From contig CP070695.1 of assembly GCA_020353515.1 (NCBI GenBank), positions 1,524,284-1,588,283 on the forward strand: 64,000 nt of DNA, read 5' to 3'. Shown piece after piece: positions 1-64,000 of this stretch. The notes below the pieces were generated by a model. The model saw only the letters and a program-made list of their open reading frames with translations. It was not told where the DNA came from and searched no databases. The position numbers and the translations under genes are program-made. Within the stretch, counting starts at the first letter, position 1. Each line of letters opens with the position of its first letter. The stretch is from Candidatus Heimdallarchaeota archaeon (GTDB taxonomy: Archaea; Asgardarchaeota; Heimdallarchaeia; Hodarchaeales; Hodarchaeaceae).

Positions 1-11
1 CCCAGTGCGTT

Positions 12-404
12 TTGGCTGCAATAAAAGATACTGTTGGTGTTGTCATAGATGATGTTATCAAGGCAGCTCATGGGTTATCTGGTGGCGGCAGCTTAATGGG
101 AATTGGAACATGTGGTGCTTTAGCTGGTGGTCTTGTCGCATTTAGCTGCAAATACGGTCGTGACTGTAAACAATTTGGTAAGGGTCAATTTATGAAAGGT
201 ATCCTCAAAGGAAGGTTACTGGTCAAACGTTTTGAGAATGAATATGGAGGATTTAGTTGTAACGATATTCAAAAAAAATTTGCTGGGCGTACATATGACA
301 TGTGGAATGCTGATGAAGAAAAAGAATTCAAGGAGAAGTTTAGTAGAGAATTTTGTCCACGAGTGTGTGGTAATGTTGCTAAATGGGTGATTGAGCTTAT
401 TTAA
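12..404 (+). CDS. C_GCAxxG_C_C family putative redox protein (probably 5'-truncated by the window edge)
   Basis: GTCGALAGG motif plus downstream Cys residues (SCNDI, FCPRVC). Confidence 0.8.
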   Translation: MAAIKDTVGVVIDDVIKAAHGLSGGGSLMGIGTCGALAGGLVAFSCKYGRDCKQFGKGQFMKGILKGRLLVKRFENEYGGFSCNDIQKKFAGRTYDMWNADEEKEFKEKFSREFCPRVCGNVAKWVIELI

Positions 405-464
405 AGCCCAGTATCTTAATTAATTAAAAAAGAGAGAAAAAACCTTTACTAAAGATAAAATGAG

Positions 465-860
465 GTGAATATATCGATAATTGGAATACCTTCAAATAGT
501 GGAGATATCTCAAATCCTCTTGCTAATACCTTTGAACGTTGTAACTTTTTTATTATAGTGGAATCAAAACGGCCAGAAGTGATAAGAACGTTCCTGAATT
601 GCGCTCAAACCGCTGCAAGAGGAGCTGGGATTCAGACAGCTCAATCGTTAGTTGATCAACACGTAAAAGCAGTAATTACGCTACAAATCGGATTGGATGC
701 TTTTTATATTCTTCAGGAAAAGGGAATAAGAATCTATATAGGTATTATGGGAACTATCAAGGAAAATATTGAAACATTTAATCAAAGACGGTTGATAGAG
801 CTAAAAATGGTTGCAGGGTCACAAGTAACTAGTCAACTATTAGTTGATTGTATTTATTAA
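465..860 (+). CDS. NifB/NifX family Fe-Mo cluster-binding protein
   Basis: FERCNFFIIV...GAGIQTAQ...IGLDAF pattern typical of the family. Confidence 0.8.
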   Translation: MNISIIGIPSNSGDISNPLANTFERCNFFIIVESKRPEVIRTFLNCAQTAARGAGIQTAQSLVDQHVKAVITLQIGLDAFYILQEKGIRIYIGIMGTIKENIETFNQRRLIELKMVAGSQVTSQLLVDCIY

Positions 861-967
861 CCCTAATTAGAGGAACAGGTATCATATTATTGAATTTGAG
901 ATATGCATTCTGTTTTAACTAAGATAAACAATCATATGAGGATACCATAAATCTAGAAAAATAAGGA

Positions 968-1876
968 TTGAATATGAAAATTTCAATAATAGGGCTCAAT
1001 GCATGTGGTAAAACATCAATTTACCTTACCACTTTAGGAGGAATGGCTCCGAACGAGGTCAAAGATTTAGATTCGACTGTACTATACGAAGTATGGAATC
1101 ATTATTACTTAGGGCTTCAGATTTCTCTGTGGGATTTCGGAGGTCAAGAAAAATATAGGAGTAGTTGTCTAGAAACTCCGAAACTTTTAGTAAATTCTAC
1201 AATATTAATCTGTGTTCTTGACCTCCATTGTCCTCAGGATTTTAATAAAGCAAGAAGCTATTTTGAAGATGTATATTTCTCCATAAAACAAAATGGAGGA
1301 GATCCACGTCTATATATCTTCTATCATAAGTATGATACAAAGGATTATCCAAAAAAACAGCTTGAGAAAAATCTAGCCTTAGCTAAAGCATTATTCAACT
1401 CTTCTGTCCTCAAACCTAAGTCTTATTTGACGTCTATTTATAGACAGGAGGAATTAAATGAAATATTGAGGCAGATTTTAATTGCAGACTTCAAACAATT
1501 GAAAAAAAACTTTGAACAGGTTAGAAAACGTCTCTTAAATCTACCTTCTGATATTATTATTTGTGATATGAATGGAAATGTTATAACGCATAATATTAAG
1601 TGGTTTACTACGGGTATGCAACTTGAGGAGGATTTAAGGGACTATGTTTTTGGGTGTAATATGCTGAGTCACTACTTCTTTTCAACGAAATCAACAAGTT
1701 TTTCTGCAAAATCGCATGAGAAGAAGTTGGATTTATATGTTTTAAATCATGTTTTAACTGTACTCATAATTACGTATGAAGATACACCAGTTGATCCCTC
1801 TGAAGGTATTAAGGATTTATTAAAGGAAGTGCAGATCTTTGCAGATGTGATTCCTCTTCTTGTGGCACAGACTTGA
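968..1876 (+). CDS. Rag/Gtr-like small GTPase with C-terminal roadblock/longin-like domain
   Basis: G1 GLNACGKTS, G3 WDFGGQ, Rag-type G4 HKYD, G5 TSIY; about 120-aa C-terminal extension (IIICDMNGNVI). Confidence 0.75.
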   Translation: MNMKISIIGLNACGKTSIYLTTLGGMAPNEVKDLDSTVLYEVWNHYYLGLQISLWDFGGQEKYRSSCLETPKLLVNSTILICVLDLHCPQDFNKARSYFEDVYFSIKQNGGDPRLYIFYHKYDTKDYPKKQLEKNLALAKALFNSSVLKPKSYLTSIYRQEELNEILRQILIADFKQLKKNFEQVRKRLLNLPSDIIICDMNGNVITHNIKWFTTGMQLEEDLRDYVFGCNMLSHYFFSTKSTSFSAKSHEKKLDLYVLNHVLTVLIITYEDTPVDPSEGIKDLLKEVQIFADVIPLLVAQT

Positions 1877-2062
1877 GTTTTAATCTAAAAAGGGCTATTT
1901 AAATTTCATTGATTTTTATCATTAATGACGTACGATTTGAAAAGAGGAGTGCAGCATCACAATTAAAATAGTCTGGAATTCCAACGGACAGATAGCAAAT
2001 TTTTCTTCTAGACATCAGGATCCCCTCCCTTTAACCCCCTAAAGAAATTTTTAGAGTTCAAT

Positions 2063-2872
2063 TCACCAAAACCAAGTCTTAATTAGAGTAAAAAAACCCA
2101 AACAAATAGTAGCGACTCCTATTAGTGGACTCAATTTTTCAATGGTCAGATGCTTTACTGTGAGTACAGCAAACGGTACTGAAGCCATTGCTCCTATTAA
2201 GAGGAATAACGTGAGATTGACATCTATGAGGGATCTTCCTACAAGAAAATAGATTGTGAAGGCTGAAATGCTAACCACAGCCTCAGAAAAGGATGTTGAA
2301 GCTACTGCTTCCTTGGGATTACGATTTACAATAACTTGTCCTGAAGAAACAAGTGGACCATATCCTCCACCACTCAAACCTTTATTAAATGCTGCAATAA
2401 AACCTATTCCCCAGATTCTATTCCAAGTGAATTTCCACCTGAACTTCAAAATAACAAGAAAACCTATGATTATGACAAGAATGCCTATATAAGTTTTAAC
2501 AATTGTTTTGGAAATATTTAAAGCGATTAGAGCTGCTGCTGCACCTCCAATGACTCCACATCCAGCTAAAATTAATGAAGTTTTAAAATCTGAAGAAAGA
2601 CTGAATGATCTTGAACCACTTTTTAGATTTACATGTGCTTCAAAATTCGCGTTACCTACAAAATGATGAAGAATCGCTGAAGAAAAACCAGTCAAAATCT
2701 CAGTGAACAATACCGCTGGGACTACTAGTTCATTCTCAAAACCAAAAATGAGAAGTATTGGAACAAGAATCGTTCCATACCCTCCGCCTAAAGCTGAGTC
2801 TATATATTCACATACTAATGCTGTTATTATAAGAAACAAACCTAGATTGATAATTTCAACAGAAATATCCAT
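2063..2872 (-). CDS. TauE/SafE family sulfite exporter
   Basis: Polytopic membrane protein with two repeats of GGGYG (DSALGGGYG, GLSGGGYG). Confidence 0.85.
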   Translation of the reverse strand: MDISVEIINLGLFLIITALVCEYIDSALGGGYGTILVPILLIFGFENELVVPAVLFTEILTGFSSAILHHFVGNANFEAHVNLKSGSRSFSLSSDFKTSLILAGCGVIGGAAAALIALNISKTIVKTYIGILVIIIGFLVILKFRWKFTWNRIWGIGFIAAFNKGLSGGGYGPLVSSGQVIVNRNPKEAVASTSFSEAVVSISAFTIYFLVGRSLIDVNLTLFLLIGAMASVPFAVLTVKHLTIEKLSPLIGVATICLGFFTLIKTWFW

Positions 2873-3476
2873 GATTTCTATGCCTTCTTTATTTTGATAG
2901 ACAAGTATGTGGAAATGTCACGTTCAGTAGTATAATCATTAATTTGGAGAAAATCAGTATTTAATTAACAATTATGAGTTTTAATTAACTATTATTATAA
3001 ATTTTTCTATTATAGGAAAACTTGTACAAAAGTTACTAACTAGGGCTGGACAGTATAAACTTTTATAAATCAGAACATTCTGGTAATAGGCACCATTCAA
3101 AGGGTTAATACCACTTTATTCTAATTTATTACTCCTAATAGTGTAAATAATTATACATTGATAGTAAAAAAGATTCTGAAATATTACACATTTTTTAATT
3201 CCAAAAGTTACTTAAAACCACACAAGCTACAATATGAACACAAAATGCTCCTCTTGACGATTGTTAAGGAATACCCTTAAAAAAAAATTCTGAGAGGAAG
3301 GATTAATGAGTTTTCTGGTAAAGGAAACTCTTAATGGCCGTTTAGATAACACCAATATTGACAATAAGAACTTAATCTTATTGAAAAAAGAAACCCAGCA
3401 TTATCTAATTATCCCTATTAAAAACAATAGCTTGTTTTTATTTTGAATACATTAAAAAAGATAGAAGTGGATTATA

Positions 3477-4640
3477 ATGAGTACATTCTCAAGATATGTT
3501 GTCCCAGATTTAGAATTTCGTAAGAAAATAGTAAAATTGTCTCAGGATAATGTCAATTTCTGTTACCAATGTTCCAATTGCACTGGGATATGTCCCATAA
3601 ACATGGTGTCCTCGTTTAACCCAAGAGAAATCATTCATTGGGGACAGCTTGGACTAAAGCTATTACCAATTGATTTCGAGAAATTGTGGCGTTGTACAAC
3701 TTGTGGGGCATGTGAATATGTTTGTCCCAAAGAGGTAAAAATTACTGAAATTATTGCAGCAAATCGCTCTTATGGGATAGAAAGTGGAGAAAAAGTTCCT
3801 GCTTCCTATACAACAACGTTAGAATCTTTCTTTTCTTATGGAAATCCATTCAGTTTAGGAGCTGACACTCGTATTGATTGGGCTAAGGGTTTAGATGTTC
3901 CTATTGCAAAGAAAGGAACTGATGTTCTTTATTTTGTCGGTTGTACCGCCTCTTATGATCCTCGATCTCAAAAAGTAGCTCAAGCTCTTTCTTCAATTTT
4001 CAAACATACTAAGCTAAATTTTGGTATTGTAGGGAATGAAGAAAGAGAGTGTGGAAATTGTGTTTACTTTTTAGGCGAGACAGAGTTGAGTGATCATGAA
4101 AGGGAGAGGAATGAAAAATCTATTCAAGAAGTTCACCCCTCTGTTATTGTTACAACCTCTCCTCATTCATTTAATTTCATGAAGAAGACCTATGATCTTC
4201 CAAAAGGTACGGAAGTTTATCACTACACACAGTATCTGGATCAGCTCATAAAGGATGGAACTTTAGAGTTTACCAAACCGTTATCTGATACAAATGTAAC
4301 TTTCCATGATCCTTGTTATTTAGGAAGACATAATGATATTTATGATGAACCACGCAGAGTCTTAGAGGCAATTCCAGGAATTCGATTAGCTGAGATGCCC
4401 AATAATCGACAATTGTCCATCTGTTGCGGTGGAGGTGGTGGAAATGCTTGGGCAGAAACTGAAGTTGAAGAACGACTCTCAATTCCTAGGTTAGACGAAG
4501 CAATTAATGTTGGTGCCTCAGTTTTAGCTACAGCTTGCTATTTCTGTCTACAAATGTTTGAAGATGCCACAAAAGTGACAAATCGTGTAGAAGACATAAA
4601 AGTTAAAGATATAGCTGAATTGGTTGCCGAGGCTTTGTAA
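3477..4640 (+). CDS. HdrD/GlpC-like Fe-S oxidoreductase (2x[4Fe-4S] plus CCG domains)
   Basis: CYQCSNCTGICP, CTTCGACEYVCP, YFVGC, FHDPCYLGR, CCGGGGG, TACYFC. Confidence 0.85.
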   Translation: MSTFSRYVVPDLEFRKKIVKLSQDNVNFCYQCSNCTGICPINMVSSFNPREIIHWGQLGLKLLPIDFEKLWRCTTCGACEYVCPKEVKITEIIAANRSYGIESGEKVPASYTTTLESFFSYGNPFSLGADTRIDWAKGLDVPIAKKGTDVLYFVGCTASYDPRSQKVAQALSSIFKHTKLNFGIVGNEERECGNCVYFLGETELSDHERERNEKSIQEVHPSVIVTTSPHSFNFMKKTYDLPKGTEVYHYTQYLDQLIKDGTLEFTKPLSDTNVTFHDPCYLGRHNDIYDEPRRVLEAIPGIRLAEMPNNRQLSICCGGGGGNAWAETEVEERLSIPRLDEAINVGASVLATACYFCLQMFEDATKVTNRVEDIKVKDIAELVAEAL

Positions 4641-4656
4641 TTGGAAATGAAAAGAG

Positions 4657-6645
4657 ATGATTAAAATGGAAACTGGAAGAATAGGAGTTTTTATTTGCCA
4701 TTGTGGAACAAATATCGCAGGAAAACTATCAGTTGAAGAATTAAAAAATTTCGCGAAAACTCTTCCACATGTAATTGCAGTTAGTGATACCACGTACACA
4801 TGCAGTGAGGTAGGACAGGCCTCGATTCAAGATACTATAAAGGAACATAATCTCACACATGTTGTTGTTGCAGCTTGTTCTCCAAGTATGCACGAAAAAA
4901 CTTTTCGTGCAACCATTGAAAAGAGTGGCTTGAATCCTTACATGTTAGCTATTGCCAACATTCGGGAAATGAACACTTGGGTGACTGAGGATTCAGGAAA
5001 AAGCTTGGAGAAGGCTAAAAAACTAGTAGCAGCAGCTGTGAGGAGAGTTATTACTCATGAACCGTTAGTGGAAGATCAACTCGCAGTTACACCCCGCGTG
5101 GTTGTTGTTGGAGGGGGTATTGCTGGAATAGAGGCATCTCTCCAATTGGCAAACGCTGATAAAGAGGTTGTCTTGGTTGAACGAGAACCCTCCATAGGTG
5201 GCCAAATGGCTCGTTTTGATAAGACTTTTCCTACACTAGATTGTGCATCATGTATTCTTACCCCAAAAATGGTTGAGGTTGGTCAACATCCAAACATAAC
5301 TCTAATGACATATAGTGAAGTCGAGGATTTTTCAGGTGTACCAGGTCAATACAATGTAAAAATCAGAAAGAAAGGTAAATCTATTGATGAAGAGCTTTGT
5401 ACAGGTTGTGGAATTTGTGAGGAGAAATGTCCAATAAAGAAAATACCAAGCGAATTCTATATGGGATTAGGAAATAGAAAAGCTGTTTATCGACCATTCC
5501 CACAAGCTGTCCCTCAATACCCTGTTATTGACCGAGAGAATTGTACCTACTATCTAAGAGGGAAATGTAAGATTTGTGAAAAGGAGTGCCCAACTGGAGC
5601 TATTGTCTTTGATCAAGAGGACACAATTATAGAAGTTGAAGCAGGAGCCGTCATCTTAGCTACTGGTTACGAACCGTATAATCCTTCACCTATTCCCCAA
5701 TATCATTATGGAGAGTATGAGAATATTTTTAGAGCTATAGAAGTCGAAACAATGCTTAATGCATCTGGCCCGACTGGTGGTGCATTTCTACTTCGTAAGG
5801 AAGGAAAATTCACAGATGAATCGCCAAAGACAGTAGGAATCATTCATTGCGTTGGTTCAAGAGATGATAACTATAATTCTTATTGTTCGCGAGTATGCTG
5901 TATGTATTCTTTGAAATATGCTCATTTGATTAAAGAACGAATAGATGCTACAATATTCCAATTCTATATTGATATTAGAGCGTTTGGTAAGGGTTATGAA
6001 GAATTCTATGACCGCTTACAAAAGGAAGGAGTCATTTTCATCAGAGGTAAACCTGGGCAAATCCTAAAAGATGGAGATAAACTTGTTGTACAAGTAGAAG
6101 ATTCTCTGTCCCAGAAGGCTCTACATGTCCCAGTAGATGCGGTCATTCTAAGTAGTGCGTTAGCAGCCCGATCTGATGCGAAGCAAGTAGCAACCATGTT
6201 CGGTATAGGATGTGGGGCAGAGGACTTTTTCAGAGAACTTCATCCCAAGCTCGCACCAGTTGATACACAAGTAGATGGGATCTTCTTGGCTGGAGCATGT
6301 CAGGGACCAAAAGATATTCCTGATGCTGTTGCACAAGGGGCTGCTGCGGCAGCAGGCGCATTAAGACTAATATCTCGTGGATACGTCGCTATTGAACCGA
6401 CAATTGCTTCAATAGACGAGGATCTCTGTTCCAATTGTAAGATGTGTATATCAATATGTCCTTATGATGCTATTGCTGAAGATACAGAGAAGAAAGTCGC
6501 AGTTCTAACTGCATCTAAATGTAAAGGGTGTGGTCTATGTCCTTCCATCTGTCCCTCAGGTGCTATCCATCATGCATTCTATTCCGACGAAGCAATTTTG
6601 GAAGAAATTAAAGGGATAATTGAAACAGCTCAATTGAAAGGGTGA
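4657..6645 (+). CDS. hdrA: Heterodisulfide reductase subunit A
   Basis: GVFICHCGTNI, GGGIAG FAD motif, DKTFPTLDC, CSRVCCMY, GACQGPKDIP, ferredoxin inserts. Confidence 0.95.
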   Translation: MIKMETGRIGVFICHCGTNIAGKLSVEELKNFAKTLPHVIAVSDTTYTCSEVGQASIQDTIKEHNLTHVVVAACSPSMHEKTFRATIEKSGLNPYMLAIANIREMNTWVTEDSGKSLEKAKKLVAAAVRRVITHEPLVEDQLAVTPRVVVVGGGIAGIEASLQLANADKEVVLVEREPSIGGQMARFDKTFPTLDCASCILTPKMVEVGQHPNITLMTYSEVEDFSGVPGQYNVKIRKKGKSIDEELCTGCGICEEKCPIKKIPSEFYMGLGNRKAVYRPFPQAVPQYPVIDRENCTYYLRGKCKICEKECPTGAIVFDQEDTIIEVEAGAVILATGYEPYNPSPIPQYHYGEYENIFRAIEVETMLNASGPTGGAFLLRKEGKFTDESPKTVGIIHCVGSRDDNYNSYCSRVCCMYSLKYAHLIKERIDATIFQFYIDIRAFGKGYEEFYDRLQKEGVIFIRGKPGQILKDGDKLVVQVEDSLSQKALHVPVDAVILSSALAARSDAKQVATMFGIGCGAEDFFRELHPKLAPVDTQVDGIFLAGACQGPKDIPDAVAQGAAAAAGALRLISRGYVAIEPTIASIDEDLCSNCKMCISICPYDAIAEDTEKKVAVLTASKCKGCGLCPSICPSGAIHHAFYSDEAILEEIKGIIETAQLKG

Positions 6646-6651
6646 TGCAAG

Positions 6652-7110
6652 ATGAGTTCAGAAGAAACAAACGGTTTTAATCCAACAATAATAGGTTTTT
6701 ACTGTCGGTGGTGTACACATGCTGCCGCAGATCTAGCTGGGACATCTCGTATTCCAGTTTCAGCAAACGTTATTGGAATTCGTGTCCCTTGTTCAGGCCG
6801 TGTTGATCCTAGCTTCATTTTTGACGCGTTTACCAAGGGTGCGGATGGAGTTCTCATTGGTGGGTGTCACCTTGGTGATTGTCATTATGACGAAGGGAAC
6901 TATAGTGCCTTCAAGCGAACTAAGATACTACAAAAAGTGATACAAGAATTTGGTATTGAACCAGAAAGGGTTCGCATTGAATGGATATCTGCGTCAGAAG
7001 CAAACAAATATCAACAAACGCTTAAAGAATTTACTGAAACGATTAGAGAATTAGGACCCCTAAATTGGGATAAACATTTACAGGAACGGGAGTATGAAAT
7101 ATCAGTGTGA
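6652..7110 (+). CDS. mvhD: F420-non-reducing hydrogenase [2Fe-2S] subunit D
   Basis: CRWC...AADLAG, RVPCSGRVD, GCHLGDCHY. Confidence 0.95.
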   Translation: MSSEETNGFNPTIIGFYCRWCTHAAADLAGTSRIPVSANVIGIRVPCSGRVDPSFIFDAFTKGADGVLIGGCHLGDCHYDEGNYSAFKRTKILQKVIQEFGIEPERVRIEWISASEANKYQQTLKEFTETIRELGPLNWDKHLQEREYEISV

Positions 7111-8087
7111 CGGTGATTGTGATGAGTGAAGAGAAAGCAAAAATAGCCTTTTATTGGGCAGCCTCGTGTGGAGGTTGTGAGATCGCAATCCTAGACTTGG
7201 ACGCAGTTGTGCTCGATGTAGCGGCGAAAGCGGACATTCTTTTTTGGCCTGTTGCTGTAGACACAAAATATCACGATGTAGAAGCAATGCCAGATAATCA
7301 TATTGATGTAACATTTTTCAATGGAGGCATAAGAAATTCTGAAGCAGTGCATGTAGCTAAACTTCTGCGAAAGAAATCGAAATTTCTGGTAGCATTTGGA
7401 ACCTGTGCACACTGCGGTGGAGCACCAGCTCTTGCAAACTTTAAGAGTAAGGAAGCCATTTTTGATCGTGTTTATAACACCACACCAAGTACTTCTAATC
7501 CTGAAGGGGTTTATCCTCAAACTTCTCATAATGTAGAAGAAGGAGAAGTTACCATTCCTGAATTCCTTGAAGCAGTTTATCCTCTTGATCATGTAGTTTC
7601 AGTGGATTATTATCTACCTGGATGTCCTCCTCCTAAAAAATGGATAGTAGCTGGAGTGACTGCGTTCTTAACAGGCGAGCTTCCTCCAAAAGGCTCAGTT
7701 ATTGCAGAAGAATTTGCTCTATGTAAAGAATGTCCAAGAGAAAAACCAGAAAAGCATTCAGTGAAAGAATTCAAGAGAGTCTGGGAAGTTATGGATATAG
7801 ATTTTGAGAAGTGTTTATTAGATCAAGGGATTATTTGTTTAGGACCTGCAACTAGAGCAGGTTGTGAAGCTCGGTGTATAACAACAAACTACCCTTGTCG
7901 AGGATGTTTTGGACCTGCTCCAAAAATTATTGATATGGGTGCCAAAATGATCAGTGTTCTAGGTTCTATTATTGATGAGAAAGATGAAACAAAAATGGAA
8001 CAGATTGTCGAAGAAATTCCAGATATTGCTGGAACTTTATATGAATTTACTGCAGGAAAATCAGTTTTATTAAGGAGGAAAAAGTGA
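7107..8087 (+). CDS. mvhG: F420-non-reducing hydrogenase small subunit
   Basis: SCGGC, AFGTCA, PGCPP, CLGPATRAGC, PCRGCFGP. Confidence 0.92.
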   Translation: MTVIVMSEEKAKIAFYWAASCGGCEIAILDLDAVVLDVAAKADILFWPVAVDTKYHDVEAMPDNHIDVTFFNGGIRNSEAVHVAKLLRKKSKFLVAFGTCAHCGGAPALANFKSKEAIFDRVYNTTPSTSNPEGVYPQTSHNVEEGEVTIPEFLEAVYPLDHVVSVDYYLPGCPPPKKWIVAGVTAFLTGELPPKGSVIAEEFALCKECPREKPEKHSVKEFKRVWEVMDIDFEKCLLDQGIICLGPATRAGCEARCITTNYPCRGCFGPAPKIIDMGAKMISVLGSIIDEKDETKMEQIVEEIPDIAGTLYEFTAGKSVLLRRKK

Positions 8088-8088
8088 A

Positions 8089-9573
8089 ATGACAAATAAC
8101 TATAAAAGTGTTGTAATAGATCCGATTACACGTCTGGAGGGTCATGGAAAAATTCACATCTTTCTAGATGACGCTGGTAATGTTGCTAATGCTTACTTTC
8201 AGGTGCCTGAACTTAGAGGATTTGAAACTTTTTGTGAGGGAAGGTTAGTTGAGGAGATGCCACGAATAACCACACGTATTTGCGGCGTTTGCCCAGGAGC
8301 GCATCACATGGCCTCATCTAAAGCTTTAGACAATGTCTTTAATGTCGATCCTCCTGAACCAGCGAAAAAACTCCGAGAACTCTATTATAGTGCACATATG
8401 ATTCATTCACACATTGCTCATTTTTATGCTCTTGGCGGGCCTGATTTTGTCGTTGGACCATCTGCTCCCCCAGCAAAAAGAAATATCCTTGGTGTTGTAG
8501 ACGCAGTGGGACTTGAAATAGGCACTGAAGTGATCAAACATCGCTCTTATGCACAACAGATTCAAGCAATGATAGCTGCTAATGCGGTTCTTCCGTGTGC
8601 TGGTGTTCCAGGTGGGATGCTAAAACCAATGTCAGAGGAAGAACGTATTCAAATAGAAGAATGGGCTAAATCTACCGTCGAATTTTCTAAGTTTACAATT
8701 AAAATCTTCAATGATGTGGTTTTGGGGAATGAAGACAATAAAGCATTGGTACTCGATCCTGGTTACTATATGAAAAGTTACTATATGGGTCTTGTTGATT
8801 CAAATAATCATGTGAACTTCTATGACGGGCAGATCAGAGTTGTTGATCCGAATGGAAATGAATATGCCAAATTTAACACGGATGAATATCTTGATCATGT
8901 TGAAGAACGACCACTTCCATATTCCTATCTTAAGGCTGTGTACCTTAAAAATGTAGGTTGGAAAGGACTAGTCGAAGGTGATGATTCAGGTATATATCGT
9001 GTTGCACCATTAGCTAGACTGAATGCTGCAGACGGGATGGCGACCCCATTAGCCAACGAAGAGTACAAAAAAATGATGGAAGTATTAGGAAAACCAGCCC
9101 ATCAAACTCTAGCAAATCATTGGGCCAGAGTAATCGAACAGTTATATGCAAGTGAGCGTCTTCTTGAATTAGTTCAAGATCCTCAAATAACATCCTCAGA
9201 CATTCGTGCAGAACCAAATGAACCTGATGAGGGTGTTGGTGTAGTAGAAGCTCCAAGAGGCACCTTGATACATCACTATAAAACTGATAAAAAAGGAGTT
9301 CTCATTAAAGACGGAATCAATCTTATGGTAGCAACTTGCCATAACAATGCTCCTATCTGCATCTCAATTAAAAAGGCAGCACAACAGTTTGTCAAGGGTC
9401 CTGAGGTACAAGAAGGAATGCTAAACATGGTAGAAATGGCATTCAGAGCATACGATCCATGTTTCGCCTGTGCAACTCATTCATTACCAGGTAAGATGCC
9501 TCTAGAAGTATTTCTATATGACACGAATAAGAAGGTTGTCTGGAGAAAAGCACAAAATATTGGTCGAATTTAA
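8089..9573 (+). CDS. mvhA: [NiFe] hydrogenase large subunit, group 3c
   Basis: TRLEGH, L1 RICGVC, EAPRG, L2 RAYDPCFACATH followed by a cleavable C-terminal extension. Confidence 0.95.
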   Translation: MTNNYKSVVIDPITRLEGHGKIHIFLDDAGNVANAYFQVPELRGFETFCEGRLVEEMPRITTRICGVCPGAHHMASSKALDNVFNVDPPEPAKKLRELYYSAHMIHSHIAHFYALGGPDFVVGPSAPPAKRNILGVVDAVGLEIGTEVIKHRSYAQQIQAMIAANAVLPCAGVPGGMLKPMSEEERIQIEEWAKSTVEFSKFTIKIFNDVVLGNEDNKALVLDPGYYMKSYYMGLVDSNNHVNFYDGQIRVVDPNGNEYAKFNTDEYLDHVEERPLPYSYLKAVYLKNVGWKGLVEGDDSGIYRVAPLARLNAADGMATPLANEEYKKMMEVLGKPAHQTLANHWARVIEQLYASERLLELVQDPQITSSDIRAEPNEPDEGVGVVEAPRGTLIHHYKTDKKGVLIKDGINLMVATCHNNAPICISIKKAAQQFVKGPEVQEGMLNMVEMAFRAYDPCFACATHSLPGKMPLEVFLYDTNKKVVWRKAQNIGRI

Positions 9574-9574
9574 C

Positions 9575-9612
9575 TCGCTCCCTTCTTTCCATATCTCTTT
9601 TTTTCTTTTTTA
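9575..9612 (+). terminator. Pyrimidine/T-rich archaeal terminator between convergent mvhA and protease genes
   Basis: ccttctttccatatctcttttttttctttttt-type T-runs right after the mvhA stop. Confidence 0.5.
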
Positions 9613-10095
9613 TTCTTCTTTTAAGAAATAGTTTATGTCTTCAAGAATCATTTTTTTTATGATTGGGATTTTAGCCATAGTCTCTTCTGAGACTTGATCG
9701 GATATATTTTCTTGTATAGGAATTTCAATACCAATTATTCGTATCACTTTCGGCATTAGTTCTGGCAAGGATTTTTTACCGATTTCTAGGGCTGTTGGAA
9801 AATTGATGTCATGAGGAGAAGCTAAGAATGTTGCTTTATTAAGATCCTCTGACTTTAATCTTAAAATTCGTTTTGTTGGAGAAGTAGTTTCAACACTATC
9901 GACAATAAGTACCTTATCATACCCCAACATAGTTTCTAGAACTTGTAAGCCACCTGTTGAGAGCTGTTTATAGTCAATGTCAGCAGGGCCTATTTTAGCG
10001 ACTTCTCGAACAGCTGTTATCCCTATAATATCGTCTCCAGCCAATTCATTACCAATACCTAGTACCAGAATCTTAATTTCAGTAACCTCTTCCAT
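9610..10095 (-). CDS. Hydrogenase maturation protease (HycI/HyaD family)
   Basis: LGIGNELAGDDIIG, IVDS, SPHD; adjacent to mvhA. Confidence 0.9.
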   Translation of the reverse strand: MEEVTEIKILVLGIGNELAGDDIIGITAVREVAKIGPADIDYKQLSTGGLQVLETMLGYDKVLIVDSVETTSPTKRILRLKSEDLNKATFLASPHDINFPTALEIGKKSLPELMPKVIRIIGIEIPIQENISDQVSEETMAKIPIIKKMILEDINYFLKEE

Positions 10096-10136
10096 GGGCT
10101 TTCTTATTTTTTAAAAATAATCGAGTCACTGAATAA

Positions 10137-11618
10137 TCAAATTGATGAATAAAGCTTAGGAGTAGAATATACTTTGTAAAAATCAGGAGGATTTCCCGGA
10201 ATACTTCTACATATTTCTTCTAGAATGTTTTTCGAGATTCTACTAAAGAAAGGCCAGAATATTAGCCAATAGATTATTCCAATTAGACCTTTCGGGACTA
10301 TCCGAAAAATTTGATGTAATTCAAGCTTTCTACTATTAATTCGTCTTAAACGGTATCTCAAAATAACATAACCAGGTAAAATAACGTCAGTATGTATTGT
10401 TAGTTCTTTCTCAGGAACTATATTTTGATTATACACCAAATTCTTATTCATAATTCGCTTAAAATTCCTCTTTGTAAAAATCGTACCCAGAAAAGTACCA
10501 AATTTCCATAAATAAAAAATAATTCGTAGGTTACGGGTTTTTTTAATATAAAACAATTTTTGCCATATATTGTGTGAATTTCCACCCAAAACTGCCTTAC
10601 GATGATCTTGAAATACTAATCCTCCAGACCAAGGAGGATCTCCAGGAATATGCCATTCAGGTGGTAAGTCACTAAATTTAGAAAGACTTCCATATGTGAG
10701 ATACTGTTTGGGATTTAATGCTAATTGAATTGCTTGTCTATGACTTATTAACTTTTGTGGAATCAATTCTCGTATACTAAAATCATGACATATTACCTCA
10801 TTTTTCATTCCATCTATTAGTGGACGAGCTAATGACGATTGAATTCCTGTAATCAACCTGATCCAGTAAGAACTTAAGTTTGGAGTAAAGAATGGGATAG
10901 GAAAAATGAGTCGCTTTGGTAACCGCATAATTTCGGCATAACTTTCCATGAATTGTCTATAGGTAATAATATCTGGGCCCCCAATATCATAAACTTGACC
11001 AATGGTTTCAGGTACTTCTATACAGTCCGTTAAATACTTTAAAACATTACGAATAGCTATTGGTTGATTTTTGGTTCTAAGCCATCTAGGTGTAATCATA
11101 ATTGGGAGTCTATTGACAAGATATCTCATCATTTCAAAAGCTGCACTTCCACTCCCAATAATAATTGCTGCACGTAATGTGGTAACAGGTATTGAACACG
11201 AATCCAATATTTTAGAGACTTCAATGCGAGACTTTAGGTGTTTACTTAATTTTTCGTCTTCAATCCCTAAGCCACCTAAATAAATTATTCTCTCAATTTT
11301 TGCATCTTCAGCTGAAATTACTGTGTTTTGTGCTGCTATACGATCTGCTTCGATAAAGTCTTTTCTCTTACTCTCCATAGAATGGATTAAATAATAAACT
11401 ATACTTATTCCTCTCATTGCTTCTTTTAAGGATTTAATATCAAAAACATCAAGATTGATTGTTTCTAAATTCCTATGTTGACTCCACAACCTCATCTTAA
11501 GCTTTTGTCTTGACCTAAATCCCACCCGTACGGTATATCCTTTTTTTAAGAGTCTAGGAACAAGTCTAGAACCTATATAACCAGTAGCTCCAAGTACAAG
11601 AATTTTTTTTTGATCCAA
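10137..11618 (-). CDS. YbjT-like SDR NAD(P)-binding protein with DUF2867-like C-terminus
   Basis: GATGYIG, YYLIHSM, SKHLKSR, C-terminal PKGLIGIIYW. Confidence 0.85.
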   Translation of the reverse strand: MDQKKILVLGATGYIGSRLVPRLLKKGYTVRVGFRSRQKLKMRLWSQHRNLETINLDVFDIKSLKEAMRGISIVYYLIHSMESKRKDFIEADRIAAQNTVISAEDAKIERIIYLGGLGIEDEKLSKHLKSRIEVSKILDSCSIPVTTLRAAIIIGSGSAAFEMMRYLVNRLPIMITPRWLRTKNQPIAIRNVLKYLTDCIEVPETIGQVYDIGGPDIITYRQFMESYAEIMRLPKRLIFPIPFFTPNLSSYWIRLITGIQSSLARPLIDGMKNEVICHDFSIRELIPQKLISHRQAIQLALNPKQYLTYGSLSKFSDLPPEWHIPGDPPWSGGLVFQDHRKAVLGGNSHNIWQKLFYIKKTRNLRIIFYLWKFGTFLGTIFTKRNFKRIMNKNLVYNQNIVPEKELTIHTDVILPGYVILRYRLRRINSRKLELHQIFRIVPKGLIGIIYWLIFWPFFSRISKNILEEICRSIPGNPPDFYKVYSTPKLYSSI

Positions 11619-11645
11619 ACTAAATCTCCTTACTTCAAGATAATA

Positions 11646-12368
11646 TCAATAATCCTGGCGCGCTTTCCAGAAATCACCATAAAAGAAAAATCCAGTCAGT
11701 TGAGAAATGCCAAATATTGTGAAAATAATTAAGCTTATCAGCTGTAAAACGAAAATTTGATTACTAAAAGCATTAACCAGAGGTATGAAGTTTAATAGGA
11801 ACCAAATCCATGAGAAAATGGGAGCGGATATGAACATAAGAGATCGTTTCCATTTTGAAACAGCTAGAAAGGAATTTAAATCAAACTTGATTCCGAATGT
11901 AGGAAATTTCACTATGGGTGTCCAAGATAAGATCTTCGATTTATGAAATGTTGATTTGAAAATAAAATAATTCAGAAAGTTTATTCCCAGAAGAGAACCA
12001 AATATCCAATGAATGAGAGTATGAGAAAGTATGAAGTTCATGAAACTAACTAAAATGAACAGAATGACACCTAACTCAAAATTCAAAGAGAGAGAAAAAG
12101 TAAAAAAATAAAAAGCTTGTAGAATAAAAATACCAATTGATAGTAGTATAGACCCTACTTTGATGGAGAATTTTGGAACATTCCAACCATCAAAAAAGAT
12201 TTCATCAATTTTTCCTAAGATCTCTCTTTCTTCAGAGGTAATTTGGGATTTTCGAGCGAATTTAACCGCAGTTCGATATTTCTTCCAATGATTTTTCCGA
12301 TTTATTGTTCCTGTTTCTAAAAATACTTTTAATTCTTTGATATTCTCACTCAAATCATAATTTTTCAT
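11646..12368 (-). CDS. Hypothetical membrane protein, weakly M50-peptidase-like
   Basis: About 4 hydrophobic helices; HTLIH (HExxH lacking the Glu), ISAP, GDF. Confidence 0.6.
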   Translation of the reverse strand: MKNYDLSENIKELKVFLETGTINRKNHWKKYRTAVKFARKSQITSEEREILGKIDEIFFDGWNVPKFSIKVGSILLSIGIFILQAFYFFTFSLSLNFELGVILFILVSFMNFILSHTLIHWIFGSLLGINFLNYFIFKSTFHKSKILSWTPIVKFPTFGIKFDLNSFLAVSKWKRSLMFISAPIFSWIWFLLNFIPLVNAFSNQIFVLQLISLIIFTIFGISQLTGFFFYGDFWKARQDY

Positions 12369-12376
12369 AAGAACCC

Positions 12377-13159
12377 CTACTTTGAAATTTGAGTTTTATA
12401 TTTCTCATAGGCGAGTCTAACTGCTAGTAAAACTATCAGAATTAAAGCACAAATAGCTGCAAATAACGAAACTTCCATAACATTTTCAATTTGCTTGATA
12501 AAGATTCCAATAAACGCCCAAATTGGCACTAATGTATAAGCTATATCTTTTCGCTGCAAAATTATTACTATGGTAATAATAGTAGCAACAGTGAGTACTA
12601 TCAATGTCCAAATTGTCTCACTAATTCCAAGGCCGTCCCAATTAATCGATACTAAAAATGCTGTTACATTTGCGACAGTTGCAACAGTTATCCAGCCAAG
12701 ATAAACACTAAAAGGAGTATGAACAGCTAATTTTAGATTTAAAGGGACTGGATTTAATCCTATCTCAAGACGCCAGTAAATTAAGATCAAAGACGCCAAT
12801 AAAACCAACATCGTAACGAGTGAGAATAATACTTGCTCATAATGCCAGAGAAAGATCCATAACGAATTTGCTAGAGAACTAATTATGAATAGACCAGAAA
12901 TTTGCTTATGAAATTCCGCATTTCTTTGTTTAGGTAAAACTTGAAAGACAACGAAGATAAATAGTAGAATATATATTGCCCCCCAAATTGCAAAAACATA
13001 CCCAGAAGGCACGAAAAGATTTGGGTATGAGTCAGATAATTCACCAGTTGTTATTCCATTTAATGGGAGTGCATTAGCTAAAAAATTAACAAATAACGTT
13101 AAAGCCAATCCTATGATATTTCCAACAATTAATAATTCTTTATTAGTAATATTAACCAT
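12377..13159 (-). CDS. TspO/MBR-like tryptophan-rich membrane protein
   Basis: PNLFVPSGYVFAIWGAIY, NSLWIFLW, FSVYLGWITVA. Confidence 0.75.
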   Translation of the reverse strand: MVNITNKELLIVGNIIGLALTLFVNFLANALPLNGITTGELSDSYPNLFVPSGYVFAIWGAIYILLFIFVVFQVLPKQRNAEFHKQISGLFIISSLANSLWIFLWHYEQVLFSLVTMLVLLASLILIYWRLEIGLNPVPLNLKLAVHTPFSVYLGWITVATVANVTAFLVSINWDGLGISETIWTLIVLTVATIITIVIILQRKDIAYTLVPIWAFIGIFIKQIENVMEVSLFAAICALILIVLLAVRLAYEKYKTQISK

Positions 13160-13179
13160 AATTTAAATCACCTAAATCT

Positions 13180-13542
13180 CTATTTTTCTAGATATTTTGT
13201 TAAATTTGTTTTTCCTATAGTTAAGTTTGGATTAGTACTCAATATTTGTTTTGCTATCTCAACTAAGATTTTCTTAACTCCATGAGTTTTTTCGATTTCT
13301 GAACCAGGATAAATCCGAATAACAATTCCATCAGAACTTTTATTAATTAAAGTGAAGAATCTGTACTTATCTTTGCTTTCAATGCTCAAAGAATCTACCA
13401 ATATCGCGTTTTTATCTTCTGAAATAAACTGAGTAGTTGTTTTAATGATTCCAGTGTCGTGGTTAACAAAAATTGGTTTTAGATTAGCAAAAATGTTATC
13501 AATAGTAATCTTACCGTTCAAAACAATGTGTGGCATTTTCAA
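13180..13542 (-). CDS. Hypothetical protein
   Basis: Clean 120-aa ORF overlapping the lycopene cyclase stop, in operon context. Confidence 0.65.
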   Translation of the reverse strand: MKMPHIVLNGKITIDNIFANLKPIFVNHDTGIIKTTTQFISEDKNAILVDSLSIESKDKYRFFTLINKSSDGIVIRIYPGSEIEKTHGVKKILVEIAKQILSTNPNLTIGKTNLTKYLEK

Positions 13543-14369
13543 TCTCCTTTGATTTTTCTAGAGTTCAATTTTACAATCTTTAAATAACTTCTGAATCGTA
13601 TTTCACTCTTTTGGCTTGCAATTAGTGTTAACCCAAAGATTATTAGTACATTTGTTACTAGAAAGAATACCATTTCTTCTATAGGTAAAATTCCACCAAT
13701 TAAAATACCAGTGGAGGTGTTTAGTGAAATTGTCCAAATATTTGCAGATATTGCCAATGCATCTATTATAGATAAGTAAGCTGTCGATATCAATAAGAAA
13801 AAAACCAAAGGAACTTTCTTCTCCCATAGAATATCAGCGCCAAACAGCAATTGAAGCATTATTGGAGGAAGTGCCCAAATTAATATTAGATTCAAGTAAA
13901 CTAGAGCACTAATTTGAGAAGTGTATGTAATTATAGCGATTAACCATATTAGAAATATAAAAACAGTGGATAATACACGAATATCTTTTCTCTCTCTTTC
14001 ATCTTTAGAGTTAAGATACAAAGTCTTGCTAAATGTGAAAGTAAAAACTCCTACAAGCAATGTTTGTACAACAAAAAATATATACTCTTCTATCGGGACA
14101 TACCCGATAACGATCCCTAGTACTTTGTTTATATCGTAATACCAGATTTTATTAGCGACGAGAAAATTATCCCATGGTGTTGTGTATATCAGAGCAATAA
14201 TTGCTAAAATGATAATCGCGGTAAAGTATCTGGTAGTTTTAACTAGATTTTTAGATTTCTCAGCAGTTACATGTAAATAATGCCTATATACAAGGTATGC
14301 AACATTGATTATCAAAGGAACTAAGATAAAAAATAAGATAAATGATAAGTACGTCATTTTAATCATCAT
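13539..14369 (-). CDS. crtY: Fused two-domain lycopene cyclase (CrtYcd type)
   Basis: Two repeats of D...IW...P(I)EE..FF (WDNFLV...VPIEEYIFF; IDALAI...LPIEEMVFF); downstream of crtI. Confidence 0.88.
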   Translation of the reverse strand: MMIKMTYLSFILFFILVPLIINVAYLVYRHYLHVTAEKSKNLVKTTRYFTAIIILAIIALIYTTPWDNFLVANKIWYYDINKVLGIVIGYVPIEEYIFFVVQTLLVGVFTFTFSKTLYLNSKDERERKDIRVLSTVFIFLIWLIAIITYTSQISALVYLNLILIWALPPIMLQLLFGADILWEKKVPLVFFLLISTAYLSIIDALAISANIWTISLNTSTGILIGGILPIEEMVFFLVTNVLIIFGLTLIASQKSEIRFRSYLKIVKLNSRKIKGD

Positions 14370-14383
14370 TCAGACTTAACAAA

Positions 14384-15943
14384 TTAGTTGAAGTTACCAT
14401 AATCCTGTCTTTTGATAGTAGTTGACCCATTTTGATATCTCTTGATCAAGTCTGAAGTAACTTTAGCACTTGCAATTACACCTGGTAGACCTGCTCCTGG
14501 ATGCGTTCCAGCTCCAACTAGATATAAGCCTTCTATATCCTCAGATTTATTGTGAGGTCTAAACCAAGCGGATTGGGTAAAGATTGGTTCAATAGAGAAT
14601 CCACTACCTTTATAACTGTTATAATCACGCTCAAAATCTAAAGGAGTTAACATTCTTTCGACTACGAGATTGTCAAGGAGACCAGGTAAATAATTCTCGT
14701 CTAGAAATTTTAATATCTTCTGTTTGAAAGGCTCTGCCTTTTCCTCCCAGTTAATACCTGAATCTTGGTGTGGAACTGGAACCAATATATAGAATGCTTC
14801 ATGCCCTTCAGGGGCAAGATCAGGGTCAGTTCTCGTAGGTACATGTAGGTAGCTTGAAAAGTCTTCAGTGAGAATTTTTCTCTTGAATATATCTTCTAAA
14901 AGTCCTTTATATCTTGAACCTAAGATTATCGTATGATGTTTCATTTCAGGATACTGTTTTTTGGTACCAAAATATATAACAACTAAGCTCATGCTGTATT
15001 TTGCCTTTTTATAACGTTTATCACTATTTTTCTTACGCCACTTTTTGTCGATAAGTTTTGTATAAGTGAAAGCAGGATCAGCATTTGATATGACTATACT
15101 ACTAGAATACAATTTTCCAGCTTCAGTTCTAACACCCACAACCTTCTTCTTTTCAACAACAATTTCTGTAACCTCTTCTTTGGTGAGGATTTCTCCACCC
15201 ATTTCCTTAAATAACTTGCACAATGCATGTACAAGAGTTGTAGTCCCACCTTTTGCGAACCATATTCCATACTCTTTCTCCAAGAATTGTATCAAGCTAT
15301 AAATTGATGGGACAGAAAAGGGGTTTCCTCCTATCAGTAAAGGATGAAAACTAAATACAATGCGTAATTTTTCATTTTTGATATATTTTGACACGAAATT
15401 GTAATTAGATCTATAAGACTGTAAGCGAAATAATGAGGGAGCCACTTTCATCATTGACCAAAAGCTATCAAAAGGTTTGAATGATAATTCTTTGAATCCT
15501 TTCTCAAAGATTGGTTCAACAGCTTTTACCATCCTTTTATACCCATCAGTATCTTGAGGACTAAGCTGTGCAATTTGTGGAATATTCTCATCAGGATGCG
15601 CATAATCAAAGAATGTACCATCATCAAAATAAATTCGATAATAAGGTTCAACGGGTAGAAATTCAACATAATCTTCAATTTTTTTATTATAAAGAGAAAA
15701 TAACTCCTCGAACATAAATGGAGCAGTTATAACTGTAGGACCTGCATCAAATGAGAATCCATTTTCTTTGAACACTCTTGCTCGTCCCCCTATCTGCTCT
15801 ATTTTCTCAAGTATAGTTACTTGATACTTTCCAGTAGCTTGTAATCGAATCCCAGCAGATAAGCCACCAAAACCAGAACCAATAATAATTACCTTTGTAC
15901 CTTGAGTTCCATTCTTTTTTTCGTCATTTATCATTTGAAACAC
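14384..15943 (-). CDS. crtI: Phytoene desaturase, copy 1 (start may be ATG at 15934)
   Basis: IGSGFGGL, FDAGPTVI, LLIGGNPF, QSAWFRPHN, GAGTHPGAGLPGV. Confidence 0.92.
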   Translation of the reverse strand: MFQMINDEKKNGTQGTKVIIIGSGFGGLSAGIRLQATGKYQVTILEKIEQIGGRARVFKENGFSFDAGPTVITAPFMFEELFSLYNKKIEDYVEFLPVEPYYRIYFDDGTFFDYAHPDENIPQIAQLSPQDTDGYKRMVKAVEPIFEKGFKELSFKPFDSFWSMMKVAPSLFRLQSYRSNYNFVSKYIKNEKLRIVFSFHPLLIGGNPFSVPSIYSLIQFLEKEYGIWFAKGGTTTLVHALCKLFKEMGGEILTKEEVTEIVVEKKKVVGVRTEAGKLYSSSIVISNADPAFTYTKLIDKKWRKKNSDKRYKKAKYSMSLVVIYFGTKKQYPEMKHHTIILGSRYKGLLEDIFKRKILTEDFSSYLHVPTRTDPDLAPEGHEAFYILVPVPHQDSGINWEEKAEPFKQKILKFLDENYLPGLLDNLVVERMLTPLDFERDYNSYKGSGFSIEPIFTQSAWFRPHNKSEDIEGLYLVGAGTHPGAGLPGVIASAKVTSDLIKRYQNGSTTIKRQDYGNFN

Positions 15944-15965
15944 ATCTTCAGCGTTTTTGTTTTCA

Positions 15966-15995
15966 TTAAACTAAGTTAAACCAAGATTAACTATT
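15966..15995. promoter_or_regulatory. Three tandem 10-bp direct repeats, candidate operator in the crtI/crtB divergent promoter
   Basis: TTAAACTAAG TTAAACCAAG ATTAACTATT, abutting a TTTAAATA TATA-like box on the minus strand. Confidence 0.5.
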
Positions 15996-16052
15996 TAAAG
16001 GATCATTACCAAAATATATTTAAATACTTGTTCATGAAGTTAATTTAAATTC

Positions 16053-17048
16053 ATGAAATTAATAAATTACAAATTTGGTGAACAAGATATGTACTCGACA
16101 AAAACAGTTGAGAATTGGGGTTTAGTTCCAGAAAATATTGCTTCAAAATACAATATTGTTAAACATTCGTTAGAGGATAGTTACAATGAATGTTTAGAAT
16201 GGATGGCTGTTCATAGTAAATCATTTTATTTTGCTAGTAGATTTTTGCCCCAGGAACAACGAAAATCCGTTGCAGCTCTGTATGCGTTCTGCAGATTAGC
16301 AGACGATATCGTTGATGAAGCACCTGAAGGGACTACAATTGAAGAAATAAATGTAGAGCTTGACAAATTGAAAACAACTGCTTCTCAATTAGTTTCAGGT
16401 TATACCTCTACACTGCCCATACTTCAAGCCTTTAGAGATACAATTCGTAAACATAATATTCCTCTTAAATATATCCATGAGCTAATTGAAGGGGTCCGTA
16501 TGGATCTTACAAAGAAAGAATATCAAACTGATGAGGAATTAGATCTGTATATGTATCGAGTGGCAAGTACAGTCGGCCTTATGATGACCCACATTTTCAT
16601 GGAGAATCCCGCTCCACACACTCTTGCTCGTGCCGCTGATTTAGGAAAAGCAATGCAATTAACCAATATTCTTAGAGATGTTAAGGAAGATTATGAGCGA
16701 GGTAGGATTTATTTACCTAAATTTACATGTGATACATATAATGTTACCGAAGCTGATTTCCAAAAAGACGAAGTCAGAGAAAATTTAAAATCATTGATCA
16801 GATATGAGTCTACCAGAGCCAAGGGTTATTATAAACAAGCTGATCTTGGAATAGAAGAATTACCCCCAGCAGCAGCCTATACCGTCAAAGTTGCTTCGCG
16901 TGTTTATGGTGAAATACTGAATGAAATTCGTCGTCGTGATTACCAGATATTAAAGCAGAGAGCTGTTGTATCAAAATTTCGTAAGATTTTATTAGCATCT
17001 AAAGTCCGACTTGAATATTTAAGGAAAATAAAGCCTACTACCAATTGA
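16053..17048 (+). CDS. crtB: Phytoene synthase, copy 1 (likely start ATG 16089)
   Basis: SKSFYFAS, LYAFCRLADDIVD, LGKAMQLTNILRDVKED, GRIYLP. Confidence 0.93.
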   Translation: MKLINYKFGEQDMYSTKTVENWGLVPENIASKYNIVKHSLEDSYNECLEWMAVHSKSFYFASRFLPQEQRKSVAALYAFCRLADDIVDEAPEGTTIEEINVELDKLKTTASQLVSGYTSTLPILQAFRDTIRKHNIPLKYIHELIEGVRMDLTKKEYQTDEELDLYMYRVASTVGLMMTHIFMENPAPHTLARAADLGKAMQLTNILRDVKEDYERGRIYLPKFTCDTYNVTEADFQKDEVRENLKSLIRYESTRAKGYYKQADLGIEELPPAAAYTVKVASRVYGEILNEIRRRDYQILKQRAVVSKFRKILLASKVRLEYLRKIKPTTN

Positions 17049-17063
17049 TTATGAAGAAGGAAG

Positions 17064-18221
17064 TTGTATTTCATGGAGTCCTCAAAGGATCTTATCCTAA
17101 AATACCTCAAAGCAAATCGGGGGAAAGAGATTCCCGTCTCTGAGATCTCAGAAACAAACAATTTAAAACCAAATACAATTTCTAATGCGATCAAAGAGTT
17201 GAATTACAAAGGAGAAATAGTCATAGAACGACGCCAGTTAAATCGAGGAAGGTATACTGTAATTTGGTTAAGTGGTGATTCAATTCACTATCCTTATGTT
17301 CATGAGAAAGAAAGAATTAATCTCCGTCTTCACAATTATTTTAGAGACAATGATTATAGAGAGATTTCATTCCGTGAATTAACCCAATATTTTGGAAATA
17401 ATATTGCGGAATCGCGGATAACAGAACTCGATGTGAAAAATGCAATTCAGAAATTGATTGAGAAAAATAAGATAGAATCACGAACCGACTTACTATTCGA
17501 AGGAGATCTGTTGATTATTAAACCCGAGGATAAATTCTCAATTAAAGGAGCAAAGGTGACTCCTGAGGAACTCATTCCGTATCCTTGTGATAGAGCACAG
17601 ATACACGAATTAATTGAATATCTGAAATCTTCTGAATATGATTTTTCAATTTTTTTAAAGAAAATATCTCAATTTGTGAAGAATTATCAAACATTTATTA
17701 CATGTCTCATTACTCCATTAATGATTGAGGTGGGAGATTTATGGGCTCAAACGAAGATTTCTACTGCCGAGGAGCATGTTATTTCAAATAGAATTGAAAA
17801 AATAATTATTGATAGAATTAATCGTGCCAGGGTCTCAAATGGAAGGGGGACAATTATTCTTGCTCCTGTAGAGGGCGAAGAGCATGTCATTAGCTTACTG
17901 AGTTTAGAATTAATCTTCTCTGAACTTGGTTATCATACAATTAACATTGGTCGTCCTCTCCCTATTCGTTCAATGATTCAGTATGTTAAAGAGCTCAATA
18001 AAAAACCTCAATGGCTTTTTATGTCAATCACACTCCGTGCATACATCGGTACGCTACAACATAACTTGGAATCAATCAGAAATGTCTTTAATGATGATAT
18101 TAATATTGCTATAGGTGGCCAAGGTTTGATAGAAAAGAATCGTAATGAGTTCCCTAAGGCAGATGTGATAGTAATCAATGAGCAGGATTTTCAAAAATTT
18201 ATCGAATTCATGTCAAGATAA
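17064..18221 (+). CDS. Cobalamin-binding transcriptional regulator (CarH/LitR-like) with two N-terminal winged-helix domains
   Basis: W-x9-EH motif (WAQTKISTAEEH), B12 Rossmann motif GEEHVIS...MSIT...IGGQG, two wHTH-like segments, position within the crt cluster. Confidence 0.8.
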   Translation: MYFMESSKDLILKYLKANRGKEIPVSEISETNNLKPNTISNAIKELNYKGEIVIERRQLNRGRYTVIWLSGDSIHYPYVHEKERINLRLHNYFRDNDYREISFRELTQYFGNNIAESRITELDVKNAIQKLIEKNKIESRTDLLFEGDLLIIKPEDKFSIKGAKVTPEELIPYPCDRAQIHELIEYLKSSEYDFSIFLKKISQFVKNYQTFITCLITPLMIEVGDLWAQTKISTAEEHVISNRIEKIIIDRINRARVSNGRGTIILAPVEGEEHVISLLSLELIFSELGYHTINIGRPLPIRSMIQYVKELNKKPQWLFMSITLRAYIGTLQHNLESIRNVFNDDINIAIGGQGLIEKNRNEFPKADVIVINEQDFQKFIEFMSR

Positions 18222-18237
18222 AGAATTTGAAACCTAG

Positions 18238-18720
18238 ATGATATTAAAAGTGAGAAAAATGATCAATAGTGAAATTAAAGAGTTTTTAGATCACGCAAAA
18301 ATCCCCCTACGCTTATCGATATTGACTGAATCAGGTTGGCCAATCATCCTTTCACTCTGGTTTACTTATACAAATGATGGTAAGTTTCTTCTTGCTACTC
18401 CAGAAAAGGCAAAAGTGGTGAAATTGTTAAGAAAAAACCCGAAATGCGCCTTTGAGATTTCAAATGAAGAGGCTCCCTATTGTGGAATTAGAGGACAAGC
18501 CAAAGCACGAATCTTGGAATCAAAAGGAATCGATGTATTAGAAACATTACTACAGCGTTATATTGTAGATGGGAAAAATTCGCCTTTAGGTAAAAAATTG
18601 TTGTCAAGGAACATCCAAGAAGTTGCCATAGAAGTGTCTCCAATGAATATCTTTTCTTGGAACTTTAAAAATCGTATGAAGGATTCCAGAGCCATTAAAC
18701 CTCAATTAACATGTCTATAA
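18238..18720 (+). CDS. Pyridoxamine 5'-phosphate oxidase-like (split-barrel flavin-binding) protein
   Basis: GWPIILSLWF, AKVVKLLRKNPKCAFEI, GIRGQA. Confidence 0.85.
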   Translation: MILKVRKMINSEIKEFLDHAKIPLRLSILTESGWPIILSLWFTYTNDGKFLLATPEKAKVVKLLRKNPKCAFEISNEEAPYCGIRGQAKARILESKGIDVLETLLQRYIVDGKNSPLGKKLLSRNIQEVAIEVSPMNIFSWNFKNRMKDSRAIKPQLTCL

Positions 18721-18933
18721 ATATATTCTTTCTCTGTTGGTAGAAACACCACTTAGAAGGAGCTGAAAAGGTATAAGCCGATTAAATCCCAAAAAGTTAA
18801 TTCACACTTTTTTACCTCCTACGACTCCCAAGTCTCCCCTTGTACCTCGTTGCTATACATTAACACAATCAGATCGAACAGGAGAATTATATTTAACCAT
18901 TGGACCCGAATTTAACCGAAAACAATTAAAAGG

Positions 18934-19053
18934 ATGGCAAACACGAATAAAACACGTTCTTCTCTTAAAGAAAATCCATGTCTTCAATGCGGATTTCAGA
19001 TTCGAGAGAGGGTAACAGTATGTGATAGATGTGGATTAAACCAGCCAACTTAA
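18934..19053 (+). CDS. 39-aa zinc-ribbon microprotein (not in ORF track)
   Basis: Hand translation MANTNKTRSSLKENPCLQCGFQIRERVTVCDRCGLNQPT*; CxxCG-x9-CxxCG. Confidence 0.65.
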   Translation: MANTNKTRSSLKENPCLQCGFQIRERVTVCDRCGLNQPT

Positions 19054-19130
19054 AAATTATAATAGAATAATTAAAAATTTCAAATCTACTAAGGTGATAG
19101 ATGATAAATCTTGGGAGATAAATAGATAAT

Positions 19131-20639
19131 TTGGTTATCATAATGGATTTTGATCATAAAAAGGGAAATAATAAAAGATTGATTATTATTGGAGCGGGTC
19201 TAGGTGGTCTTGCATCAGCTATTCGTATGCAGGCAGCAGGTTATGATGTACTTTTATTAGAGAAAACAAACCAAATTGGTGGAAAGGCATCTGTTTTTAA
19301 AATCAATAATCACATCTTTGACGCGGGACCAACTGCTATTACAGTTCCTCACTTAATTCAGGAGCTATTCGATTTAAATAATGAAAATATGAACGATTAT
19401 TTAGAATTAATTCCAATTGAACCATATTTTCGAATTTACTTTCACGATAGGTCTTATTTTAACTATTCAACTGTGGAAGAAAATTTGGCTCAAATAGCGA
19501 AAATAAGTCCAGATGATGTTCAAGGCTATAAAAAGATGATGAAGTCGATTGAACCAATTTTTCAAAAAGGATTTTTAGAGCTTTCTGATAAGCCTTTCAA
19601 GTCATTCTTCTCAATGTTGAAAATTGGGCCTCCATTATTAAAGTTAGGTGCTTATAGATCAGTCTATTCTTATGTTTCAAAATATATTAAAGATGAAAAA
19701 TTACGAATGGTTTTCACTTATCATCCCTTACTGATAGGGGGAAACCCCTTTAAAATCACATCAATTTATATGCTTATTCAGGCTGTTGAAAAAGAATGGG
19801 GAGTTTGGTTTGTAAAAGGTGGAACAAATTCCTTAGTTCGTGAGTTTGGTAATTTATTCACGAGATTAGGAGGAAAAATTATCTTAAATTGTGAAGTGGG
19901 AGAAATAATTGTATCAGATAAGTCAGTTGTTGAAGGAGTAACTACTACGGATGGGAAATATTATGAATCATCTATTATTATTTCTAATGCTCCTGTTGCG
20001 ACAACTTATATGAATATGATCAAGGAAAAATATCGAAAGAAAAATTCCAATAAACGATATACAAATGCTACTTATGGAATGAGCGTATTTATGATCTATT
20101 TTGGAACAGATTGTAAGTATCCAAATCTTTATATCCATAATATCTTATTAGGTCCTCGTTATAAAGGATTACTTAATGATATTTTTAATAAAAAACAATT
20201 AAGCGAGAAAGGAGACTTTTCAGCATATTTATATATCCCTACACGAATTGATCCCTCCCTTGCTCCAAGAGAAGGAGAATCTTGTTATATCTTAGTTCCA
20301 GTACCAAACCAAGATTCTGGTATAGATTGGCATATTAAAAAGAAGCAGTTTCGTGACCACATCATTGGCTTTCTCGAAAAAAATTACATGCCAGGTTTAC
20401 AAAAGCACATAAAGGCTGAAAAGATAATGACTCCAGAAGATTTTGAAAGTTTACATTCAGATTACAAAGGGGCAGTTTTTTCATTAGCTCCAACTTTTCT
20501 CCAGTCAGCTTATTTCAGGCCCCATAGCAAATCCGAGGATATCAAGGGATTATATCTAGTTGGAGCTGGAACGCATCCAGGTGGAGGTATTCCAGGAGTA
20601 ATTTCAAGTGCAAAATTAACTTCTAATCTAATACTTTAA
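19131..20639 (+). CDS. crtI: Phytoene desaturase, copy 2
   Basis: IGAGLGGL, FDAGPT, LLIGGNPF, QSAYFRPH, GAGTHPGGGIPGV. Confidence 0.9.
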   Translation: MVIIMDFDHKKGNNKRLIIIGAGLGGLASAIRMQAAGYDVLLLEKTNQIGGKASVFKINNHIFDAGPTAITVPHLIQELFDLNNENMNDYLELIPIEPYFRIYFHDRSYFNYSTVEENLAQIAKISPDDVQGYKKMMKSIEPIFQKGFLELSDKPFKSFFSMLKIGPPLLKLGAYRSVYSYVSKYIKDEKLRMVFTYHPLLIGGNPFKITSIYMLIQAVEKEWGVWFVKGGTNSLVREFGNLFTRLGGKIILNCEVGEIIVSDKSVVEGVTTTDGKYYESSIIISNAPVATTYMNMIKEKYRKKNSNKRYTNATYGMSVFMIYFGTDCKYPNLYIHNILLGPRYKGLLNDIFNKKQLSEKGDFSAYLYIPTRIDPSLAPREGESCYILVPVPNQDSGIDWHIKKKQFRDHIIGFLEKNYMPGLQKHIKAEKIMTPEDFESLHSDYKGAVFSLAPTFLQSAYFRPHSKSEDIKGLYLVGAGTHPGGGIPGVISSAKLTSNLIL

Positions 20640-20661
20640 AATTCTATGAAGTCAAAAAAGA

Positions 20662-21633
20662 TTAATTCCTATGAAGGCTCCAATAGAATTCTAATCTAAT
20701 TCTTAGTGCAATTAATATTTTTCTAAATTTTGAAACAATAGCTCTCTGTGATAGTACTTGATAATTTAATCTTTTTATTTCATTTAATATTTCTTTATAT
20801 ATGCGTGAAGCAACTTTGACGGTATAGGCTGCCGCTGGGGGTAATTCTTCTATGCCAAGATCTGCTATACGATAAAAAGCCCTTGCCCGCTCCGATTCAT
20901 AACGTATAAGTGCTTTAAGATTTTCTTTTACAATCTTTTTCTTAAGATCTTTCTTTGAAACTCTATAAATCTTTCTTGTCTCTTCGGGGAGATATATTCT
21001 TCCTTTATTGAAATCTTCCTTAATATCTCTAAGAATATTGGTTAATTGCATTGCTTTTCCTAAATCAGCGGCACGAGCGAGAGTGTGTGGAGCGGGGTTT
21101 TCCAAAAAGATATGAGTCATCATAAGGCCGACTGTACTTGCCACTCGATACATATACAGATCTAATTCCTCATCAGTTTGATATTCTTTCTTAGTGAGAT
21201 CCATACGGACTCCTTCAATAAGCTCATGGATATAATTGATTGGAATATTATGTCTTTGAATTGTATCTCCAAAAGCTTGAAGTATTGGATCCGTTGTAAC
21301 AAAATTTTCAGCTAATCTTTCTACAACTGTTTTCAGATCATAAAGCAAATCAGTAATTTCTTTGATACAAGTCCCTTCAGGGGCCTCATCAACGATATCA
21401 TCTGCTAACCTGCAGAACGCATACAGAGCTGCGACGGATTTTCGTTGTTCGTGTGGTAAAAACCTACTAGCAAAATAGAATGACTTGCTATGAACTGCCA
21501 TCCATTGTAAACACTTCTTATAGCTTGCTTCAAGAGAATGACTTGTTACATGAAGTTTTATATCTGTCTTTTGTGGAAAAATATACCAATTTTTTCCAAG
21601 CTTTGTGGAATACTTCATATTTTGGTGCTCCAT
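20662..21633 (-). CDS. crtB: Phytoene synthase, copy 2
   Basis: Same DDIVD and NILRD motifs; long blocks identical to copy 1. Confidence 0.92.
   Translation of the reverse strand: MEHQNMKYSTKLGKNWYIFPQKTDIKLHVTSHSLEASYKKCLQWMAVHSKSFYFASRFLPHEQRKSVAALYAFCRLADDIVDEAPEGTCIKEITDLLYDLKTVVERLAENFVTTDPILQAFGDTIQRHNIPINYIHELIEGVRMDLTKKEYQTDEELDLYMYRVASTVGLMMTHIFLENPAPHTLARAADLGKAMQLTNILRDIKEDFNKGRIYLPEETRKIYRVSKKDLKKKIVKENLKALIRYESERARAFYRIADLGIEELPPAAAYTVKVASRIYKEILNEIKRLNYQVLSQRAIVSKFRKILIALRIRLEFYWSLHRN
21025..21192. repeat. Inverted near-identical repeat shared by the two crtB genes (partner 16512-16679)
   Basis: 16512-16588 is the reverse complement of 21116-21192 (77 bp); 16626-16679 is the reverse complement of 21025-21078 (54 bp). 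Confidence 0.9.
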
Positions 21634-21664
21634 CTAGCGCTAATTGTTACTATTTACGTGTGTT

Positions 21665-21877
21665 TCACGGGATCAGTCTTCGTGGAATATAATCGGCAAG
21701 TTTCTTGTTACGAGGAATACGAGAGACGAAAGCATCCATACGACATTCAGAACACCTCAAACGAAGCATATTATGATTAACAATGGCAGAAAGCGTATGG
21801 GTGTGACACCAAGGGCATAATAATTCGATTTCTGCTCGTGATTGAAGCTCTAAATCTTCCTCCAGTTCAATGGTCAT
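21665..21877 (-). CDS. Small zinc-ribbon protein
   Basis: CPWC...CSEC; GGAGG SD upstream. Confidence 0.7.
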   Translation of the reverse strand: MTIELEEDLELQSRAEIELLCPWCHTHTLSAIVNHNMLRLRCSECRMDAFVSRIPRNKKLADYIPRRLIP

Positions 21878-21963
21878 AAAATTAACCTCCTTTTACAATT
21901 TTACATCACTCACAATTGAGGGAAAATTTCTCTAGTTTTGTGTATTCTGTATTAAGTGATTAA

Positions 21964-22419
21964 CTAAGAAATATGTTCGAAAATTCGCTCCATTTTAATT
22001 AATTTAGAGACTTTTGAAACACCATTGAGTTGTTTAAGTTTTTTAATGAAGTAATTTAAGTCTTGAAGGGTTTCAGAAAGAACTTCAAGCATAAAAATTC
22101 TTTCATCATTGGCTCGATAGAGAGAAAGAAGTCTACTGTTGCTTTGTTCTGCTTGGGCTGGTAATAGCTCCATTTGGATAAAATTCTCATAGCTCGGTTC
22201 AAGTTGAAATGTAATTATCGCTTGGATTCCGTATCCGAGATTTTCGGGAGATGTTATAACTTTAAAACCCTGGATAACTCCTTTTGCTTGCAATCGTCTG
22301 ACGCGGTTTCTAACTGTGCCCTCGGTTCTTTGAATAGACCTTGCAATTTCTGTGAACTTGGTTCTACCATTGTGATCTAAAATTTCTAGAATTTTCCTAT
22401 CAATTTCATCATAATTCAT
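21964..22419 (-). CDS. Lrp/AsnC family regulator
   Basis: DEIDRKILEIL..NGR, TEGTVRNRVRRL..GVI. Confidence 0.9.
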   Translation of the reverse strand: MNYDEIDRKILEILDHNGRTKFTEIARSIQRTEGTVRNRVRRLQAKGVIQGFKVITSPENLGYGIQAIITFQLEPSYENFIQMELLPAQAEQSNSRLLSLYRANDERIFMLEVLSETLQDLNYFIKKLKQLNGVSKVSKLIKMERIFEHIS

Positions 22420-22584
22420 GGAGTTTCCTCAACATAACTTTTAAGATCTTAATTTTAAGATTAGAATTTTTAGGAGATTAAGGTCTCTTAAGTTATTATG
22501 TTAATTCAAATAAACAAAATGTAGCTTTCAAGGGAGTTAACTTAAATCAAATTGAGTTGCAGAAAATCATAAGGATTATAAATT

Positions 22585-22708
22585 AAAAAACGAAAATCAA
22601 AAGAAATAAAATCTATCAAAACTGACTACAACAAAAATTTTCACTTGGAATTTTAGGAATCGTATGAAAGACTCTCAAGCAATTAAACCTCAATTGATCT
22701 ATCCCTAA
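22585..22708 (+). pseudogene. 3' remnant of a PNPOx-like paralog of 18238..18720
   Basis: Translates KIFTWNFRNRMKDSQAIKPQLIYP* versus NIFSWNFKNRMKDSRAIKPQLTCL*; no intact upstream frame. Confidence 0.75.
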
Positions 22709-22839
22709 TGAAAAATTCTTTTCTTTTCAAAGACTCGCGGAATTTAGTTTTTCATAATTCTACTACCTTTTTTAACGCGATTAGGGTTAGTTATCAGTAA
22801 GTAGATAACTTATAATTTAAGATATTAAGAAAAAAAATA

Positions 22840-23325
22840 ATGAGTAATCAAGTAAAGAAAACCACTACAGAAGAGGAAAATCTTGAATTGGATACTGATT
22901 TGAAGATTTTCTTGAAACAGTGGTTTTCAGGCTTTTTAAAAGGAATAAAGGAACTTGATGACGATAACCTGCTCAAGATTTTAGCACTAACAGGCCGAGC
23001 CTGTGTTAAAATCCATTCTAGTGGATCGTTCTGGGAAATATGGGAGGCTACCCGTAATATCGATGATTTTATCTCAAAAATCAATGAATTTCATGGTGAA
23101 GAGATCTATAAAAGAGTTGATAATAGAATATTTGTGACTTACACTAGTTGTCGCTGCCCGCTCGTTAAATTTGATATTGTTAATTCTCCTGTTATTTGTT
23201 ATTGTTTCAATCGGTTAGGAGAAAATTTTGAGACAATCTTGAAAGAATCAGTTAAAGTATTCACAGAGAACACAATTCTTAGGGGAGGTAAGTGTTGTAA
23301 GTTTATAATTTTCATTGGATCCTAA
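22840..23325 (+). CDS. V4R/ATC-hydrolase-like (DUF6144-like) Cys-containing protein
   Basis: GRAC, CRCP, CYC, TILRGGKCCKF. Confidence 0.6.
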   Translation: MSNQVKKTTTEEENLELDTDLKIFLKQWFSGFLKGIKELDDDNLLKILALTGRACVKIHSSGSFWEIWEATRNIDDFISKINEFHGEEIYKRVDNRIFVTYTSCRCPLVKFDIVNSPVICYCFNRLGENFETILKESVKVFTENTILRGGKCCKFIIFIGS

Positions 23326-23349
23326 AATAAACTACTAGGATCACTGCTA

Positions 23350-24864
23350 CTAATCTTTCCAACAATCTTTTAGAATCTTTAAGGCACACGTATAGCCCGC
23401 CATTATTGCTCCAGAAAAACCACCACTTCCAGTCCAGGCTGATGCACAATACAAATTGTTAATCGGAGGTTTTCGAATCTCATGTTTCATTGGTCCAACT
23501 TGATCGGGGATTTGAGCAAATCCATAAACTGTACCTTCGGGATTTAATGTGTAACGTACCATAGTTTTTGGAGTACCGACCTCACTATAAATAATTATAT
23601 CCTTTATACCAGGAATTATTGTTTCTAACCTATCAATAAGAGTCTGTGCTACTTCTTCCTTTTTATTATTATATTCTGTTTCATTTAAGTGAATCCAATG
23701 ATCCAGGTAATCAATGGTACAAATTACCCCAGTATAAATCCCTTCTTCATTGATCTGAGAATCTATCATGCTATAATCGACAAAAGTGAATCCTTTCTTT
23801 GAGTAATCATTCATTCTCTCTTGTGGATAGAAATCCTTCAATTTAGTGAGATCTTCAGAAAGTACAAATATTGAATAGGCATTATGTCCTAAACTTGCGG
23901 TAGGCTTAGAGAAACCAAGATATAAAGAAAGAATTGAACATGCTAGCTTAAGGGAATTGACTTTCTTTTGGTACTCCGTATTTTGGAGTGATGGAACTAG
24001 ATCATTGACAACGTTTGGTAGAGCTGCATTAGCTAATACCACTTTTGCATATACAGAAAATTCTTCGCGATCTTCATCATCTTTTTGCTTTGTACGGATA
24101 TATTTAACTCCTTTAGCCCTCTTATTTTCGGTGATAATTTCAGTAACCAAGTGTTTTAGAATAACAGTGCCATTATTATTAGAAATAACGCTAGCTAAAT
24201 AGTCAGAAAGTGATTGAGATCCGCCTTTGATGAAATGTCCACCACCAGTAAAGTAACTGATCTGAGGAGCAGAAAAGAAAATCATAGATAAGCTGTAAGG
24301 ATCATCATGATAATACCCCAAATTTCCAGTTAAAACGAATTTTAGATCTTCATTGTCAGTGATTGTATCAAGGTACTCTCCGATACTAGTCTGACTGATA
24401 GAAGCTAGTTTTTCTAAGTTTCCTTCCACAAGAAAACTGTATGTTTGTTTGATATCTTTAAAGAAAGTTTCAATGGCTTCTATCTCATCAGGGAATGCTT
24501 TCGAGAGAACATTTATGGCTTCAGGAATATTATGAGGTATAGTTAGATCGAATCTACCATTTGTTATCTTAAAAAACTCAGGAACCCGAATAAATTCCAC
24601 ATTGGAATTCACTTCTAACTCTTCAAAGATCCGTTTTTTAGGGTCGAATGCACTGTCAAGGCCATCCATCTCATGTAATCCGACTTCAAAACCAGTTTTT
24701 CGGCCTCTAATCTTTCTATGAAAGACTGTTGCACACCCACCCACTTTATTATGTTGTTCAATTAAGAGAACCTTTTTTCCCTCTTTAGCTAGTTGTGCTC
24801 CTGCAGTTAATCCTGCCAGTCCTGAACCTATGATTATCACATCGTGTTCCTGCATTCCTATCAA
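23350..24864 (-). CDS. FAD-dependent oxidoreductase, CrtI/all-trans-retinol saturase superfamily
   Basis: IGSGLAGL, VGGC, KGGSQSL, GTPKT..RYTLNPEGTVYG, GGFSGA. Confidence 0.85.
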   Translation of the reverse strand: MIGMQEHDVIIIGSGLAGLTAGAQLAKEGKKVLLIEQHNKVGGCATVFHRKIRGRKTGFEVGLHEMDGLDSAFDPKKRIFEELEVNSNVEFIRVPEFFKITNGRFDLTIPHNIPEAINVLSKAFPDEIEAIETFFKDIKQTYSFLVEGNLEKLASISQTSIGEYLDTITDNEDLKFVLTGNLGYYHDDPYSLSMIFFSAPQISYFTGGGHFIKGGSQSLSDYLASVISNNNGTVILKHLVTEIITENKRAKGVKYIRTKQKDDEDREEFSVYAKVVLANAALPNVVNDLVPSLQNTEYQKKVNSLKLACSILSLYLGFSKPTASLGHNAYSIFVLSEDLTKLKDFYPQERMNDYSKKGFTFVDYSMIDSQINEEGIYTGVICTIDYLDHWIHLNETEYNNKKEEVAQTLIDRLETIIPGIKDIIIYSEVGTPKTMVRYTLNPEGTVYGFAQIPDQVGPMKHEIRKPPINNLYCASAWTGSGGFSGAIMAGYTCALKILKDCWKD

Positions 24865-24938
24865 TCCCAGTCAAGCATTGTCATTTTGGTAAATGAGAAG
24901 TTAGATATATCAATATTAATATCTTCTGTAAGTCCTTA

Positions 24939-26573
24939 TTGAAAAACAGATTTTCTGACATAGTGAAAGAAAATAAAGTAAAGGAAAAAGTTCAAAAAAT
25001 AATACTCATCTGTCTGGATTTAATGAATGAAATCGAATATCAAATTATAGATGTTTATGAAAGTAATAATCTTAAGGGAGGAGTTTTACAAAATTTACCT
25101 GCTTATTTGACTGTATCATTCAATATAGAAAGAGAGACGAATTACAATTTCATTGCAGAGTCTCCTAAAGGAGAAATCACAGGTAACATATCGGGGAAGG
25201 CTCAACCTGGATTTTATCATCACTGGCGAATTCCAATTCTCGAACAACCAGGAGATTGGAAAGTTGAGATCCATTTACACTTTGATAAACCAGTGGGGAT
25301 GATTCGTGAAAGTATTTCTATTCATGTTCCTTCAAATATCTTTGAGTATCAGTTAGATGAGGAGGCCTCTTGGGATAATGATTATTTAAAGGATTTAAAT
25401 GTCCCAACTCAAGATGAAATTCAATATGTTGATGTAACCTCTAGGTTCGCTGAACTGGACGCTCACTGGTTGCAAGTAGAGCCAGAGTTAAATATTTGGC
25501 GATATATTCACCAAGATGTTGAAAGTAAGTTAAAAGAAGAACGATTTTTTCCAATTCTACTTATACATGGATTCCATTCACATTATTCCACTTGGAATTG
25601 GATAGTGCGGTACCTTTGGGCGGATGGTTTTAGGAATATCTTTGCAATGGCTTTATATGATGATACTCTAGGAGTAGAAACGAATACTCATCATCTTGAG
25701 AATGTAATTTACGAAATTTTACACCTAACAAATCATGAAGCCTTATATATCATTGGACATTCACTAGGAGGTTTAATGGGAAGATTCTTTGTAAAAACAT
25801 TTGATCCCAGAAAGGTCAAACTGCTAGTGACTATTGGTTCTCCCCATTTATGTGGTCTATCTCGATTGCCAAGATTAGTCGCTTTTAATATTATTAATCG
25901 AAGAGCTCAAATTACTAAACGTGACCTAGAATTACATCCTTCAAGTACACTTAAGAAAACCCAGAAGATTTTTACAGAAGCAGACTTGTATCTTTTGTCA
26001 ATGGTCAATATTTGTGGTACAAAAGTTCGAGGAGGAGATACTGGATTCAAATTTAAGGATAATCTTGTACCAGATATGATTAATCTTGGTGTGAATTATA
26101 TCCACACATCATTGCATAAGAATGAAGACACTTATCGCATTATACGTAATCTAGTCTTTGGTAAATCAATTATTTATAAAATTCGTCTGCTTTATATTAC
26201 CCCCACAATTGATTCTCCAAAGAAATCTCAAATCTGTCTGAATTTTAGACCGAGAGGTCAGAAAGATTATCAACAATACCCATTCAATGATTTCATTCAA
26301 TTAGGGAAGAATGAGCCCTATATTCCACAAATTCCTATGATTGTCTTTACATACTTAAGAAGTGAAAAGAATATCAAGCGTGAAAGGCTAGAAATCCAAA
26401 TCTGTGATCAGAAGAAAAGAGTATTAGTTGAGGATGAAGTGATATTTGCTCTAGGGGCTAAGGAGGAAGTTAGTGACCACTTTAATCTTGATACAGGAAC
26501 AGGATATATGATTCAATTTGCTGTATATTCCTACCGGCTTCACTATGGATTCAATTCTTTGAATCAACGCTGA
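24939..26573 (+). CDS. Alpha/beta hydrolase (lipase/PGAP1-like) with extra domains (likely start 25023)
   Basis: LLIHGF oxyanion motif, GHSLGG nucleophile elbow, TIGSPH. Confidence 0.8.
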   Translation: MKNRFSDIVKENKVKEKVQKIILICLDLMNEIEYQIIDVYESNNLKGGVLQNLPAYLTVSFNIERETNYNFIAESPKGEITGNISGKAQPGFYHHWRIPILEQPGDWKVEIHLHFDKPVGMIRESISIHVPSNIFEYQLDEEASWDNDYLKDLNVPTQDEIQYVDVTSRFAELDAHWLQVEPELNIWRYIHQDVESKLKEERFFPILLIHGFHSHYSTWNWIVRYLWADGFRNIFAMALYDDTLGVETNTHHLENVIYEILHLTNHEALYIIGHSLGGLMGRFFVKTFDPRKVKLLVTIGSPHLCGLSRLPRLVAFNIINRRAQITKRDLELHPSSTLKKTQKIFTEADLYLLSMVNICGTKVRGGDTGFKFKDNLVPDMINLGVNYIHTSLHKNEDTYRIIRNLVFGKSIIYKIRLLYITPTIDSPKKSQICLNFRPRGQKDYQQYPFNDFIQLGKNEPYIPQIPMIVFTYLRSEKNIKRERLEIQICDQKKRVLVEDEVIFALGAKEEVSDHFNLDTGTGYMIQFAVYSYRLHYGFNSLNQR

Positions 26574-27484
26574 TAATATGATTCAATAAATTCTTCGATC
26601 AGTCTAGGGGGGACGCGAGTAAGCTTATGAAGGAATTTATTGAATTCTTTTTGTTTTTTTGAGGAAACAGTGATATCTTCAATTTTAGTGTTAAATTTTA
26701 ACTCAAGAAGTTTGATATAATGAGTTTCGGTTTTTAAAAATAGATTCCTTAATGAGTGCATAACATTATTACTTATCTCCCTTGCATTAAGAAAAAAATC
26801 AGTTTTTGATTCAGACCACCCCCCTTTCCGAGAATACTGTTGAAAATCTAAAGGTTCACCAAAAGAAATTGAAATATAGGATCCAAATTTTGGAATTATT
26901 GTGCCTGGTCTCAGGGCTTCAGCTGATCCATGAATATACACTGGCATCACCGGGATTTTACCATTAGTAGTAAGAACAATTCTACCAATTCCGGCTCGTC
27001 CTTCTTCAGCTAAACTAAAAAAGTCATGGTACGGAGTTCTATGAATACGTCTGCCTTGTGGTGTTATTAAAACAGCGAAACCTTCCAGTACGGATTTGGA
27101 TGCGTAATCAAGGGTTGGTTTAGGATTTTCACGAAAAATTGGGATTGCTCCTAAAGTTAATAGGATTCTACCTGGCAAAGTTCCCAACAGAATCTTCCCG
27201 GAAGCAATAAATCCAAGAAATTTCCTTGGCCCGAAAGGAGTAAGAATAGCACTAATGACCATAAAACCATCTAGATGAGACTGATGGTTAATACAGAAGA
27301 TAATACCCCTTCCTTCAGGAAATTTTTCAAGGTTTTTTGCCCCATTTACTTCAAACTGAAATAGAAATCGAATAATCCTCGGTAAAATTGGAGTTAGCAG
27401 AAGGTAAAAAGCTCTCCTTCGAAAAGACCACCGTTTAGTATAATGGGACTTGTTTGACAAAGCTAAGATCAACCTTGTTTTCAA
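26564..27484 (-). CDS. plsC: Lysophospholipid/1-acyl-glycerol-3-phosphate acyltransferase
   Basis: NHQSHLD (HX4D), GAIPIFR, ITPQGRR, PVMPVYI. Confidence 0.85.
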   Translation of the reverse strand: MKTRLILALSNKSHYTKRWSFRRRAFYLLLTPILPRIIRFLFQFEVNGAKNLEKFPEGRGIIFCINHQSHLDGFMVISAILTPFGPRKFLGFIASGKILLGTLPGRILLTLGAIPIFRENPKPTLDYASKSVLEGFAVLITPQGRRIHRTPYHDFFSLAEEGRAGIGRIVLTTNGKIPVMPVYIHGSAEALRPGTIIPKFGSYISISFGEPLDFQQYSRKGGWSESKTDFFLNAREISNNVMHSLRNLFLKTETHYIKLLELKFNTKIEDITVSSKKQKEFNKFLHKLTRVPPRLIEEFIESYYQR

Positions 27485-27501
27485 AAATAATAGAGAAAAG
27501 C

Positions 27502-29220
27502 CTAATTAGATATTGATTCATCGCGGAGAGCTCTTTTGAGTACTTTACCAACAGTCGTGAGAGGTAATTCCTCACGGAACTCCCATAATGTGGGTTTTTC
27601 ATATTTAGACAAATTCTCTATAGCAAAAAACTTAATATCTTCTGTTACCTCGTAAGTTGGTTTAACTCCCTCTTTTAACTTAACAAAAGCCTTGACAATC
27701 TGGCTTCCAGGACGATTTGGATCATCTAAACCAATAATTGTTGCTAATTCAATATCAGGATGTTTAGAAAGAACATCTTCAACATGGACACTAAACACTT
27801 TGTAACCACTGATGATCAACATATCCTTAATTCTATCAACAATTTGAATATACCCATCGTCGTCCATGACACCAATATCTCCAGTATGGAACCACCCATC
27901 GTCTATTGCCTTTTCTGTAGCTTCTTGATCATTAAAATATCCACGAGTAATTGTTGATCCTTTAATTAATATTTCACCTGGTTCTCCAGTATCTATTTCA
28001 TCTCCAGTTTCAATATCAACTAATTTGACATACGTATCGGGAAGAGGTAATCCTATTTTTCCTACCTTTTTCTTTCCAAAGAAGGGATTAGAGATATTTG
28101 TTGTTGTTTCAGTTAATCCATATAGTTCCATCACTTTATTCTCTGCTTGCATATGCTTTTCAAAATCTCGGATCATTTCTGCAGGAAAAGGTGCTGCCGC
28201 CGAAATATAAACCGTAACATTCTCTAAAACGTCCTTTGGAATGTCTTTGGATTTTGGGTTATTCATTACCATCCCGTAAAGAGTGGGGACATTTCCTAAT
28301 ATTGTGGGTTTTTTTTCAATCATAGATTTAATAAAATGGTCAGAATCTCGCGGATTCGGGATCAGAATCTGACTAGATGCTACCCAAACCGCTTGGGTCA
28401 CCACAATTAATCCACCAATATGGAAGGCGGGGAAAGCTGATAGAGCCACTTCTTTATCGTCCAATGAACACCAGTGCGTAAATTGAGTATGCATGGCAAT
28501 GATATTACTGTGGGTCAATTCTGCTCCCTTTGGAGTTCCTGTGGTCCCTCCTGTATACTGTAATAAAGCTAAATCATTTTTTACATCAATTTCAACTATT
28601 TTTACATCAGTACTCGTATTTTCCATAATATCTGAGAATTTAATAACTTTTCTTCCAGGCCACTCGTCCACTTTTCCTTTTGGAATTTTTCCAACTAATT
28701 TCCCCATAAAAACAGCAATTTTGCCTAGACCCATATACTCTGAAATATTTGTAGCAATGATGATCTCAAGAGCAGGAATTATATCTAATATCTTCTTCAA
28801 TCGTTTATCGTAAAGAACATCCATAGTAACGATAACTTTACTCCTACTATTATTGAGTTGATAAACGCATTCACTTTCACTTAGGAGAGGATTCAGACCT
28901 GAGGATACAGCACCAATAAGAAGGGTACCAAAGTGAGCAATAAGGTACTGGGGACAATTCGGTAAACAAATGGTTACTACATCGCCTTTTTCCACGCCAT
29001 TTTGTTGTAAAAACGAAGCAAACTTTGTCACATGATCTAAAAGTTCCCTATAGGTGATCTCCCTGTTTATCATCCAACACGCAGGTTTTTCAGGAAATTT
29101 AGCCATTGCACGAGTATAAAGAACACCAAGACTTTCCGTTGGATATTCTAAAGACTTTTTCACATGAGGATCCCATGATTTCATCCAAAGATCAGGAGTA
29201 ATCTTAGGCATATTTCTCAC
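27502..29220 (-). CDS. fadD: Long-chain fatty acid--CoA ligase
   Basis: QYTGGTTGTPKG, YGLTE, WFHTGDIG, VGKVLKR. Confidence 0.88.
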   Translation of the reverse strand: MRNMPKITPDLWMKSWDPHVKKSLEYPTESLGVLYTRAMAKFPEKPACWMINREITYRELLDHVTKFASFLQQNGVEKGDVVTICLPNCPQYLIAHFGTLLIGAVSSGLNPLLSESECVYQLNNSRSKVIVTMDVLYDKRLKKILDIIPALEIIIATNISEYMGLGKIAVFMGKLVGKIPKGKVDEWPGRKVIKFSDIMENTSTDVKIVEIDVKNDLALLQYTGGTTGTPKGAELTHSNIIAMHTQFTHWCSLDDKEVALSAFPAFHIGGLIVVTQAVWVASSQILIPNPRDSDHFIKSMIEKKPTILGNVPTLYGMVMNNPKSKDIPKDVLENVTVYISAAAPFPAEMIRDFEKHMQAENKVMELYGLTETTTNISNPFFGKKKVGKIGLPLPDTYVKLVDIETGDEIDTGEPGEILIKGSTITRGYFNDQEATEKAIDDGWFHTGDIGVMDDDGYIQIVDRIKDMLIISGYKVFSVHVEDVLSKHPDIELATIIGLDDPNRPGSQIVKAFVKLKEGVKPTYEVTEDIKFFAIENLSKYEKPTLWEFREELPLTTVGKVLKRALRDESISN

Positions 29221-29437
29221 AACAATCTTCTAGATTCAACCATAGTTGAAAACTGAGATTGCCAGAAAGTTTTGAAAAGGTCGAATATGAATATTTCGCA
29301 ATAGAACAAATATTGCCTATTCAAAGTTTAAGTTGTTTTTTGCAGCTTTTTTGAAGGTTTTAAGATGAAAGTTGCCCTCATTGAGAGAAAAGGAAAAATT
29401 ATCTGAACTATTTCTACAGCTACTTTATTAGTAATTT

Positions 29438-30466
29438 CTATATCATACCTTGAGCTACTTTTTTATAAAATTCAATATTTTCAGAGATTATCTGCCTTAC
29501 TGGCAAGTGATACGGACATTTATCCTCACATTCCTCACAATGGTCGCATTTACTCCAGCTTTTCACCGAAGGTGGCATCCAGCGATTAAGAAATTCCTCA
29601 CGGGGCCATAACCGCCACATTCCTTTTGTAATCATCAACATTTGAACATGTACTCCTTGTGGACAAGGCTGACACTCCCCACACTGTCTACACAGTGTCT
29701 TGTCTAGTTGTGAATGAGTAGTTTTCATCACTTCTTGGTCTCGAGGTGTAAGCGTCCATGAACCCTTAACAATTTCCACAATCTCTTCGATTTCTGAGAT
29801 TTTTTCGATTCCTGCCACAGGTAAAACACTATCATATTGTAATAAGTATTTTATCGCTATATTTGCATTTTTTATGCTGCCACCTGCAAATGGTTTCATC
29901 GCTACGAATCCCACATCATGTTTTTGGGCTAATGAGATCAATTCATCAGCAGGTTCATTTCTGATAAAGTTAAAAGGAAATAATACTATTGAGAATTCCC
30001 CGGAAGTGATCGCTGTTCGGGCAATTTCTAACGAATGAGTGCTAATGCCGATATGATTTATTTTTCCTTCTTCCAAGGCTTGTTGTGCAGCTTCCATTGC
30101 TCCTCCAGTTTTGAATATTTGCTTAAATGCTGTAGGTGTACTCACATTATGAAACTGCCAGATATCTATATAGTCAGTTTGTAAATTGGTCAGGCTTTTT
30201 TCTAAACATTCATTGGCCATCTCTTTATCTCGCCATCCTGTTTTAGTAGCAATGACTATGTCATCACGATAATCAGGAATAGCTTTTCCTATCCGCTCCT
30301 CACTGGTTCCATAAGCAATTGATGTATCAATATAACTAATTCCTAAATCGAAACAGCGTTGAAGGACCTTTATGGCTGTTTCTTCAGGTGGCCGTTGAAT
30401 GGGAATACCACCAATGCCAATTCTTGAAACGCTGAGGTTTGTTTTTCCTAATCTTATGGTTTTCAT
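29438..30466 (-). CDS. Aldo/keto reductase with C-terminal [4Fe-4S] domain
   Basis: IDTSIAYGTSE, MKPFAGG, CRQCGECQPCP, CDHCEECEDKCP. Confidence 0.9.
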   Translation of the reverse strand: MKTIRLGKTNLSVSRIGIGGIPIQRPPEETAIKVLQRCFDLGISYIDTSIAYGTSEERIGKAIPDYRDDIVIATKTGWRDKEMANECLEKSLTNLQTDYIDIWQFHNVSTPTAFKQIFKTGGAMEAAQQALEEGKINHIGISTHSLEIARTAITSGEFSIVLFPFNFIRNEPADELISLAQKHDVGFVAMKPFAGGSIKNANIAIKYLLQYDSVLPVAGIEKISEIEEIVEIVKGSWTLTPRDQEVMKTTHSQLDKTLCRQCGECQPCPQGVHVQMLMITKGMWRLWPREEFLNRWMPPSVKSWSKCDHCEECEDKCPYHLPVRQIISENIEFYKKVAQGMI

Positions 30467-30515
30467 TACCTATTCCTTCTATGTGCTATTTATGGGATAG
30501 GGGTTATATTTTCCT

Positions 30516-31412
30516 TTATAAACACGTTAATTGTTCTTTCTTTGCCCCTCTATCAATTTCGAGTTGTTTGAAATAACTACTCTTAAAAAAATCTTCATGA
30601 GTAGTAATTGGGAAGTTGGAACGATAATTTGTGATTTCGGTTAAGATTTCAACCGCTTGTTTGTAATCTTGTTGGATATTTCGCTTCATTGCAGGGGAGA
30701 ACATAAGGGACTCAAGAATCCCAAAATACTCTTTCACACGAAGGTTCCATTCACCACGGCTCCTACGATCCAACCTATAGATAATTGGGGTTTCAATCTC
30801 TTTGAATTTGAGTCCCATTTTTGAGACGCAACTCCAAAAGACTAAAGGAAACGCGTATCCTGCATGGTCAAGATTATTTGGAAGGGATTTCACTCTATAT
30901 CCTTTTAATCCACAGAAGGCGTCAGTTAGTTCTAAGTTAAAACATTCATTGATTGTTCTTGTAATTAACATGTTGAGAACATAACGGTCTACTGGAACTC
31001 TTGTATTCTGAGGCCAAAAGCGATAGGAGAGATAACGGCTTGTGGAAACTAGATCGATATCCGAATTAGAATGAAGGCAATACAAGATCTCTTTGATGCT
31101 AAAAAGAGCGTGTTGTAGATCAGCATCAAATGTAATTAAAACATCATAGTTTGATTTTGCGTATTGAAACAGAGTCTGAATTGAACTTCCATAACCCCGA
31201 GGTCCATCCTCATGTCTAAGACATTGGAAGGGGTATTGCCTTGCTAACTCCTGATAGATTTTTCGAGATTTGTCTGTGCTCCCATCATCAACTAGTAATA
31301 CTGTTATTTTATATTCTGAGCATTTTGTAGTTAGAAATTCATAAAGAGAACGAATACACTCAGAAATGTATGCCTGTTCATTATAAAGGGGGATTCCTAT
31401 TAATACTCTCAT
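30516..31412 (-). CDS. Glycosyltransferase family 2
   Basis: IPLYNE, VDDGSTD, FDADLQH, TDAFCGLK. Confidence 0.9.
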   Translation of the reverse strand: MRVLIGIPLYNEQAYISECIRSLYEFLTTKCSEYKITVLLVDDGSTDKSRKIYQELARQYPFQCLRHEDGPRGYGSSIQTLFQYAKSNYDVLITFDADLQHALFSIKEILYCLHSNSDIDLVSTSRYLSYRFWPQNTRVPVDRYVLNMLITRTINECFNLELTDAFCGLKGYRVKSLPNNLDHAGYAFPLVFWSCVSKMGLKFKEIETPIIYRLDRRSRGEWNLRVKEYFGILESLMFSPAMKRNIQQDYKQAVEILTEITNYRSNFPITTHEDFFKSSYFKQLEIDRGAKKEQLTCL

Positions 31413-31444
31413 TGATATGATTTTCTCCAGTTCAGATCACTTTT

Positions 31445-32434
31445 CTAGTCAGGAAGCGTATAAAGAACCGCAAAATCTTCGATTGTTTCTTGTAGTTGTG
31501 CTAGATGAATTGCATTCATTGAATACCCAAAAAATAAGGTACTGATTCTTAAAGGAAGATTCTCCCAACCCCTTTTGAGGCAATCTTTGGCAACCTCAAT
31601 AAGCAATCGTTTCCAGGCTTGGGGATGTTCAAGACGGGTAGCTGATGTTAACCCAATGATTTCAAGACCCTTATCTTTCCCCCTCGTTAGTTTTCTGCGA
31701 TATGGAAGACCTACAGAGACTATCTGGCCATCTTTAAGGATCAGCTTGTTATGATCATCCTTTAGAAAAGTATTTTCAAGGTAGTATTTAGCCTCCTCAA
31801 CACTCGGAAAAACATCCCGTACATAATTATCCGCATGACAGACTTCAATTATTTGGTCAAGATCAACTGTTGTACCTAATCTACATGCATAAGAGGTCAT
31901 CTCATTAGTCATCTCCCAATTAGAAACATCTACTAGATTAAAATCTCTACTATAGACATAGAGGTGTTCTTTTTCAACGAATCTTTTCCTTTGAAAAAAG
32001 GCAATACGTTCATCAGTTGTCGGGGTACCAAATACAACTTCGCCCGCAATAACTTGGGGATGAATAGTGTCCTGTAACCACGTTATTAGTTCATCAAAGA
32101 TTTTTTCTTGGACGTCAAGAGGACACTCCGGTAAAGCCCACGGATAACTGATGATAAATGTCCCTGGTCGTGCTGGCCATTTACTAGTTTGAACATAAGC
32201 TATGAGTTTCTTATCTTCTGTCAAGACATAACGGGCACTTAAAGGATCCCTTTTCTCTCCTTTAAAGCGTCTTTTGATCTCTTCTGCATCTGCAGGAAGT
32301 CCTGACACTTCCGTATAGATTTTTGCTTGTTGTTCTTCTAATCCTTGACCAGGTTCATAATATCGATAAATTAATTTCAACGTTAACCATTCTCCATCAA
32401 TTGTTTGATTTGATGTTTTCCCAGTTAGTGACAT
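31445..32434 (-). CDS. Hypothetical protein, possibly tandem GNAT-like
   Basis: Long clean ORF with a weak two-domain GNAT-like pattern. Confidence 0.55.
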   Translation of the reverse strand: MSLTGKTSNQTIDGEWLTLKLIYRYYEPGQGLEEQQAKIYTEVSGLPADAEEIKRRFKGEKRDPLSARYVLTEDKKLIAYVQTSKWPARPGTFIISYPWALPECPLDVQEKIFDELITWLQDTIHPQVIAGEVVFGTPTTDERIAFFQRKRFVEKEHLYVYSRDFNLVDVSNWEMTNEMTSYACRLGTTVDLDQIIEVCHADNYVRDVFPSVEEAKYYLENTFLKDDHNKLILKDGQIVSVGLPYRRKLTRGKDKGLEIIGLTSATRLEHPQAWKRLLIEVAKDCLKRGWENLPLRISTLFFGYSMNAIHLAQLQETIEDFAVLYTLPD

Positions 32435-32584
32435 TAATTAACAGGTACTGTCAATGATTGTAATCACACTTATTTAATTTACCATTGTGGCTAACCTTTA
32501 AATACTCTCAAATGTTTCTCTAACTTAAAGAAAAGGAATATAAGTCGACGAAGAACCCCCTATTATTTTCATGGATGCCATAGA

Positions 32585-33265
32585 ATGAAAAAAGAAAGCA
32601 AATCGAGCAAAGAAACCTCAGAATATTCTTTTTATCTTACATATAAACCTCAAAATGTGAAGTTAGTATCAAAAGAGGAATTAGATTTAATCAAAGAACA
32701 TTATCTGATTATTTCTGCTTTACGGAATACCGTTATGAGTGTAAAGGATATTCATAATCTCTTTCAAGATCAACAAACAGGAGACTATACTTATACCTTA
32801 AAAACAATTTATCGCCATTTGGAAAAACTAGAAACTGCAGGGATAGTAACAGCTGCAGGTTATCGGGAAAAAAGGGGGACACGATCATGTGAAAAGGTGT
32901 ATTGTAGAACAGCGAAAATATTCTGTCCTGAAATTGAGGAGGAAGACATAGAATGGTGGGAATTAGAAAATGGTGAACATTATGCCCAAATATTTCGAGT
33001 CACATTAGCTGAGCTATTACAAACATCAGAACCAGATAAAGAATCATTTAATAAGCTATTCAAAGAATTAAATTTATTGCAGATCAGAACAAGAAAAGAA
33101 TTATTTGAAAAAGCAAGAAGCAACGAAGAGCTTGCGGACTCTCTTGGCCAACTTGATATTAACAAATTAAATTCCATCGTTGATTTAGCAAGTATCCTTA
33201 AAGTCCTTATACAAGATCCAGATGTGCTTAGTGAAATGAGAAACCTCTTAAACGTGAAAGAATAG
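32585..33265 (+). CDS. Winged-helix (ArsR-like) transcriptional regulator
   Basis: LKTIYRHLEKLETAGIV...EKVYCRTA. Confidence 0.75.
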   Translation: MKKESKSSKETSEYSFYLTYKPQNVKLVSKEELDLIKEHYLIISALRNTVMSVKDIHNLFQDQQTGDYTYTLKTIYRHLEKLETAGIVTAAGYREKRGTRSCEKVYCRTAKIFCPEIEEEDIEWWELENGEHYAQIFRVTLAELLQTSEPDKESFNKLFKELNLLQIRTRKELFEKARSNEELADSLGQLDINKLNSIVDLASILKVLIQDPDVLSEMRNLLNVKE

Positions 33266-33317
33266 TAGATGGTTCATTATAAGCATTTAAGAATCACTGA
33301 TATTTGTTTCAAACCAA

Positions 33318-33830
33318 ATGCCTGTCAATAAACTCTTTCTTGAAACTGTCCTGAAAAGATTTCAATATTTAAAACAGAAGACAGAAAAGGCGATTAATCA
33401 ACTAAACAATGATGAAGATTTTTTTTTCCTGCTTGATCACCACTCAAATAGCATTGCCATCCTAATCAGACATCTTGCAGGGAATATGGAGGCTAGATGG
33501 TCAAATCCTTTCATATCTGATGGTGAAGAATCACGAAATCGTCCTGAAGAATTCAATCGATCCGCCATCATAACAAAAAAGGAGTTAATGCAAATTTGGG
33601 ATAACGGCTGGCAATGTTTATTCAATACACTAAACAATCTAACACCAGCAGATCTAGTAAAGGATATTTACATTAGAGGCAAAAGATATTCGCTTTTAGA
33701 AGCAATCCAATGGCAATTATCTCATTATTCAACACATATTGGGCAGATATTGTTTCTTGTCAAGCATATTAAAGGTGATTCTTGGCTTCCCCTTGATAAT
33801 TTACCTACTTGGGCTCAAAAGAAATCTTAG
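33318..33830 (+). CDS. DUF1572 / DinB-superfamily protein
   Basis: NSIAILIRHLAGNM..RW, R.R..EF, HYSTHIGQI. Confidence 0.85.
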   Translation: MPVNKLFLETVLKRFQYLKQKTEKAINQLNNDEDFFFLLDHHSNSIAILIRHLAGNMEARWSNPFISDGEESRNRPEEFNRSAIITKKELMQIWDNGWQCLFNTLNNLTPADLVKDIYIRGKRYSLLEAIQWQLSHYSTHIGQILFLVKHIKGDSWLPLDNLPTWAQKKS

Positions 33831-33900
33831 TAATCCTGTGTCGTGAAATGTGCTTTATTTCAACAACACCTAATCATGCAATTGGGCTACTTGAACTTAC

Positions 33901-34914
33901 TTACACGAAATATCCTTTCTCTAGATTAGTATCTATTTTTGATAAGACTTTATTGATTTGGGAGACTTTCTTCCTTGAGAGTGGGCCAAATTCCATCGCC
34001 TTGACGTTTTCTTCGACTTGGATCATATTCCTGAAACCTGGAATAGGGATTAACATATCATTTTGAGCCCATATCCAACCTAAGGCTGCTTGTGCGAGAG
34101 TTCGGCCATCATCAATAAGAATTTCATGGATTTCCTCTAAAAGTGTTCGGACTTTCGCTATCCTTCCCTGATCAAATATTATTGAATGTAATAGATGATT
34201 ATTTGGTAATTTTGAATCATCTTTGTATTTACCTGTCAAAATCCCTGAACCAAGTGGGCCTTTTATTAATCCTGCAAGATTAAATCCGTTTATTATTTCT
34301 TCGATCATCCTAAAATTATGAAAAGTAAGGTTATGTTTAAACTGAACGATAGTACAGTGTTTTCCCTTTGCAAAAATTCTTGCACGATTAGGATCATCAG
34401 TACTCCAACCATAATAATGTATCTTCCCCTCTTCAGCTAAATCCTCGAGAGTTGTTAATACTTCAGGAGTTCGTTTGGGATCCATTCGATTCAAATGCAG
34501 CTGATAGAGATCAATGTAATCAGTCTGTAATCGCTTTAAACTATCTTCACAAGACTTTTGTATAAATTTTGGAGTTATTTTCTGCTCAATTACTTGACAG
34601 GGTACTGAAGAAGAGTGAGACGTTTCTTTCCAAGCAAGTCCAAACTTCGTGGCGATAATTACTTCTTCTCTTCTTCCTTTGAGTGCCTCTCCTAATACTG
34701 TTTCACTGTGGCCACATCCATAAATGTTTGATGTATCAAATAAGGTCACTCCTAAATCTAAGCTTCTACGAATGGCTCGAATGGACTCTTTTTTATCAAC
34801 ATCTCCATAACCAAGGGTACGACCGTATTCATCTTTGAACGGCCCACCTATAGCTGCACAACCCAACCCCATTGCACTGACTTGGATTCCACTTCTGCCT
34901 AATGTCCTTTTCAT
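33901..34914 (-). CDS. Aldo/keto reductase
   Basis: FDTSNIYGCGHSE, IATKFG, DYIDLYQLH, PIPG. Confidence 0.9.
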   Translation of the reverse strand: MKRTLGRSGIQVSAMGLGCAAIGGPFKDEYGRTLGYGDVDKKESIRAIRRSLDLGVTLFDTSNIYGCGHSETVLGEALKGRREEVIIATKFGLAWKETSHSSSVPCQVIEQKITPKFIQKSCEDSLKRLQTDYIDLYQLHLNRMDPKRTPEVLTTLEDLAEEGKIHYYGWSTDDPNRARIFAKGKHCTIVQFKHNLTFHNFRMIEEIINGFNLAGLIKGPLGSGILTGKYKDDSKLPNNHLLHSIIFDQGRIAKVRTLLEEIHEILIDDGRTLAQAALGWIWAQNDMLIPIPGFRNMIQVEENVKAMEFGPLSRKKVSQINKVLSKIDTNLEKGYFV

Positions 34915-34982
34915 CCTTTTATCTCACGTTTCGTTATAGCAAATCAAATATATTAAAGGCCTGAAGATAATTTGGGAAATAT

Positions 34983-35204
34983 ATGAAAAAAGATAAATCG
35001 TCGCGTGGAGCTGTATATAAGAATGATTGGAAATATCTTCTTGCAGGATGGTTTGTCATGACTGTAGTGTTGTTTCTAATATATAAATCATCCAACACTA
35101 CTCCTGGACCAAATGATTTCTTTACACTCTTAGGGATATGTCTCTCGAGCTTGTTTGGAATACTCCTTATGTATGAATACTATATTTATCGTCATAGGGA
35201 TTAA
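34983..35204 (+). CDS. Small two-TM membrane protein
   Basis: 73-aa ORF with two hydrophobic helices filling an intergenic gap; T-run follows. Confidence 0.55.
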   Translation: MKKDKSSRGAVYKNDWKYLLAGWFVMTVVLFLIYKSSNTTPGPNDFFTLLGICLSSLFGILLMYEYYIYRHRD

Positions 35205-35251
35205 TATCTAACCACTACTGTTCTTTTTTTTTTAAAAGGAGGAAAGAAAAC

Positions 35252-36106
35252 CTAGGGTCTTCGTTTCCGGGATACTATGAAAAAGAGAACAAGACTGAAA
35301 ACTAAGACTTCTAACTCAAAGCTTGGTGTACCATCAGTAGTAGTTGCTGACGTAGTAGTACCAGTGGGAGTAACATCGATAGTATCACTAATAGTAATGT
35401 TATCAATGGCTGAATCACCGATCCAAGAACCAACCACGAATTGTTCACATGTTGTCGTACCATTGTGAGTAATACTAATGATAGGGGGAGCGGATGAACC
35501 AGTAGCATCAAAAAAGACATTAAATCTTCCGTTTAGAGAACGAGTAATATCAATATGATGAGAACCAGTAATGGATGAGGTGAAAACTTTGGTTTGTAGG
35601 GGATCACCAACCCCACTCCGAAAGAAATTAATGGAATTATCACCAAGAGGGCCCTTACTTCCAGACTGAAGGATTAACCTATACCCAGGCGTAGGAAGAG
35701 CTATTGTTACACCTGTGAGGTTCCTTGGGAAATCATTAATCAAGAAAAATATGTTGACATAGGATTCATGGTCTTCACCAGGTTCGACCATCCAATCAAA
35801 ACTCCACGTTCCATAAGCTACAGTACTGTTCCGATAAGCACTACTCCAAAAATTACCAAAGGAGTCGGAGGGTGAGTTCATTTTGAGAACCCCATCAACA
35901 ACAGCTGGATCGTTAGTAGTGTTTGGTTGAAAACCATTAACATCATCATAAGAATACCCTACGAGTGTCCATTCATCAAACGGAGGATTTTCCCAATCCT
36001 CTTTCCAAACCACCTTAGCAGTTACCTGCGTGAGGGGAAGCAGAAATAATACTCCTAAGGGAAGGATAAAATTTAAGCGGAAAATAGTAAACTTGTTAAC
36101 CGACAT
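35252..36106 (-). CDS. Secreted beta-rich surface protein with PGF-CTERM-like sorting tail
   Basis: Signal peptide, Thr-rich linker, TPSFE + TM helix + RKRRP, several N-x-S/T sequons. Confidence 0.75.
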   Translation of the reverse strand: MSVNKFTIFRLNFILPLGVLFLLPLTQVTAKVVWKEDWENPPFDEWTLVGYSYDDVNGFQPNTTNDPAVVDGVLKMNSPSDSFGNFWSSAYRNSTVAYGTWSFDWMVEPGEDHESYVNIFFLINDFPRNLTGVTIALPTPGYRLILQSGSKGPLGDNSINFFRSGVGDPLQTKVFTSSITGSHHIDITRSLNGRFNVFFDATGSSAPPIISITHNGTTTCEQFVVGSWIGDSAIDNITISDTIDVTPTGTTTSATTTDGTPSFELEVLVFSLVLFFIVSRKRRP

Positions 36107-36338
36107 AATTCCTCAACCTCTTTCCAAATGATAATTGTGTGTTTACAAGAGAGAAAGGAGTTTATAGCCATATATAAATGTAATTACATTTAATCGGTAT
36201 CTTTGGGAGAAATTTTTTTTCGACATTCAATCATAGAATATCATGAACTATGGAGTATGTCCCCTGAAATTTGGAGAGAGTTGATTACCAGTATCGAAGT
36301 GTTTTTATTTAGAAGATATGAGTTCTTGAGGAATACCA

Positions 36339-37151
36339 TTGTATATTAACACACACTTCCATCTAGATGATCCTTGGTTAAAAGGAGACCAAAGACGGCA
36401 AGAAGCAATCCGAGATATTGATAGGAATCATATTGTGACGTTAGCTCAATCCTGTAGTATTGAGTCATATGAGAAAATCCTATCTTATTCCAATCAATCA
36501 AAATATATTTTCCCTTCTTTCGGTATTCTTCCTTGGTATGCCCACGAGTACATTGATCGGATGGAAGAAGTAGCTGAGCTTTGTGAGGAAGCATTGATGT
36601 TAGGCGAGGTTGGACTAGATGAAAGAAATGCAGAGGACAAAACCTGCATTCCTCATCAACGTCCATTATTCAAAATCTTTTTAGAAGCAGCAGAAAAGAA
36701 GAATCTGTTAATGAATCTCCACTTTCGTGGAACTGAAGAAGAAGGACTCAATCTGTTAAAGACATATGATGTCAAGAAGGCAATCTTTCATGCATATTCG
36801 GGTTCTTTAGAATTAATGAACCAAATCACAGATCAAGGATATTACTATTCAGTGGGCCTTTCAAGTCTATTCCTGAATCGGATGAAAAGAAGGGATCTTT
36901 TTGTTGAGAGAGTTAAGAATATTCCCGACGATTTACTGGTAGTAGAAATAGATGAACTTCCAACAATTGAATGGTTCAAAATGGATTTTGAGGTAAGTTC
37001 CACCTTGTTTCCGAAGATAATCAAAGCTATTGCAGACATTAGAAATAGTACTCCAGAAGAAATTAAATCACAATGCCATGAAAATGTCACGAAACTTATA
37101 GGAAATGATTCTAGGTTGATGAATATCGCTAAAATCTTAAAAAAGCATTAG
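36339..37151 (+). CDS. tatD: TatD family metallo-hydrolase
   Basis: NTHFHLD, GEVGLD, NLHFR, IFHAYSG. Confidence 0.85.
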   Translation: MYINTHFHLDDPWLKGDQRRQEAIRDIDRNHIVTLAQSCSIESYEKILSYSNQSKYIFPSFGILPWYAHEYIDRMEEVAELCEEALMLGEVGLDERNAEDKTCIPHQRPLFKIFLEAAEKKNLLMNLHFRGTEEEGLNLLKTYDVKKAIFHAYSGSLELMNQITDQGYYYSVGLSSLFLNRMKRRDLFVERVKNIPDDLLVVEIDELPTIEWFKMDFEVSSTLFPKIIKAIADIRNSTPEEIKSQCHENVTKLIGNDSRLMNIAKILKKH

Positions 37152-37152
37152 G

Positions 37153-37623
37153 ATGGAAGAAGTGATGGACGAGGTCTTGGAAAAAATTCGGACTATTCGA
37201 CAGAGTTGGAGAGATCCTAAAAAGTTAAATCAGTTACTGGATGAATGGGAAAGAGATTTTGGGGATGAATATAGTCAGATGTCAGAGGAGCTAGTAGCAG
37301 AACATACAAGCACCAGCTGGGAGAAAATTGCTTCCCAAAAAGGGCTTTCATCATTAGATGACTTGATCAGTGTTCTTTGGGAACAATGGACTGAAGGAGA
37401 ATTTACTATTGAACGGACGAAAACAGCAGTACAAATCTATTGTACAAAATGTCCAATCGCAGATGCTTACCGGTCTATTAACAAAGAAAAGTATGGCATA
37501 CAATTTCATTGTAGCGAGGATCCTTTCATTGTTAAAGGGTATAATCCAAAAATAACATTCAAGCGTACAAAAACGTTAATGAATGGGGATGAGTATTGTG
37601 ATCATTTTTACTCGTTAGAGTAA
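37153..37623 (+). CDS. L-2-amino-thiazoline-4-carboxylate hydrolase-like (V4R-fold) protein
   Basis: CTKCP, HCSED, RTKTLMNGDEYCD. Confidence 0.8.
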   Translation: MEEVMDEVLEKIRTIRQSWRDPKKLNQLLDEWERDFGDEYSQMSEELVAEHTSTSWEKIASQKGLSSLDDLISVLWEQWTEGEFTIERTKTAVQIYCTKCPIADAYRSINKEKYGIQFHCSEDPFIVKGYNPKITFKRTKTLMNGDEYCDHFYSLE

Positions 37624-37683
37624 AATATGCTTTACATCTAGTTATCAATACTTCTCTGAGACAATTGTGATATATTATATGTG

Positions 37684-38148
37684 CTAAAACAGACCGAACC
37701 GTTTTTTCTTCTTTTTTTCCTTCTTTTTATTCTTGAATTTTTCAAGAAATTTGTTGGGGTCTCCCAATAATTTCTGCATTTCCTGTTGTTTCTTAAGGAG
37801 TGGATTCTCATCAAGATGCTCCATGTTATATTCTAATCTCTCCGATATTTCCTCTGATGAAAAAGGGGTTCCTGTGTCATCCACGATCTCCAATCTGTGC
37901 AGAATATCTTTCAATTTTTCGGGTGGCCCAGTTGGAACCATAATAATCCCTTTGGGGGTATTTACCATGATTTCACTATTTACAATGATAGGTACGCTAC
38001 AATTAGGACACGCTGTTTGGTAATATCCTCCATCTACCAATGTTTGAACCATATCTGGATATAACCATGTTGTGATACTTTCTGGTAACCCAAAATTAAA
38101 CACATGCTCACACTGACATCTGATCGCAATCGAACTGAGTATTGTCAT
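37684..38148 (-). CDS. CpXC-domain protein
   Basis: CQCEHVF...CPNCS; Lys-rich tail. Confidence 0.6.
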   Translation of the reverse strand: MTILSSIAIRCQCEHVFNFGLPESITTWLYPDMVQTLVDGGYYQTACPNCSVPIIVNSEIMVNTPKGIIMVPTGPPEKLKDILHRLEIVDDTGTPFSSEEISERLEYNMEHLDENPLLKKQQEMQKLLGDPNKFLEKFKNKKKEKKKKKRFGLF

Positions 38149-38464
38149 AAGAAATCAGCTTACACACATGTCTTCTAGCTTTATGAAGTACTCTTTGATA
38201 AATTGATCTCAATATAATTATATTATCACTATAAAGTAATGGCTTTGTGATCAATCATTGACCATTTGAGCTATTCAATTTGGAAACGAGAAAAGGTGAT
38301 TGAAACGATTGCAAAAATAAAGAAAAATTAGAAAGAAAAGAAAATTAATGAATCAAATACTTTTGAAGAACCTTCTGGGTAAGTACACATTCGTCATTTT
38401 CAGTTACCTCACAGAAAGGTTTATAAGAACAGAAATCAAAAGGTTAACAATAATGTGTTAAAGA

Positions 38465-40033
38465 ATGAAGCTGACTACTGACAACATTGTCCAAAAAATC
38501 ATGTACCAGACGAATTTCTCGAGAGAGGAAGTGTTACTTCAGATTAAAAACCTTGCAAAATCGCTAAAATATAGGAAGGAAGAGGGAAAAGTTGTTGTGG
38601 ACGAGGATCCGACAATCCCCAAGCTCCTCGCCCAAGAATGGAACGTGGATTTAGGTGATCCTTCTGATTACCTGTATACGGAACTCATCTTTGATAATTG
38701 GCCGTTGTTTGCCCGAATCATCCCGTTGACGACGGTAACAAAGGACAAAATTGTCAAAATACTCAAGACAATTGGGCCCGAACTAGAAGCACAACTCCAA
38801 CGGAAATCACGTAAGACTTACGGTTTAGAAAAGCACCATCCCTTTGGGAAAATTTTACTGTGGCAAAAAATCGTGGGGGATGATGTCTTTGTGAGGGATG
38901 GGATCTTATTTTACCTGAGACCTTATGTCGGAAGTTACGACGATGACGCCATTGATGATTCCCTTGTAAGTTATACATTTGAAGACATAATCACTCAAGC
39001 AGAACTGTATCGGACATTCACCGACTATAAGGTTGTTAAAACAGCTGATCCCCAAAAAACTTACATCCCATACTCACTGTTCGAGAAAATATACATTACA
39101 CCCCCTGAATGGATGGACCCAGATGAACGAAATCGTCATGGGTGTGTAAAGTTCCCTTACATCACTCTTGAAGCAGGGACGCCAGGAGTGGATACCCTTT
39201 TCTTTGTTAATTCAGCCACGAAGGAGATCGTCGGGATAGAAGCCCTACAAGACCATCCTACAATTCGGACGATTTGCATTGTAGATGGACATAACACCCT
39301 TGAAAAATTAGATTTCCCGCCAGACCTATCCCTCCCAAATCTTGAGCACCTGGAAATCCTTTATACCTCGCTCAGACACTCTCTAGATATCTCTTTCATA
39401 CAAAATTGCCCTAATTTAAGTACAATTATGTTAGAAATTTTGCCATATTCGCTTTCTCAATCTTCCACGCATGAGCTCATCATACCTCCATTAGTGAACC
39501 ATCAAAATTTAGAACAAATTAGTATAAGTGGGGGTTTCAAATCGATTATACTGACCCCTCCTTGGCATTGCCCAAATCTCCAAGAACTGTATCTTACTCA
39601 TAATTCCCTTAAAACAATAGACCTACGACCTCTTGAGAACTGTCCTAGTCTCCAAGTATTCATGCTAGATGATTTTCAAGCAAAAACCTTTAACTTAGAG
39701 CCATTCCGACACTGTCCTGATCTGGAAAAACTCAGTCTTTATGATAGCCAGATTGAAGAACTAGATCTTTCCCCCCTAAAACACTGTTTAAATTTACGCA
39801 GATTATTTCTATCACATAACCACTTGAAGAACATAGATTTTTCTCCTCTTAAAACCCATCCCTCTCTAGAGAAAGTGTATTTATCAGGGAACCAATTAGA
39901 AACCTTTGATCTTTCTCCTTTAATAGATTGCCCAAATCTTAGACTTGTGGATTTAACGAAAAACCCATTAACTAATCAGCCCTCACTTATGCTTACACAT
40001 TTCTATCAGAAGGATTTAGAAATTATTCTATAA
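38465..40033 (+). CDS. Leucine-rich repeat protein
   Basis: C-terminal repeats LxxLxLxxNxLxxIDLSPLxxCPNL. Confidence 0.85.
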   Translation: MKLTTDNIVQKIMYQTNFSREEVLLQIKNLAKSLKYRKEEGKVVVDEDPTIPKLLAQEWNVDLGDPSDYLYTELIFDNWPLFARIIPLTTVTKDKIVKILKTIGPELEAQLQRKSRKTYGLEKHHPFGKILLWQKIVGDDVFVRDGILFYLRPYVGSYDDDAIDDSLVSYTFEDIITQAELYRTFTDYKVVKTADPQKTYIPYSLFEKIYITPPEWMDPDERNRHGCVKFPYITLEAGTPGVDTLFFVNSATKEIVGIEALQDHPTIRTICIVDGHNTLEKLDFPPDLSLPNLEHLEILYTSLRHSLDISFIQNCPNLSTIMLEILPYSLSQSSTHELIIPPLVNHQNLEQISISGGFKSIILTPPWHCPNLQELYLTHNSLKTIDLRPLENCPSLQVFMLDDFQAKTFNLEPFRHCPDLEKLSLYDSQIEELDLSPLKHCLNLRRLFLSHNHLKNIDFSPLKTHPSLEKVYLSGNQLETFDLSPLIDCPNLRLVDLTKNPLTNQPSLMLTHFYQKDLEIIL

Positions 40034-40227
40034 AAGAGAGCGATTGCTCTCCAGTTTTTCCATTTACAACAGTACCGAGCCCTTAGGATTGTATTTCAAT
40101 TTGTGATTACTATGTGAATATATTGTAACCATTCATTGAACATAATTAATACTATCTCCCCTCTCCTGCCTTCGTCACTCGGTCATGGTCATTTTATAGT
40201 TAAAAGCGCTCCCACTTGGCCAATACT

Positions 40228-40235
40228 TTTATAAA
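40228..40235 (+). promoter_or_regulatory. TATA box of the tusA operon/leader
   Basis: TTTATAAA about 22 nt upstream of the first base of the long stem. Confidence 0.5.
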
Positions 40236-40256
40236 CTCACGCGCCCATTTGGTCAT

Positions 40257-40404
40257 TGGACAGCTTAGTCCTTAATTATGTCACCGCTTCCCTGTATGGG
40301 TGAGAAACAACTATTACGTTGATTCTTTCGCATCTCGGACAATCTTTCACTCAGGGGATTAAGCTGTTCACGCGCGTCTTTTCATCTCTTGATGATGAAA
40401 GACG
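40257..40404 (+). ncRNA. Candidate structured 5' leader / cis-regulatory RNA
   Basis: 17-bp stem 40257-40273/40354-40370 (13 Watson-Crick + 4 G-U pairs), internal helices, second hairpin 40375-40404. Confidence 0.6.
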
Positions 40405-40440
40405 ATAGTTACATTTCACGATAGATAGGAAGAATAGAAA

Positions 40441-40677
40441 ATGACTGAAGTACATCAAACATTAGATGCACGGAATTTGTCTTGTCCTATGCCTGTTTTA
40501 AAATCGAAAAAGGCATTGAAAGCCTTGGAAATTAACCAAGTGCTAGAAATTTTAGCTACTGATCCTGGGAGTATGGCGGACATTCCAGCCTGGACTCGTA
40601 CCACAGGTCAGGAACTCATTGCCGCGGAAGAGCGCGGGCCCAAAGATTATCGGTTTCTCGTTAAAAGACTGAATTAA
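40441..40677 (+). CDS. tusA: Sulfur carrier TusA
   Basis: LDARNLSCPMP, ATDPGSMADI. Confidence 0.92.
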   Translation: MTEVHQTLDARNLSCPMPVLKSKKALKALEINQVLEILATDPGSMADIPAWTRTTGQELIAAEERGPKDYRFLVKRLN

Positions 40678-40695
40678 AAATAAAATGGTGATATT

Positions 40696-41205
40696 ATGAC
40701 AGAATCTATTTCCCAAAGTGTTACTCTTCCAAGTGAAGAGAGACCCAAACGTATGGCAATTATTGCCTCTAAAGGTACTCTTGATGCAGCTTATCCTCCT
40801 GTGATTCTAGCATCAACAGCAGCAGCCATGGATATGGAAGTTGCAATTTTTTTCACATTCTATGGTTTTGACCTAATCCACAAGAAGCGTAGTAAAAAAC
40901 TGAAAGTTAGCCCCATTGCTAATCCTGCAGCTCCAATGCCTGTCCCAAATATCGTTGGAATGATTCCTGGGATGACTGGGATGGCTACTTGGATGATGAA
41001 GCGTTGGATGAAGAATGCCAACGTAGCCAAGTTTGAAGAATTACGAGAAGCGTGCATTGAAAGTGGAGTCAGAATGATTGCGTGTCAAATGACTATGGAT
41101 GTCATGGGCATCAAAGAATCCGACATTATTGATGGTGTCGAGACTGGTGGTGCCGCAGCATTCTTGGAATTCGCCAAAGACGCTGACATAACATTATTTA
41201 TGTAA
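40696..41205 (+). CDS. DsrE/DsrF/DrsH-like (DsrE2) protein
   Basis: SKGTLD.AYPP, FFTFYG, IACQMTMDVMG. Confidence 0.9.
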   Translation: MTESISQSVTLPSEERPKRMAIIASKGTLDAAYPPVILASTAAAMDMEVAIFFTFYGFDLIHKKRSKKLKVSPIANPAAPMPVPNIVGMIPGMTGMATWMMKRWMKNANVAKFEELREACIESGVRMIACQMTMDVMGIKESDIIDGVETGGAAAFLEFAKDADITLFM

Positions 41206-41242
41206 ATCTCCCCCCTCTCTTTTTATTCGTGAAGGAATTTGT

Positions 41243-41653
41243 ATGTCTAAACTCGTGATAGTATGCGATTCTGGAGCAACCGAGAAGCTTCAAACAGCTG
41301 CGTTGGTCGCTTCTGGTGCGATAACAAGTGATTACGAGGTGTTCATCTTCTTCATGCATGATGCTGTTTATGCCTTGAAAAAAGATGCTCCCCCTGAACC
41401 TGATGTTGCTAGTGTGTTTCCAGAAGTGTCAGATAAGATTAATCAAGCACGACAAGAGGGTAAACTGATTCATTGGAAGGAATTGTTGGAAGATCTCAAG
41501 GATCTCGGTGACCTTCGAATTACCGCTTGTGTACAAATCACTGAAATATTGGGGTTGGAGAAAGAAGATCTTTTACCTTTCGTGGATGATGTTGCTGGGG
41601 TAAATACCTTAGCAGAGGAAGCCATGAAAGCTGATCAAGTTATTACGATTTAA
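41243..41653 (+). CDS. DsrE-family protein
   Basis: VFIFFMHDAV, ITAC, DDVAGV. Confidence 0.8.
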   Translation: MSKLVIVCDSGATEKLQTAALVASGAITSDYEVFIFFMHDAVYALKKDAPPEPDVASVFPEVSDKINQARQEGKLIHWKELLEDLKDLGDLRITACVQITEILGLEKEDLLPFVDDVAGVNTLAEEAMKADQVITI

Positions 41654-41655
41654 AG

Positions 41656-41907
41656 GTGAAAAATATGAATCAAGAAATTATTGCTGATCAAGTAATTGAT
41701 GCTCGTGGAAGTTACTGTCCTGGTCCTTTAATGGAATTGATCAAAGCGATCAAGAAAGGCGAGGTCGGCAAAATCTACGAAGTATGGAGTAAAGATGCTG
41801 GTTCCATTCGGGACATTCCCAAATGGGTAACTAAAGCCAAACATGAGATGGTTGGAATTTTTGAAGAAAACGGCCATACTCGCTTTGTTGTCAAAAAAGT
41901 ACGATGA
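41656..41907 (+). CDS. tusA: Second TusA-family sulfur carrier
   Basis: IDARGSYCPGPLMEL, DAGSIRDIPKW. Confidence 0.88.
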   Translation: MKNMNQEIIADQVIDARGSYCPGPLMELIKAIKKGEVGKIYEVWSKDAGSIRDIPKWVTKAKHEMVGIFEENGHTRFVVKKVR

Positions 41908-41938
41908 ATGCCCTTACTGTGTTACAGGAGATTTTAAT

Positions 41939-43093
41939 ATGAGTTTAACTGATAAGAAACCCCACATAGTCATTCTCGGTGGTGGTACTGGAGGCGTCAT
42001 CGTTGCTAATCTTTTAGGTCGAAAAGCCAAAAAGCTGGCTAAAATTACCCTTGTGTCTAAGAAAGAGAATGTTTTTTATGAGCCAGATCTGATTTATCGG
42101 ATTTTCGATAAAAAAGAAACGAAGAAACAATATAGACCATTGCGTAACGTTGTCAACAAAAATGTTTCAATTCTTACTGAAGAAGTGGTTCATTTAGATC
42201 CAAAGAATCAAGTCGTCCAATTCAAAAGTGGCAATGACATTTCTTATGATTGGTTAGTTATCGCTACGGGTGCTCATTATGATTATGACAGTGTTCCTGG
42301 TTATGCTGGTGAAGCTCATCACTTTTACAGCGAGGAAGCAGCCCTAAAATTACGAGATGCCTTAGAAAATTTCAAAGGTGGAGATATAGTCACTGGTGTT
42401 GCAGATTTACCTTACAAATGTCCTATTGCACCGATTGAAGTCACATTCATGTTATATCACTATTTCAAACGTCGAAAAATGCTAGAACAAGTCAATCTCC
42501 ATTACCTAAGCCCACTTGGAGGAGCTTTTTCAATCGAGCAAGCTTCTGAAAAATTCGAGAAACAATTCGAGAAAAAAGGGATTGAACTTCATGAATTCTT
42601 CAACACTGAGGAAATTTTTTCAGAGAAGAAGGTTGTATCTTCTCTAGAAGGTGAAGAAGTTAATTATGATCTGTTAATACTCGTTCCTCCACACAAGGGA
42701 GCAACCTACATTGATGATCGTGAATTGGCAAATGCCGAGGGTTGGATTCTTGTCGACCAAGAACGGATGCAATCAACAGCTTATCCAAATGTTTTTGCTG
42801 TAGGTGACACTACAGAGTTACCAATATCTAAAGCTGGTTCTACTGCTCATTATCAGGCAAAAATTGCCGCTAAGAACATCCTAAGATTGATTAAAGAAGG
42901 AAAGCTGAATGCTAAATATAATGGACATGCTCAGTGTTTTGTGATGATGGGATTAACTTCAGCCATGGTGTTAGATTTCACGTACACCCGTCCTCCTCTC
43001 CGTATAGGATACATTCCAAATAGATTATTTTACTACATCAAAAAATATTTCAGCCGTTTCTTTTTCCGTGGAGTTCTCAGTGGTAGAGTTTAA
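41939..43093 (+). CDS. Sulfide:quinone oxidoreductase-like flavoprotein
   Basis: GGGTGG, YKCPIAP.E, VFAVGD, SKAGS, YNGHAQC; start re-called at ATG 41939 after GGAG. Confidence 0.85.
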   Translation: MSLTDKKPHIVILGGGTGGVIVANLLGRKAKKLAKITLVSKKENVFYEPDLIYRIFDKKETKKQYRPLRNVVNKNVSILTEEVVHLDPKNQVVQFKSGNDISYDWLVIATGAHYDYDSVPGYAGEAHHFYSEEAALKLRDALENFKGGDIVTGVADLPYKCPIAPIEVTFMLYHYFKRRKMLEQVNLHYLSPLGGAFSIEQASEKFEKQFEKKGIELHEFFNTEEIFSEKKVVSSLEGEEVNYDLLILVPPHKGATYIDDRELANAEGWILVDQERMQSTAYPNVFAVGDTTELPISKAGSTAHYQAKIAAKNILRLIKEGKLNAKYNGHAQCFVMMGLTSAMVLDFTYTRPPLRIGYIPNRLFYYIKKYFSRFFFRGVLSGRV

Positions 43094-43104
43094 ATATCAA
43101 TACT

Positions 43105-43686
43105 ATGTCAAATAGCAAGGTTAGATTCTTAATGTTGGATGAAAAAGACAAAGAGATTATTGATCACTTTCAGAAAAATCCTCGAGACTCATTCACTCAA
43201 GCTGCTAAAGAACTTGGTATGGCCAAGGGGACAGTGAAGAGACGATATGACAATCTAGTTGAAAAAAGACTGATTTCTGAAGGGATTGGATTAAACCTCT
43301 CCCAATTGAAATTCAGTCATGCTTTGTCTTTTATTGAAATCACAGATCCAGATACTGAGAAAGCAATCCTTGATTATTTCTATGAGTGTCCCCTTGTTAC
43401 AGCCATTTTTTCCCTCTCTGGTTTCGAGTACAATATTGTAGTCTGTCTTGTTGCCGATACCCGAGAAAAAATCACCACATTTATCGACACATTCCCCCTC
43501 AGTCATCTTCCAGGAGTTAAACGTAGGAATAGCTTTTTTGTCAAGGAGTCAGAAGGTTTTTCAGAGAAACCTTTTTGGCTTTTCTTTCCCAATGGTTCTA
43601 AAAAAATATTCAAACAATACGATTGTCAAGACAAGTGTGGTGCTTGTGGGGTTATCGAACGGATCACTGAAAAAGCCGAACCTTAA
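43105..43686 (+). CDS. Lrp/AsnC regulator with C-terminal Cys cluster
   Basis: LDEKDKEII...NPR, GTVKRR; C-terminal CQDKCGAC. Confidence 0.8.
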   Translation: MSNSKVRFLMLDEKDKEIIDHFQKNPRDSFTQAAKELGMAKGTVKRRYDNLVEKRLISEGIGLNLSQLKFSHALSFIEITDPDTEKAILDYFYECPLVTAIFSLSGFEYNIVVCLVADTREKITTFIDTFPLSHLPGVKRRNSFFVKESEGFSEKPFWLFFPNGSKKIFKQYDCQDKCGACGVIERITEKAEP

Positions 43687-44059
43687 CTTTTTTCCCATAT
43701 TTCCTTTTTAAAACAAGAGGAAAATCCCTTTATTTACACTTGGTTAATGATTTTTTTTTATTTGAGAATTCTGAACAAGAAGGATGATTGTGTGCATGAA
43801 TCTTGTATTATAACATTCTTCTGAAATCTTGTTAATAGTGTCATGAATAGACTTCCATCCACCGCCCTTGTCTTTAAAAGTATCAAGAATAAATTACTTT
43901 GTACTTAGAGTTTCACTAAAATCATAACAATTGTTTAAAAAGTCGTATATACACTTTAATAGTTAGAAATTAGAACGTTAGCAAAACACCTTGCGCTAAG
44001 TATCGGATTTTCTGTTTAATAAGAAGTGTTGTGAGGACAAAATTAAAGTGTGAGGATAA

Positions 44060-44557
44060 ATGACAGAGTCAAACGAAGTCCTAGAAGAATTTAGAGAACT
44101 TTTTGAGATTATTAAGCTGTGTTATCAATGTGGAACATGTGCAGGTGGCTGTCCTGTCTTTAGACAATACACAGAGTTTAATCCTCGGAGAATCATGGAA
44201 AAAATACTCTTAGGCGAGTACAACGAACAGTTAATTGATGAACAACAGATTTGGTACTGTTCGATGTGTTATACTTGTAGTACTCGGTGTCCACAAGGGA
44301 TAGATATCGGCCATGTCATTACAGAAATAAAAAATCTCGCTGTCAAATTAAAAAACACTCCTCCTGGCATCGTCGCTGAGATGGAGGCAATTCTAGAAAC
44401 AGGAAGTACAGCCGCTATTTCTCAATCCATTTTAAAACGGCGAGAAAAATTAGCATTACCTGAGTTACCTAAAGCTAATCTAGATGAAATTCAGAAGCTT
44501 CTCGAGGTAACAGGCGTCGTTGAAAGCCTTAACCAATTGAAGGAGGTTTCTACTTAA
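44060..44557 (+). CDS. hdrC: Heterodisulfide reductase subunit C
   Basis: CYQCGTCAGGCP, WYCSMCYTCSTRCPQG. Confidence 0.92.
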   Translation: MTESNEVLEEFRELFEIIKLCYQCGTCAGGCPVFRQYTEFNPRRIMEKILLGEYNEQLIDEQQIWYCSMCYTCSTRCPQGIDIGHVITEIKNLAVKLKNTPPGIVAEMEAILETGSTAAISQSILKRREKLALPELPKANLDEIQKLLEVTGVVESLNQLKEVST

Positions 44558-45429
44558 TGGAAAAATTTGCTTTTTTCGTTGGTTGCACAATTCCGTATAG
44601 GATCCCCTTTGTTGAGACCACTCTTCGGAGGACACTCCCCGAATTTGACATAGAACTTGTCGATTTACCTTTTGCTTGCTGCCCAGATCCTGGTGGGGCA
44701 CAAGGTTTTGATAGTATAGCATGGCATACCTTAGCAGCACGTAATCTATGTCTTGCAGAGGAACAGGATCTTAATATTATTACAGCATGCAGCGGATGTT
44801 TCGAAACACTAAAAGTGGTTAATACTCATTTGAAAAAGGATTCAGCACTAAAAGGACGGGTAAATGAGTATCTAAAGGAAGTTAATCGCGAGTTTAAAGG
44901 GTCAATAGAGGTGAAACATTTTGCTGAAGTCCTTTACGACGACGTAGGCATTGATAAAATCGCAGCCAAAGTCACCAATCCTCTTACGGAATTAAAACTA
45001 GCAACTCACACTGGTTGCCACTTTCTTAAACCCCCAGAAATCTTACAAACAGATAATCCCGAGAGACCAACTAAACTAGATGAATTGGTAGAAGCTTTAG
45101 GTGCCCAGTCTGTTCCTTATTTGAATAAACTCGCGTGTTGTGGCGCTGGAACACGGGGTGTGAATGAAGATACAGCCTATGCTATGGCCCATGAAAAAAT
45201 AGTGGGAGCTGAACGAGCAAAAGTAGATGCCCTTGTTACAGTGTGTCCAACCTGTTTTCAACAATATGATGTTGGCCAAAGGTTAATGGCTAAGCAGTTT
45301 GAAAAAACCAATCTTCCAGTATTTGTGTATCCTGAATTGCTAGGATTGAGTATGGGTATGGATTTCAGTACTGGTTTTAAAATGCATTCTATTAAAGTTA
45401 CCCCAATCCTAGAAATGATAACAGGCTGA
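44557..45429 (+). CDS. hdrB: Heterodisulfide reductase subunit B
   Basis: FVGC, ACCP, ARNL, TACSGC, HTGCH, CCGAG, VCPTC..QYD. Confidence 0.92.
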   Translation: MEKFAFFVGCTIPYRIPFVETTLRRTLPEFDIELVDLPFACCPDPGGAQGFDSIAWHTLAARNLCLAEEQDLNIITACSGCFETLKVVNTHLKKDSALKGRVNEYLKEVNREFKGSIEVKHFAEVLYDDVGIDKIAAKVTNPLTELKLATHTGCHFLKPPEILQTDNPERPTKLDELVEALGAQSVPYLNKLACCGAGTRGVNEDTAYAMAHEKIVGAERAKVDALVTVCPTCFQQYDVGQRLMAKQFEKTNLPVFVYPELLGLSMGMDFSTGFKMHSIKVTPILEMITG

Positions 45430-45456
45430 GATTAGCCAGACAATTGATAAATTTCA

Positions 45457-45485
45457 TGGGTTTCGTACCCAATTTCCTTTTTTTC
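45457..45485 (+). terminator. Hairpin plus T-run after hdrB
   Basis: TGGGT-ttcgt-ACCCA followed by atttccttttttt. Confidence 0.5.
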
Positions 45486-45531
45486 ACTAGATCAGGAATC
45501 TTTCTGGAAAAATTAGATTAGTTGGCCTTCA

Positions 45532-45942
45532 ATGTCAAAAAGAACTGTGTTTGAAATAGGATTAATGCATGATGGATTCTCTGTTATCCGAAGACAATTT
45601 TTTGAGTCTGCAGATTTATATCGAAACCCCATTCTTGTTGGTGAACTTCTATCAGCCATCCAACGTTTCTCCACGACATCTTATTCTAAAATCCCTGAAG
45701 TGTTTCAAATAGAGGGATTCACTACCAGTCTGTACCGATTCGAATGTGGAGGAGAAGAGAATTCTTATCTTCTTTATGCAATTTATCAAGCAAACACAGA
45801 ATATATACGAAAAACACTTATGAGACTAGCGATAGAATTAAAAACTTACGATACTATTCTCCTACATTGGAACATAGACACTGAAAGCTTAAGAAATCTC
45901 TATCCGATTTTTGATGAACTATTTCTCCCATTCAACAGGTGA
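45532..45942 (+). CDS. Putative longin-domain protein
   Basis: beta-beta-alpha pattern (IGLMHDGFSV...LVGELLSAIQRFS...LLYAI) recalled from Asgard longin-like proteins. Confidence 0.5.
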   Translation: MSKRTVFEIGLMHDGFSVIRRQFFESADLYRNPILVGELLSAIQRFSTTSYSKIPEVFQIEGFTTSLYRFECGGEENSYLLYAIYQANTEYIRKTLMRLAIELKTYDTILLHWNIDTESLRNLYPIFDELFLPFNR

Positions 45943-46059
45943 GAAATCTCCTAAGTTACATTTATAGTAAACTAAACGAACAAAAGTCGCATTATCTTAT
46001 CAAATAATCATTGAAATTATCATTCTCAAAATATATCCTGAAGGGGAGGCTCCTTAAAG

Positions 46060-46079
46060 TTTTGTGCAAATGCACAAAA
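46060..46079. promoter_or_regulatory. Perfect 9-2-9 palindromic operator next to TATA box
   Basis: TTTTGTGCA-AA-TGCACAAAA, then TATATATAA, then a second half-site TTTTGTGCA (46092-46100). Confidence 0.7.
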
Positions 46080-46119
46080 TATATATAATAGTTTTGTGCA
46101 ATAGCTCATAGGTGATATA

Positions 46120-46476
46120 ATGCCTAGAGGAGATAAAACTGGACCAAGAGGTCTTGGAACGAAAACTGGCCGAGGTTTAGGATATTGTAGTGGATATTCT
46201 TCTCCTGGATATACCAAAGGTCCAGGTATGGGCATGGCTTGGGGAGGAGGTCGGGGTCATGGACGGATAAGAGGAGGAGGTTGGGGGCGCGATCCTAATT
46301 TCATGCCACATCCCATTCAATATACAGGAGTTGTTCCTCCATATCCAATAAGCCCTGATAGACTTGACCCAGAGGAAGAGTCAAAATATCTAGAACAGAC
46401 ACTGACCAATCTAAAAAATGAGATTAAATATATAGAGAATAGATTAGAAGAATTGGCTAGCGAAGAGAAAGAATAG
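46120..46476 (+). CDS. DUF5320 family protein
   Basis: MPRGDKTGPRG.G..TGRGLGYC, Gly/Arg-rich middle, C-terminal coiled coil. Confidence 0.9.
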   Translation: MPRGDKTGPRGLGTKTGRGLGYCSGYSSPGYTKGPGMGMAWGGGRGHGRIRGGGWGRDPNFMPHPIQYTGVVPPYPISPDRLDPEEESKYLEQTLTNLKNEIKYIENRLEELASEEKE

Positions 46477-46559
46477 TTACTTCTTCATAGCTAATTCTTA
46501 CTCCTTTTTACTGATTACGTCGTAAAAGTAGGCTTTGACGACCTATTATGAAAGATTTT

Positions 46560-47120
46560 CTAAGCAGCATCACGGAATATTTCGTGGTAGAGGGCTTTAC
46601 CAATCTGGAAGGTTCGAATATTATTCTCGCTATTTCGCATATTATTGAAAACTTGGATGTACTGATCCTCTGTTAGGTCAATGGCCTTTTTCTTTTTCAG
46701 ATGTTCAGAGAGGAATCCTAGAGAAAGAATGTTGACAGCTCCAGTCACTTTGTTCTCATCAGCTCGTTTAGTAATGGGAACTCGATGAAACGGGGTCTTG
46801 ATAATTTTTTCAGCTGTTTCATCAATTGAGTCAGAATCGATAAAACAGGTTGTTGTATCACTCACACATTCTGTAGCTCGTTCGAATCCTTTTTGGTCAA
46901 TTGCAACAAAAAAATCGGCGTCTGCATCACAATATGGATAAGCAATTGGTTCAGTGCTTAGGACAACATCACAAAAGATGGGTCCACCACGAACTGAAGG
47001 GGTATAATCAACAGAGAGCGTAGCGTGGTATTTGGCAACCATAGCAACTCGGACCAATGCGCTTCCTAAAAATTTAATACCCTGCCCACCACGTCCACTG
47101 AATCGGAATTTTACCTTCAT
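46560..47120 (-). CDS. 2-oxoacid:acceptor oxidoreductase gamma subunit (orphan)
   Basis: FSGRGGQGI, YTPSVRGG, NILSLG. Confidence 0.85.
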   Translation of the reverse strand: MKVKFRFSGRGGQGIKFLGSALVRVAMVAKYHATLSVDYTPSVRGGPIFCDVVLSTEPIAYPYCDADADFFVAIDQKGFERATECVSDTTTCFIDSDSIDETAEKIIKTPFHRVPITKRADENKVTGAVNILSLGFLSEHLKKKKAIDLTEDQYIQVFNNMRNSENNIRTFQIGKALYHEIFRDAA

Positions 47121-47248
47121 GATTTTATCCCTTATTAATTTTCTGGATTTTTAAAAGGGATAATTCTCCCTCCCTACTTAAATATTTTGGGGATTGAACT
47201 AGACACGAATAGTTATTTGTAGGATACAAAGTGAAATTGAGAGGGAGT

Positions 47249-47704
47249 TCAGGAAAGATGATCGTAGATCTTTTGCTCTTTAATAAGAACTTCGATATCT
47301 TCGATTCCTGAGAACTTCCTTAATTCACTAACGAAGTAATCTAGGTCTTGTTTACTCTTACTGAGAACTTCGAGAATGAATGAACTTTCTCCATTGGATC
47401 TATACAGAGACATTAACTTACAATCCTCCGTTTTACAGAGAAAAGGAAGTTGATCGATTTGGGCGTAGGATTCGTAACTAGGTTCTAAATGGAACTTTAT
47501 AATGGCTTGGCCATTAAAGCCAAGATTCTCTGGGTCAGTAACAACACGAAAACCTTGAATTATTCCCTCCTCTCGTAATCGACGAACTCTATTACGAACA
47601 GTTCCTTCAGTTCGTTTTATTTTCTTTGCAATAGTAGTAAATTTGGTTCTTCCATCCCGATTGAGGATTTCGAGTATTTCTCGATCAATTTCATCATAAA
47701 TCAT
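47249..47704 (-). CDS. Lrp/AsnC regulator, paralog of 21964..22419
   Basis: Same helix TEGTVRNRVRRL and similar C-terminal domain. Confidence 0.9.
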   Translation of the reverse strand: MIYDEIDREILEILNRDGRTKFTTIAKKIKRTEGTVRNRVRRLREEGIIQGFRVVTDPENLGFNGQAIIKFHLEPSYESYAQIDQLPFLCKTEDCKLMSLYRSNGESSFILEVLSKSKQDLDYFVSELRKFSGIEDIEVLIKEQKIYDHLS

Positions 47705-47787
47705 CTTTTATCACCGTATTTAATTTGTAATTAACAATAGTTAATTAACAATATTTAAGTTTTTCGTAATTTTCCTCCTTTCGCATT

Positions 47788-47804
47788 TTTACGATTTTCG
47801 TAAA
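47788..47804. promoter_or_regulatory. Lrp/Ptr2-type palindromic site
   Basis: TTTACGA-TTT-TCGTAAA upstream of the Lrp gene; related TACGA-TTC-TCGTA at 50599-50611. Confidence 0.6.
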
Positions 47805-47822
47805 TAGTGGTGGCCTAATACA

Positions 47823-48782
47823 TTAGAAAAACAAGGAGGACACAACAATTCCGAAAAATAACCAAAGAAAAGCAAACCCCATAAACATTGAGGCAATTTT
47901 AAAGATCCTGAATGTTCGTTGTTCAGATGGTCTCTTAAAATTGATTCCAGTATGGTAGAGAATATAAAAACAGAAAATTAACAAAGGAAGCATTGGAAGG
48001 AAGTGAATTCCAAGAATAAAACCTGTGAATACAACAGTGATTCCGCTCAGGACAGCAGAAATAGTGATTACTCTGATAGTTTGGTTTTTATTCGTTACTA
48101 CGGGCCACATGGGGATCTTAGCATTCCTATAATCTTCTAGATTCTTTGGGATTAATGCGAGAGTCAGAATGTGTAAGGGGATCCAGGCAAGGACAAAAAA
48201 ACCAATCAATAGTGCTATCATATCAATTGTTCCTGTCACTGCAGTTCGACCAGCTATTGCAGGTAAGCCTCCTGCAATTCCTCCAAAAACGATTGAAAAT
48301 CTTGTTCGTCGTTTTAACAAGAGTGAATAAACTATAACATCAAAGAAAAATCCCATAAAAACAATAAGCATGGTAATGAAATTGAATAAAGCGCCAGAGA
48401 GAATGATCCCTACTATAACGAAAAGAATTCCATGTTTCAATGCTGTAGATGGATGAATTTTCCCACTAGGAAGTGGACGATCCTTTGTTCGCTCCATAAG
48501 GGCGTCGATATCTTGATCAATGTACATATTAAGCAAAGTGGAACCAGAGACAGCAAAAAAAAGAGACGTTGTAATCCAGATTAAATCCCAGATTTGAAGA
48601 CCACCAGGTGTGCTCCATGCACTGATTAAATAAGTAAATATTGTAGTATAAACCAGTAAAAAGGTTTGTTTACTCTTGATTAACTCACTATAAGTAGATA
48701 AAGTTAAAGGCGGATATTTTGTAATTTCCATTTTTCCATATATATAAGGAAAAGATGGCTTTTCTTGAGATATTTCTTTCAT
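47823..48782 (-). CDS. ctaB: Protoheme IX farnesyltransferase-like (UbiA family), copy 1
   Basis: NMYIDQDIDALMERTKDRPLPSG, YSLLLKRRT, WIPLH. Confidence 0.85.
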   Translation of the reverse strand: MKEISQEKPSFPYIYGKMEITKYPPLTLSTYSELIKSKQTFLLVYTTIFTYLISAWSTPGGLQIWDLIWITTSLFFAVSGSTLLNMYIDQDIDALMERTKDRPLPSGKIHPSTALKHGILFVIVGIILSGALFNFITMLIVFMGFFFDVIVYSLLLKRRTRFSIVFGGIAGGLPAIAGRTAVTGTIDMIALLIGFFVLAWIPLHILTLALIPKNLEDYRNAKIPMWPVVTNKNQTIRVITISAVLSGITVVFTGFILGIHFLPMLPLLIFCFYILYHTGINFKRPSEQRTFRIFKIASMFMGFAFLWLFFGIVVSSLFF

Positions 48783-48816
48783 TTTGTCACATCAAGGTCT
48801 TTCGATGTATTTTTCT

Positions 48817-49659
48817 TCATCCCAAATTTAGTTTGATAGCATCATGAGGACAAATATCTATGCAACGATTGCAGTAGTAGCATTCTCCCTTTTTACTGTC
48901 TCTTGCAGCTTCTTGAGTCGGGCAAATCTTTTCACAAAGTCCACAATCTGTACAATCTTCCGTACGTCGATATTTACTTCTAGTTACCTGACCACAGAGA
49001 CATGAACCTGCCCCAAAGGGACATAAGAACCTGCACCAGGGACGATACAGAAAAATACTAGCTACACAAACTACAATCAAAACAATGAAAGAGATAATTA
49101 TCGTAGTTACAGAGGGAGTCTTAAGTACCGAAAATCCTGGGAAAGGATTAAAAATAGGGAGAATTTGGATACTCAAAAGAGCTAAGAGGATTACAATACC
49201 CAAAAATATCCAGCGTATTTTTTTAGAGAAAGACGAGACGACTTTAATTTGATATTTAGCTTCATTTTGTTCTTTCAAATCTGATTTAAAATTGACTGTT
49301 GAGATTAGTTCTTGCAAGACACCTAAAGGGCATGCAAATCCACAGAAAATCCTCCCAACGAAAAGTGATGAAGCTAATAACACAATTAGTATTATGATTG
49401 CTGGAAGGAGATAGCTTGACTCACTTCTCAGACTTATTGTTGTCAAAAATTGTTGAATAGGCATTACTGCATTGGGTACTCCGCCTATTATAATACCACC
49501 CCATATTATTGTGACTACATAGATTCCGTTTCTTATCTTTCGATCCATCAATTCAGCATCAATTAAGATAATGCAGAACAGAAATGTCACAATCCAAGAA
49601 ATGAGCATTGGTACGCCGTAGATAGCTTCAAAGGGAAGGGATTCATTTTGAACAACCAA
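48817..49659 (-). CDS. Membrane-bound 4Fe-4S protein (NapH/MauN-like)
   Basis: GRIFCGFACPLG, RPWCRFLCPFG, two ferredoxin motifs. Confidence 0.85.
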   Translation of the reverse strand: MVVQNESLPFEAIYGVPMLISWIVTFLFCIILIDAELMDRKIRNGIYVVTIIWGGIIIGGVPNAVMPIQQFLTTISLRSESSYLLPAIIILIVLLASSLFVGRIFCGFACPLGVLQELISTVNFKSDLKEQNEAKYQIKVVSSFSKKIRWIFLGIVILLALLSIQILPIFNPFPGFSVLKTPSVTTIIISFIVLIVVCVASIFLYRPWCRFLCPFGAGSCLCGQVTRSKYRRTEDCTDCGLCEKICPTQEAARDSKKGECYYCNRCIDICPHDAIKLNLG

Positions 49660-49749
49660 ATTATCACCATTGTTACAATTTCTATTTAATTAACTAAGGA
49701 GTCATGCTGATAAGAAAAAAAAGTAGGGAACCAAAAAGAGGTTTTAGTA

Positions 49750-50580
49750 TCACACAGTTAAACTCTCTTTGGTAACAACAAACCGGTTCCATATGCTTGG
49801 AACTAATGGTACAAACACTAACAGGGTTGAGAGCATCGGCGCCATAAAGAACATAGAAAATTTCCCAAAACTTAGCGAGGATGCAAAAGCAACGGGATAT
49901 CCAGTGAAAATTGCTAAAATACCTGATCCAAGAGCAACAATTCTTACCCAATCTTTATCAGGACGACGAAGGATTCCAATAGTGGTTATACCCCAACCAA
50001 TAGCAGCAGCCCAACTCACACGTTGTAAAGCTCGGAAAATTGCGTGTATAGTTGGTTCTGTAGCAACACTAGCGGGAAAAAGTTTCATACGGTTGGTACT
50101 AGCTACTCCATTTAAAAAACACATGACATAAGCGATTCCTGTTAATAAAGCGAATATTACAGTGATCCACGGAATACCTTCAACATAGTGTGTCAAAGCT
50201 AAAAAAATAACCAAATTTGGTAGGAAAATTATTCCCCAAATTGGGATTAATCCCATTTGCATTGCAGGGATCGTTGGCCAGAAACCAGCCAATAAACAAA
50301 GAACATTACCGACTATTGCTACTGATACTGACCACTCTTCTTCAGTATAAAATCCATAAGCACTTACCGCAAATAATAACCCGCCTATGATACTTAAGTC
50401 AGAAATAATTGGAAGGATCTCCTCGATAATGACTTTACATCCTTCTTCTGCTATAGGACTATTAGCCTCCCACCATATGTATGGTTCATATGTTAAAACA
50501 AAAATCACCATACCACCTAGCATACCTATCACAGCTCCAATTAAAGAAAGTACAAATCCTAAAAGTTGATTCCTTTCCAT
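49750..50580 (-). CDS. Hypothetical polytopic membrane protein (about 8 TM, internal duplication)
   Basis: Hydrophobic helices in two similar halves (..EEWSV..GFWP / ..KDWVR..GYP). Confidence 0.7.
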   Translation of the reverse strand: MERNQLLGFVLSLIGAVIGMLGGMVIFVLTYEPYIWWEANSPIAEEGCKVIIEEILPIISDLSIIGGLLFAVSAYGFYTEEEWSVSVAIVGNVLCLLAGFWPTIPAMQMGLIPIWGIIFLPNLVIFLALTHYVEGIPWITVIFALLTGIAYVMCFLNGVASTNRMKLFPASVATEPTIHAIFRALQRVSWAAAIGWGITTIGILRRPDKDWVRIVALGSGILAIFTGYPVAFASSLSFGKFSMFFMAPMLSTLLVFVPLVPSIWNRFVVTKESLTV

Positions 50581-50720
50581 AAGTAATTTTCTCCAAACTA
50601 CGATTCTCGTAATACAAAACTAATATAACAACTCTTAGTGGTGTATTAATATATTTCACTCAGTTTTTCACAACAATCAGTTGTAAACTATATAAAGGTC
50701 TGATTTCATTATTTACCTAG

Positions 50721-51560
50721 GTGGATACAATTAGCGATTTTGAAGAAATAACTCCTCAGGAACTTGAAATGCTAGGTTTGTCAAATTATGAATCGCGGGC
50801 TTATCTTACTTTACTCTCAACTGGAATTAGAACGGCAAAAGAAATAGCAAATGAATCAAAAATCCCATTTGGAAGAGTATATGACGTTTTAAGTTCCTTA
50901 GAGGACAAAGGTCTTGCTGATAAACAAGAATCTAGACCAAAAAAATTTGTAGCAAAAGAACCTAAAATCGCTTTAAATAACCTCTTGAATTTGAAAACGG
51001 CAGAACTTCAAACTTTAACGATAAAGGCAGCTGTGATTGAAGAGAAATTAAGTAATTTACATACTACAAAGCCAGAAGATACCCTATTTTGGAGTGTAGC
51101 GCTTGGTGAAAAAGCAATCAGCCGCTATATTGAAAAAATTAGTGAGACTGAAAAGGAATTACAAACAATACTTAACATCAGAGTTGCTGCACGTATTCCT
51201 CAGAAGGAGATAATTGAAAATTTAATTACCACGCTCAAATTATTAACTGAAAATGGGGTCTCTGTTCAAATCCTGCTAAGTGGTGTCACTCCAGGCAGCC
51301 TAGAAGAGACTTTTTTGGCTTCAGTAGCACACTTTTTCGTGCTTTTGGACAGAGCTGAAGTAAAACGTACACAACTGACACCAACAGCATTTGATATTAT
51401 TGATGATGAGAAAATCCTATTGAAGGTCATGAATCCAGTAAACCCTGATGAGTTTTTTGCTTGGATTTTCGTTTGGCAGAAGAAATTAGCTATAAATTTA
51501 AAACCAAAATTTCAAGAGCTCTGGAAAGATGCTACAGATTTGAAGATTGAAATTAGTTGA
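50721..51560 (+). CDS. TrmB family transcriptional regulator
   Basis: LGLSNYESRAYLTLL, IPFGRVYDVLSSL..KG, SRPKKF, IIDDE. Confidence 0.9.
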   Translation: MDTISDFEEITPQELEMLGLSNYESRAYLTLLSTGIRTAKEIANESKIPFGRVYDVLSSLEDKGLADKQESRPKKFVAKEPKIALNNLLNLKTAELQTLTIKAAVIEEKLSNLHTTKPEDTLFWSVALGEKAISRYIEKISETEKELQTILNIRVAARIPQKEIIENLITTLKLLTENGVSVQILLSGVTPGSLEETFLASVAHFFVLLDRAEVKRTQLTPTAFDIIDDEKILLKVMNPVNPDEFFAWIFVWQKKLAINLKPKFQELWKDATDLKIEIS

Positions 51561-51578
51561 AAAATCCTAGCTATGCTC

Positions 51579-52538
51579 TTAGATTATAAAAAAAGGAGAA
51601 ATGACTACTCCCAAATACAACCATAAAAAGGCAAACGCCATGTAAATTGATGCCAGTTTGAAAATTTTAAAAGTCAAATGGTCGGAAGGGTGTTTAAGGT
51701 TCACCAGCGATTTATAAACAATGAAAGCACTGAATCCGAGAAGGGGAAGCATTGGAATAAGATGTATTTGTAGAGTTACACCAGTTAGGATAATTAAGAG
51801 GGCACTTAACAAAGCAGAGAGTGTAATGACTCGAATGGTCTCGATTTTGCTGCTAGTAACAGGCCACATTGGTACATTGGCATTCTTATATCCTTCCAGG
51901 TTTTTAGGGATGAGAGCAAGTGTGAGGATATGTAACGGGATCCAGCATAACACAAATGCCCCCATCAAAATCGCAGCGATGTCAATATAGCCAATAACCG
52001 CAACTCGACCAGCCACGGCTGGGAGGCCTCCTGCTATACCTCCAAAAATAATTGATAGTCGTGTTCTTCGCTTTAACAACAGCGAATAAACCACAACATC
52101 AAAGAAGAAGCCTAAAAAGACAATAAACATCGTAATTAGGTTGGTGAATATTCCTACTGCTAAAATTCCTGCAACCGTAAAGAGGACACCGTGCTTTAAT
52201 ACTGTGGAGGGGGGGATTCTCTTACTCGGTAAGGGACGATCTTTTGTTCTTTCCATAAGTGCATCAATATCGCGATCAATATACATGTTTAGTAAGGTTG
52301 AGCCTGAAACAGCGAAGAAAAGTCCAACTAAAAACAAAATGAAATGATACAATTCAAAATTTGTATTCCAAGAACTGATTAGATAAGCAAAAATCGCTGT
52401 GTAAAGAAGGAGGAAAGTTTGTTTGCTTTTAATCAATTCACTGTATAAGGATAAAGATAGAGGGGGATAAATATATGTCGTTACATCTTCATAAACTTGG
52501 GTACTCTGAGAGTCCAGTGGTGACTTGGTTCTTGACAT
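51579..52538 (-). CDS. ctaB: Protoheme IX farnesyltransferase-like, copy 2
   Basis: NMYIDRDIDALMERTKDRPLP, YSLLLKRRT, WIPLH. Confidence 0.85.
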   Translation of the reverse strand: MSRTKSPLDSQSTQVYEDVTTYIYPPLSLSLYSELIKSKQTFLLLYTAIFAYLISSWNTNFELYHFILFLVGLFFAVSGSTLLNMYIDRDIDALMERTKDRPLPSKRIPPSTVLKHGVLFTVAGILAVGIFTNLITMFIVFLGFFFDVVVYSLLLKRRTRLSIIFGGIAGGLPAVAGRVAVIGYIDIAAILMGAFVLCWIPLHILTLALIPKNLEGYKNANVPMWPVTSSKIETIRVITLSALLSALLIILTGVTLQIHLIPMLPLLGFSAFIVYKSLVNLKHPSDHLTFKIFKLASIYMAFAFLWLYLGVVISPFFII

Positions 52539-52599
52539 TTAGATTCACTTGTTTTAAGTTAGGATTTTTTTACGTATAAAAAGAGAAAGGGGTAGTTTG

Positions 52600-53286
52600 T
52601 TAAAATAACCCGCTAATAACAGGGATTTCAACTTTCCACTTTGTAGGTAGACCTATTCCTAACATAAAAAGTACTCCAACAATAAGCAATAGGAAAGGAA
52701 GTACTTTGAAAATATCAGCTAAAGGCAAAATAGCCCTCATTCCTTCTACTGTTGCGAATGCTAGTAGTACTCCACCGAAGGATATTAATAACCCGCCGAC
52801 GCCAAAGAACGCGCTAGTCCATTCAGTTTCCTTAGAACCAAATGCTGTGTAGAGGGGGAGAAATGAAATAATCAACCCAGATGGAATGTGAGACGCCATC
52901 ACCGCCATGGATGCCATATCTGGCAGAAAGACTTCAAGTTTCATTAAAGTTAATACTGCGATTACAATGAGAACGTAGATGGTATAAATTAGTCCGTACT
53001 TAGTATCAGGCCATACAGCAAACACAAGGCCGATTGCCAGGCATGCGGGTATAAATGCTGCGACTGGGGGAACAAGTGCAAATCCTAAGGTATCTTCCCA
53101 GCCAAGAAGAATAATTAATACTCCAGAAATAAACAGTACTAAAAAACTTACCCCCCATGCTAGATGGTAGGGTTTTTTTGTTGCCATATACTCTTTAAAA
53201 AGTAATAAGGCTAAAACTACGGCTACAACGCCAATTACTAGAAGCACTAATGCTCCTATCATATCAGTTTCTAATAATGAAGCCAT
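52600..53286 (-). CDS. Hypothetical 7-TM membrane protein
   Basis: Seven hydrophobic segments; His in TM2 and TM5. Confidence 0.7.
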   Translation of the reverse strand: MASLLETDMIGALVLLVIGVVAVVLALLLFKEYMATKKPYHLAWGVSFLVLFISGVLIILLGWEDTLGFALVPPVAAFIPACLAIGLVFAVWPDTKYGLIYTIYVLIVIAVLTLMKLEVFLPDMASMAVMASHIPSGLIISFLPLYTAFGSKETEWTSAFFGVGGLLISFGGVLLAFATVEGMRAILPLADIFKVLPFLLLIVGVLFMLGIGLPTKWKVEIPVISGLF

Positions 53287-53614
53287 TTTATTCCACTCAT
53301 TCTGAATTTACTAGAAATCGTGTAACAAATAATCACTTAGTTGAGAGTTAGTAACAATTGTTTATCCAAAAAAAAACCCCATATTAAAATTAATAATGTT
53401 TGCTAAGGTTTTTCGCATTAAGTATCTTTTTCAACAGCAGGTTATAATGAGGTAATTAGGTTACTCTCGGGTCATAAGGCATTTATACTAAAATAACTAA
53501 AGCGAAAGCAGAAAAAAAACCATGTCTTAGAGTTTAACTTTGGGAACCATTGTTATTTTTCAACGATGTTTTGAGAAAAAATGATTCTCTATTCGAAAAT
53601 AAGGAGTCAAAATT

Positions 53615-54079
53615 ATGGCACAAGATTTAGAGGAAGAATGTTCAGCATTACTTGCAATTAAAATTCTTGGTCGGAAGTGGATTCCTTGGATATTGTGTGA
53701 GCTCTTATCGCACAGAGAATCCTATTTTTCTGATCTCCTGAAAAGAATTGAAGGAAATTATGGGGAAAAAATATCCGCACGAGTTCTTTCCGAGTCATTA
53801 ACTATGCTAGAAGAGAACAATCTCCTCGAACGTACCGTCGTTAGTGAAACTATGCCTGTTAGAGTGAAATATTCTCTAACAGAAAAAGGAGCAGATTTGG
53901 AAGTTATTTTTGGTATTCTAAAAGGTTGGGGGATCAGATGGGGTTCGATTAAGCAAAAGAAATGTAAATCCTTTAGCTGTATTCACAACTGTGTTCCTAT
54001 GATAAATATCAATAAAGCAAAAGAACTGTTGGAAATAGGAGAACCATTACCAGTTGAAGAAATCGAGGATACCACTTAA
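53615..54079 (+). CDS. HxlR family winged-helix regulator
   Basis: ILGRKW, ISARVLSESL, PVRVKYSLTEKG. Confidence 0.9.
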   Translation: MAQDLEEECSALLAIKILGRKWIPWILCELLSHRESYFSDLLKRIEGNYGEKISARVLSESLTMLEENNLLERTVVSETMPVRVKYSLTEKGADLEVIFGILKGWGIRWGSIKQKKCKSFSCIHNCVPMININKAKELLEIGEPLPVEEIEDTT

Positions 54080-54138
54080 AATGAAATCACTGAAGAAAGG
54101 ATACAAAAGAACACCTTTCTTTGACAAGGTGAAATTAA

Positions 54139-54525
54139 ATGAATAAATTTCCCTTTAAAAAGGATTCCATCTATTTTCAGTACAATGTAAAGGATATCGA
54201 TCGTGCTAAGAAGTTTTATTCCGAGATATTTGGATTTGAGATCACCTGGGATGGTGGGTCGGAAGTAGGATGGTGTGAACTAGCTCTTCCTGTTCATGGG
54301 GTAAAACTCGGATTGAATTTAAAACGGGAAGGTGAAATAACCCCAGGTTCGGGAACTCTCACCTTTGATGTAACTGATCTGGATGCTGCTAAGTCGTATT
54401 TAGAAGAACAAGATGTGAAAACAGCTGATATTACTGATATTCCAGATATGGTTTCTTATTTTGATATATTTGATTCTGAAGGAAATCGAATTCAGATTGT
54501 GGCTGAACCGAGAGTTAAAAGCTAG
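54139..54525 (+). CDS. VOC/glyoxalase family protein
   Basis: VKDIDRAKKFYSEIFG, FDSEGNRIQI. Confidence 0.9.
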   Translation: MNKFPFKKDSIYFQYNVKDIDRAKKFYSEIFGFEITWDGGSEVGWCELALPVHGVKLGLNLKREGEITPGSGTLTFDVTDLDAAKSYLEEQDVKTADITDIPDMVSYFDIFDSEGNRIQIVAEPRVKS

Positions 54526-54541
54526 ATCCAGTTTTAGCTAA

Positions 54542-55936
54542 TTAATCTTGCCAACTAAGAAGACGCTGTTCACCTTCAAGCTCACGTATAGTAGTGACAT
54601 CTTGTGTTACTTCTAACGTTCCCCGATAATTTTTATCCTTATCCCGAACTGCAAAATAACGAATATGGATAAATCTATCATTTGATTTAATCCAAAATTC
54701 CGCACTATCTTTCTGTCCACTTTTAAAGGCATCTAAAATACGATTTACAATATGAACACTCTTTTTCGGATGACAATTCTGGACTTTCCTGCCTATCACC
54801 CCAGGACTACGGGGAAAAGTTCTCTCTGGAGTATCAGAATAAAAGCGAACTGTATCATTTTCATCAATGTAAGATATTTCAATAGGGAGATGGGTTAATA
54901 GTAGTGATACTTGTGAAAGATTTAATTGTCCCGTCCTTAATTGTAAAAGGTCATGTCCCGTAATATCAGTTTTATGGATTGTTTCAGGTGTAATAGGCAC
55001 CCATTCCGAACCTGGAGTTACCCAAGCGTATCCTATCTCCTCCTCTCCATTTCTGACTCCTGCCCATTCTTTTGACCCTAATAAATCAAGGGCTGTTGGA
55101 AAAAGAATTGTTTCTTCTTTAAAGATTAAATCTTCAATTTGGGTTATTAATTCTTTAATATTAAGCTCTTCTTGTCGAAATAACTCTCGTACTTCATCAT
55201 GTTTTGCCCACATAACTTGAGATGGACCTGTGAAACCAGCATGTTCTAACTTTGGAAAAAGTTGATTCTCCAATCGTGTGTAATGGATCTCGATTTCTTG
55301 GAGTTTCTTAATTGTTTCTGGATTAGAGGTTTGACGGATCTCGGAAATCAGAGTTCTTGCCACTTGATTTTCTTGCATGTACGTATGAATAGGATGACCT
55401 GGGAGGGTTTCAGGACGCGTGTGTTGATCTAGTGAATATTCAAAAATCCCAACATGAAGATCACATAATTTAGTAATCTGTTCTGCTGTCAATGATCCTT
55501 CATCAATAAGTGCCTGTTCCATAGCTGCAATTTCCGATGCATCAACATCACCTAATAGCTCATTGAATCGCTTTTGAAGATCATCTAATTCTCCTCCTTC
55601 ATGTAACTCCAAAATCAGGGCTTTAAGCATCTCTTGTCTTCTTGCACGTTCACTCTGCCAACCGCTTTTAGCTTGCTCTGAAATTTCAACTTGGACTTTT
55701 TCCGTGGTATTTTTTTCAATACTTGTTGCGATGGCTTGAACTAACTGTGAAATAGTGCTTCCACTCATTTGTGAGACGTCAGTTAAGGTTGCTCGTCTTC
55801 CCACAGTCTTCCGAAGGAAAGGATTCCTTAATCGTTTTAATTTAGGATTTAACTTCATTAAAGTATCTATGACAAATGGGTACTCTTCAATTAGATCATT
55901 AATTTTGGTAGACTCAGTTATTTTAATGATTGACAT
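54542..55936 (-). CDS. DUF1858-DUF438-hemerythrin-PAS protein
   Basis: EIAAMEQ, LCDLH, GHPIH, HYTRLENQLFP, MWAKHDE, VIGRKVQNCHP. Confidence 0.88.
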   Translation of the reverse strand: MSIIKITESTKINDLIEEYPFVIDTLMKLNPKLKRLRNPFLRKTVGRRATLTDVSQMSGSTISQLVQAIATSIEKNTTEKVQVEISEQAKSGWQSERARRQEMLKALILELHEGGELDDLQKRFNELLGDVDASEIAAMEQALIDEGSLTAEQITKLCDLHVGIFEYSLDQHTRPETLPGHPIHTYMQENQVARTLISEIRQTSNPETIKKLQEIEIHYTRLENQLFPKLEHAGFTGPSQVMWAKHDEVRELFRQEELNIKELITQIEDLIFKEETILFPTALDLLGSKEWAGVRNGEEEIGYAWVTPGSEWVPITPETIHKTDITGHDLLQLRTGQLNLSQVSLLLTHLPIEISYIDENDTVRFYSDTPERTFPRSPGVIGRKVQNCHPKKSVHIVNRILDAFKSGQKDSAEFWIKSNDRFIHIRYFAVRDKDKNYRGTLEVTQDVTTIRELEGEQRLLSWQD

Positions 55937-56380
55937 CTACTCATCACCCTTCAAGGTTTTAACCATGCATATTGCCGATTCAGGACATACTGTGGTAAAT
56001 TCAGAAGACTGCTTGACCCTACTATTAACCTCATTTCTTGGAATAACAATATAATTCAGTTTTAAGAAGAATTTTTCAGCAGTTTCAGTTAGTAGATAAA
56101 TTTCCTTCAATCCCTTTTCAGTGGAGAATTTTTGAATTGTCTCAACTAGTTTTCGACCCAATCCATGACTCTGAAAAGAAGGATGAACGGCAACTGAGCG
56201 AATAAGACCTACATCCTCATAAACTTCGACACCAGCACAACCTTGAAGCTGATTTCTTTCCCAAGCAACGAAAAAATTGTGAAAATTATCAGCAACACCG
56301 TCTATAGGAAGATCCACTAATTTTAGCAATGAGTACACGCTTTCTAGATCTTTTTCGCTAGCTTTAGTTATTTCTACCAT
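55937..56380 (-). CDS. GNAT acetyltransferase (ArsN2/ArgA-like)
   Basis: LIRSVAV...GLGRKLV, YLLTETAEKFF, EFTTVCPESA. Confidence 0.85.
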   Translation of the reverse strand: MVEITKASEKDLESVYSLLKLVDLPIDGVADNFHNFFVAWERNQLQGCAGVEVYEDVGLIRSVAVHPSFQSHGLGRKLVETIQKFSTEKGLKEIYLLTETAEKFFLKLNYIVIPRNEVNSRVKQSSEFTTVCPESAICMVKTLKGDE

Positions 56381-56481
56381 ACATTCATGTCCTAAATATT
56401 CTCTGGGTTCCCAATTTTGGACAGATACAGTTTTAGTTTGAAATTTTATATATATTAATCGTAAAACAAACTACTTAACTA

Positions 56482-57171
56482 TTGTTAATGGTTTGTTATA
56501 TGATGTCATGTCCTCAATGTAATGGAATAGAAACGACTTTTAACCATAAAAGTGCGCTAAAAGAGCTTAAAAACTATCACAAAAAAGGACCTAACAAATC
56601 TACCCGTTTTTTAATCAACTATCTTGTATCTAAAGGAATCGAAGACAAAACACTGTTAGACATTGGTGGTGGAGTTGGAGCTATCCAACACGAGCTCATA
56701 AAGAATGGATTGGCTAGCGTTGTAAGTGTTGAGGCCTCCAAAGCATACTCTGAAGCATCGAAAGACGAGGCGAAGCATCAAGGACACGCTGATAAAATTA
56801 ACTACTTCCACGGTGATTTTGTAGATTTATCTCCAGAAATTCCGATGACCGATGTAGTGACTCTTGACCGAGTCATCTGTTGCTATGTTAATATGGAAAA
56901 GTTAGTTAATAGCAGCTTAAACCATGCCAGAGATTATTATGCAGTGATTTACCCTCATGATAAATGGTGGATGAAACTAGGTATAACCGTAGGGAATTTC
57001 CTACAATGGTTAAAGCGGAGTAAATATCGTGGATTCATTCATTCAAAGAAGGAATTTCATAGGGTTGTAGAAGCGCATAACTTTAAGAGGTGTTTTTTTC
57101 AAAAGACGATGTTTTGGCGGATTGAGATATTTCAACGGATGCAGAAAATTAATGACCAACCGAATTCTTAA
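56482..57171 (+). CDS. Class I SAM-dependent methyltransferase
   Basis: LLDIGGGVG, GDF, LDRVICCY. Confidence 0.85.
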   Translation: MLMVCYMMSCPQCNGIETTFNHKSALKELKNYHKKGPNKSTRFLINYLVSKGIEDKTLLDIGGGVGAIQHELIKNGLASVVSVEASKAYSEASKDEAKHQGHADKINYFHGDFVDLSPEIPMTDVVTLDRVICCYVNMEKLVNSSLNHARDYYAVIYPHDKWWMKLGITVGNFLQWLKRSKYRGFIHSKKEFHRVVEAHNFKRCFFQKTMFWRIEIFQRMQKINDQPNS

Positions 57172-57184
57172 GGAGTGACGACAT

Positions 57185-58150
57185 TTGGCATTTGAAATTT
57201 TAGGAAGTGTAATTTTTAGTTTTGTAACCTCATTACGTGAAGTTTTAGAGGCAGCTTTGATCATTGGAATAATTGCGAGCTATTTAACGATAATAGATAG
57301 GAAGGATTTGTTTCGTGATATTCTCTACGGTGTTTTTGCAGCTGTTATTTTCAGTCTTGGGATGGCTTGGGTGTTTCTAACTTTCTTCACAGATTTGGCT
57401 GAATACCAAAAACTATTCGAAGGAATTGCTATGTTTCTGGCCGCGGTAGTTCTCTCATGGATGATTGTATGGATGACACGCCAATCCAAAAAAATTCGTT
57501 CAGATATCCAAGAAAAAGTTGACAAAATAATAACAAATCAAGAAAAAGCTGGTATTGCATTTTTAGTTTTCATTTCAGTAGCAAGAGAAGGAGCTGAATT
57601 AGTTTTATTCTTATATGCTAGTTATATTGGCAGTGTGGGTGAAGTGGGGGCCGTTACAGCTTTCTCTGCAATTAGCCTCGGATTCCTAACTGGTCTGTTA
57701 CTTGCTGCAATAATGGCAATAGTGCTTTTTACAACGACACGAAGATTAGACATCAAGAAATTCTTTCAAGTAACTAGTGTAATACTTATTATTTTTGCCG
57801 CGGGGTTGTTGGCACATGGTATTCATGAAATTTATGAATTTTTAGAGATATCAGGCTCATCGTTAATTAATAATGTAATCTGGATTGAAGTTTGGAACAT
57901 TAACAACACTGTACTTGGTGATGTACTGCAATTCCTATTTGGGTGGAGTTATGATCCACTTAATCCTGCGAGATTTGAAAAAAGTGTTGTTGGTGGAATC
58001 ATCGTTGGATTATTCGGCTGGAATGATAACCCAGCTCTTATTGAAGTTCTAGCATATGGGTTATATTATGTATTCATAGCTATTGCTATCAAACGATTTA
58101 CAAATTTCTCGGAAATGAGGGAAAAAGCACCTCAGCCAATTACCGATTAA
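57185..58150 (+). CDS. FTR1/EfeU family iron permease
   Basis: Two RExxE motifs (REVLE, REGAE). Confidence 0.9.
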   Translation: MAFEILGSVIFSFVTSLREVLEAALIIGIIASYLTIIDRKDLFRDILYGVFAAVIFSLGMAWVFLTFFTDLAEYQKLFEGIAMFLAAVVLSWMIVWMTRQSKKIRSDIQEKVDKIITNQEKAGIAFLVFISVAREGAELVLFLYASYIGSVGEVGAVTAFSAISLGFLTGLLLAAIMAIVLFTTTRRLDIKKFFQVTSVILIIFAAGLLAHGIHEIYEFLEISGSSLINNVIWIEVWNINNTVLGDVLQFLFGWSYDPLNPARFEKSVVGGIIVGLFGWNDNPALIEVLAYGLYYVFIAIAIKRFTNFSEMREKAPQPITD

Positions 58151-58177
58151 AGAAGTGTCAATCTCTAGGAAAAGTAA

Positions 58178-58873
58178 CTATTCTCCTATGAGTTCATCTG
58201 TGACCAATAAAGCAATGGTTAGTAGGATTATAGCGTGAATGAAAAGAAGTAACGTATTGTTTAGGACATAAGCTGGATCCTCAAAAAGGACTATGTTCGT
58301 TGTTACTTGGGTCGCTATTAAAATGGAGGGGAGAATCAAAGGAAAAAATAAAATCGGGATTGCTAATGTTTTAGACCTTGCATAAACTGTTAGAAAGGAA
58401 ACAATACAACCTGCAACACAGAGATCAATCGTACCAATAGTTAACACAATACATAACAAAAGAAAATCAGCTTGAATGTTTAATCTTAGAAATACAATAG
58501 CAAGGATTAATGTGATAAGCTCGATTAGGGCTAAAATAACAATCAGATAGGCAAGTTTAGCCAAGAAAATTACCTGGGGTTTTATTGGTAAAGAAAGTAG
58601 TGAATAAATAGAATTCTTTCTGAGCTCACGAGAGAAGACTGATGTTAAACCTAACATGACTGTAAAAGTAATAATAAACCATAAACATGCTGCAGAAATG
58701 GCTTGTTTAGTCTCTAAGGAAATACTTCCTAAAAGATTAAAGAGAGTGGAAAAAATGAGGATGGATGCGAAGGAGAAAAGGCCCATTGAAAAAAGAGTTT
58801 CTCTTTTTCTAAACTCTAGCAGAATATCTTTTCTTGCTAAAAGGTAAATTTCACTAATCAAGGACATTTCCAA
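58178..58873 (-). CDS. ccmB: Heme exporter permease CcmB
   Basis: KDILLEFR, FSRE, PILFFPLILP; in ccm operon. Confidence 0.85.
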   Translation of the reverse strand: MEMSLISEIYLLARKDILLEFRKRETLFSMGLFSFASILIFSTLFNLLGSISLETKQAISAACLWFIITFTVMLGLTSVFSRELRKNSIYSLLSLPIKPQVIFLAKLAYLIVILALIELITLILAIVFLRLNIQADFLLLCIVLTIGTIDLCVAGCIVSFLTVYARSKTLAIPILFFPLILPSILIATQVTTNIVLFEDPAYVLNNTLLLFIHAIILLTIALLVTDELIGE

Positions 58874-58882
58874 CCTCCCAAA

Positions 58883-59581
58883 TTAATTTTGTTTATTTAG
58901 AAAAAAATCAAACTCAGAGGGTTCTAGAACTTTTTCAATTCTTCCTTTTTCAAGATAATAGACTTTTGAACAAACTTGTGATATAGAATGGAAATCATGA
59001 GAACATATGATGACTGTTGTGCCAACTTTTCTATTTGAGATAATGTTTTTTATAAACTGTCTATTTTCAACATCTAATCCAGTAAATGGTTCATCTAGCA
59101 ATACTAATCGGGGAAGGTTTGGTAAAGTGATTTTTAAGAGCTGAAGCTTCTTAGCCATGCCTGTTGAAAGTTCATGAGTCGGTCGGTCTATAAAAAACTT
59201 TAATTTATACTGCTTAACCGCATTGTTAATAATATTTCCAGGATTCTTTGTTTTTCCATTTATCTTGAGATAAAACTCAAGATTTTCACGTCCTGTTAGA
59301 TCCTCATAGAAAAATGAGTGACTCAACAGTGTTCCGATCTCCTTTTTTAGAATGTGTTGATTATCTTTGACTACATTCCCAAATAGCTCTACTTTACCAG
59401 TCGTTGGCTTAATTAAAAGAGAGATTATCTTCAAAAGGGTGCTTTTTCCCACACCATTATTTCCCAATAAGCCAATTGTTTCCCCTTCCTTTATTGTCAG
59501 ATCTATATTCTTTAACGCCTTAATAAACCCGTAAACCTTTGAAACATTACTAAGCTTCACGATAGGATTCAGAACTGACAT
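58883..59581 (-). CDS. ccmA: Heme exporter ATPase CcmA
   Basis: GNNGVGKST, LSTGM, LLDEPF; start re-called at ATG 59581. Confidence 0.85.
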   Translation of the reverse strand: MSVLNPIVKLSNVSKVYGFIKALKNIDLTIKEGETIGLLGNNGVGKSTLLKIISLLIKPTTGKVELFGNVVKDNQHILKKEIGTLLSHSFFYEDLTGRENLEFYLKINGKTKNPGNIINNAVKQYKLKFFIDRPTHELSTGMAKKLQLLKITLPNLPRLVLLDEPFTGLDVENRQFIKNIISNRKVGTTVIICSHDFHSISQVCSKVYYLEKGRIEKVLEPSEFDFFLNKQN

Positions 59582-59634
59582 TTTAATATCCTTGTTACAA
59601 TTAGTCAAAGAGAATTGACAAGTGAGTTTCAATA

Positions 59635-59787
59635 TTAATCCTTTAAGCTATATAATTCCTTCTCTAATTTCTTTAATCTGTTATTCGTATAAAAAATGTA
59701 AATGAAAATTATTATCCAAACCGTTATAGATACGAAAAACATCAGACTCAATTCAGAACTAAGTAATTCATCAAAAAAATCTGCCAT
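59635..59787 (-). CDS. ccmD: CcmD-like 50-aa single-TM protein (not in ORF track)
   Basis: MADFFDELLSSELSLMFFVSITVWIIIFIYIFYTNNRLKKLEKELYSLKD*; directly after ccmC; GAGGTGA SD-like motif upstream. Confidence 0.7.
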   Translation of the reverse strand: MADFFDELLSSELSLMFFVSITVWIIIFIYIFYTNNRLKKLEKELYSLKD

Positions 59788-59821
59788 ACCATTAATCACC
59801 TCTGATTTGTTAGCAAATGTG

Positions 59822-60526
59822 TTAGGCTTCCTCCATCATGGTTTTTCTTACTTCTTTCAACTTTAAATCAATTTTATTAACTCGATATGCCATATAGATC
59901 AGTATTAATGTTAAGATTCCAATTAAAAGAAAGTTTAGCATTAGATAAATTCCTACTCCTGGTCCGAGGGTCGTTTGTTGAGGAGCTGGATGTAAAGCAC
60001 CAACAACGTAGTTTGATAAAGGAACGGATGGAGAAGTCGCAATTCCGAATATCGCTGAAAGAGTGGCTTTTCTTTCGTGGTTTTCTTCCTCTATCATTTC
60101 TCTGAAAATCAATAATCCGACATAAGCTAGCCACATAATTAATGTTACAGTCTGTCGGGCTTCCCATTGCCACCAATAACCCCATTCTGCTTTAGACCAG
60201 ATTATACCCACAATAATGGTGATTGCTCCAACAACAACTCCTGTTTGGGCACTCGAAAGTAGAAAAAAATCGAACTTCAAGTCTTTTCTCCATAAGTACA
60301 TAATACCACTAATAAGTACAATGCCAAAACAGAAATATGTTGAAAAGGCAAACGGAACCATGTAGAAAATCGGGTGTCCGCTTACTGTGAAACCTTGAAA
60401 ATGTTTAGTAGTTATAAACACGAAATAATAGTTCAGAATGGAAAAACAGATTAAAAATGCCAAAACTATCCAATTAAGATTCTCTTGAATTTTTTCATTT
60501 ATCAAAGTGAGTTCCTCATGTTTCAT
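59822..60526 (-). CDS. ccmC: Cytochrome c biogenesis CcmC
   Basis: WWD motif WSKAEWGYWWQWEAR, LHP. Confidence 0.88.
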   Translation of the reverse strand: MKHEELTLINEKIQENLNWIVLAFLICFSILNYYFVFITTKHFQGFTVSGHPIFYMVPFAFSTYFCFGIVLISGIMYLWRKDLKFDFFLLSSAQTGVVVGAITIIVGIIWSKAEWGYWWQWEARQTVTLIMWLAYVGLLIFREMIEEENHERKATLSAIFGIATSPSVPLSNYVVGALHPAPQQTTLGPGVGIYLMLNFLLIGILTLILIYMAYRVNKIDLKLKEVRKTMMEEA

Positions 60527-60926
60527 CTACATATTTTGATGGACATTTTGTACTAATCATTGAGGCCCGAAGTTTCCATATATTAGTTGTTGAAACAAGT
60601 TTACCTTCAATTAGTACAGTTTTTCCAGATTCAAATCCTGCAGGCTTCTCAACATTAGTTGCATTGACAAAAATAGTCAAAGATGCGTTATTTACATCAT
60701 CAGGATCAGTTACAAAGAATCCTGTGGTATTAGCCTGCTGAACAACACCTATTAGTTGAATATTACGGTTTATAAATGAATCTGGTCGTGATTCATCCAT
60801 CAATTCTTTCACAGTAAACACTGGTACAGATGAACTTGTCAGCAGAATCAAGAAAGCTCCACCACAGATTATGATTATCACTGCAGCAATTCCAATATTT
60901 CTGGGTTTAATCATATATAACACCAT
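60516..60926 (-). CDS. ccmE: Heme chaperone CcmE, CxxxY variant
   Basis: N-terminal TM, P.GF..GK.V.IEG, TKCPSKY. Confidence 0.88.
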   Translation of the reverse strand: MVLYMIKPRNIGIAAVIIIICGGAFLILLTSSSVPVFTVKELMDESRPDSFINRNIQLIGVVQQANTTGFFVTDPDDVNNASLTIFVNATNVEKPAGFESGKTVLIEGKLVSTTNIWKLRASMISTKCPSKYVDET

Positions 60927-63156
60927 CCACTTCGATTTTTTCTTCTGATATAAGATCTTTCTCTATTTCTCTTTTTCTTAATGAGGAAGCTTTTCTAAGA
61001 AGGATTAATCTCCCAATGGTTAATGGAATGATAGCAAAATGGAGGAGAAGGCAGCCAGCCCAGACAATATTCACGTATGGAATTATTTTTATCTGAAGAA
61101 TAGTACCTATAAGACTTCCTGAGATCGGGTTTTCTAAAATACCAGCAGTAACAATGTATATGTCAGCAAATAGATCACTAATTATTGTAACTTCATGATT
61201 CCAATTTTTTGGGTCTGTCCAGCGTTTATGAATGAGTACTCGGCTCACTCCAAAACCTATTGTTCGTGTTCCTGTGGATATCTGAAAAAACGTTTGGTAT
61301 TCCATGAGATACAGACCAGATTCGTGAACAACTTCATCCATGTCTAAAATTGAGATTGTTAATGAAGTTCCTTCAATGGTTTCAGATTGACCATCGTAAA
61401 GAAGAACTTCGTATGTACTCGTCATATTAATACTCAATATCGCTCCTAAAATGATCACTAAGAAAGAGAAATGCAACATTATCTGAGAAGTCTTACGAAT
61501 AAGGTTTTTTTCTTCTTTCAGTGCCACATTTATAAATTCTGCAATTAAACCAGCTAAGCCAAGAATTATAAGAGGAAGGACTAAGTCTGCTTTTTCACTA
61601 GTAGTCCAGAAGTTACTAAGGAAAGATAAAATGGGATTTCCTTGTCCTAGAAATGAGGAAAGAACGCCTTCTTTATATAAGAAACCACTTATTGCAAATA
61701 CAATCCCTGTAATTATTCCACCAATTGCTAATCCAGTCTTCCGTTTAATGCTGAGTCTTGGGTAAAATGTACAGAAAAATTGTGCTATCAGCATAATTCC
61801 TCCAAAAACAGTTAAAACTGTATTATAGAACAATTTCCCCACACTAATGCTTGGTCCGAATCCTTCTGAGCTAAAGGTGATTAAATAACCAAGAATATTA
61901 TAGATAACGGGTGCTATCAAACCTAGAATTATGGCATAAGTACCTAAAATGCCAGAAATGAATGAAATTTTCAATGCAGTTACACGGGACTTTGATGCCT
62001 GAAAATCTTCCTTATTTAGCGAAAGGGGTACATGAAAGATTTCCCTATTCTTAAAACCATAGATATGCGGAAGCAAAAAATTAACAACTAGCACAATAAA
62101 AAGGAAAAACATCCTTTCATTAGGAATAACTGATAATATTATTTGCATAATGAAGCTATTTTCAGGAATGAAAATCCTGAGAATATCGGCAAGCGTACTA
62201 TCCAAGGGAAATGTATGTACACTAGATATGATACCACTTCTAGTTACATACGTGGCAAATAGTGTACCAATATAACTCATACTTACAATGTAATTACCAA
62301 AGTATTCTCTTTTATTAAAGAATCTTTTTCCATGAAAATAAAAGGTAATAAAGAGCCATGGTACTAGAGACGCTGTTTCAACGGGATCCCATGCCCAGAA
62401 ACCACCCCAACCCAGAGTAATATAAGCCCAGTATCCTCCAATTATTATTCCAGAGCTTAAAACAAGCCAAGCCAGTGAAATAATAAATTCAAAGAAATTA
62501 TCTAGTTTCTCTTTTCCCTCAAAGTTGGGAACCTTCCCATCTTCAAGAACTGAAATTCTTGCTATTCCAATGACCATGGGAATTATGCATAAAGCGTAAC
62601 CAATGAAAATGATTGAAGGATGAATAACATTCCAGATGTTCATTAAAACGGGATTTAATCCTATACCATCAGAGGTTGCCCCTAAATTCAACTTGAATGG
62701 TTCATGTAGTATTGATAATGCCACTAAAAAGGCTACTTGGAGAGCAAAAATTACAAATGAGCGCCAAAAGATGGGTTCATGAGCGAAATCCCTGAAAAGC
62801 GCCCTGAAGACAATGTAAAGAATTACAGCTAGAAAAGCCCAGAAGAAAAATGAACCTGCTTGTCCTGACCAAATAGCAGATAATCTCAAGAAAAAATCCA
62901 TGTCATTATTAACGTAACGACTCACATATATGAAATTATAATCAGCAGTTATGATAGAATAACTAAAATAAATAAATGAGACGAGAAATGCAGAACTACC
63001 GATAAATAGACTAATCTCAGAGTAAATTTCCCACTTTTCAATATACTTTCCAGATATTACAAGAAATATGTCGAAAAGTAACGCTATTAAGCTTATTAAT
63101 AACAATAACATTCCTACATCCATACCAAATATTCCCAGATCTAAATAAAACATCAT
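60907..63156 (-). CDS. ccmF: Cytochrome c heme lyase CcmF
   Basis: WSGQAGS, GLNP...IHP, WAY.LGWGGFWAWDPVE, TRSG..SVH. Confidence 0.92.
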   Translation of the reverse strand: MMFYLDLGIFGMDVGMLLLLISLIALLFDIFLVISGKYIEKWEIYSEISLFIGSSAFLVSFIYFSYSIITADYNFIYVSRYVNNDMDFFLRLSAIWSGQAGSFFFWAFLAVILYIVFRALFRDFAHEPIFWRSFVIFALQVAFLVALSILHEPFKLNLGATSDGIGLNPVLMNIWNVIHPSIIFIGYALCIIPMVIGIARISVLEDGKVPNFEGKEKLDNFFEFIISLAWLVLSSGIIIGGYWAYITLGWGGFWAWDPVETASLVPWLFITFYFHGKRFFNKREYFGNYIVSMSYIGTLFATYVTRSGIISSVHTFPLDSTLADILRIFIPENSFIMQIILSVIPNERMFFLFIVLVVNFLLPHIYGFKNREIFHVPLSLNKEDFQASKSRVTALKISFISGILGTYAIILGLIAPVIYNILGYLITFSSEGFGPSISVGKLFYNTVLTVFGGIMLIAQFFCTFYPRLSIKRKTGLAIGGIITGIVFAISGFLYKEGVLSSFLGQGNPILSFLSNFWTTSEKADLVLPLIILGLAGLIAEFINVALKEEKNLIRKTSQIMLHFSFLVIILGAILSINMTSTYEVLLYDGQSETIEGTSLTISILDMDEVVHESGLYLMEYQTFFQISTGTRTIGFGVSRVLIHKRWTDPKNWNHEVTIISDLFADIYIVTAGILENPISGSLIGTILQIKIIPYVNIVWAGCLLLHFAIIPLTIGRLILLRKASSLRKREIEKDLISEEKIEVDGVIYD

Positions 63157-63164
63157 TCATTCAC

Positions 63165-63998
63165 CTAAGTATTACGTCTTGTTCCTCTTTTTCTTTTCAC
63201 GTTATGTGTTCTTTTCATACTCTTCAAAGTTTTACGAGCGCTTCTTCCTTTATATTCCACATAAGTGTAGAGGCCTAAAGGAACTAAAATCAATACAACA
63301 AAGAGTATTCCAATGACAAATGACATTGGTATCGTTTCAAGATGACCTAGTATTTCCATATAGTTCGCAGGACTATATGCAAAATTTCCCCAATTATCTA
63401 TGGCTTCAAAGTAGTAGGCATAGATACCAGGTTCAGGAAGTCCTTCTGGGAAGGTTACAGTCCAAAGATAATCACCAATCTTCTCTAAAGCGATGGATTT
63501 CTGAACTTCACCTGGGAGATGATAATACATCCTAACAAATTCAACCTCCCCTTGCAAAGGTACATCTTGAGCGATGACATTGATTGAAAAATTGCTGTTA
63601 ACTGGAACTTCACTCGCAGGATCGATTCCAATTTCCAAAATGTATGGTGCCCACTCATCTCTCTGCCACAGGAAAAAATAGGATCCACGTACAATCTCGT
63701 TACCTAAAGTGTCGTTTACTATGATTTGAAAATTGATCGTGGTTTCATGTGGTTGGGCATCAAAGCTGAAATTAAACATATTTCCAACATGAGAAAGAGG
63801 GATCATATTTCCCAGTTGATAATCCCCGTTATTTATTGAATAATTAATCATAACTCTAGATATGCCGTCAGAGTCAAATGCTGCAACTAAAATTGTCACT
63901 GGATCCCCTATGAAGTCTATATCTTTCGATCGGGGCGTTGATGGAGACCAAACGGCGTTGAGTACGCCTGGTTTACTATATAACCACAGATTTGCCAA
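63165..63998 (-). CDS. C-terminal part of a membrane-anchored surface protein with Ig-like repeats (runs off the window)
   Basis: Repeated V.A.D...V...Y...Y...D..GN units, TM helix, basic tail. Confidence 0.7.
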   Translation of the reverse strand: MANLWLYSKPGVLNAVWSPSTPRSKDIDFIGDPVTILVAAFDSDGISRVMINYSINNGDYQLGNMIPLSHVGNMFNFSFDAQPHETTINFQIIVNDTLGNEIVRGSYFFLWQRDEWAPYILEIGIDPASEVPVNSNFSINVIAQDVPLQGEVEFVRMYYHLPGEVQKSIALEKIGDYLWTVTFPEGLPEPGIYAYYFEAIDNWGNFAYSPANYMEILGHLETIPMSFVIGILFVVLILVPLGLYTYVEYKGRSARKTLKSMKRTHNVKRKRGTRRNT

Positions 63999-64000
63999 GG

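Follow-up and report, generated by a model that had tools for sequence, protein, structure and literature searches.

A cobalamin-binding regulator encoded among the carotenoid genes of an Asgard archaeon (Candidatus Heimdallarchaeota archaeon, contig CP070695.1) probably represents an uncharacterised archaeal switch that places pigment synthesis under light control, and in which, judging from the sequence, a CarH-like B12 module is combined with archaeal winged helices. A preliminary description of the window (the whole stretch of 64,000 nucleotides that was analysed) had proposed a CarH-type photosensor with a non-MerR head among Asgard carotenoid genes. All computational tests turned out favourable to this core idea, which is supported by the signature residues, the fold shared with CarH and photocobilins, the invariant synteny with crt genes, the conserved operator, and the capacity for adenosylcobalamin (AdoCbl) formation together with light-related genes. 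With moderate confidence, the protein is considered to be a cobalamin-based photoreceptor-repressor that is CarH-like in action and built for an archaeal promoter.

The carotenoid gene island

The island and its immediate neighbour consist of the following genes.

12377-13159, minus strand: TspO-like tryptophan-rich membrane protein
13539-14369, minus strand: fused CrtYc/Yd-type lycopene cyclase (TIGR03462, 1.1e-34, in two stretches)
14384-15943, minus strand: crtI-1, a phytoene desaturase gene facing away from crtB (TIGR02734 score 583 bits, cut-off 238)
16089-17048, plus strand: crtB-1, phytoene/squalene synthase family (PF00494, 266 bits)
17073-18221, plus strand: the regulator, two winged helices (wHTH-wHTH') followed by a cobalamin-binding domain (CBD), 382 aa
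18238-18720, plus strand: PPOX/split-barrel-like protein of 160 aa (weak PNPOx_N and Rv2061_F420 matches)
19131-21633: second crtI (19131-20639, plus strand) and second crtB paralogue (20662-21633, minus strand)

The crtI, crtB and crtY neighbours named in the preliminary description are borne out by matches to TIGR02734, SQS_PSY and TIGR03462, and the second crtI and both SQS_PSY genes are likewise confirmed by profile matches. The score of crtB-1 against PF00494 is high, yet every CrtB and HpnD equivalog stays below its cut-off, and the identity of this ORF as a phytoene synthase rests on the context of crtI and lycopene cyclase. Its conserved start is ATG 16089 (MYSTK), while the ATG that opens the ORF, at 16053, falls inside the candidate operator. 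The crtB stop at 17048 lies 15 bp before the regulator ORF, as described, or 24 bp if ATG 17073 is the start. The PPOX-like gene, 16 bp past the regulator, is the third of the operon; it is syntenic in loci L003-L006 and close by in L007-L009. The TspO-like gene recurs in the module and directly follows the regulator in L012 and L013. Its assignment stands on a protein-language-model similarity (Atlas score of 0.97 to TspO-like clusters), whereas a Pfam search with this ORF gave no match, and it is located just outside the 13539-21633 region to which it had been ascribed. A role of orf240 as a carotene-cleaving enzyme was considered and dropped, its Atlas matches being unnamed clusters only.

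The regulator and its DNA-binding head

The ORF at 17064-18221 (plus strand) opens at TTG 17064. From the sequence comparison, ATG 17073 is the probable start, the homologues beginning at MESSKD, and the gene predicted on the genome contig (P0002) also codes for 382 aa. The gene is single-copy and encodes the only photoreceptor-type CBD of the genome. Translation and Pfam agree with the earlier reading of a Wx9EH motif and an ExH cobalamin Rossmann domain: B12-binding_2 (208-247) and B12-binding (263-373) are matched with low scores of 24-28 bits, besides a weak HTH_11 (10-54). The protein is divided as follows.

17076-17303, plus strand: core winged helix, residues 5-80 (AF2 pLDDT about 90, H-H-H-E-E topology)
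17316-17558, plus strand: insert of residues 85-165 that is a diverged internal copy of the winged helix and is confined to the 381-384 aa subclade
17592-17825, plus strand: four-helix-bundle cap with G224xxW227 and E237-H238 (Wx9EH), the latter aligning column for column with photocobilin 8j2w
17850-18218, plus strand: Rossmann cobalamin-binding subdomain with G271xxH274, G296xxxP300, S321-x-T323 and G351-G352

The regulator and its homologues give wHTH matches of the HTH_11, MarR, TrmB and GntR types, and the recognition-helix motif I39-S40-N41-A42 (ISNA) is invariant in the family alignment. No MerR-type DNA-binding domain was matched in the regulator, true MerR-CBD proteins occurring only among remote matches. 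Both winged-helix-like domains noticed earlier are real, the second being recovered by hhalign (residues about 88-140 against the core wHTH profile, probability 92%, E 6.7e-7) and in the AF2 model as three helices plus a hairpin (pLDDT 50-70). This second domain is, however, degenerate and lineage-specific. The 313-aa family members have an alignment gap where the insert sits; the ancestral architecture is a single winged helix, and the second one is a lineage-specific duplication.

The cobalamin-binding domain

Light-responsive CBDs are characterized by the elements GxxW, EH, GxxH and GxxxP (PMC11796333), and the regulator carries all four, as G224xxW227, E237-H238, G271xxH274 and G296xxxP300. 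Among the 26 family members, GxxW and EH are kept throughout (26/26 each), the Gly and His of GxxH in 20/26 and 26/26, and the Gly and Pro of GxxxP in 20/26 and 25/26, respectively. The cobalamin motif of CarH/LitR, defined as ExHx2G...SxV/T...GG (PMC8156234), is found as E272-x-H274-x2-S277...S321-x-T323...G351-G352, and both W227-x9-E237-H238 and E272-x-H274-x-x-S277 are read directly in the translation. The Gly-to-Ser change in ExHxxG, raised earlier as a possible objection to cobalamin binding, is real but no anomaly: the residue is Gly in 5/26 members, the position holds S, G, A or P within the family, and Wx9EH-bearing relatives also have G, A, S or P there. G224, W227, E237, H238, E270 and H274 are invariant (26/26). 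Since the cofactor-contacting residues do not vary among members that are otherwise 26-45% identical, selection for ligand binding is indicated; H274 is predicted to be the lower axial His ligand. From these features we infer that the regulator binds cobalamin and senses light.

The best PDB profile match is photocobilin 8j2w (7.5e-10), with Wx9EH and the His aligned. Foldseek gives a probability of 1.0 to photocobilins, CarH (5c8d/5c8a), CtMerR (8jbs) and AerR, and target-normalised TM-scores of 0.70-0.76 to 5c8a, 5c8d and 8c3x, the CBD of the model having a pLDDT of about 90. In a search of 1.8 billion representatives, Wx9EH was present in 130 of the 132 nearest remote relatives. A word-based search with the CBD alone returned family members only. 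The W and EH are absent at the aligned positions of MetH and corrinoid proteins. The match to the equivalog NF052513 (TransRegCarH) is limited to the CBD and reaches 25.4 bits against a cut-off of 400. In T. thermophilus CarH, a His adjoining the Trp makes the bis-His light state. This His is replaced by Ala (Ala228) in the regulator, so that the photochemistry after Co-C cleavage may differ.

Candidate operator and promoter

Two elements lie in the divergent crtI/crtB intergenic region.

16014-16026, plus strand: TATA-like box ATATATTTAAATA, separated by 4 nt from the first octamer and conserved in Hod/Loki-labelled loci
16031-16057: candidate operator, palindromic octamers TTCATGAA at 16031-16038 and 16050-16057 with an 11-bp spacer (TTCATGAA-N11-TTCATGAA)

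The dyad is found in 25 of the 27 related loci examined, the remaining two representing one truncated contig. The octamers hold 2.0 bits at 7/8 positions; the flanks, where the DNA diverges between loci, have about 0.6 bits. In the closed 4.94 Mb genome, the exact dyad occurs twice (about 0.1 copies being expected by chance), once at crtB and once within a gene; allowing up to two mismatches gives 50 sites, mostly inside ORFs. A genome-wide scan found no dyad (up to two mismatches) near the heliorhodopsin and photolyase genes, and no octamers were found in the checked regions upstream of crtI-2 and crtB-2. The regulon envisaged in the preliminary description is thus reduced to one divergent promoter, the second crtI/crtB pair being site-free and the genome holding no other good sites; a wider dyad regulon was rejected on the same count of exact copies. 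Besides the regulator, no further DNA-binding gene is conserved in the module. The 10-bp tandem repeats at 15966-15995 were rejected as an operator: by eye, they are recognisable in the closest relative only, and distant loci that lack them still carry the TTCATGAA dyad.

In most loci the dyad follows the TATA box and precedes the start codon, at a distance of 20-31 nt from the ATG. From the position of the TATA-like box and the usual archaeal TATA-to-start spacing, the predicted crtB transcription start falls close to the second octamer. L011-L013, which are the most divergent loci, have the TATA-like box after the dyad, not before it, an arrangement that would also fit an activator or occlusion of the BRE.

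Distribution of the family

The order crtI <- | -> crtB -> regulator is kept in every locus examined, including those of a second genus, in which CrtB identity falls to 35-40%. Across 83 genomes of the class, the regulator and crtY are both present in 14 and both absent from 66; two have the regulator without crtY, and one, at a contig end, has crtY without the regulator. NCBI labels (Loki, Thor, Heimdall, Hermod, Hod) gave the impression of a wide Asgard spread, but GTDB placement leaves two genera only, and the family is a narrow one within one Asgard class.

Cofactor supply and light-related genes

A CobA/BtuR-type adenosyltransferase gene (6e-61) adjoins that of methylmalonyl-CoA mutase. 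Neither CbiB nor a PduO-type adenosyltransferase was found in the genome, suggesting that the cofactor depends on salvage. At another place in the genome, a heliorhodopsin gene (2e-83) is separated by about 2.4 kb from a photolyase-family gene (1e-82). Of the light-related genes to which the preliminary description had pointed, rhodopsins are thus represented by heliorhodopsin. Blh/BCD (PF15461) gave no genome match, which is uninformative on absence as control genomes were equally silent, and type-1 rhodopsin (PF01036) also had zero matches with silent controls. Mvh-Hdr genes are present at 3477-10095, as described. Exposure of the organism to light is plausible, although it has the O2-sensitive Mvh-Hdr and its relatives are sediment-derived; the co-occurrence of Mvh-Hdr, photolyase, heliorhodopsin, carotenoid genes and a light-type B12 sensor in one genome points to an illuminated, probably micro-oxic sediment surface.

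Proposed mechanism and alternatives

In the dark, AdoCbl, made from salvaged corrinoid by the CobA-type adenosyltransferase, would be held between the four-helix cap, whose W227, E237 and H238 would cover the adenosyl group, and the Rossmann domain, which would supply H274 as the lower ligand. The C-terminal domains would then oligomerise and unite the winged helices on the two palindromic TTCATGAA octamers. These directly follow the TATA-like box and span the site where transcription of the crtB-regulator-PPOX operon is predicted to begin, so that recruitment of RNA polymerase would be blocked; in the divergent crtI-crtY promoter, the BRE side may be occluded as well. Upon illumination, cleavage of the Co-C bond would dissociate the oligomer and lower its affinity for DNA, allowing transcription of the carotenoid genes. 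Being located in the crtB operon itself, the regulator would be autoregulated.

It is possible, though unlikely, that the protein is instead a dark sensor of corrinoid availability or redox, tying carotenoids to B12 status in a B12 auxotroph. A genome without CbiB must salvage corrinoids, its Mvh-Hdr metabolism is anaerobic, and AerR-type CBD proteins (fold match 7te2) show that cobalamin regulators can read other forms. On the other hand, in photoreceptor-type CBDs the Wx9EH cap serves specifically for the adenosyl upper ligand (PMC8156234; PMC11796333), and AdoCbl in such a pocket is inherently photolabile. The targets are genes for photoprotective pigments in a genome that has photolyase and heliorhodopsin, whereas a connection between B12 supply and carotenoids has no obvious logic.

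Somewhat more doubtful is a light- and B12-dependent activator, whose oligomer or photolysed form would recruit TBP/TFB beside the TATA box. The dyad of L011-L013, just upstream of the TATA-like box, takes the typical position of an archaeal activator, but in most loci it covers the predicted crtB transcription start, a repressor position, and the characterised CarH/LitR-type CBD regulators are all dark-state repressors (PMC8156234). There is only a slight chance that the protein represses without a cofactor, as M. xanthus CarA does, or that its CBD is a mere dimerisation scaffold: B12-independent CarH paralogues do exist (PMC9304148) and the Pfam scores of the CBD are low, but CarA lacks Wx9EH (PMC8156234), and the invariance of the cofactor-contacting residues in otherwise divergent members argues against it. 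The JGI name 'methanogenic corrinoid protein MtbC1', which would make the protein a methyltransferase corrinoid protein and no regulator, is an automatic one from a single source and can practically be dismissed: the weak NCBIfam MtbC/MtgC matches (about 22 bits) are far under the cut-offs of 350-370 bits, or 350-450 for the MtbC/MtaC/MtgC set, corrinoid proteins lack the N-terminal wHTH and the Wx9EH cap, and methyltransferase neighbours are absent from a locus with fixed crt synteny.

A literature search found no paper describing an Asgard wHTH-CBD regulator. To our knowledge, B12-based photoreception has so far been characterised in bacteria only, nearly always with MerR heads. We give slightly better than even chances to the full proposal: that the regulator functions as a native AdoCbl photoreceptor-repressor of Asgard archaea and is the first B12 light switch on a TATA/TBP/TFB-type (eukaryote-like) promoter, acting via a 27-bp operator, with a DNA-binding head duplicated twice independently within one genus. 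If so, sediment-dwelling, hydrogen-metabolising relatives of eukaryotes would sense and answer light, which is of interest for the ecology of Heimdallarchaeia/Hodarchaeales, the archaea that are placed closest to eukaryotes. The principle of B12 photoreception would extend to a second domain of life. The wiring would be convergent, the same sensor being linked to the same carotenoid pathway through a different DNA-binding domain, and archaeal or eukaryote-like transcription systems would gain a suitable, compact green-light switch whose operator is simple and palindromic.

Comparison with known systems

CarH and class I LitR of Thermus thermophilus, Myxococcus xanthus and Bacillus megaterium (PDB 5c8d, 5c8e, 5c8a) share with the Asgard regulator the CBD of four-helix bundle and Rossmann subdomain, Wx9EH and ExH, as well as the linkage to crtB/crtI and an operator that overlaps a carotenoid promoter. 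Operators of both kinds consist of repeats, as would be suitable for binding by an oligomer. However, the head is MerR in CarH/LitR, whereas the Asgard protein has an ArsR/MarR/HTH_11-like winged helix together with its degenerate copy; the CarH operator consists of 11-bp direct repeats (nAnnTnnACAn), whereas the Asgard one has a palindromic octamer every 18-19 bp; and the Asgard promoter is of the archaeal TATA/TFB type. The Gly of ExHxxG in CarH is Ser here, overall similarity is marginal (25 bits against 400 for NF052513), and with Ala228 beside the Trp, the Asgard regulator would not form a bis-His light state of the TtCarH type.

Photocobilins and CtMerR (PDB 8j2w/8j2x/8j2y, 8jbs/8jbt; PMC10979010; PMC11796333) match best in both profile and fold. 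They have GxxW, EH, GxxH and GxxxP in common with the Asgard regulator, and all lack the bis-His arrangement of TtCarH. Photocobilins possess a biliverdin-binding domain and enzymatic outputs and CtMerR a MerR head; they are all non-archaeal, and the Asgard-type wHTH occurs in none of them. A Wx9EH-type CBD is also found on other heads in XRE/HTH_3-CBD proteins (P0143, P0146) and in 285-aa CBD proteins of Nitrososphaerota (P0067 cluster), all uncharacterised, not known to be linked to crt genes, and with N-terminal domains unrelated to that of the Asgard regulator; the Nitrososphaerota proteins show that archaea have other candidate B12 photosensors. MetH and MtbC/MtaC have the same two-subdomain fold with a His-on Rossmann motif, but their cap is without the Trp and Glu-His, they use methylcobalamin for catalysis, and they carry no DNA-binding domain.

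Organization of the carotenoid island

The regulator is probably a CarH-like dark-state repressor dependent on AdoCbl and light, which is the best-supported reading. In the dark, AdoCbl-dependent oligomers would set the winged helices on an octamer array, and light would break both the Co-C bond and the oligomer to release the crtB-regulator-PPOX operon, possibly together with crtI-crtY. The gene lies in a carotenoid island that spans 11.6-21.6 kb of the window.

Features of the carotenoid island and of its divergent promoter region
11646-12368, minus strand: conserved membrane protein, 240 aa, with an H-x3-H motif inside a TM helix
12377-13159, minus strand: TspO-like tryptophan-rich protein, 260 aa, about 8 TM (Atlas 0.97 to TspO-like clusters)
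Minus-strand arm of the island: 120-aa ORF
13539-14369, minus strand: fused CrtYc/Yd-type lycopene cyclase (TIGR03462, 1e-34)
14384-15943, minus strand: crtI-1 (TIGR02734, 583 bits)
16014-16026: TATA-like box ATATATTTAAATA, ending 4 nt before the first octamer
16031-16038 and 16050-16057: octamers TTCATGAA, candidate operator, 31 nt before the crtB start
Start ATG 16089, plus strand, divergent from crtI-1: crtB-1 (SQS_PSY, 266 bits)
17064-18221, plus strand: regulator ORF (Pfam B12-binding_2, B12-binding, weak HTH_11)
18238-18720, plus strand: PPOX/split-barrel-like ORF, 160 aa
19131-20639, downstream of the PPOX-like ORF: second crtI
20662-21633, convergent with the second crtI: second crtB paralogue

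The conserved start of crtB-1 is ATG 16089 (MYSTK) rather than the ORF-opening ATG 16053. The true start of the regulator is probably ATG 17073, since the gene call of the contig is 382 aa long and the homologues open with MESSKD.

The preliminary description had listed a TspO-like gene and Mvh-Hdr genes. The former is present, although it lies outside the interval then assigned to the regulon and has no Pfam match; it travels with the crt/regulator module, is found directly 3' of the regulator in loci L012 and L013 (11012-11731), and recalls crtK/tspO of Rhodobacter carotenoid clusters. The latter are found at 3477-10095 (plus/minus) as a complete set of HdrBC-like, HdrA-like, MvhD, MvhG and MvhA genes with a maturation protease, 1.5 kb from the carotenoid island, with one NAD(P)-binding/NmrA-like gene (10137-11618) in between. 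The 240-aa membrane protein (11646-12368), for which no named relatives were found, closes the crtI-crtY operon, shows 67-78% identity in L003 and L008, and could conceivably supply the carotenoid-modifying or cleaving step that is missing. Between the PPOX-like ORF and crtI-2, a 410-bp gap (18721-19130) encodes a short zinc-ribbon ORF with CxxC...CxxC, about 39 aa long (MANTNKTRSSLKENPCLQCGF...) and under the ORF cut-off.

Synteny and distribution

Related loci were collected by scanning species-representative genomes for a pattern and by a genome search. In all 11 loci of the first scan the regulator is directly 3' of crtB, with crtI-crtY divergent, and the same order is kept in a second genus, whose CrtB shows no more than 35-40% identity. 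The PPOX/split-barrel-like gene, co-operonic with the regulator (16-bp gap), is kept in the module in 7 of these 11. Under NCBI, the MAGs that carry the family are labelled Promethearchaeota, Hod-, Hermod-, Heimdall- or Thorarchaeota. Of 400 Asgard genomes sampled, 16 encode a family member, and GTDB places all of them in two genera of one class (14/22 in the window's genus, its own genome included, and 2/4 in the other). Among 83 genomes of this class, 14 have both regulator and lycopene cyclase, two the regulator only, one the cyclase only (at a contig end) and 66 neither, a co-occurrence that is descriptive because related genomes are non-independent samples. Where both are present, they are on one contig, 3-4 kb apart. 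A MAG with the label Methanobacteriota also encodes a full-length member.

An abundant 285-aa Wx9EH/ExH protein of Nitrososphaerota (marine ammonia-oxidising archaea; cluster P0067), with a short unrecognised N-terminal domain and 133 members in one 90% cluster, is unrelated to the family and represents a distinct candidate B12 photosensor of archaea.

Sensor domain

W-x9-EH and ExH motifs had been noticed at 17064..18221, and the translation reads W227-x9-E237-H238 and E272-x-H274-x-x-S277, with Pfam matches to B12-binding_2 and B12-binding. An AlphaFold2 model from the 26-sequence family alignment has a mean pLDDT of 81.6, about 90 in the first winged helix and residues 177-385. Foldseek matches residues ~175-385, with probability 1.0, to photocobilins (8j2w), the cap and cobalamin domains of MetH, CarH, CtMerR (8jbs) and AerR; TM scores to Thermus thermophilus CarH (5c8d, 5c8a), normalised to the target, are 0.70-0.76. 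The top match of the family profile among PDB sequences is photocobilin 8j2w (7.5e-10), whose GxxW-x9-EH and GxxH align with it column for column.

The light-responsive cobalamin-binding domain (CBD) is defined by GxxW, EH, GxxH and GxxxP (PMC11796333), which the regulator has as G224xxW227, E237-H238, G271xxH274 and G296xxxP300. Across the family, GxxW and EH are present in 26/26; the Gly and His of GxxH are conserved in 20/26 and 26/26, and the Gly and Pro of GxxxP in 20/26 and 25/26. ExHx2G...SxV/T...GG together with Wx9EH defines CarH homologues (PMC8156234), and the regulator has E272-x-H274-x2-S277...S321-x-T323...G351-G352. The Gly-to-Ser change against which the preliminary description had cautioned is indeed present at Ser277, but it is no warning sign: this position is Gly in only 5 of 26 members and varies among G, A, S and P in remote Wx9EH proteins. 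In an exhaustive profile search over 1.84 billion representatives, the only 16 clusters at <=1e-30 were the family itself; the next-ranked matches cover the CBD alone, and 130/132 of them carry Wx9EH, which argues from sequence that the CBD belongs inside the photoreceptor branch. A six-frame scan of the genome found it to be the sole domain of its kind.

Next to the Trp, the regulator has Ala where TtCarH has His, which precludes a bis-His light state formed as in TtCarH. A photochemical mechanism other than that of TtCarH has likewise been suggested as possible for CtMerR and photocobilins (PMC11796333). That the regulator senses B12 or redox state in the dark is unlikely.

DNA-binding part

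A winged helix is confidently predicted for residues 5-80; across the family, HTH_11, MarR, TrmB, GntR and ArsR-type models match this region and MerR never does, in line with the non-MerR module proposed earlier. The motif I39-S40-N41-A42 of the recognition helix is invariant. Most members are 313 aa long with a single winged-helix head. The two winged-helix-like domains first described hold for the window's gene: members of its subclade (381-384 aa) carry 80 extra residues, in which the winged helix recurs in diverged form (hhalign probability 92%, E 6.7e-7) and without the invariant motif; in another subclade, a second copy arose independently at the N-terminus (hhalign probability 97%, 9e-11). 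The two-winged-helix architecture is thus a derived state.

Candidate operator

In the aligned crtI-crtB spacers, one element survives amid drift, namely two palindromic octamers TTCATGAA 10 or 11 bp apart. With up to one mismatch per octamer, this dyad occurs in 25 of 27 loci, both exceptions being one contig that breaks off ahead of the promoter; in 11 distinct promoters, the octamers have 2.0 bits at 7/8 positions, against about 0.6 bits in the flanks. Some loci (L013, L033) have a third octamer in the same 19-bp period. With 284 copies of the octamer in the genome, about 0.1 exact dyads would be expected by chance; the two found are the crtB promoter and an intragenic site at 4,547,518, and the closed genome bounds the predicted regulon to one promoter. 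Among the compared loci, the regulator gene is the only conserved DNA-binding gene of the module; the Lrp/AsnC gene (21964-22419) is not syntenic.

From the usual archaeal spacing, crtB transcription would start near the second octamer, and a protein bound to the dyad would then occupy about -18 to +9, where archaeal repressors classically sit to prevent the recruitment of polymerase. In L011-L013 a TATA-like box is 3' of the dyad, so the sign of regulation is less certain there; a light-dependent activator is distinctly improbable overall.

Four 313-aa loci (L007-L010) have a weaker second dyad, TTCATAAA-N10-GTCATGAA, at the 3' end of crtB (~9915-9948), about 60 bp before the regulator start and with the same two deviations in 4/4; it could mark an autoregulatory promoter inside the operon or owe its conservation to the crtB coding sequence that overlaps it.

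Cofactor supply and light-related genes

The closed genome (G000) is 4.94 Mb and 96% complete by markers. A CobA/BtuR adenosyltransferase gene (6e-61) is adjacent to those of the large subunit and the B12-binding small subunit of methylmalonyl-CoA mutase (G000:C1:2278577-2281186), which indicates that the cell makes and uses AdoCbl. Neither CbiB nor a PduO-type adenosyltransferase was found in the genome; lack of CbiB suggests an organism that salvages corrinoids, and the corrinoid for AdoCbl presumably has this origin. A cofactor-independent, CarA-like repressor is very unlikely. A corrinoid methyl carrier is hardly credible; at the aligned positions, both the Trp and the Glu-His are missing from MetH and from the trimethylamine corrinoid protein.

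The rhodopsin search suggested in the preliminary description matched a heliorhodopsin (2e-83), encoded about 2.4 kb from a photolyase/cryptochrome-family gene (FAD_binding_7, 1e-82) on the same strand (G000:C1:2524559-2528250). These genes, about 1 Mb from the crt island and with no TTCATGAA dyad near either, are independent genomic signs of life in light. Searches of the genome for Blh and type-1 rhodopsin gave no match, and control genomes were equally silent.

Comparison with known systems

HTH-CBD fusions in general, with no archaea among them, have been described (PMC11796333). A literature search, with most subscription journals outside its reach, found no published account of an archaeal or Asgard winged-helix B12 photoreceptor. 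On computational evidence, the predicted regulator system is real and coherent. CarH/LitR carry a MerR head, whereas the regulator does not, and its score with the curated CarH model is 25 bits, under the 400-bit cut-off; as a CarH-like dark-state repressor, it would nevertheless work in a mode like that of CarH/LitR.

What the first reader, a model, noticed from the sequence alone, without database searches (positions are those of the whole stretch)
40257..40440. Candidate novel archaeal riboswitch-like leader ahead of the sulfur-relay operon
Seen: about 22 nt after a TTTATAAA box, TGGACAGCTTAGTCCTT (40257-73) pairs without gaps with GGGGATTAAGCTGTTCA (40354-70). All four non-Watson-Crick positions are G-U on the + strand, which suggests selection on RNA rather than a DNA palindrome. 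Inside, TGGGTGAGA (40297-305) can pair with either TCACC (40281-85) or TTTCACTCA (40345-53), and these helices are mutually exclusive. A second hairpin (CGTCTTTTCATC/GATGAAAGACG, 40375-404) follows, and TCACGCGC occurs at both 40237 and 40368. Known: very few riboswitch classes are described in archaea, and I recognise no known family here. Inference: a leader of about 180 nt, or an sRNA, controlling tusA-dsrE-sqr in response to a sulfur or cofactor signal.
Basis: partly seen in the sequence, partly recalled or inferred. Interest (0 to 1): 0.8.

Follow-up and report, generated by a model that had tools for sequence, protein, structure and literature searches.

The report
Structured leader RNA before sulfur-relay operon
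The transcript of a sulfur-transfer operon in one genus of Asgard (Hodarchaeales) archaea starts with a conserved, folded RNA domain of about 115 nucleotides; it is real and under selection, but it looks like a lineage-specific 5'-end structure, not a demonstrated riboswitch.

Summary
A gapless 17-bp helix (40257-73 / 40354-70, four G-U pairs, all on the + strand) closes a folded domain that starts at the predicted transcription start, 29-30 nt after the TATA box at 40228-35. It lies upstream of tusA-dsrE2-dsrE-tusA-sqr-lrp. The element is single-copy in this 4.94-Mb Asgard (Hodarchaeales) genome, so it is not a MITE. It matches no Rfam family.

All 22 orthologous operons I recovered, from 11 of 22 genomes of one genus plus metagenome contigs, carry such a leader. 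The six terminal pairs are kept in 21 of 21 distinct sequences, with three Watson-Crick types at one position. Helix conservation begins exactly at the predicted +1. Near relatives keep the domain at 91-96% identity, against 67-82% at four-fold sites.

The riboswitch reading is not supported:
- The interior cannot be aligned between subfamilies within the genus.
- The proposed alternative helices are broken without compensation in relatives.
- No Shine-Dalgarno sequestration or anti-SD complementarity exceeds chance.
- The element occurs at this one locus only.

My best reading is a lineage-specific cis-acting 5' domain that buries the transcript's 5' end, for stability or as a binding platform. 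It sits downstream of an Lrp-type operator triad. No RNA-seq data could be obtained.

The parts
40178..40257 (.). Three operator-like 16-bp sites at 32-bp phasing (40178-93, 40210-25, 40242-57) that bracket the TATA box. They are probably binding sites for an Lrp-type regulator. This is a DNA-level feature, not part of the RNA.
   Evidence: Relatives carry three copies of the same imperfect palindrome at 31-32 bp spacing (alignments A1/A2). An 8-mer half-site repeats at 64 bp in the window. An Lrp/AsnC gene lies in the operon. Binding is inferred.
40228..40235 (+). TATA box
   Evidence: Invariant in the six closest relatives. An AT-rich box sits at the same place in all 22 leaders.
40258..40258 (+). 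Predicted transcription start (G), 30 nt after the first T of the TATA box
   Evidence: The spacing to the helix start is fixed at 29-30 nt in 22 leaders. Pairs 2-7 are kept in 21 of 21 distinct sequences. The pair involving the preceding U is kept in only 13 of 21. The TSS is inferred, not measured.
40257..40273 (+). P1, 5' arm
40274..40286 (+). Junction strand J1/2. It is conserved in subfamilies A and A2, with one C-to-U change in L067.
40290..40300 (+). P2, a small hairpin (3 bp). Weakly supported.
   Evidence: It shows no double changes. Distant members G012 and L071 have a different small hairpin at the same place.
40302..40325 (+). P3 hairpin (4 + 4 bp around an internal mismatch)
   Evidence: Three pairs have changes on both sides.
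40344..40353 (+). Conserved 3' junction strand J3/1
   Evidence: Invariant in 10 sequences of subfamilies A and A2, apart from the last base.
40354..40370 (+). P1, 3' arm
40375..40404 (+). P4 hairpin downstream of the domain
   Evidence: RNAalifold gives 9 bp in 8 sequences, and 3 pairs each show one double change. It was examined only in subfamily A.
40426..40435 (+). Shine-Dalgarno-like box, invariant in subfamily A
   Evidence: It is predicted to be mostly unpaired.
40441..40677 (+). tusA, the first gene of the tusA-dsrE2-dsrE-tusA-sqr-lrp operon
   Evidence: Pfam TusA, E = 6.9e-24.

Best explanation
This is a real, selected, cis-encoded structured 5' leader RNA of the sulfur-relay operon. 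It is confined to one Hodarchaeales (Asgard) genus.

Shown:
- A long helix (P1) pairs the first nucleotides after the predicted start with a segment about 100 nt downstream. It encloses hairpins and conserved unpaired junction strands.
- The helix is kept by compensatory changes in every orthologous operon found.
- The domain evolves more slowly than four-fold degenerate sites in close relatives.

Inferred mechanism: the selected property is burial of the transcript's 5' end in a blunt terminal helix. This helix, with the compact domain it closes, would protect the mRNA from 5'-end-dependent decay or processing and so set its level. It would act after transcription initiation, which is probably controlled separately by an Lrp-type repressor or activator at three phased operator sites around the TATA box. 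The rapidly diverging interior would be needed only to stay compact, or would serve a lineage-specific partner.
For: - Outer helix and fold: 17-bp helix with four + strand G-U pairs. The + strand fold has z -2.78, against -0.92 for the - strand.
- Covariation in subfamily A (7 sequences): 90.8% of cells paired, against 36-53% when partners are slid. Seven pairs change on both sides. No shuffle of 500 reaches the covariation score.
- Breadth: 22 leaders were collected from the 11 genus genomes that carry a stand-alone tusA and from metagenome contigs. All have P1 in their minimum-free-energy fold.
- Terminal pairs: pairs 2-7 are kept in 21 of 21 distinct sequences. Position 5 reads C-G 8, U-A 9, G-C 3, U-G 1.
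- Position: P1 always starts 29-30 nt after the TATA box. Pairing conservation starts at the predicted +1 G and not one base earlier. A fixed position at the very 5' end is what end protection requires; a riboswitch aptamer does not need it.
- Selection: domain identity to the window is 91-96%, against 67-82% at four-fold sites, 61-79% in the adjacent spacer and about 47% further upstream.
- Specificity: this is the longest such helix among 14,863 TATA-like boxes in the genome.
- Subfamily G reduces the domain to a 45-nt 5'-terminal hairpin but keeps the terminal helix.
Against: - No transcript data.
- Simple end protection does not explain why unpaired junction strands are the best-conserved letters within subfamilies.
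- It also does not explain why domain length stays at 112-115 nt across six subfamilies with unalignable interiors. Both points suggest a specific fold or partner.
- At the distance of G008 and G007, the domain has diverged about as fast as four-fold sites (76-78% against 71-76%).
- 5'-end-dependent decay has not been studied in Asgard archaea. I am extrapolating from bacteria and other archaea on my own knowledge.
Confidence: 0.4

Rival explanations
1. A leader bound by a protein or an sRNA. The conserved unpaired junction strands presented by P1 would be the binding site of a lineage-specific trans-factor, for example a product of the operon (TusA, DsrE or the Lrp-like protein) or a base-pairing RNA. 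That factor would feed back on translation or stability.
For: - Within each subfamily the unpaired junction strands are the most conserved letters, while the hairpins covary.
- Both junction strands of subfamily A contain a UCAC core.
- Fast turnover of the motif between subfamilies suits co-evolution with a partner better than a fixed metabolite does.
- Regulation of a single locus is typical of autoregulatory leaders.
Against: - No partner has been identified.
- No RNA-binding domain is recognised in the operon.
- No complementarity to the SD region exceeds chance.
- There is no experimental data.
Confidence: 0.25
2. A metabolite- or ion-sensing riboswitch. A three-way-junction aptamer would sense a sulfur-related or cofactor ligand and switch expression of the operon.
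For: - The architecture resembles an aptamer: a closing helix, two hairpins with covariation, and conserved junction nucleotides that persist in G012 and L071 although the inner hairpins were replaced.
- Subfamily B shows the same design.
- The position is a 5' UTR upstream of a coherent metabolic operon.
Against: - No conserved core exists across subfamilies within one genus. Riboswitch ligand-binding domains are conserved in structure and in their ligand-contacting nucleotides (statement in PMC8241225).
- A riboswitch reading would need several unrelated aptamers at one locus.
- The proposed alternative helices suffer an uncompensated G-to-U change in G008 and G007, and are absent in G012 and L071.
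- SD and AUG are predicted to be mostly open.
- Anti-SD complementarity is no better than shuffles, mean z -0.13.
- No consistent U-tract terminator follows P1 (sequences).
- There is no Rfam match, even at E <= 10.
- There is one copy per genome and one gene context.
Confidence: 0.15
3. A stable small RNA of about 115 nt with paired ends. It would be released from the 5' end of the operon transcript by termination or processing and would act in trans.
For: - Paired 5' and 3' ends and a constant length of 112-115 nt are typical of stable small RNAs.
- Subfamily A has a pyrimidine- and U-rich stretch just after P1.
Against: - No consistent U-tract follows P1 in the other subfamilies.
- No second promoter lies between P1 and tusA, so read-through is needed to express the operon.
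- The interior is not conserved between subfamilies, so there is no conserved seed.
Confidence: 0.1
4. A DNA-level feature: a relic of a miniature inverted-repeat element, or a split palindromic protein-binding site, with no RNA function.
For: - Inverted-repeat arms flank about 80 bp.
- An 8-mer direct repeat lies nearby in the window.
Against: - The element is single-copy in the genome and in every relative.
- The direct repeat is absent from relatives and not adjacent to the arms.
- The arms keep pairing through double changes and use G-U pairs that are mismatches in DNA.
- The spacing between the arms varies from 31 to 101 nt, which does not suit a fixed protein dimer.
- The domain is conserved above four-fold sites.
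Confidence: 0.03

Closest known systems
Bacterial 5'-terminal stabiliser stem-loops (for example the ompA 5' UTR hairpin of E. coli and 5' stabilisers of Bacillus mRNAs); from my own knowledge
   Same: The helix includes the very first nucleotides of the transcript. Its position relative to the start is fixed. The leader is specific to one operon. The interior sequence is free to vary.
   Different: Here the helix is long-range and closes a domain of about 115 nt with conserved junction strands, instead of a simple hairpin (except in subfamily G). The host is an Asgard archaeon whose decay machinery is unstudied. No half-life data exist.
Three-way-junction riboswitch aptamers (purine and TPP type), and the only experimentally determined archaeal riboswitch, the fluoride riboswitch of Thermococcus kodakarensis (PMC8241225)
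   Same: A closing P1 helix, covarying hairpins, conserved unpaired junction nucleotides, and a 5' UTR position upstream of a metabolic operon.
   Different: There is no Rfam match. No core is conserved beyond a sub-clade of one genus. There is a single gene context. No expression platform is detectable. Ligand binding is untested.
Autoregulatory protein-binding mRNA leaders (for example ribosomal-protein operon leaders)
   Same: They are specific to one operon and vary between lineages. They are structured, with conserved unpaired recognition nucleotides.
   Different: No binding protein is known here, and there is no mimicry of a known RNA target.

Membership tests
Any Rfam family (riboswitches, leaders, sRNAs) | A covariance-model match at or near the gathering score | tested here: not met
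   The whole window at gathering threshold gave 0 hits. Positions 40000-40700 at E <= 10 gave only chance-level hits of 15-16 bits against cut-offs of 44-74. Nine related leaders at E <= 0.1 gave 0 hits.
Riboswitch (generic) | A ligand-binding core conserved in structure and key nucleotides across the taxa that carry it | tested here: not met
   Only the P1 base is conserved across 19 leaders of one genus. The junction strands are conserved only within subfamilies.
Riboswitch (generic) | Helices supported by covariation | tested here: met
   P1 and P3 have 7 pairs with changes on both sides, and no shuffle of 500 reaches the covariation score. Position 5 of P1 shows three Watson-Crick types across 21 sequences.
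Riboswitch (generic) | An expression platform: mutually exclusive structures that control the SD or a terminator | tested here: not met
   The alternative helices are broken without compensation. The SD is mostly unpaired. Anti-SD complementarity has mean z -0.13. No bacterial-type terminator lies in the leader.
Riboswitch (generic) | Direct, specific ligand binding | not testable with these tools
   This needs in-line probing, SHAPE or ITC.
5'-terminal stabiliser structure | A helix that begins within a few nucleotides of the transcript's 5' end | tested here: inconclusive
   The feature is met for the predicted +1. The TATA-to-P1 spacing is 29-30 nt in 22 of 22 leaders, and pairing conservation starts at that G.
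5'-terminal stabiliser structure | Prolongs mRNA half-life | not testable with these tools
   This needs decay assays with P1 mutants.
MITE or other mobile element | Many dispersed copies with target-site duplications | tested here: not met
   There is one copy in the 4.94-Mb genome and one per relative. The nearby 8-mer repeat is not adjacent to the arms and not conserved.
Archaeal C/D-box sRNA | Conserved C and D boxes with a K-turn | tested here: not met
   The only hit is a 15.6-bit match to sR20 at 40388-40440 (cut-off 44, E 1.9). The box-like letters are not conserved in relatives.
Archaeal bulge-helix-bulge processing site | A 4-bp helix flanked by two 3-nt bulges | tested here: not met
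   P1 is gapless over 17 bp in the window.
SECIS element | An associated in-frame UGA in a neighbouring gene | tested here: not met
   The operon ORFs are contiguous and full-length against Pfam models.

The most novel reading that the evidence does not exclude
The domain is a true ligand-sensing riboswitch, or a set of rapidly diversifying aptamers, for a sulfur-relay metabolite in Hodarchaeales. It would be the first riboswitch class native to Asgard archaea, which Eme et al. 2023 (from my own knowledge) and bioRxiv 10.1101/2025.02.26.640444 place among the closest relatives of eukaryotes. The conserved junction strands would form the binding pocket.
Probability: 0.15. Interest if true: 0.85.

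Novelty: new member of a known kind. Interest (0 to 1): 0.45.

Why it matters
I know of almost no described cis-acting RNA structures in Asgard archaea, and my literature searches found none. Only one natural riboswitch has been shown experimentally in any archaeon (PMC8241225).

This leader is supported by covariation, is specific to one operon, and starts at the predicted first nucleotide of the transcript. It is a concrete handle for studying post-transcriptional control and mRNA 5'-end biology in this lineage.

If a ligand or partner were found, it would point to the physiological signal that controls this poorly understood pathway. As it stands, it is a new RNA family of modest breadth and unknown effector.

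Tried and rejected
- **Transcript evidence.** The cultured Hodarchaeales strains with RNA-seq (bioRxiv 10.1101/2025.02.26.640444) have genomes of 7.9 and 6.75 Mb and do not match this 4.94-Mb genome.
- **Known RNA families.** Rfam gave nothing.
- **MITE.** Rejected, because the element is single-copy.
- **Leader peptide or uORF.** The two short ATG frames in the window's leader lose their ATG in relatives. The 118-120-aa 'TusA' gene calls in other subfamilies run through the leader and are probably miscalls.
Not supported by covariation.
- **Kissing interaction between the P2 and P3 loops.** Checked by eye on alignment A3 and found not consistent across sequences.
- **SD sequestration and anti-SD box.** No signal above shuffles.
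- **RNAalifold's nested version of P2.** Rejected in favour of a local hairpin, because G012 has an A/C-rich 3' junction that cannot form the nested version.
- **Wider distribution.** Model R1 found nothing in 61 genomes of 17 other genera of the class. Pattern scans of the genome and metagenome collections added only one contig, identical to G003.
- **Operator regulon.** A genome-wide scan for the operator-like motif gave 33 hits against 22 in the control, so no regulon could be defined.
- **A general feature of this genome.** 5'-terminal closing helices are no commoner at the predicted start than at control offsets.
- **Gapless pairing beyond the 7-bp core of P1.** Pairing of each arm with its own partner is only modestly better than pairing with partners from other subfamilies (5.8 against 4.3 of 9). 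Outside subfamilies A and B the helix is short or interrupted.

Full report
**Observation.**
The letters and coordinates are as reported. A TATA box lies at 40228-35. The 17-nt arm 40257-73 pairs without gaps with 40354-70, and all four non-Watson-Crick positions are G-U on the + strand. The 194-nt + strand RNA folds better than its shuffles (z -2.78, 0 of 200 shuffles as good), whereas the - strand does not (z -0.92). The 114-nt domain alone has z about -5. The inner alternative pairings, the second hairpin (40375-404) and the 8-mer direct repeat (40237 and 40368) are all present in this sequence.

**Context.**
The window lies in a single-contig 4.94-Mb genome. Record titles of the closest relatives name Hodarchaeota / Heimdallarchaeota / Promethearchaeota MAGs, that is, Asgard archaea.

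Downstream lie TusA (40441-40677), DsrE_2, DsrE, a second TusA, an SQR/FCSD-like flavoprotein and an Lrp/AsnC regulator. Upstream, an LRR-protein gene ends at 40033 with a terminator-like hairpin.

Around the TATA box there are three operator-like 16-bp sites at 32-bp phasing: 40178-93, 40210-25 and 40242-57. In relatives the same imperfect palindrome recurs three times at 31-32 bp spacing. This looks like a phased Lrp-type operator array. It is a DNA-level feature separate from the RNA element. Binding is inferred.

**Is it a repeat or a known RNA?**
Neither. It is single-copy in the genome. It matches no Rfam family at gathering threshold, and nothing credible appears at E <= 10. Nine related leaders also gave no Rfam hit.

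**Conservation and covariation among close relatives.**
Five genomes of the same genus carry the whole leader at 81-89% identity. Alignment shows that conservation switches on at the operator and TATA region, and that sequence further upstream cannot be aligned.

On a 7-sequence core alignment (A3), I tested a structure made of P1, a small P2 hairpin and a P3 hairpin:
- It pairs 90.8% of cells, against 36-53% when the 3' partners are slid by 1-3 columns.
- Seven pairs change on both sides.
- No shuffle of 500 reaches the observed covariation score.

A covariance model built from this alignment (R1) found exactly one strong hit per genome in 7 of the 22 genus genomes searched. Every hit lay in front of tusA. 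An eighth genome had a decayed remnant. Nothing was found in 61 genomes of 17 other genera of the class. Pattern scans of the genome and metagenome collections added only one contig, identical to G003.

**The family is wider than the model sees.**
I fetched contigs that encode close TusA homologues and added the remaining genus genomes, reaching 22 orthologous tusA-dsrE2-dsrE-tusA-sqr operons. Stand-alone TusA orthologues (78 aa, at least 79% identity) occur in 11 of the 22 genus genomes. Elsewhere in the class the higher-scoring TusA matches (about 60-81% identity) lie inside longer open frames of about 250-295 aa. The one I checked is a rhodanese-TusA fusion. Weaker matches in short open frames (about 47-62% identity) also occur there.

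Every one of the 22 leaders shares the following features:
- The same promoter layout.
- A helix whose 5' arm starts 29-30 nt after the first T of the TATA box, at the start position I expect from my own knowledge of archaeal promoter geometry.
- P1 in the minimum-free-energy fold.

Pairs 2-7 of the helix are kept in all 21 distinct sequences. Position 5 reads C-G 8, U-A 9, G-C 3 and U-G 1. The pair that would involve the preceding U is kept in only 13 of 21 sequences. Pairing conservation therefore begins exactly at the predicted +1 G (40258).

The enclosed interior falls into at least eight subfamilies that cannot be aligned with each other. The domain length nevertheless stays at 112-115 nt in six of them. 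It is 104 nt in one member and 45 nt in subfamily G. The spacer to the start codon varies from 48 to 73 nt.

Subfamily B (4 sequences) repeats the design of subfamily A. It has a 12-bp P1, an invariant unpaired 5' junction, a long hairpin with six pairs changed on both sides, and a conserved 3' junction.

**Selection.**
The table compares each relative with the window.

| Relatives | P1 domain identity | Four-fold tusA sites | Spacer after P1 | Sequence upstream of the operators |
|---|---|---|---|---|
| Five closest | 91-96% | 67-82% | 61-79% | 47-68% |
| G008, G007 | 76-78% | 71-76% | 56-59% | about 48% |
| G012, L071 | 62-64% | 47-48% | 39-49% | 45-48% |

The domain is constrained, but it turns over quickly on the scale of the genus. 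In G012 and L071 only P1 and the two junction strands (window 40274-86 and 40344-53) survive, and the inner hairpins were replaced.

**Testing the riboswitch reading.**
G008 and G007 carry a G-to-U change that damages both helices without compensation. G012 and L071 lack the segment altogether.
- *Translation.* In predicted ensembles the SD box and start codon are mostly unpaired in most leaders. The best interior-to-SD duplexes are no stronger than with shuffled interiors, mean z -0.13.
- *Termination.* No consistent U-tract follows P1 across subfamilies, and no bacterial-type terminator was found in the leader.
- *Core and regulon.* A riboswitch aptamer is expected to keep its ligand-contacting core across taxa (PMC8241225). 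Here the core changes within one genus, and the element serves a single locus.

These results do not exclude ligand sensing, but they remove the specific evidence that was offered for it.

**Other readings rejected.**
- *DNA palindrome or MITE relic:* the element is single-copy, uses G-U pairs, keeps pairing through double changes, and has arm spacing from 31 to 101 nt.
- *uORF:* the short ATG frames are not conserved.
- *SECIS:* there is no interrupted ORF in the operon.
- *C/D-box sRNA:* only a 15.6-bit chance hit, and the boxes are not conserved.
- *Bulge-helix-bulge site:* P1 has no bulges.
- *General property of this genome's transcripts:* across 14,863 TATA-like boxes, helices that start at the predicted +1 are no commoner than at control offsets. 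The tusA helix is the longest of them all.

**Most likely mechanism.**

| Reading | Probability |
|---|---|
| 5'-end burial for protection or controlled processing | about 0.4 |
| Binding platform for a protein or RNA partner | about 0.25 |
| Ligand-sensing riboswitch | about 0.15 |
| Released stable sRNA | about 0.1 |
| DNA-level feature only | about 0.03 |

The one feature kept in all 22 leaders is a blunt helix that contains the first six nucleotides of the predicted transcript. In the smallest variant nothing else remains. A position fixed to the nucleotide at the 5' end is what end protection or controlled 5' processing requires, and a riboswitch aptamer does not need it. I therefore favour a cis-acting 5' domain that hides the 5' end and so sets mRNA stability. 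It would act after an Lrp-type transcriptional switch.

This reading leaves two things unexplained: the conserved unpaired junction strands within subfamilies, and the constant domain length. Both point to a defined fold or a partner, which is why the protein- or RNA-binding leader ranks second.

**Limits.**
- No transcript data could be obtained, so the TSS, read-through and abundance are all inferred.
- P2 is weak.
- The helices inside subfamilies C to G rest on single-sequence folds.
- Related sequences are not independent, so shuffle statistics overstate support. The slid-partner controls and the multiple pair types at P1 position 5 are the more robust evidence.

Noticed in passing
window 40178-40257: Three operator-like 16-bp imperfect palindromes lie at 32-bp phasing and bracket the TATA box. 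Relatives have a cleaner consensus at 31-32 bp spacing. The likely binder is the Lrp/AsnC protein encoded at 43105-43686. In the window and in L057, the left half of the site nearest the start is degenerate and GC-rich.
   Followed up: partly
L014:1420-1555 (G013 contig 64): Only the 3' half of the subfamily-A domain remains, in decayed form with a 9-nt insertion, upstream of a 65%-identical tusA paralogue. The same genome also has an intact subfamily-B leader at another locus (L027).
   Followed up: partly
L065:1501-1857, L027 and proteins P0017, P0032, P0049, P0054, P0068: Public gene calls give TusA proteins of 118-120 aa whose N-terminal 40 residues are translated from the structured leader of subfamilies B and C. 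The conserved SD and ATG of the 78-aa form suggest these are miscalls.
   Followed up: partly
G000:C1:1608565-1608789 (L030:1502-2266, - strand), with similar hits in many class genomes: Paralogous TusA domains occur as the C-terminal part of rhodanese-TusA fusion proteins of about 250-295 aa. None of them has the leader.
   Followed up: yes
all leader subfamilies (for example L016:1341-1455, L015:1350-1464, L060:1339-1450, L061:1315-1428, L073:635-749): The domain length from the predicted +1 to the end of P1 is 112-115 nt in six subfamilies whose interiors cannot be aligned. The following spacer varies from 48 to 73 nt. This is unexplained.
   Followed up: partly
window 40036-40061: A terminator-like G+C-rich hairpin followed by a T-run lies directly after the upstream LRR-protein gene (38465-40033).
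   Followed up: no
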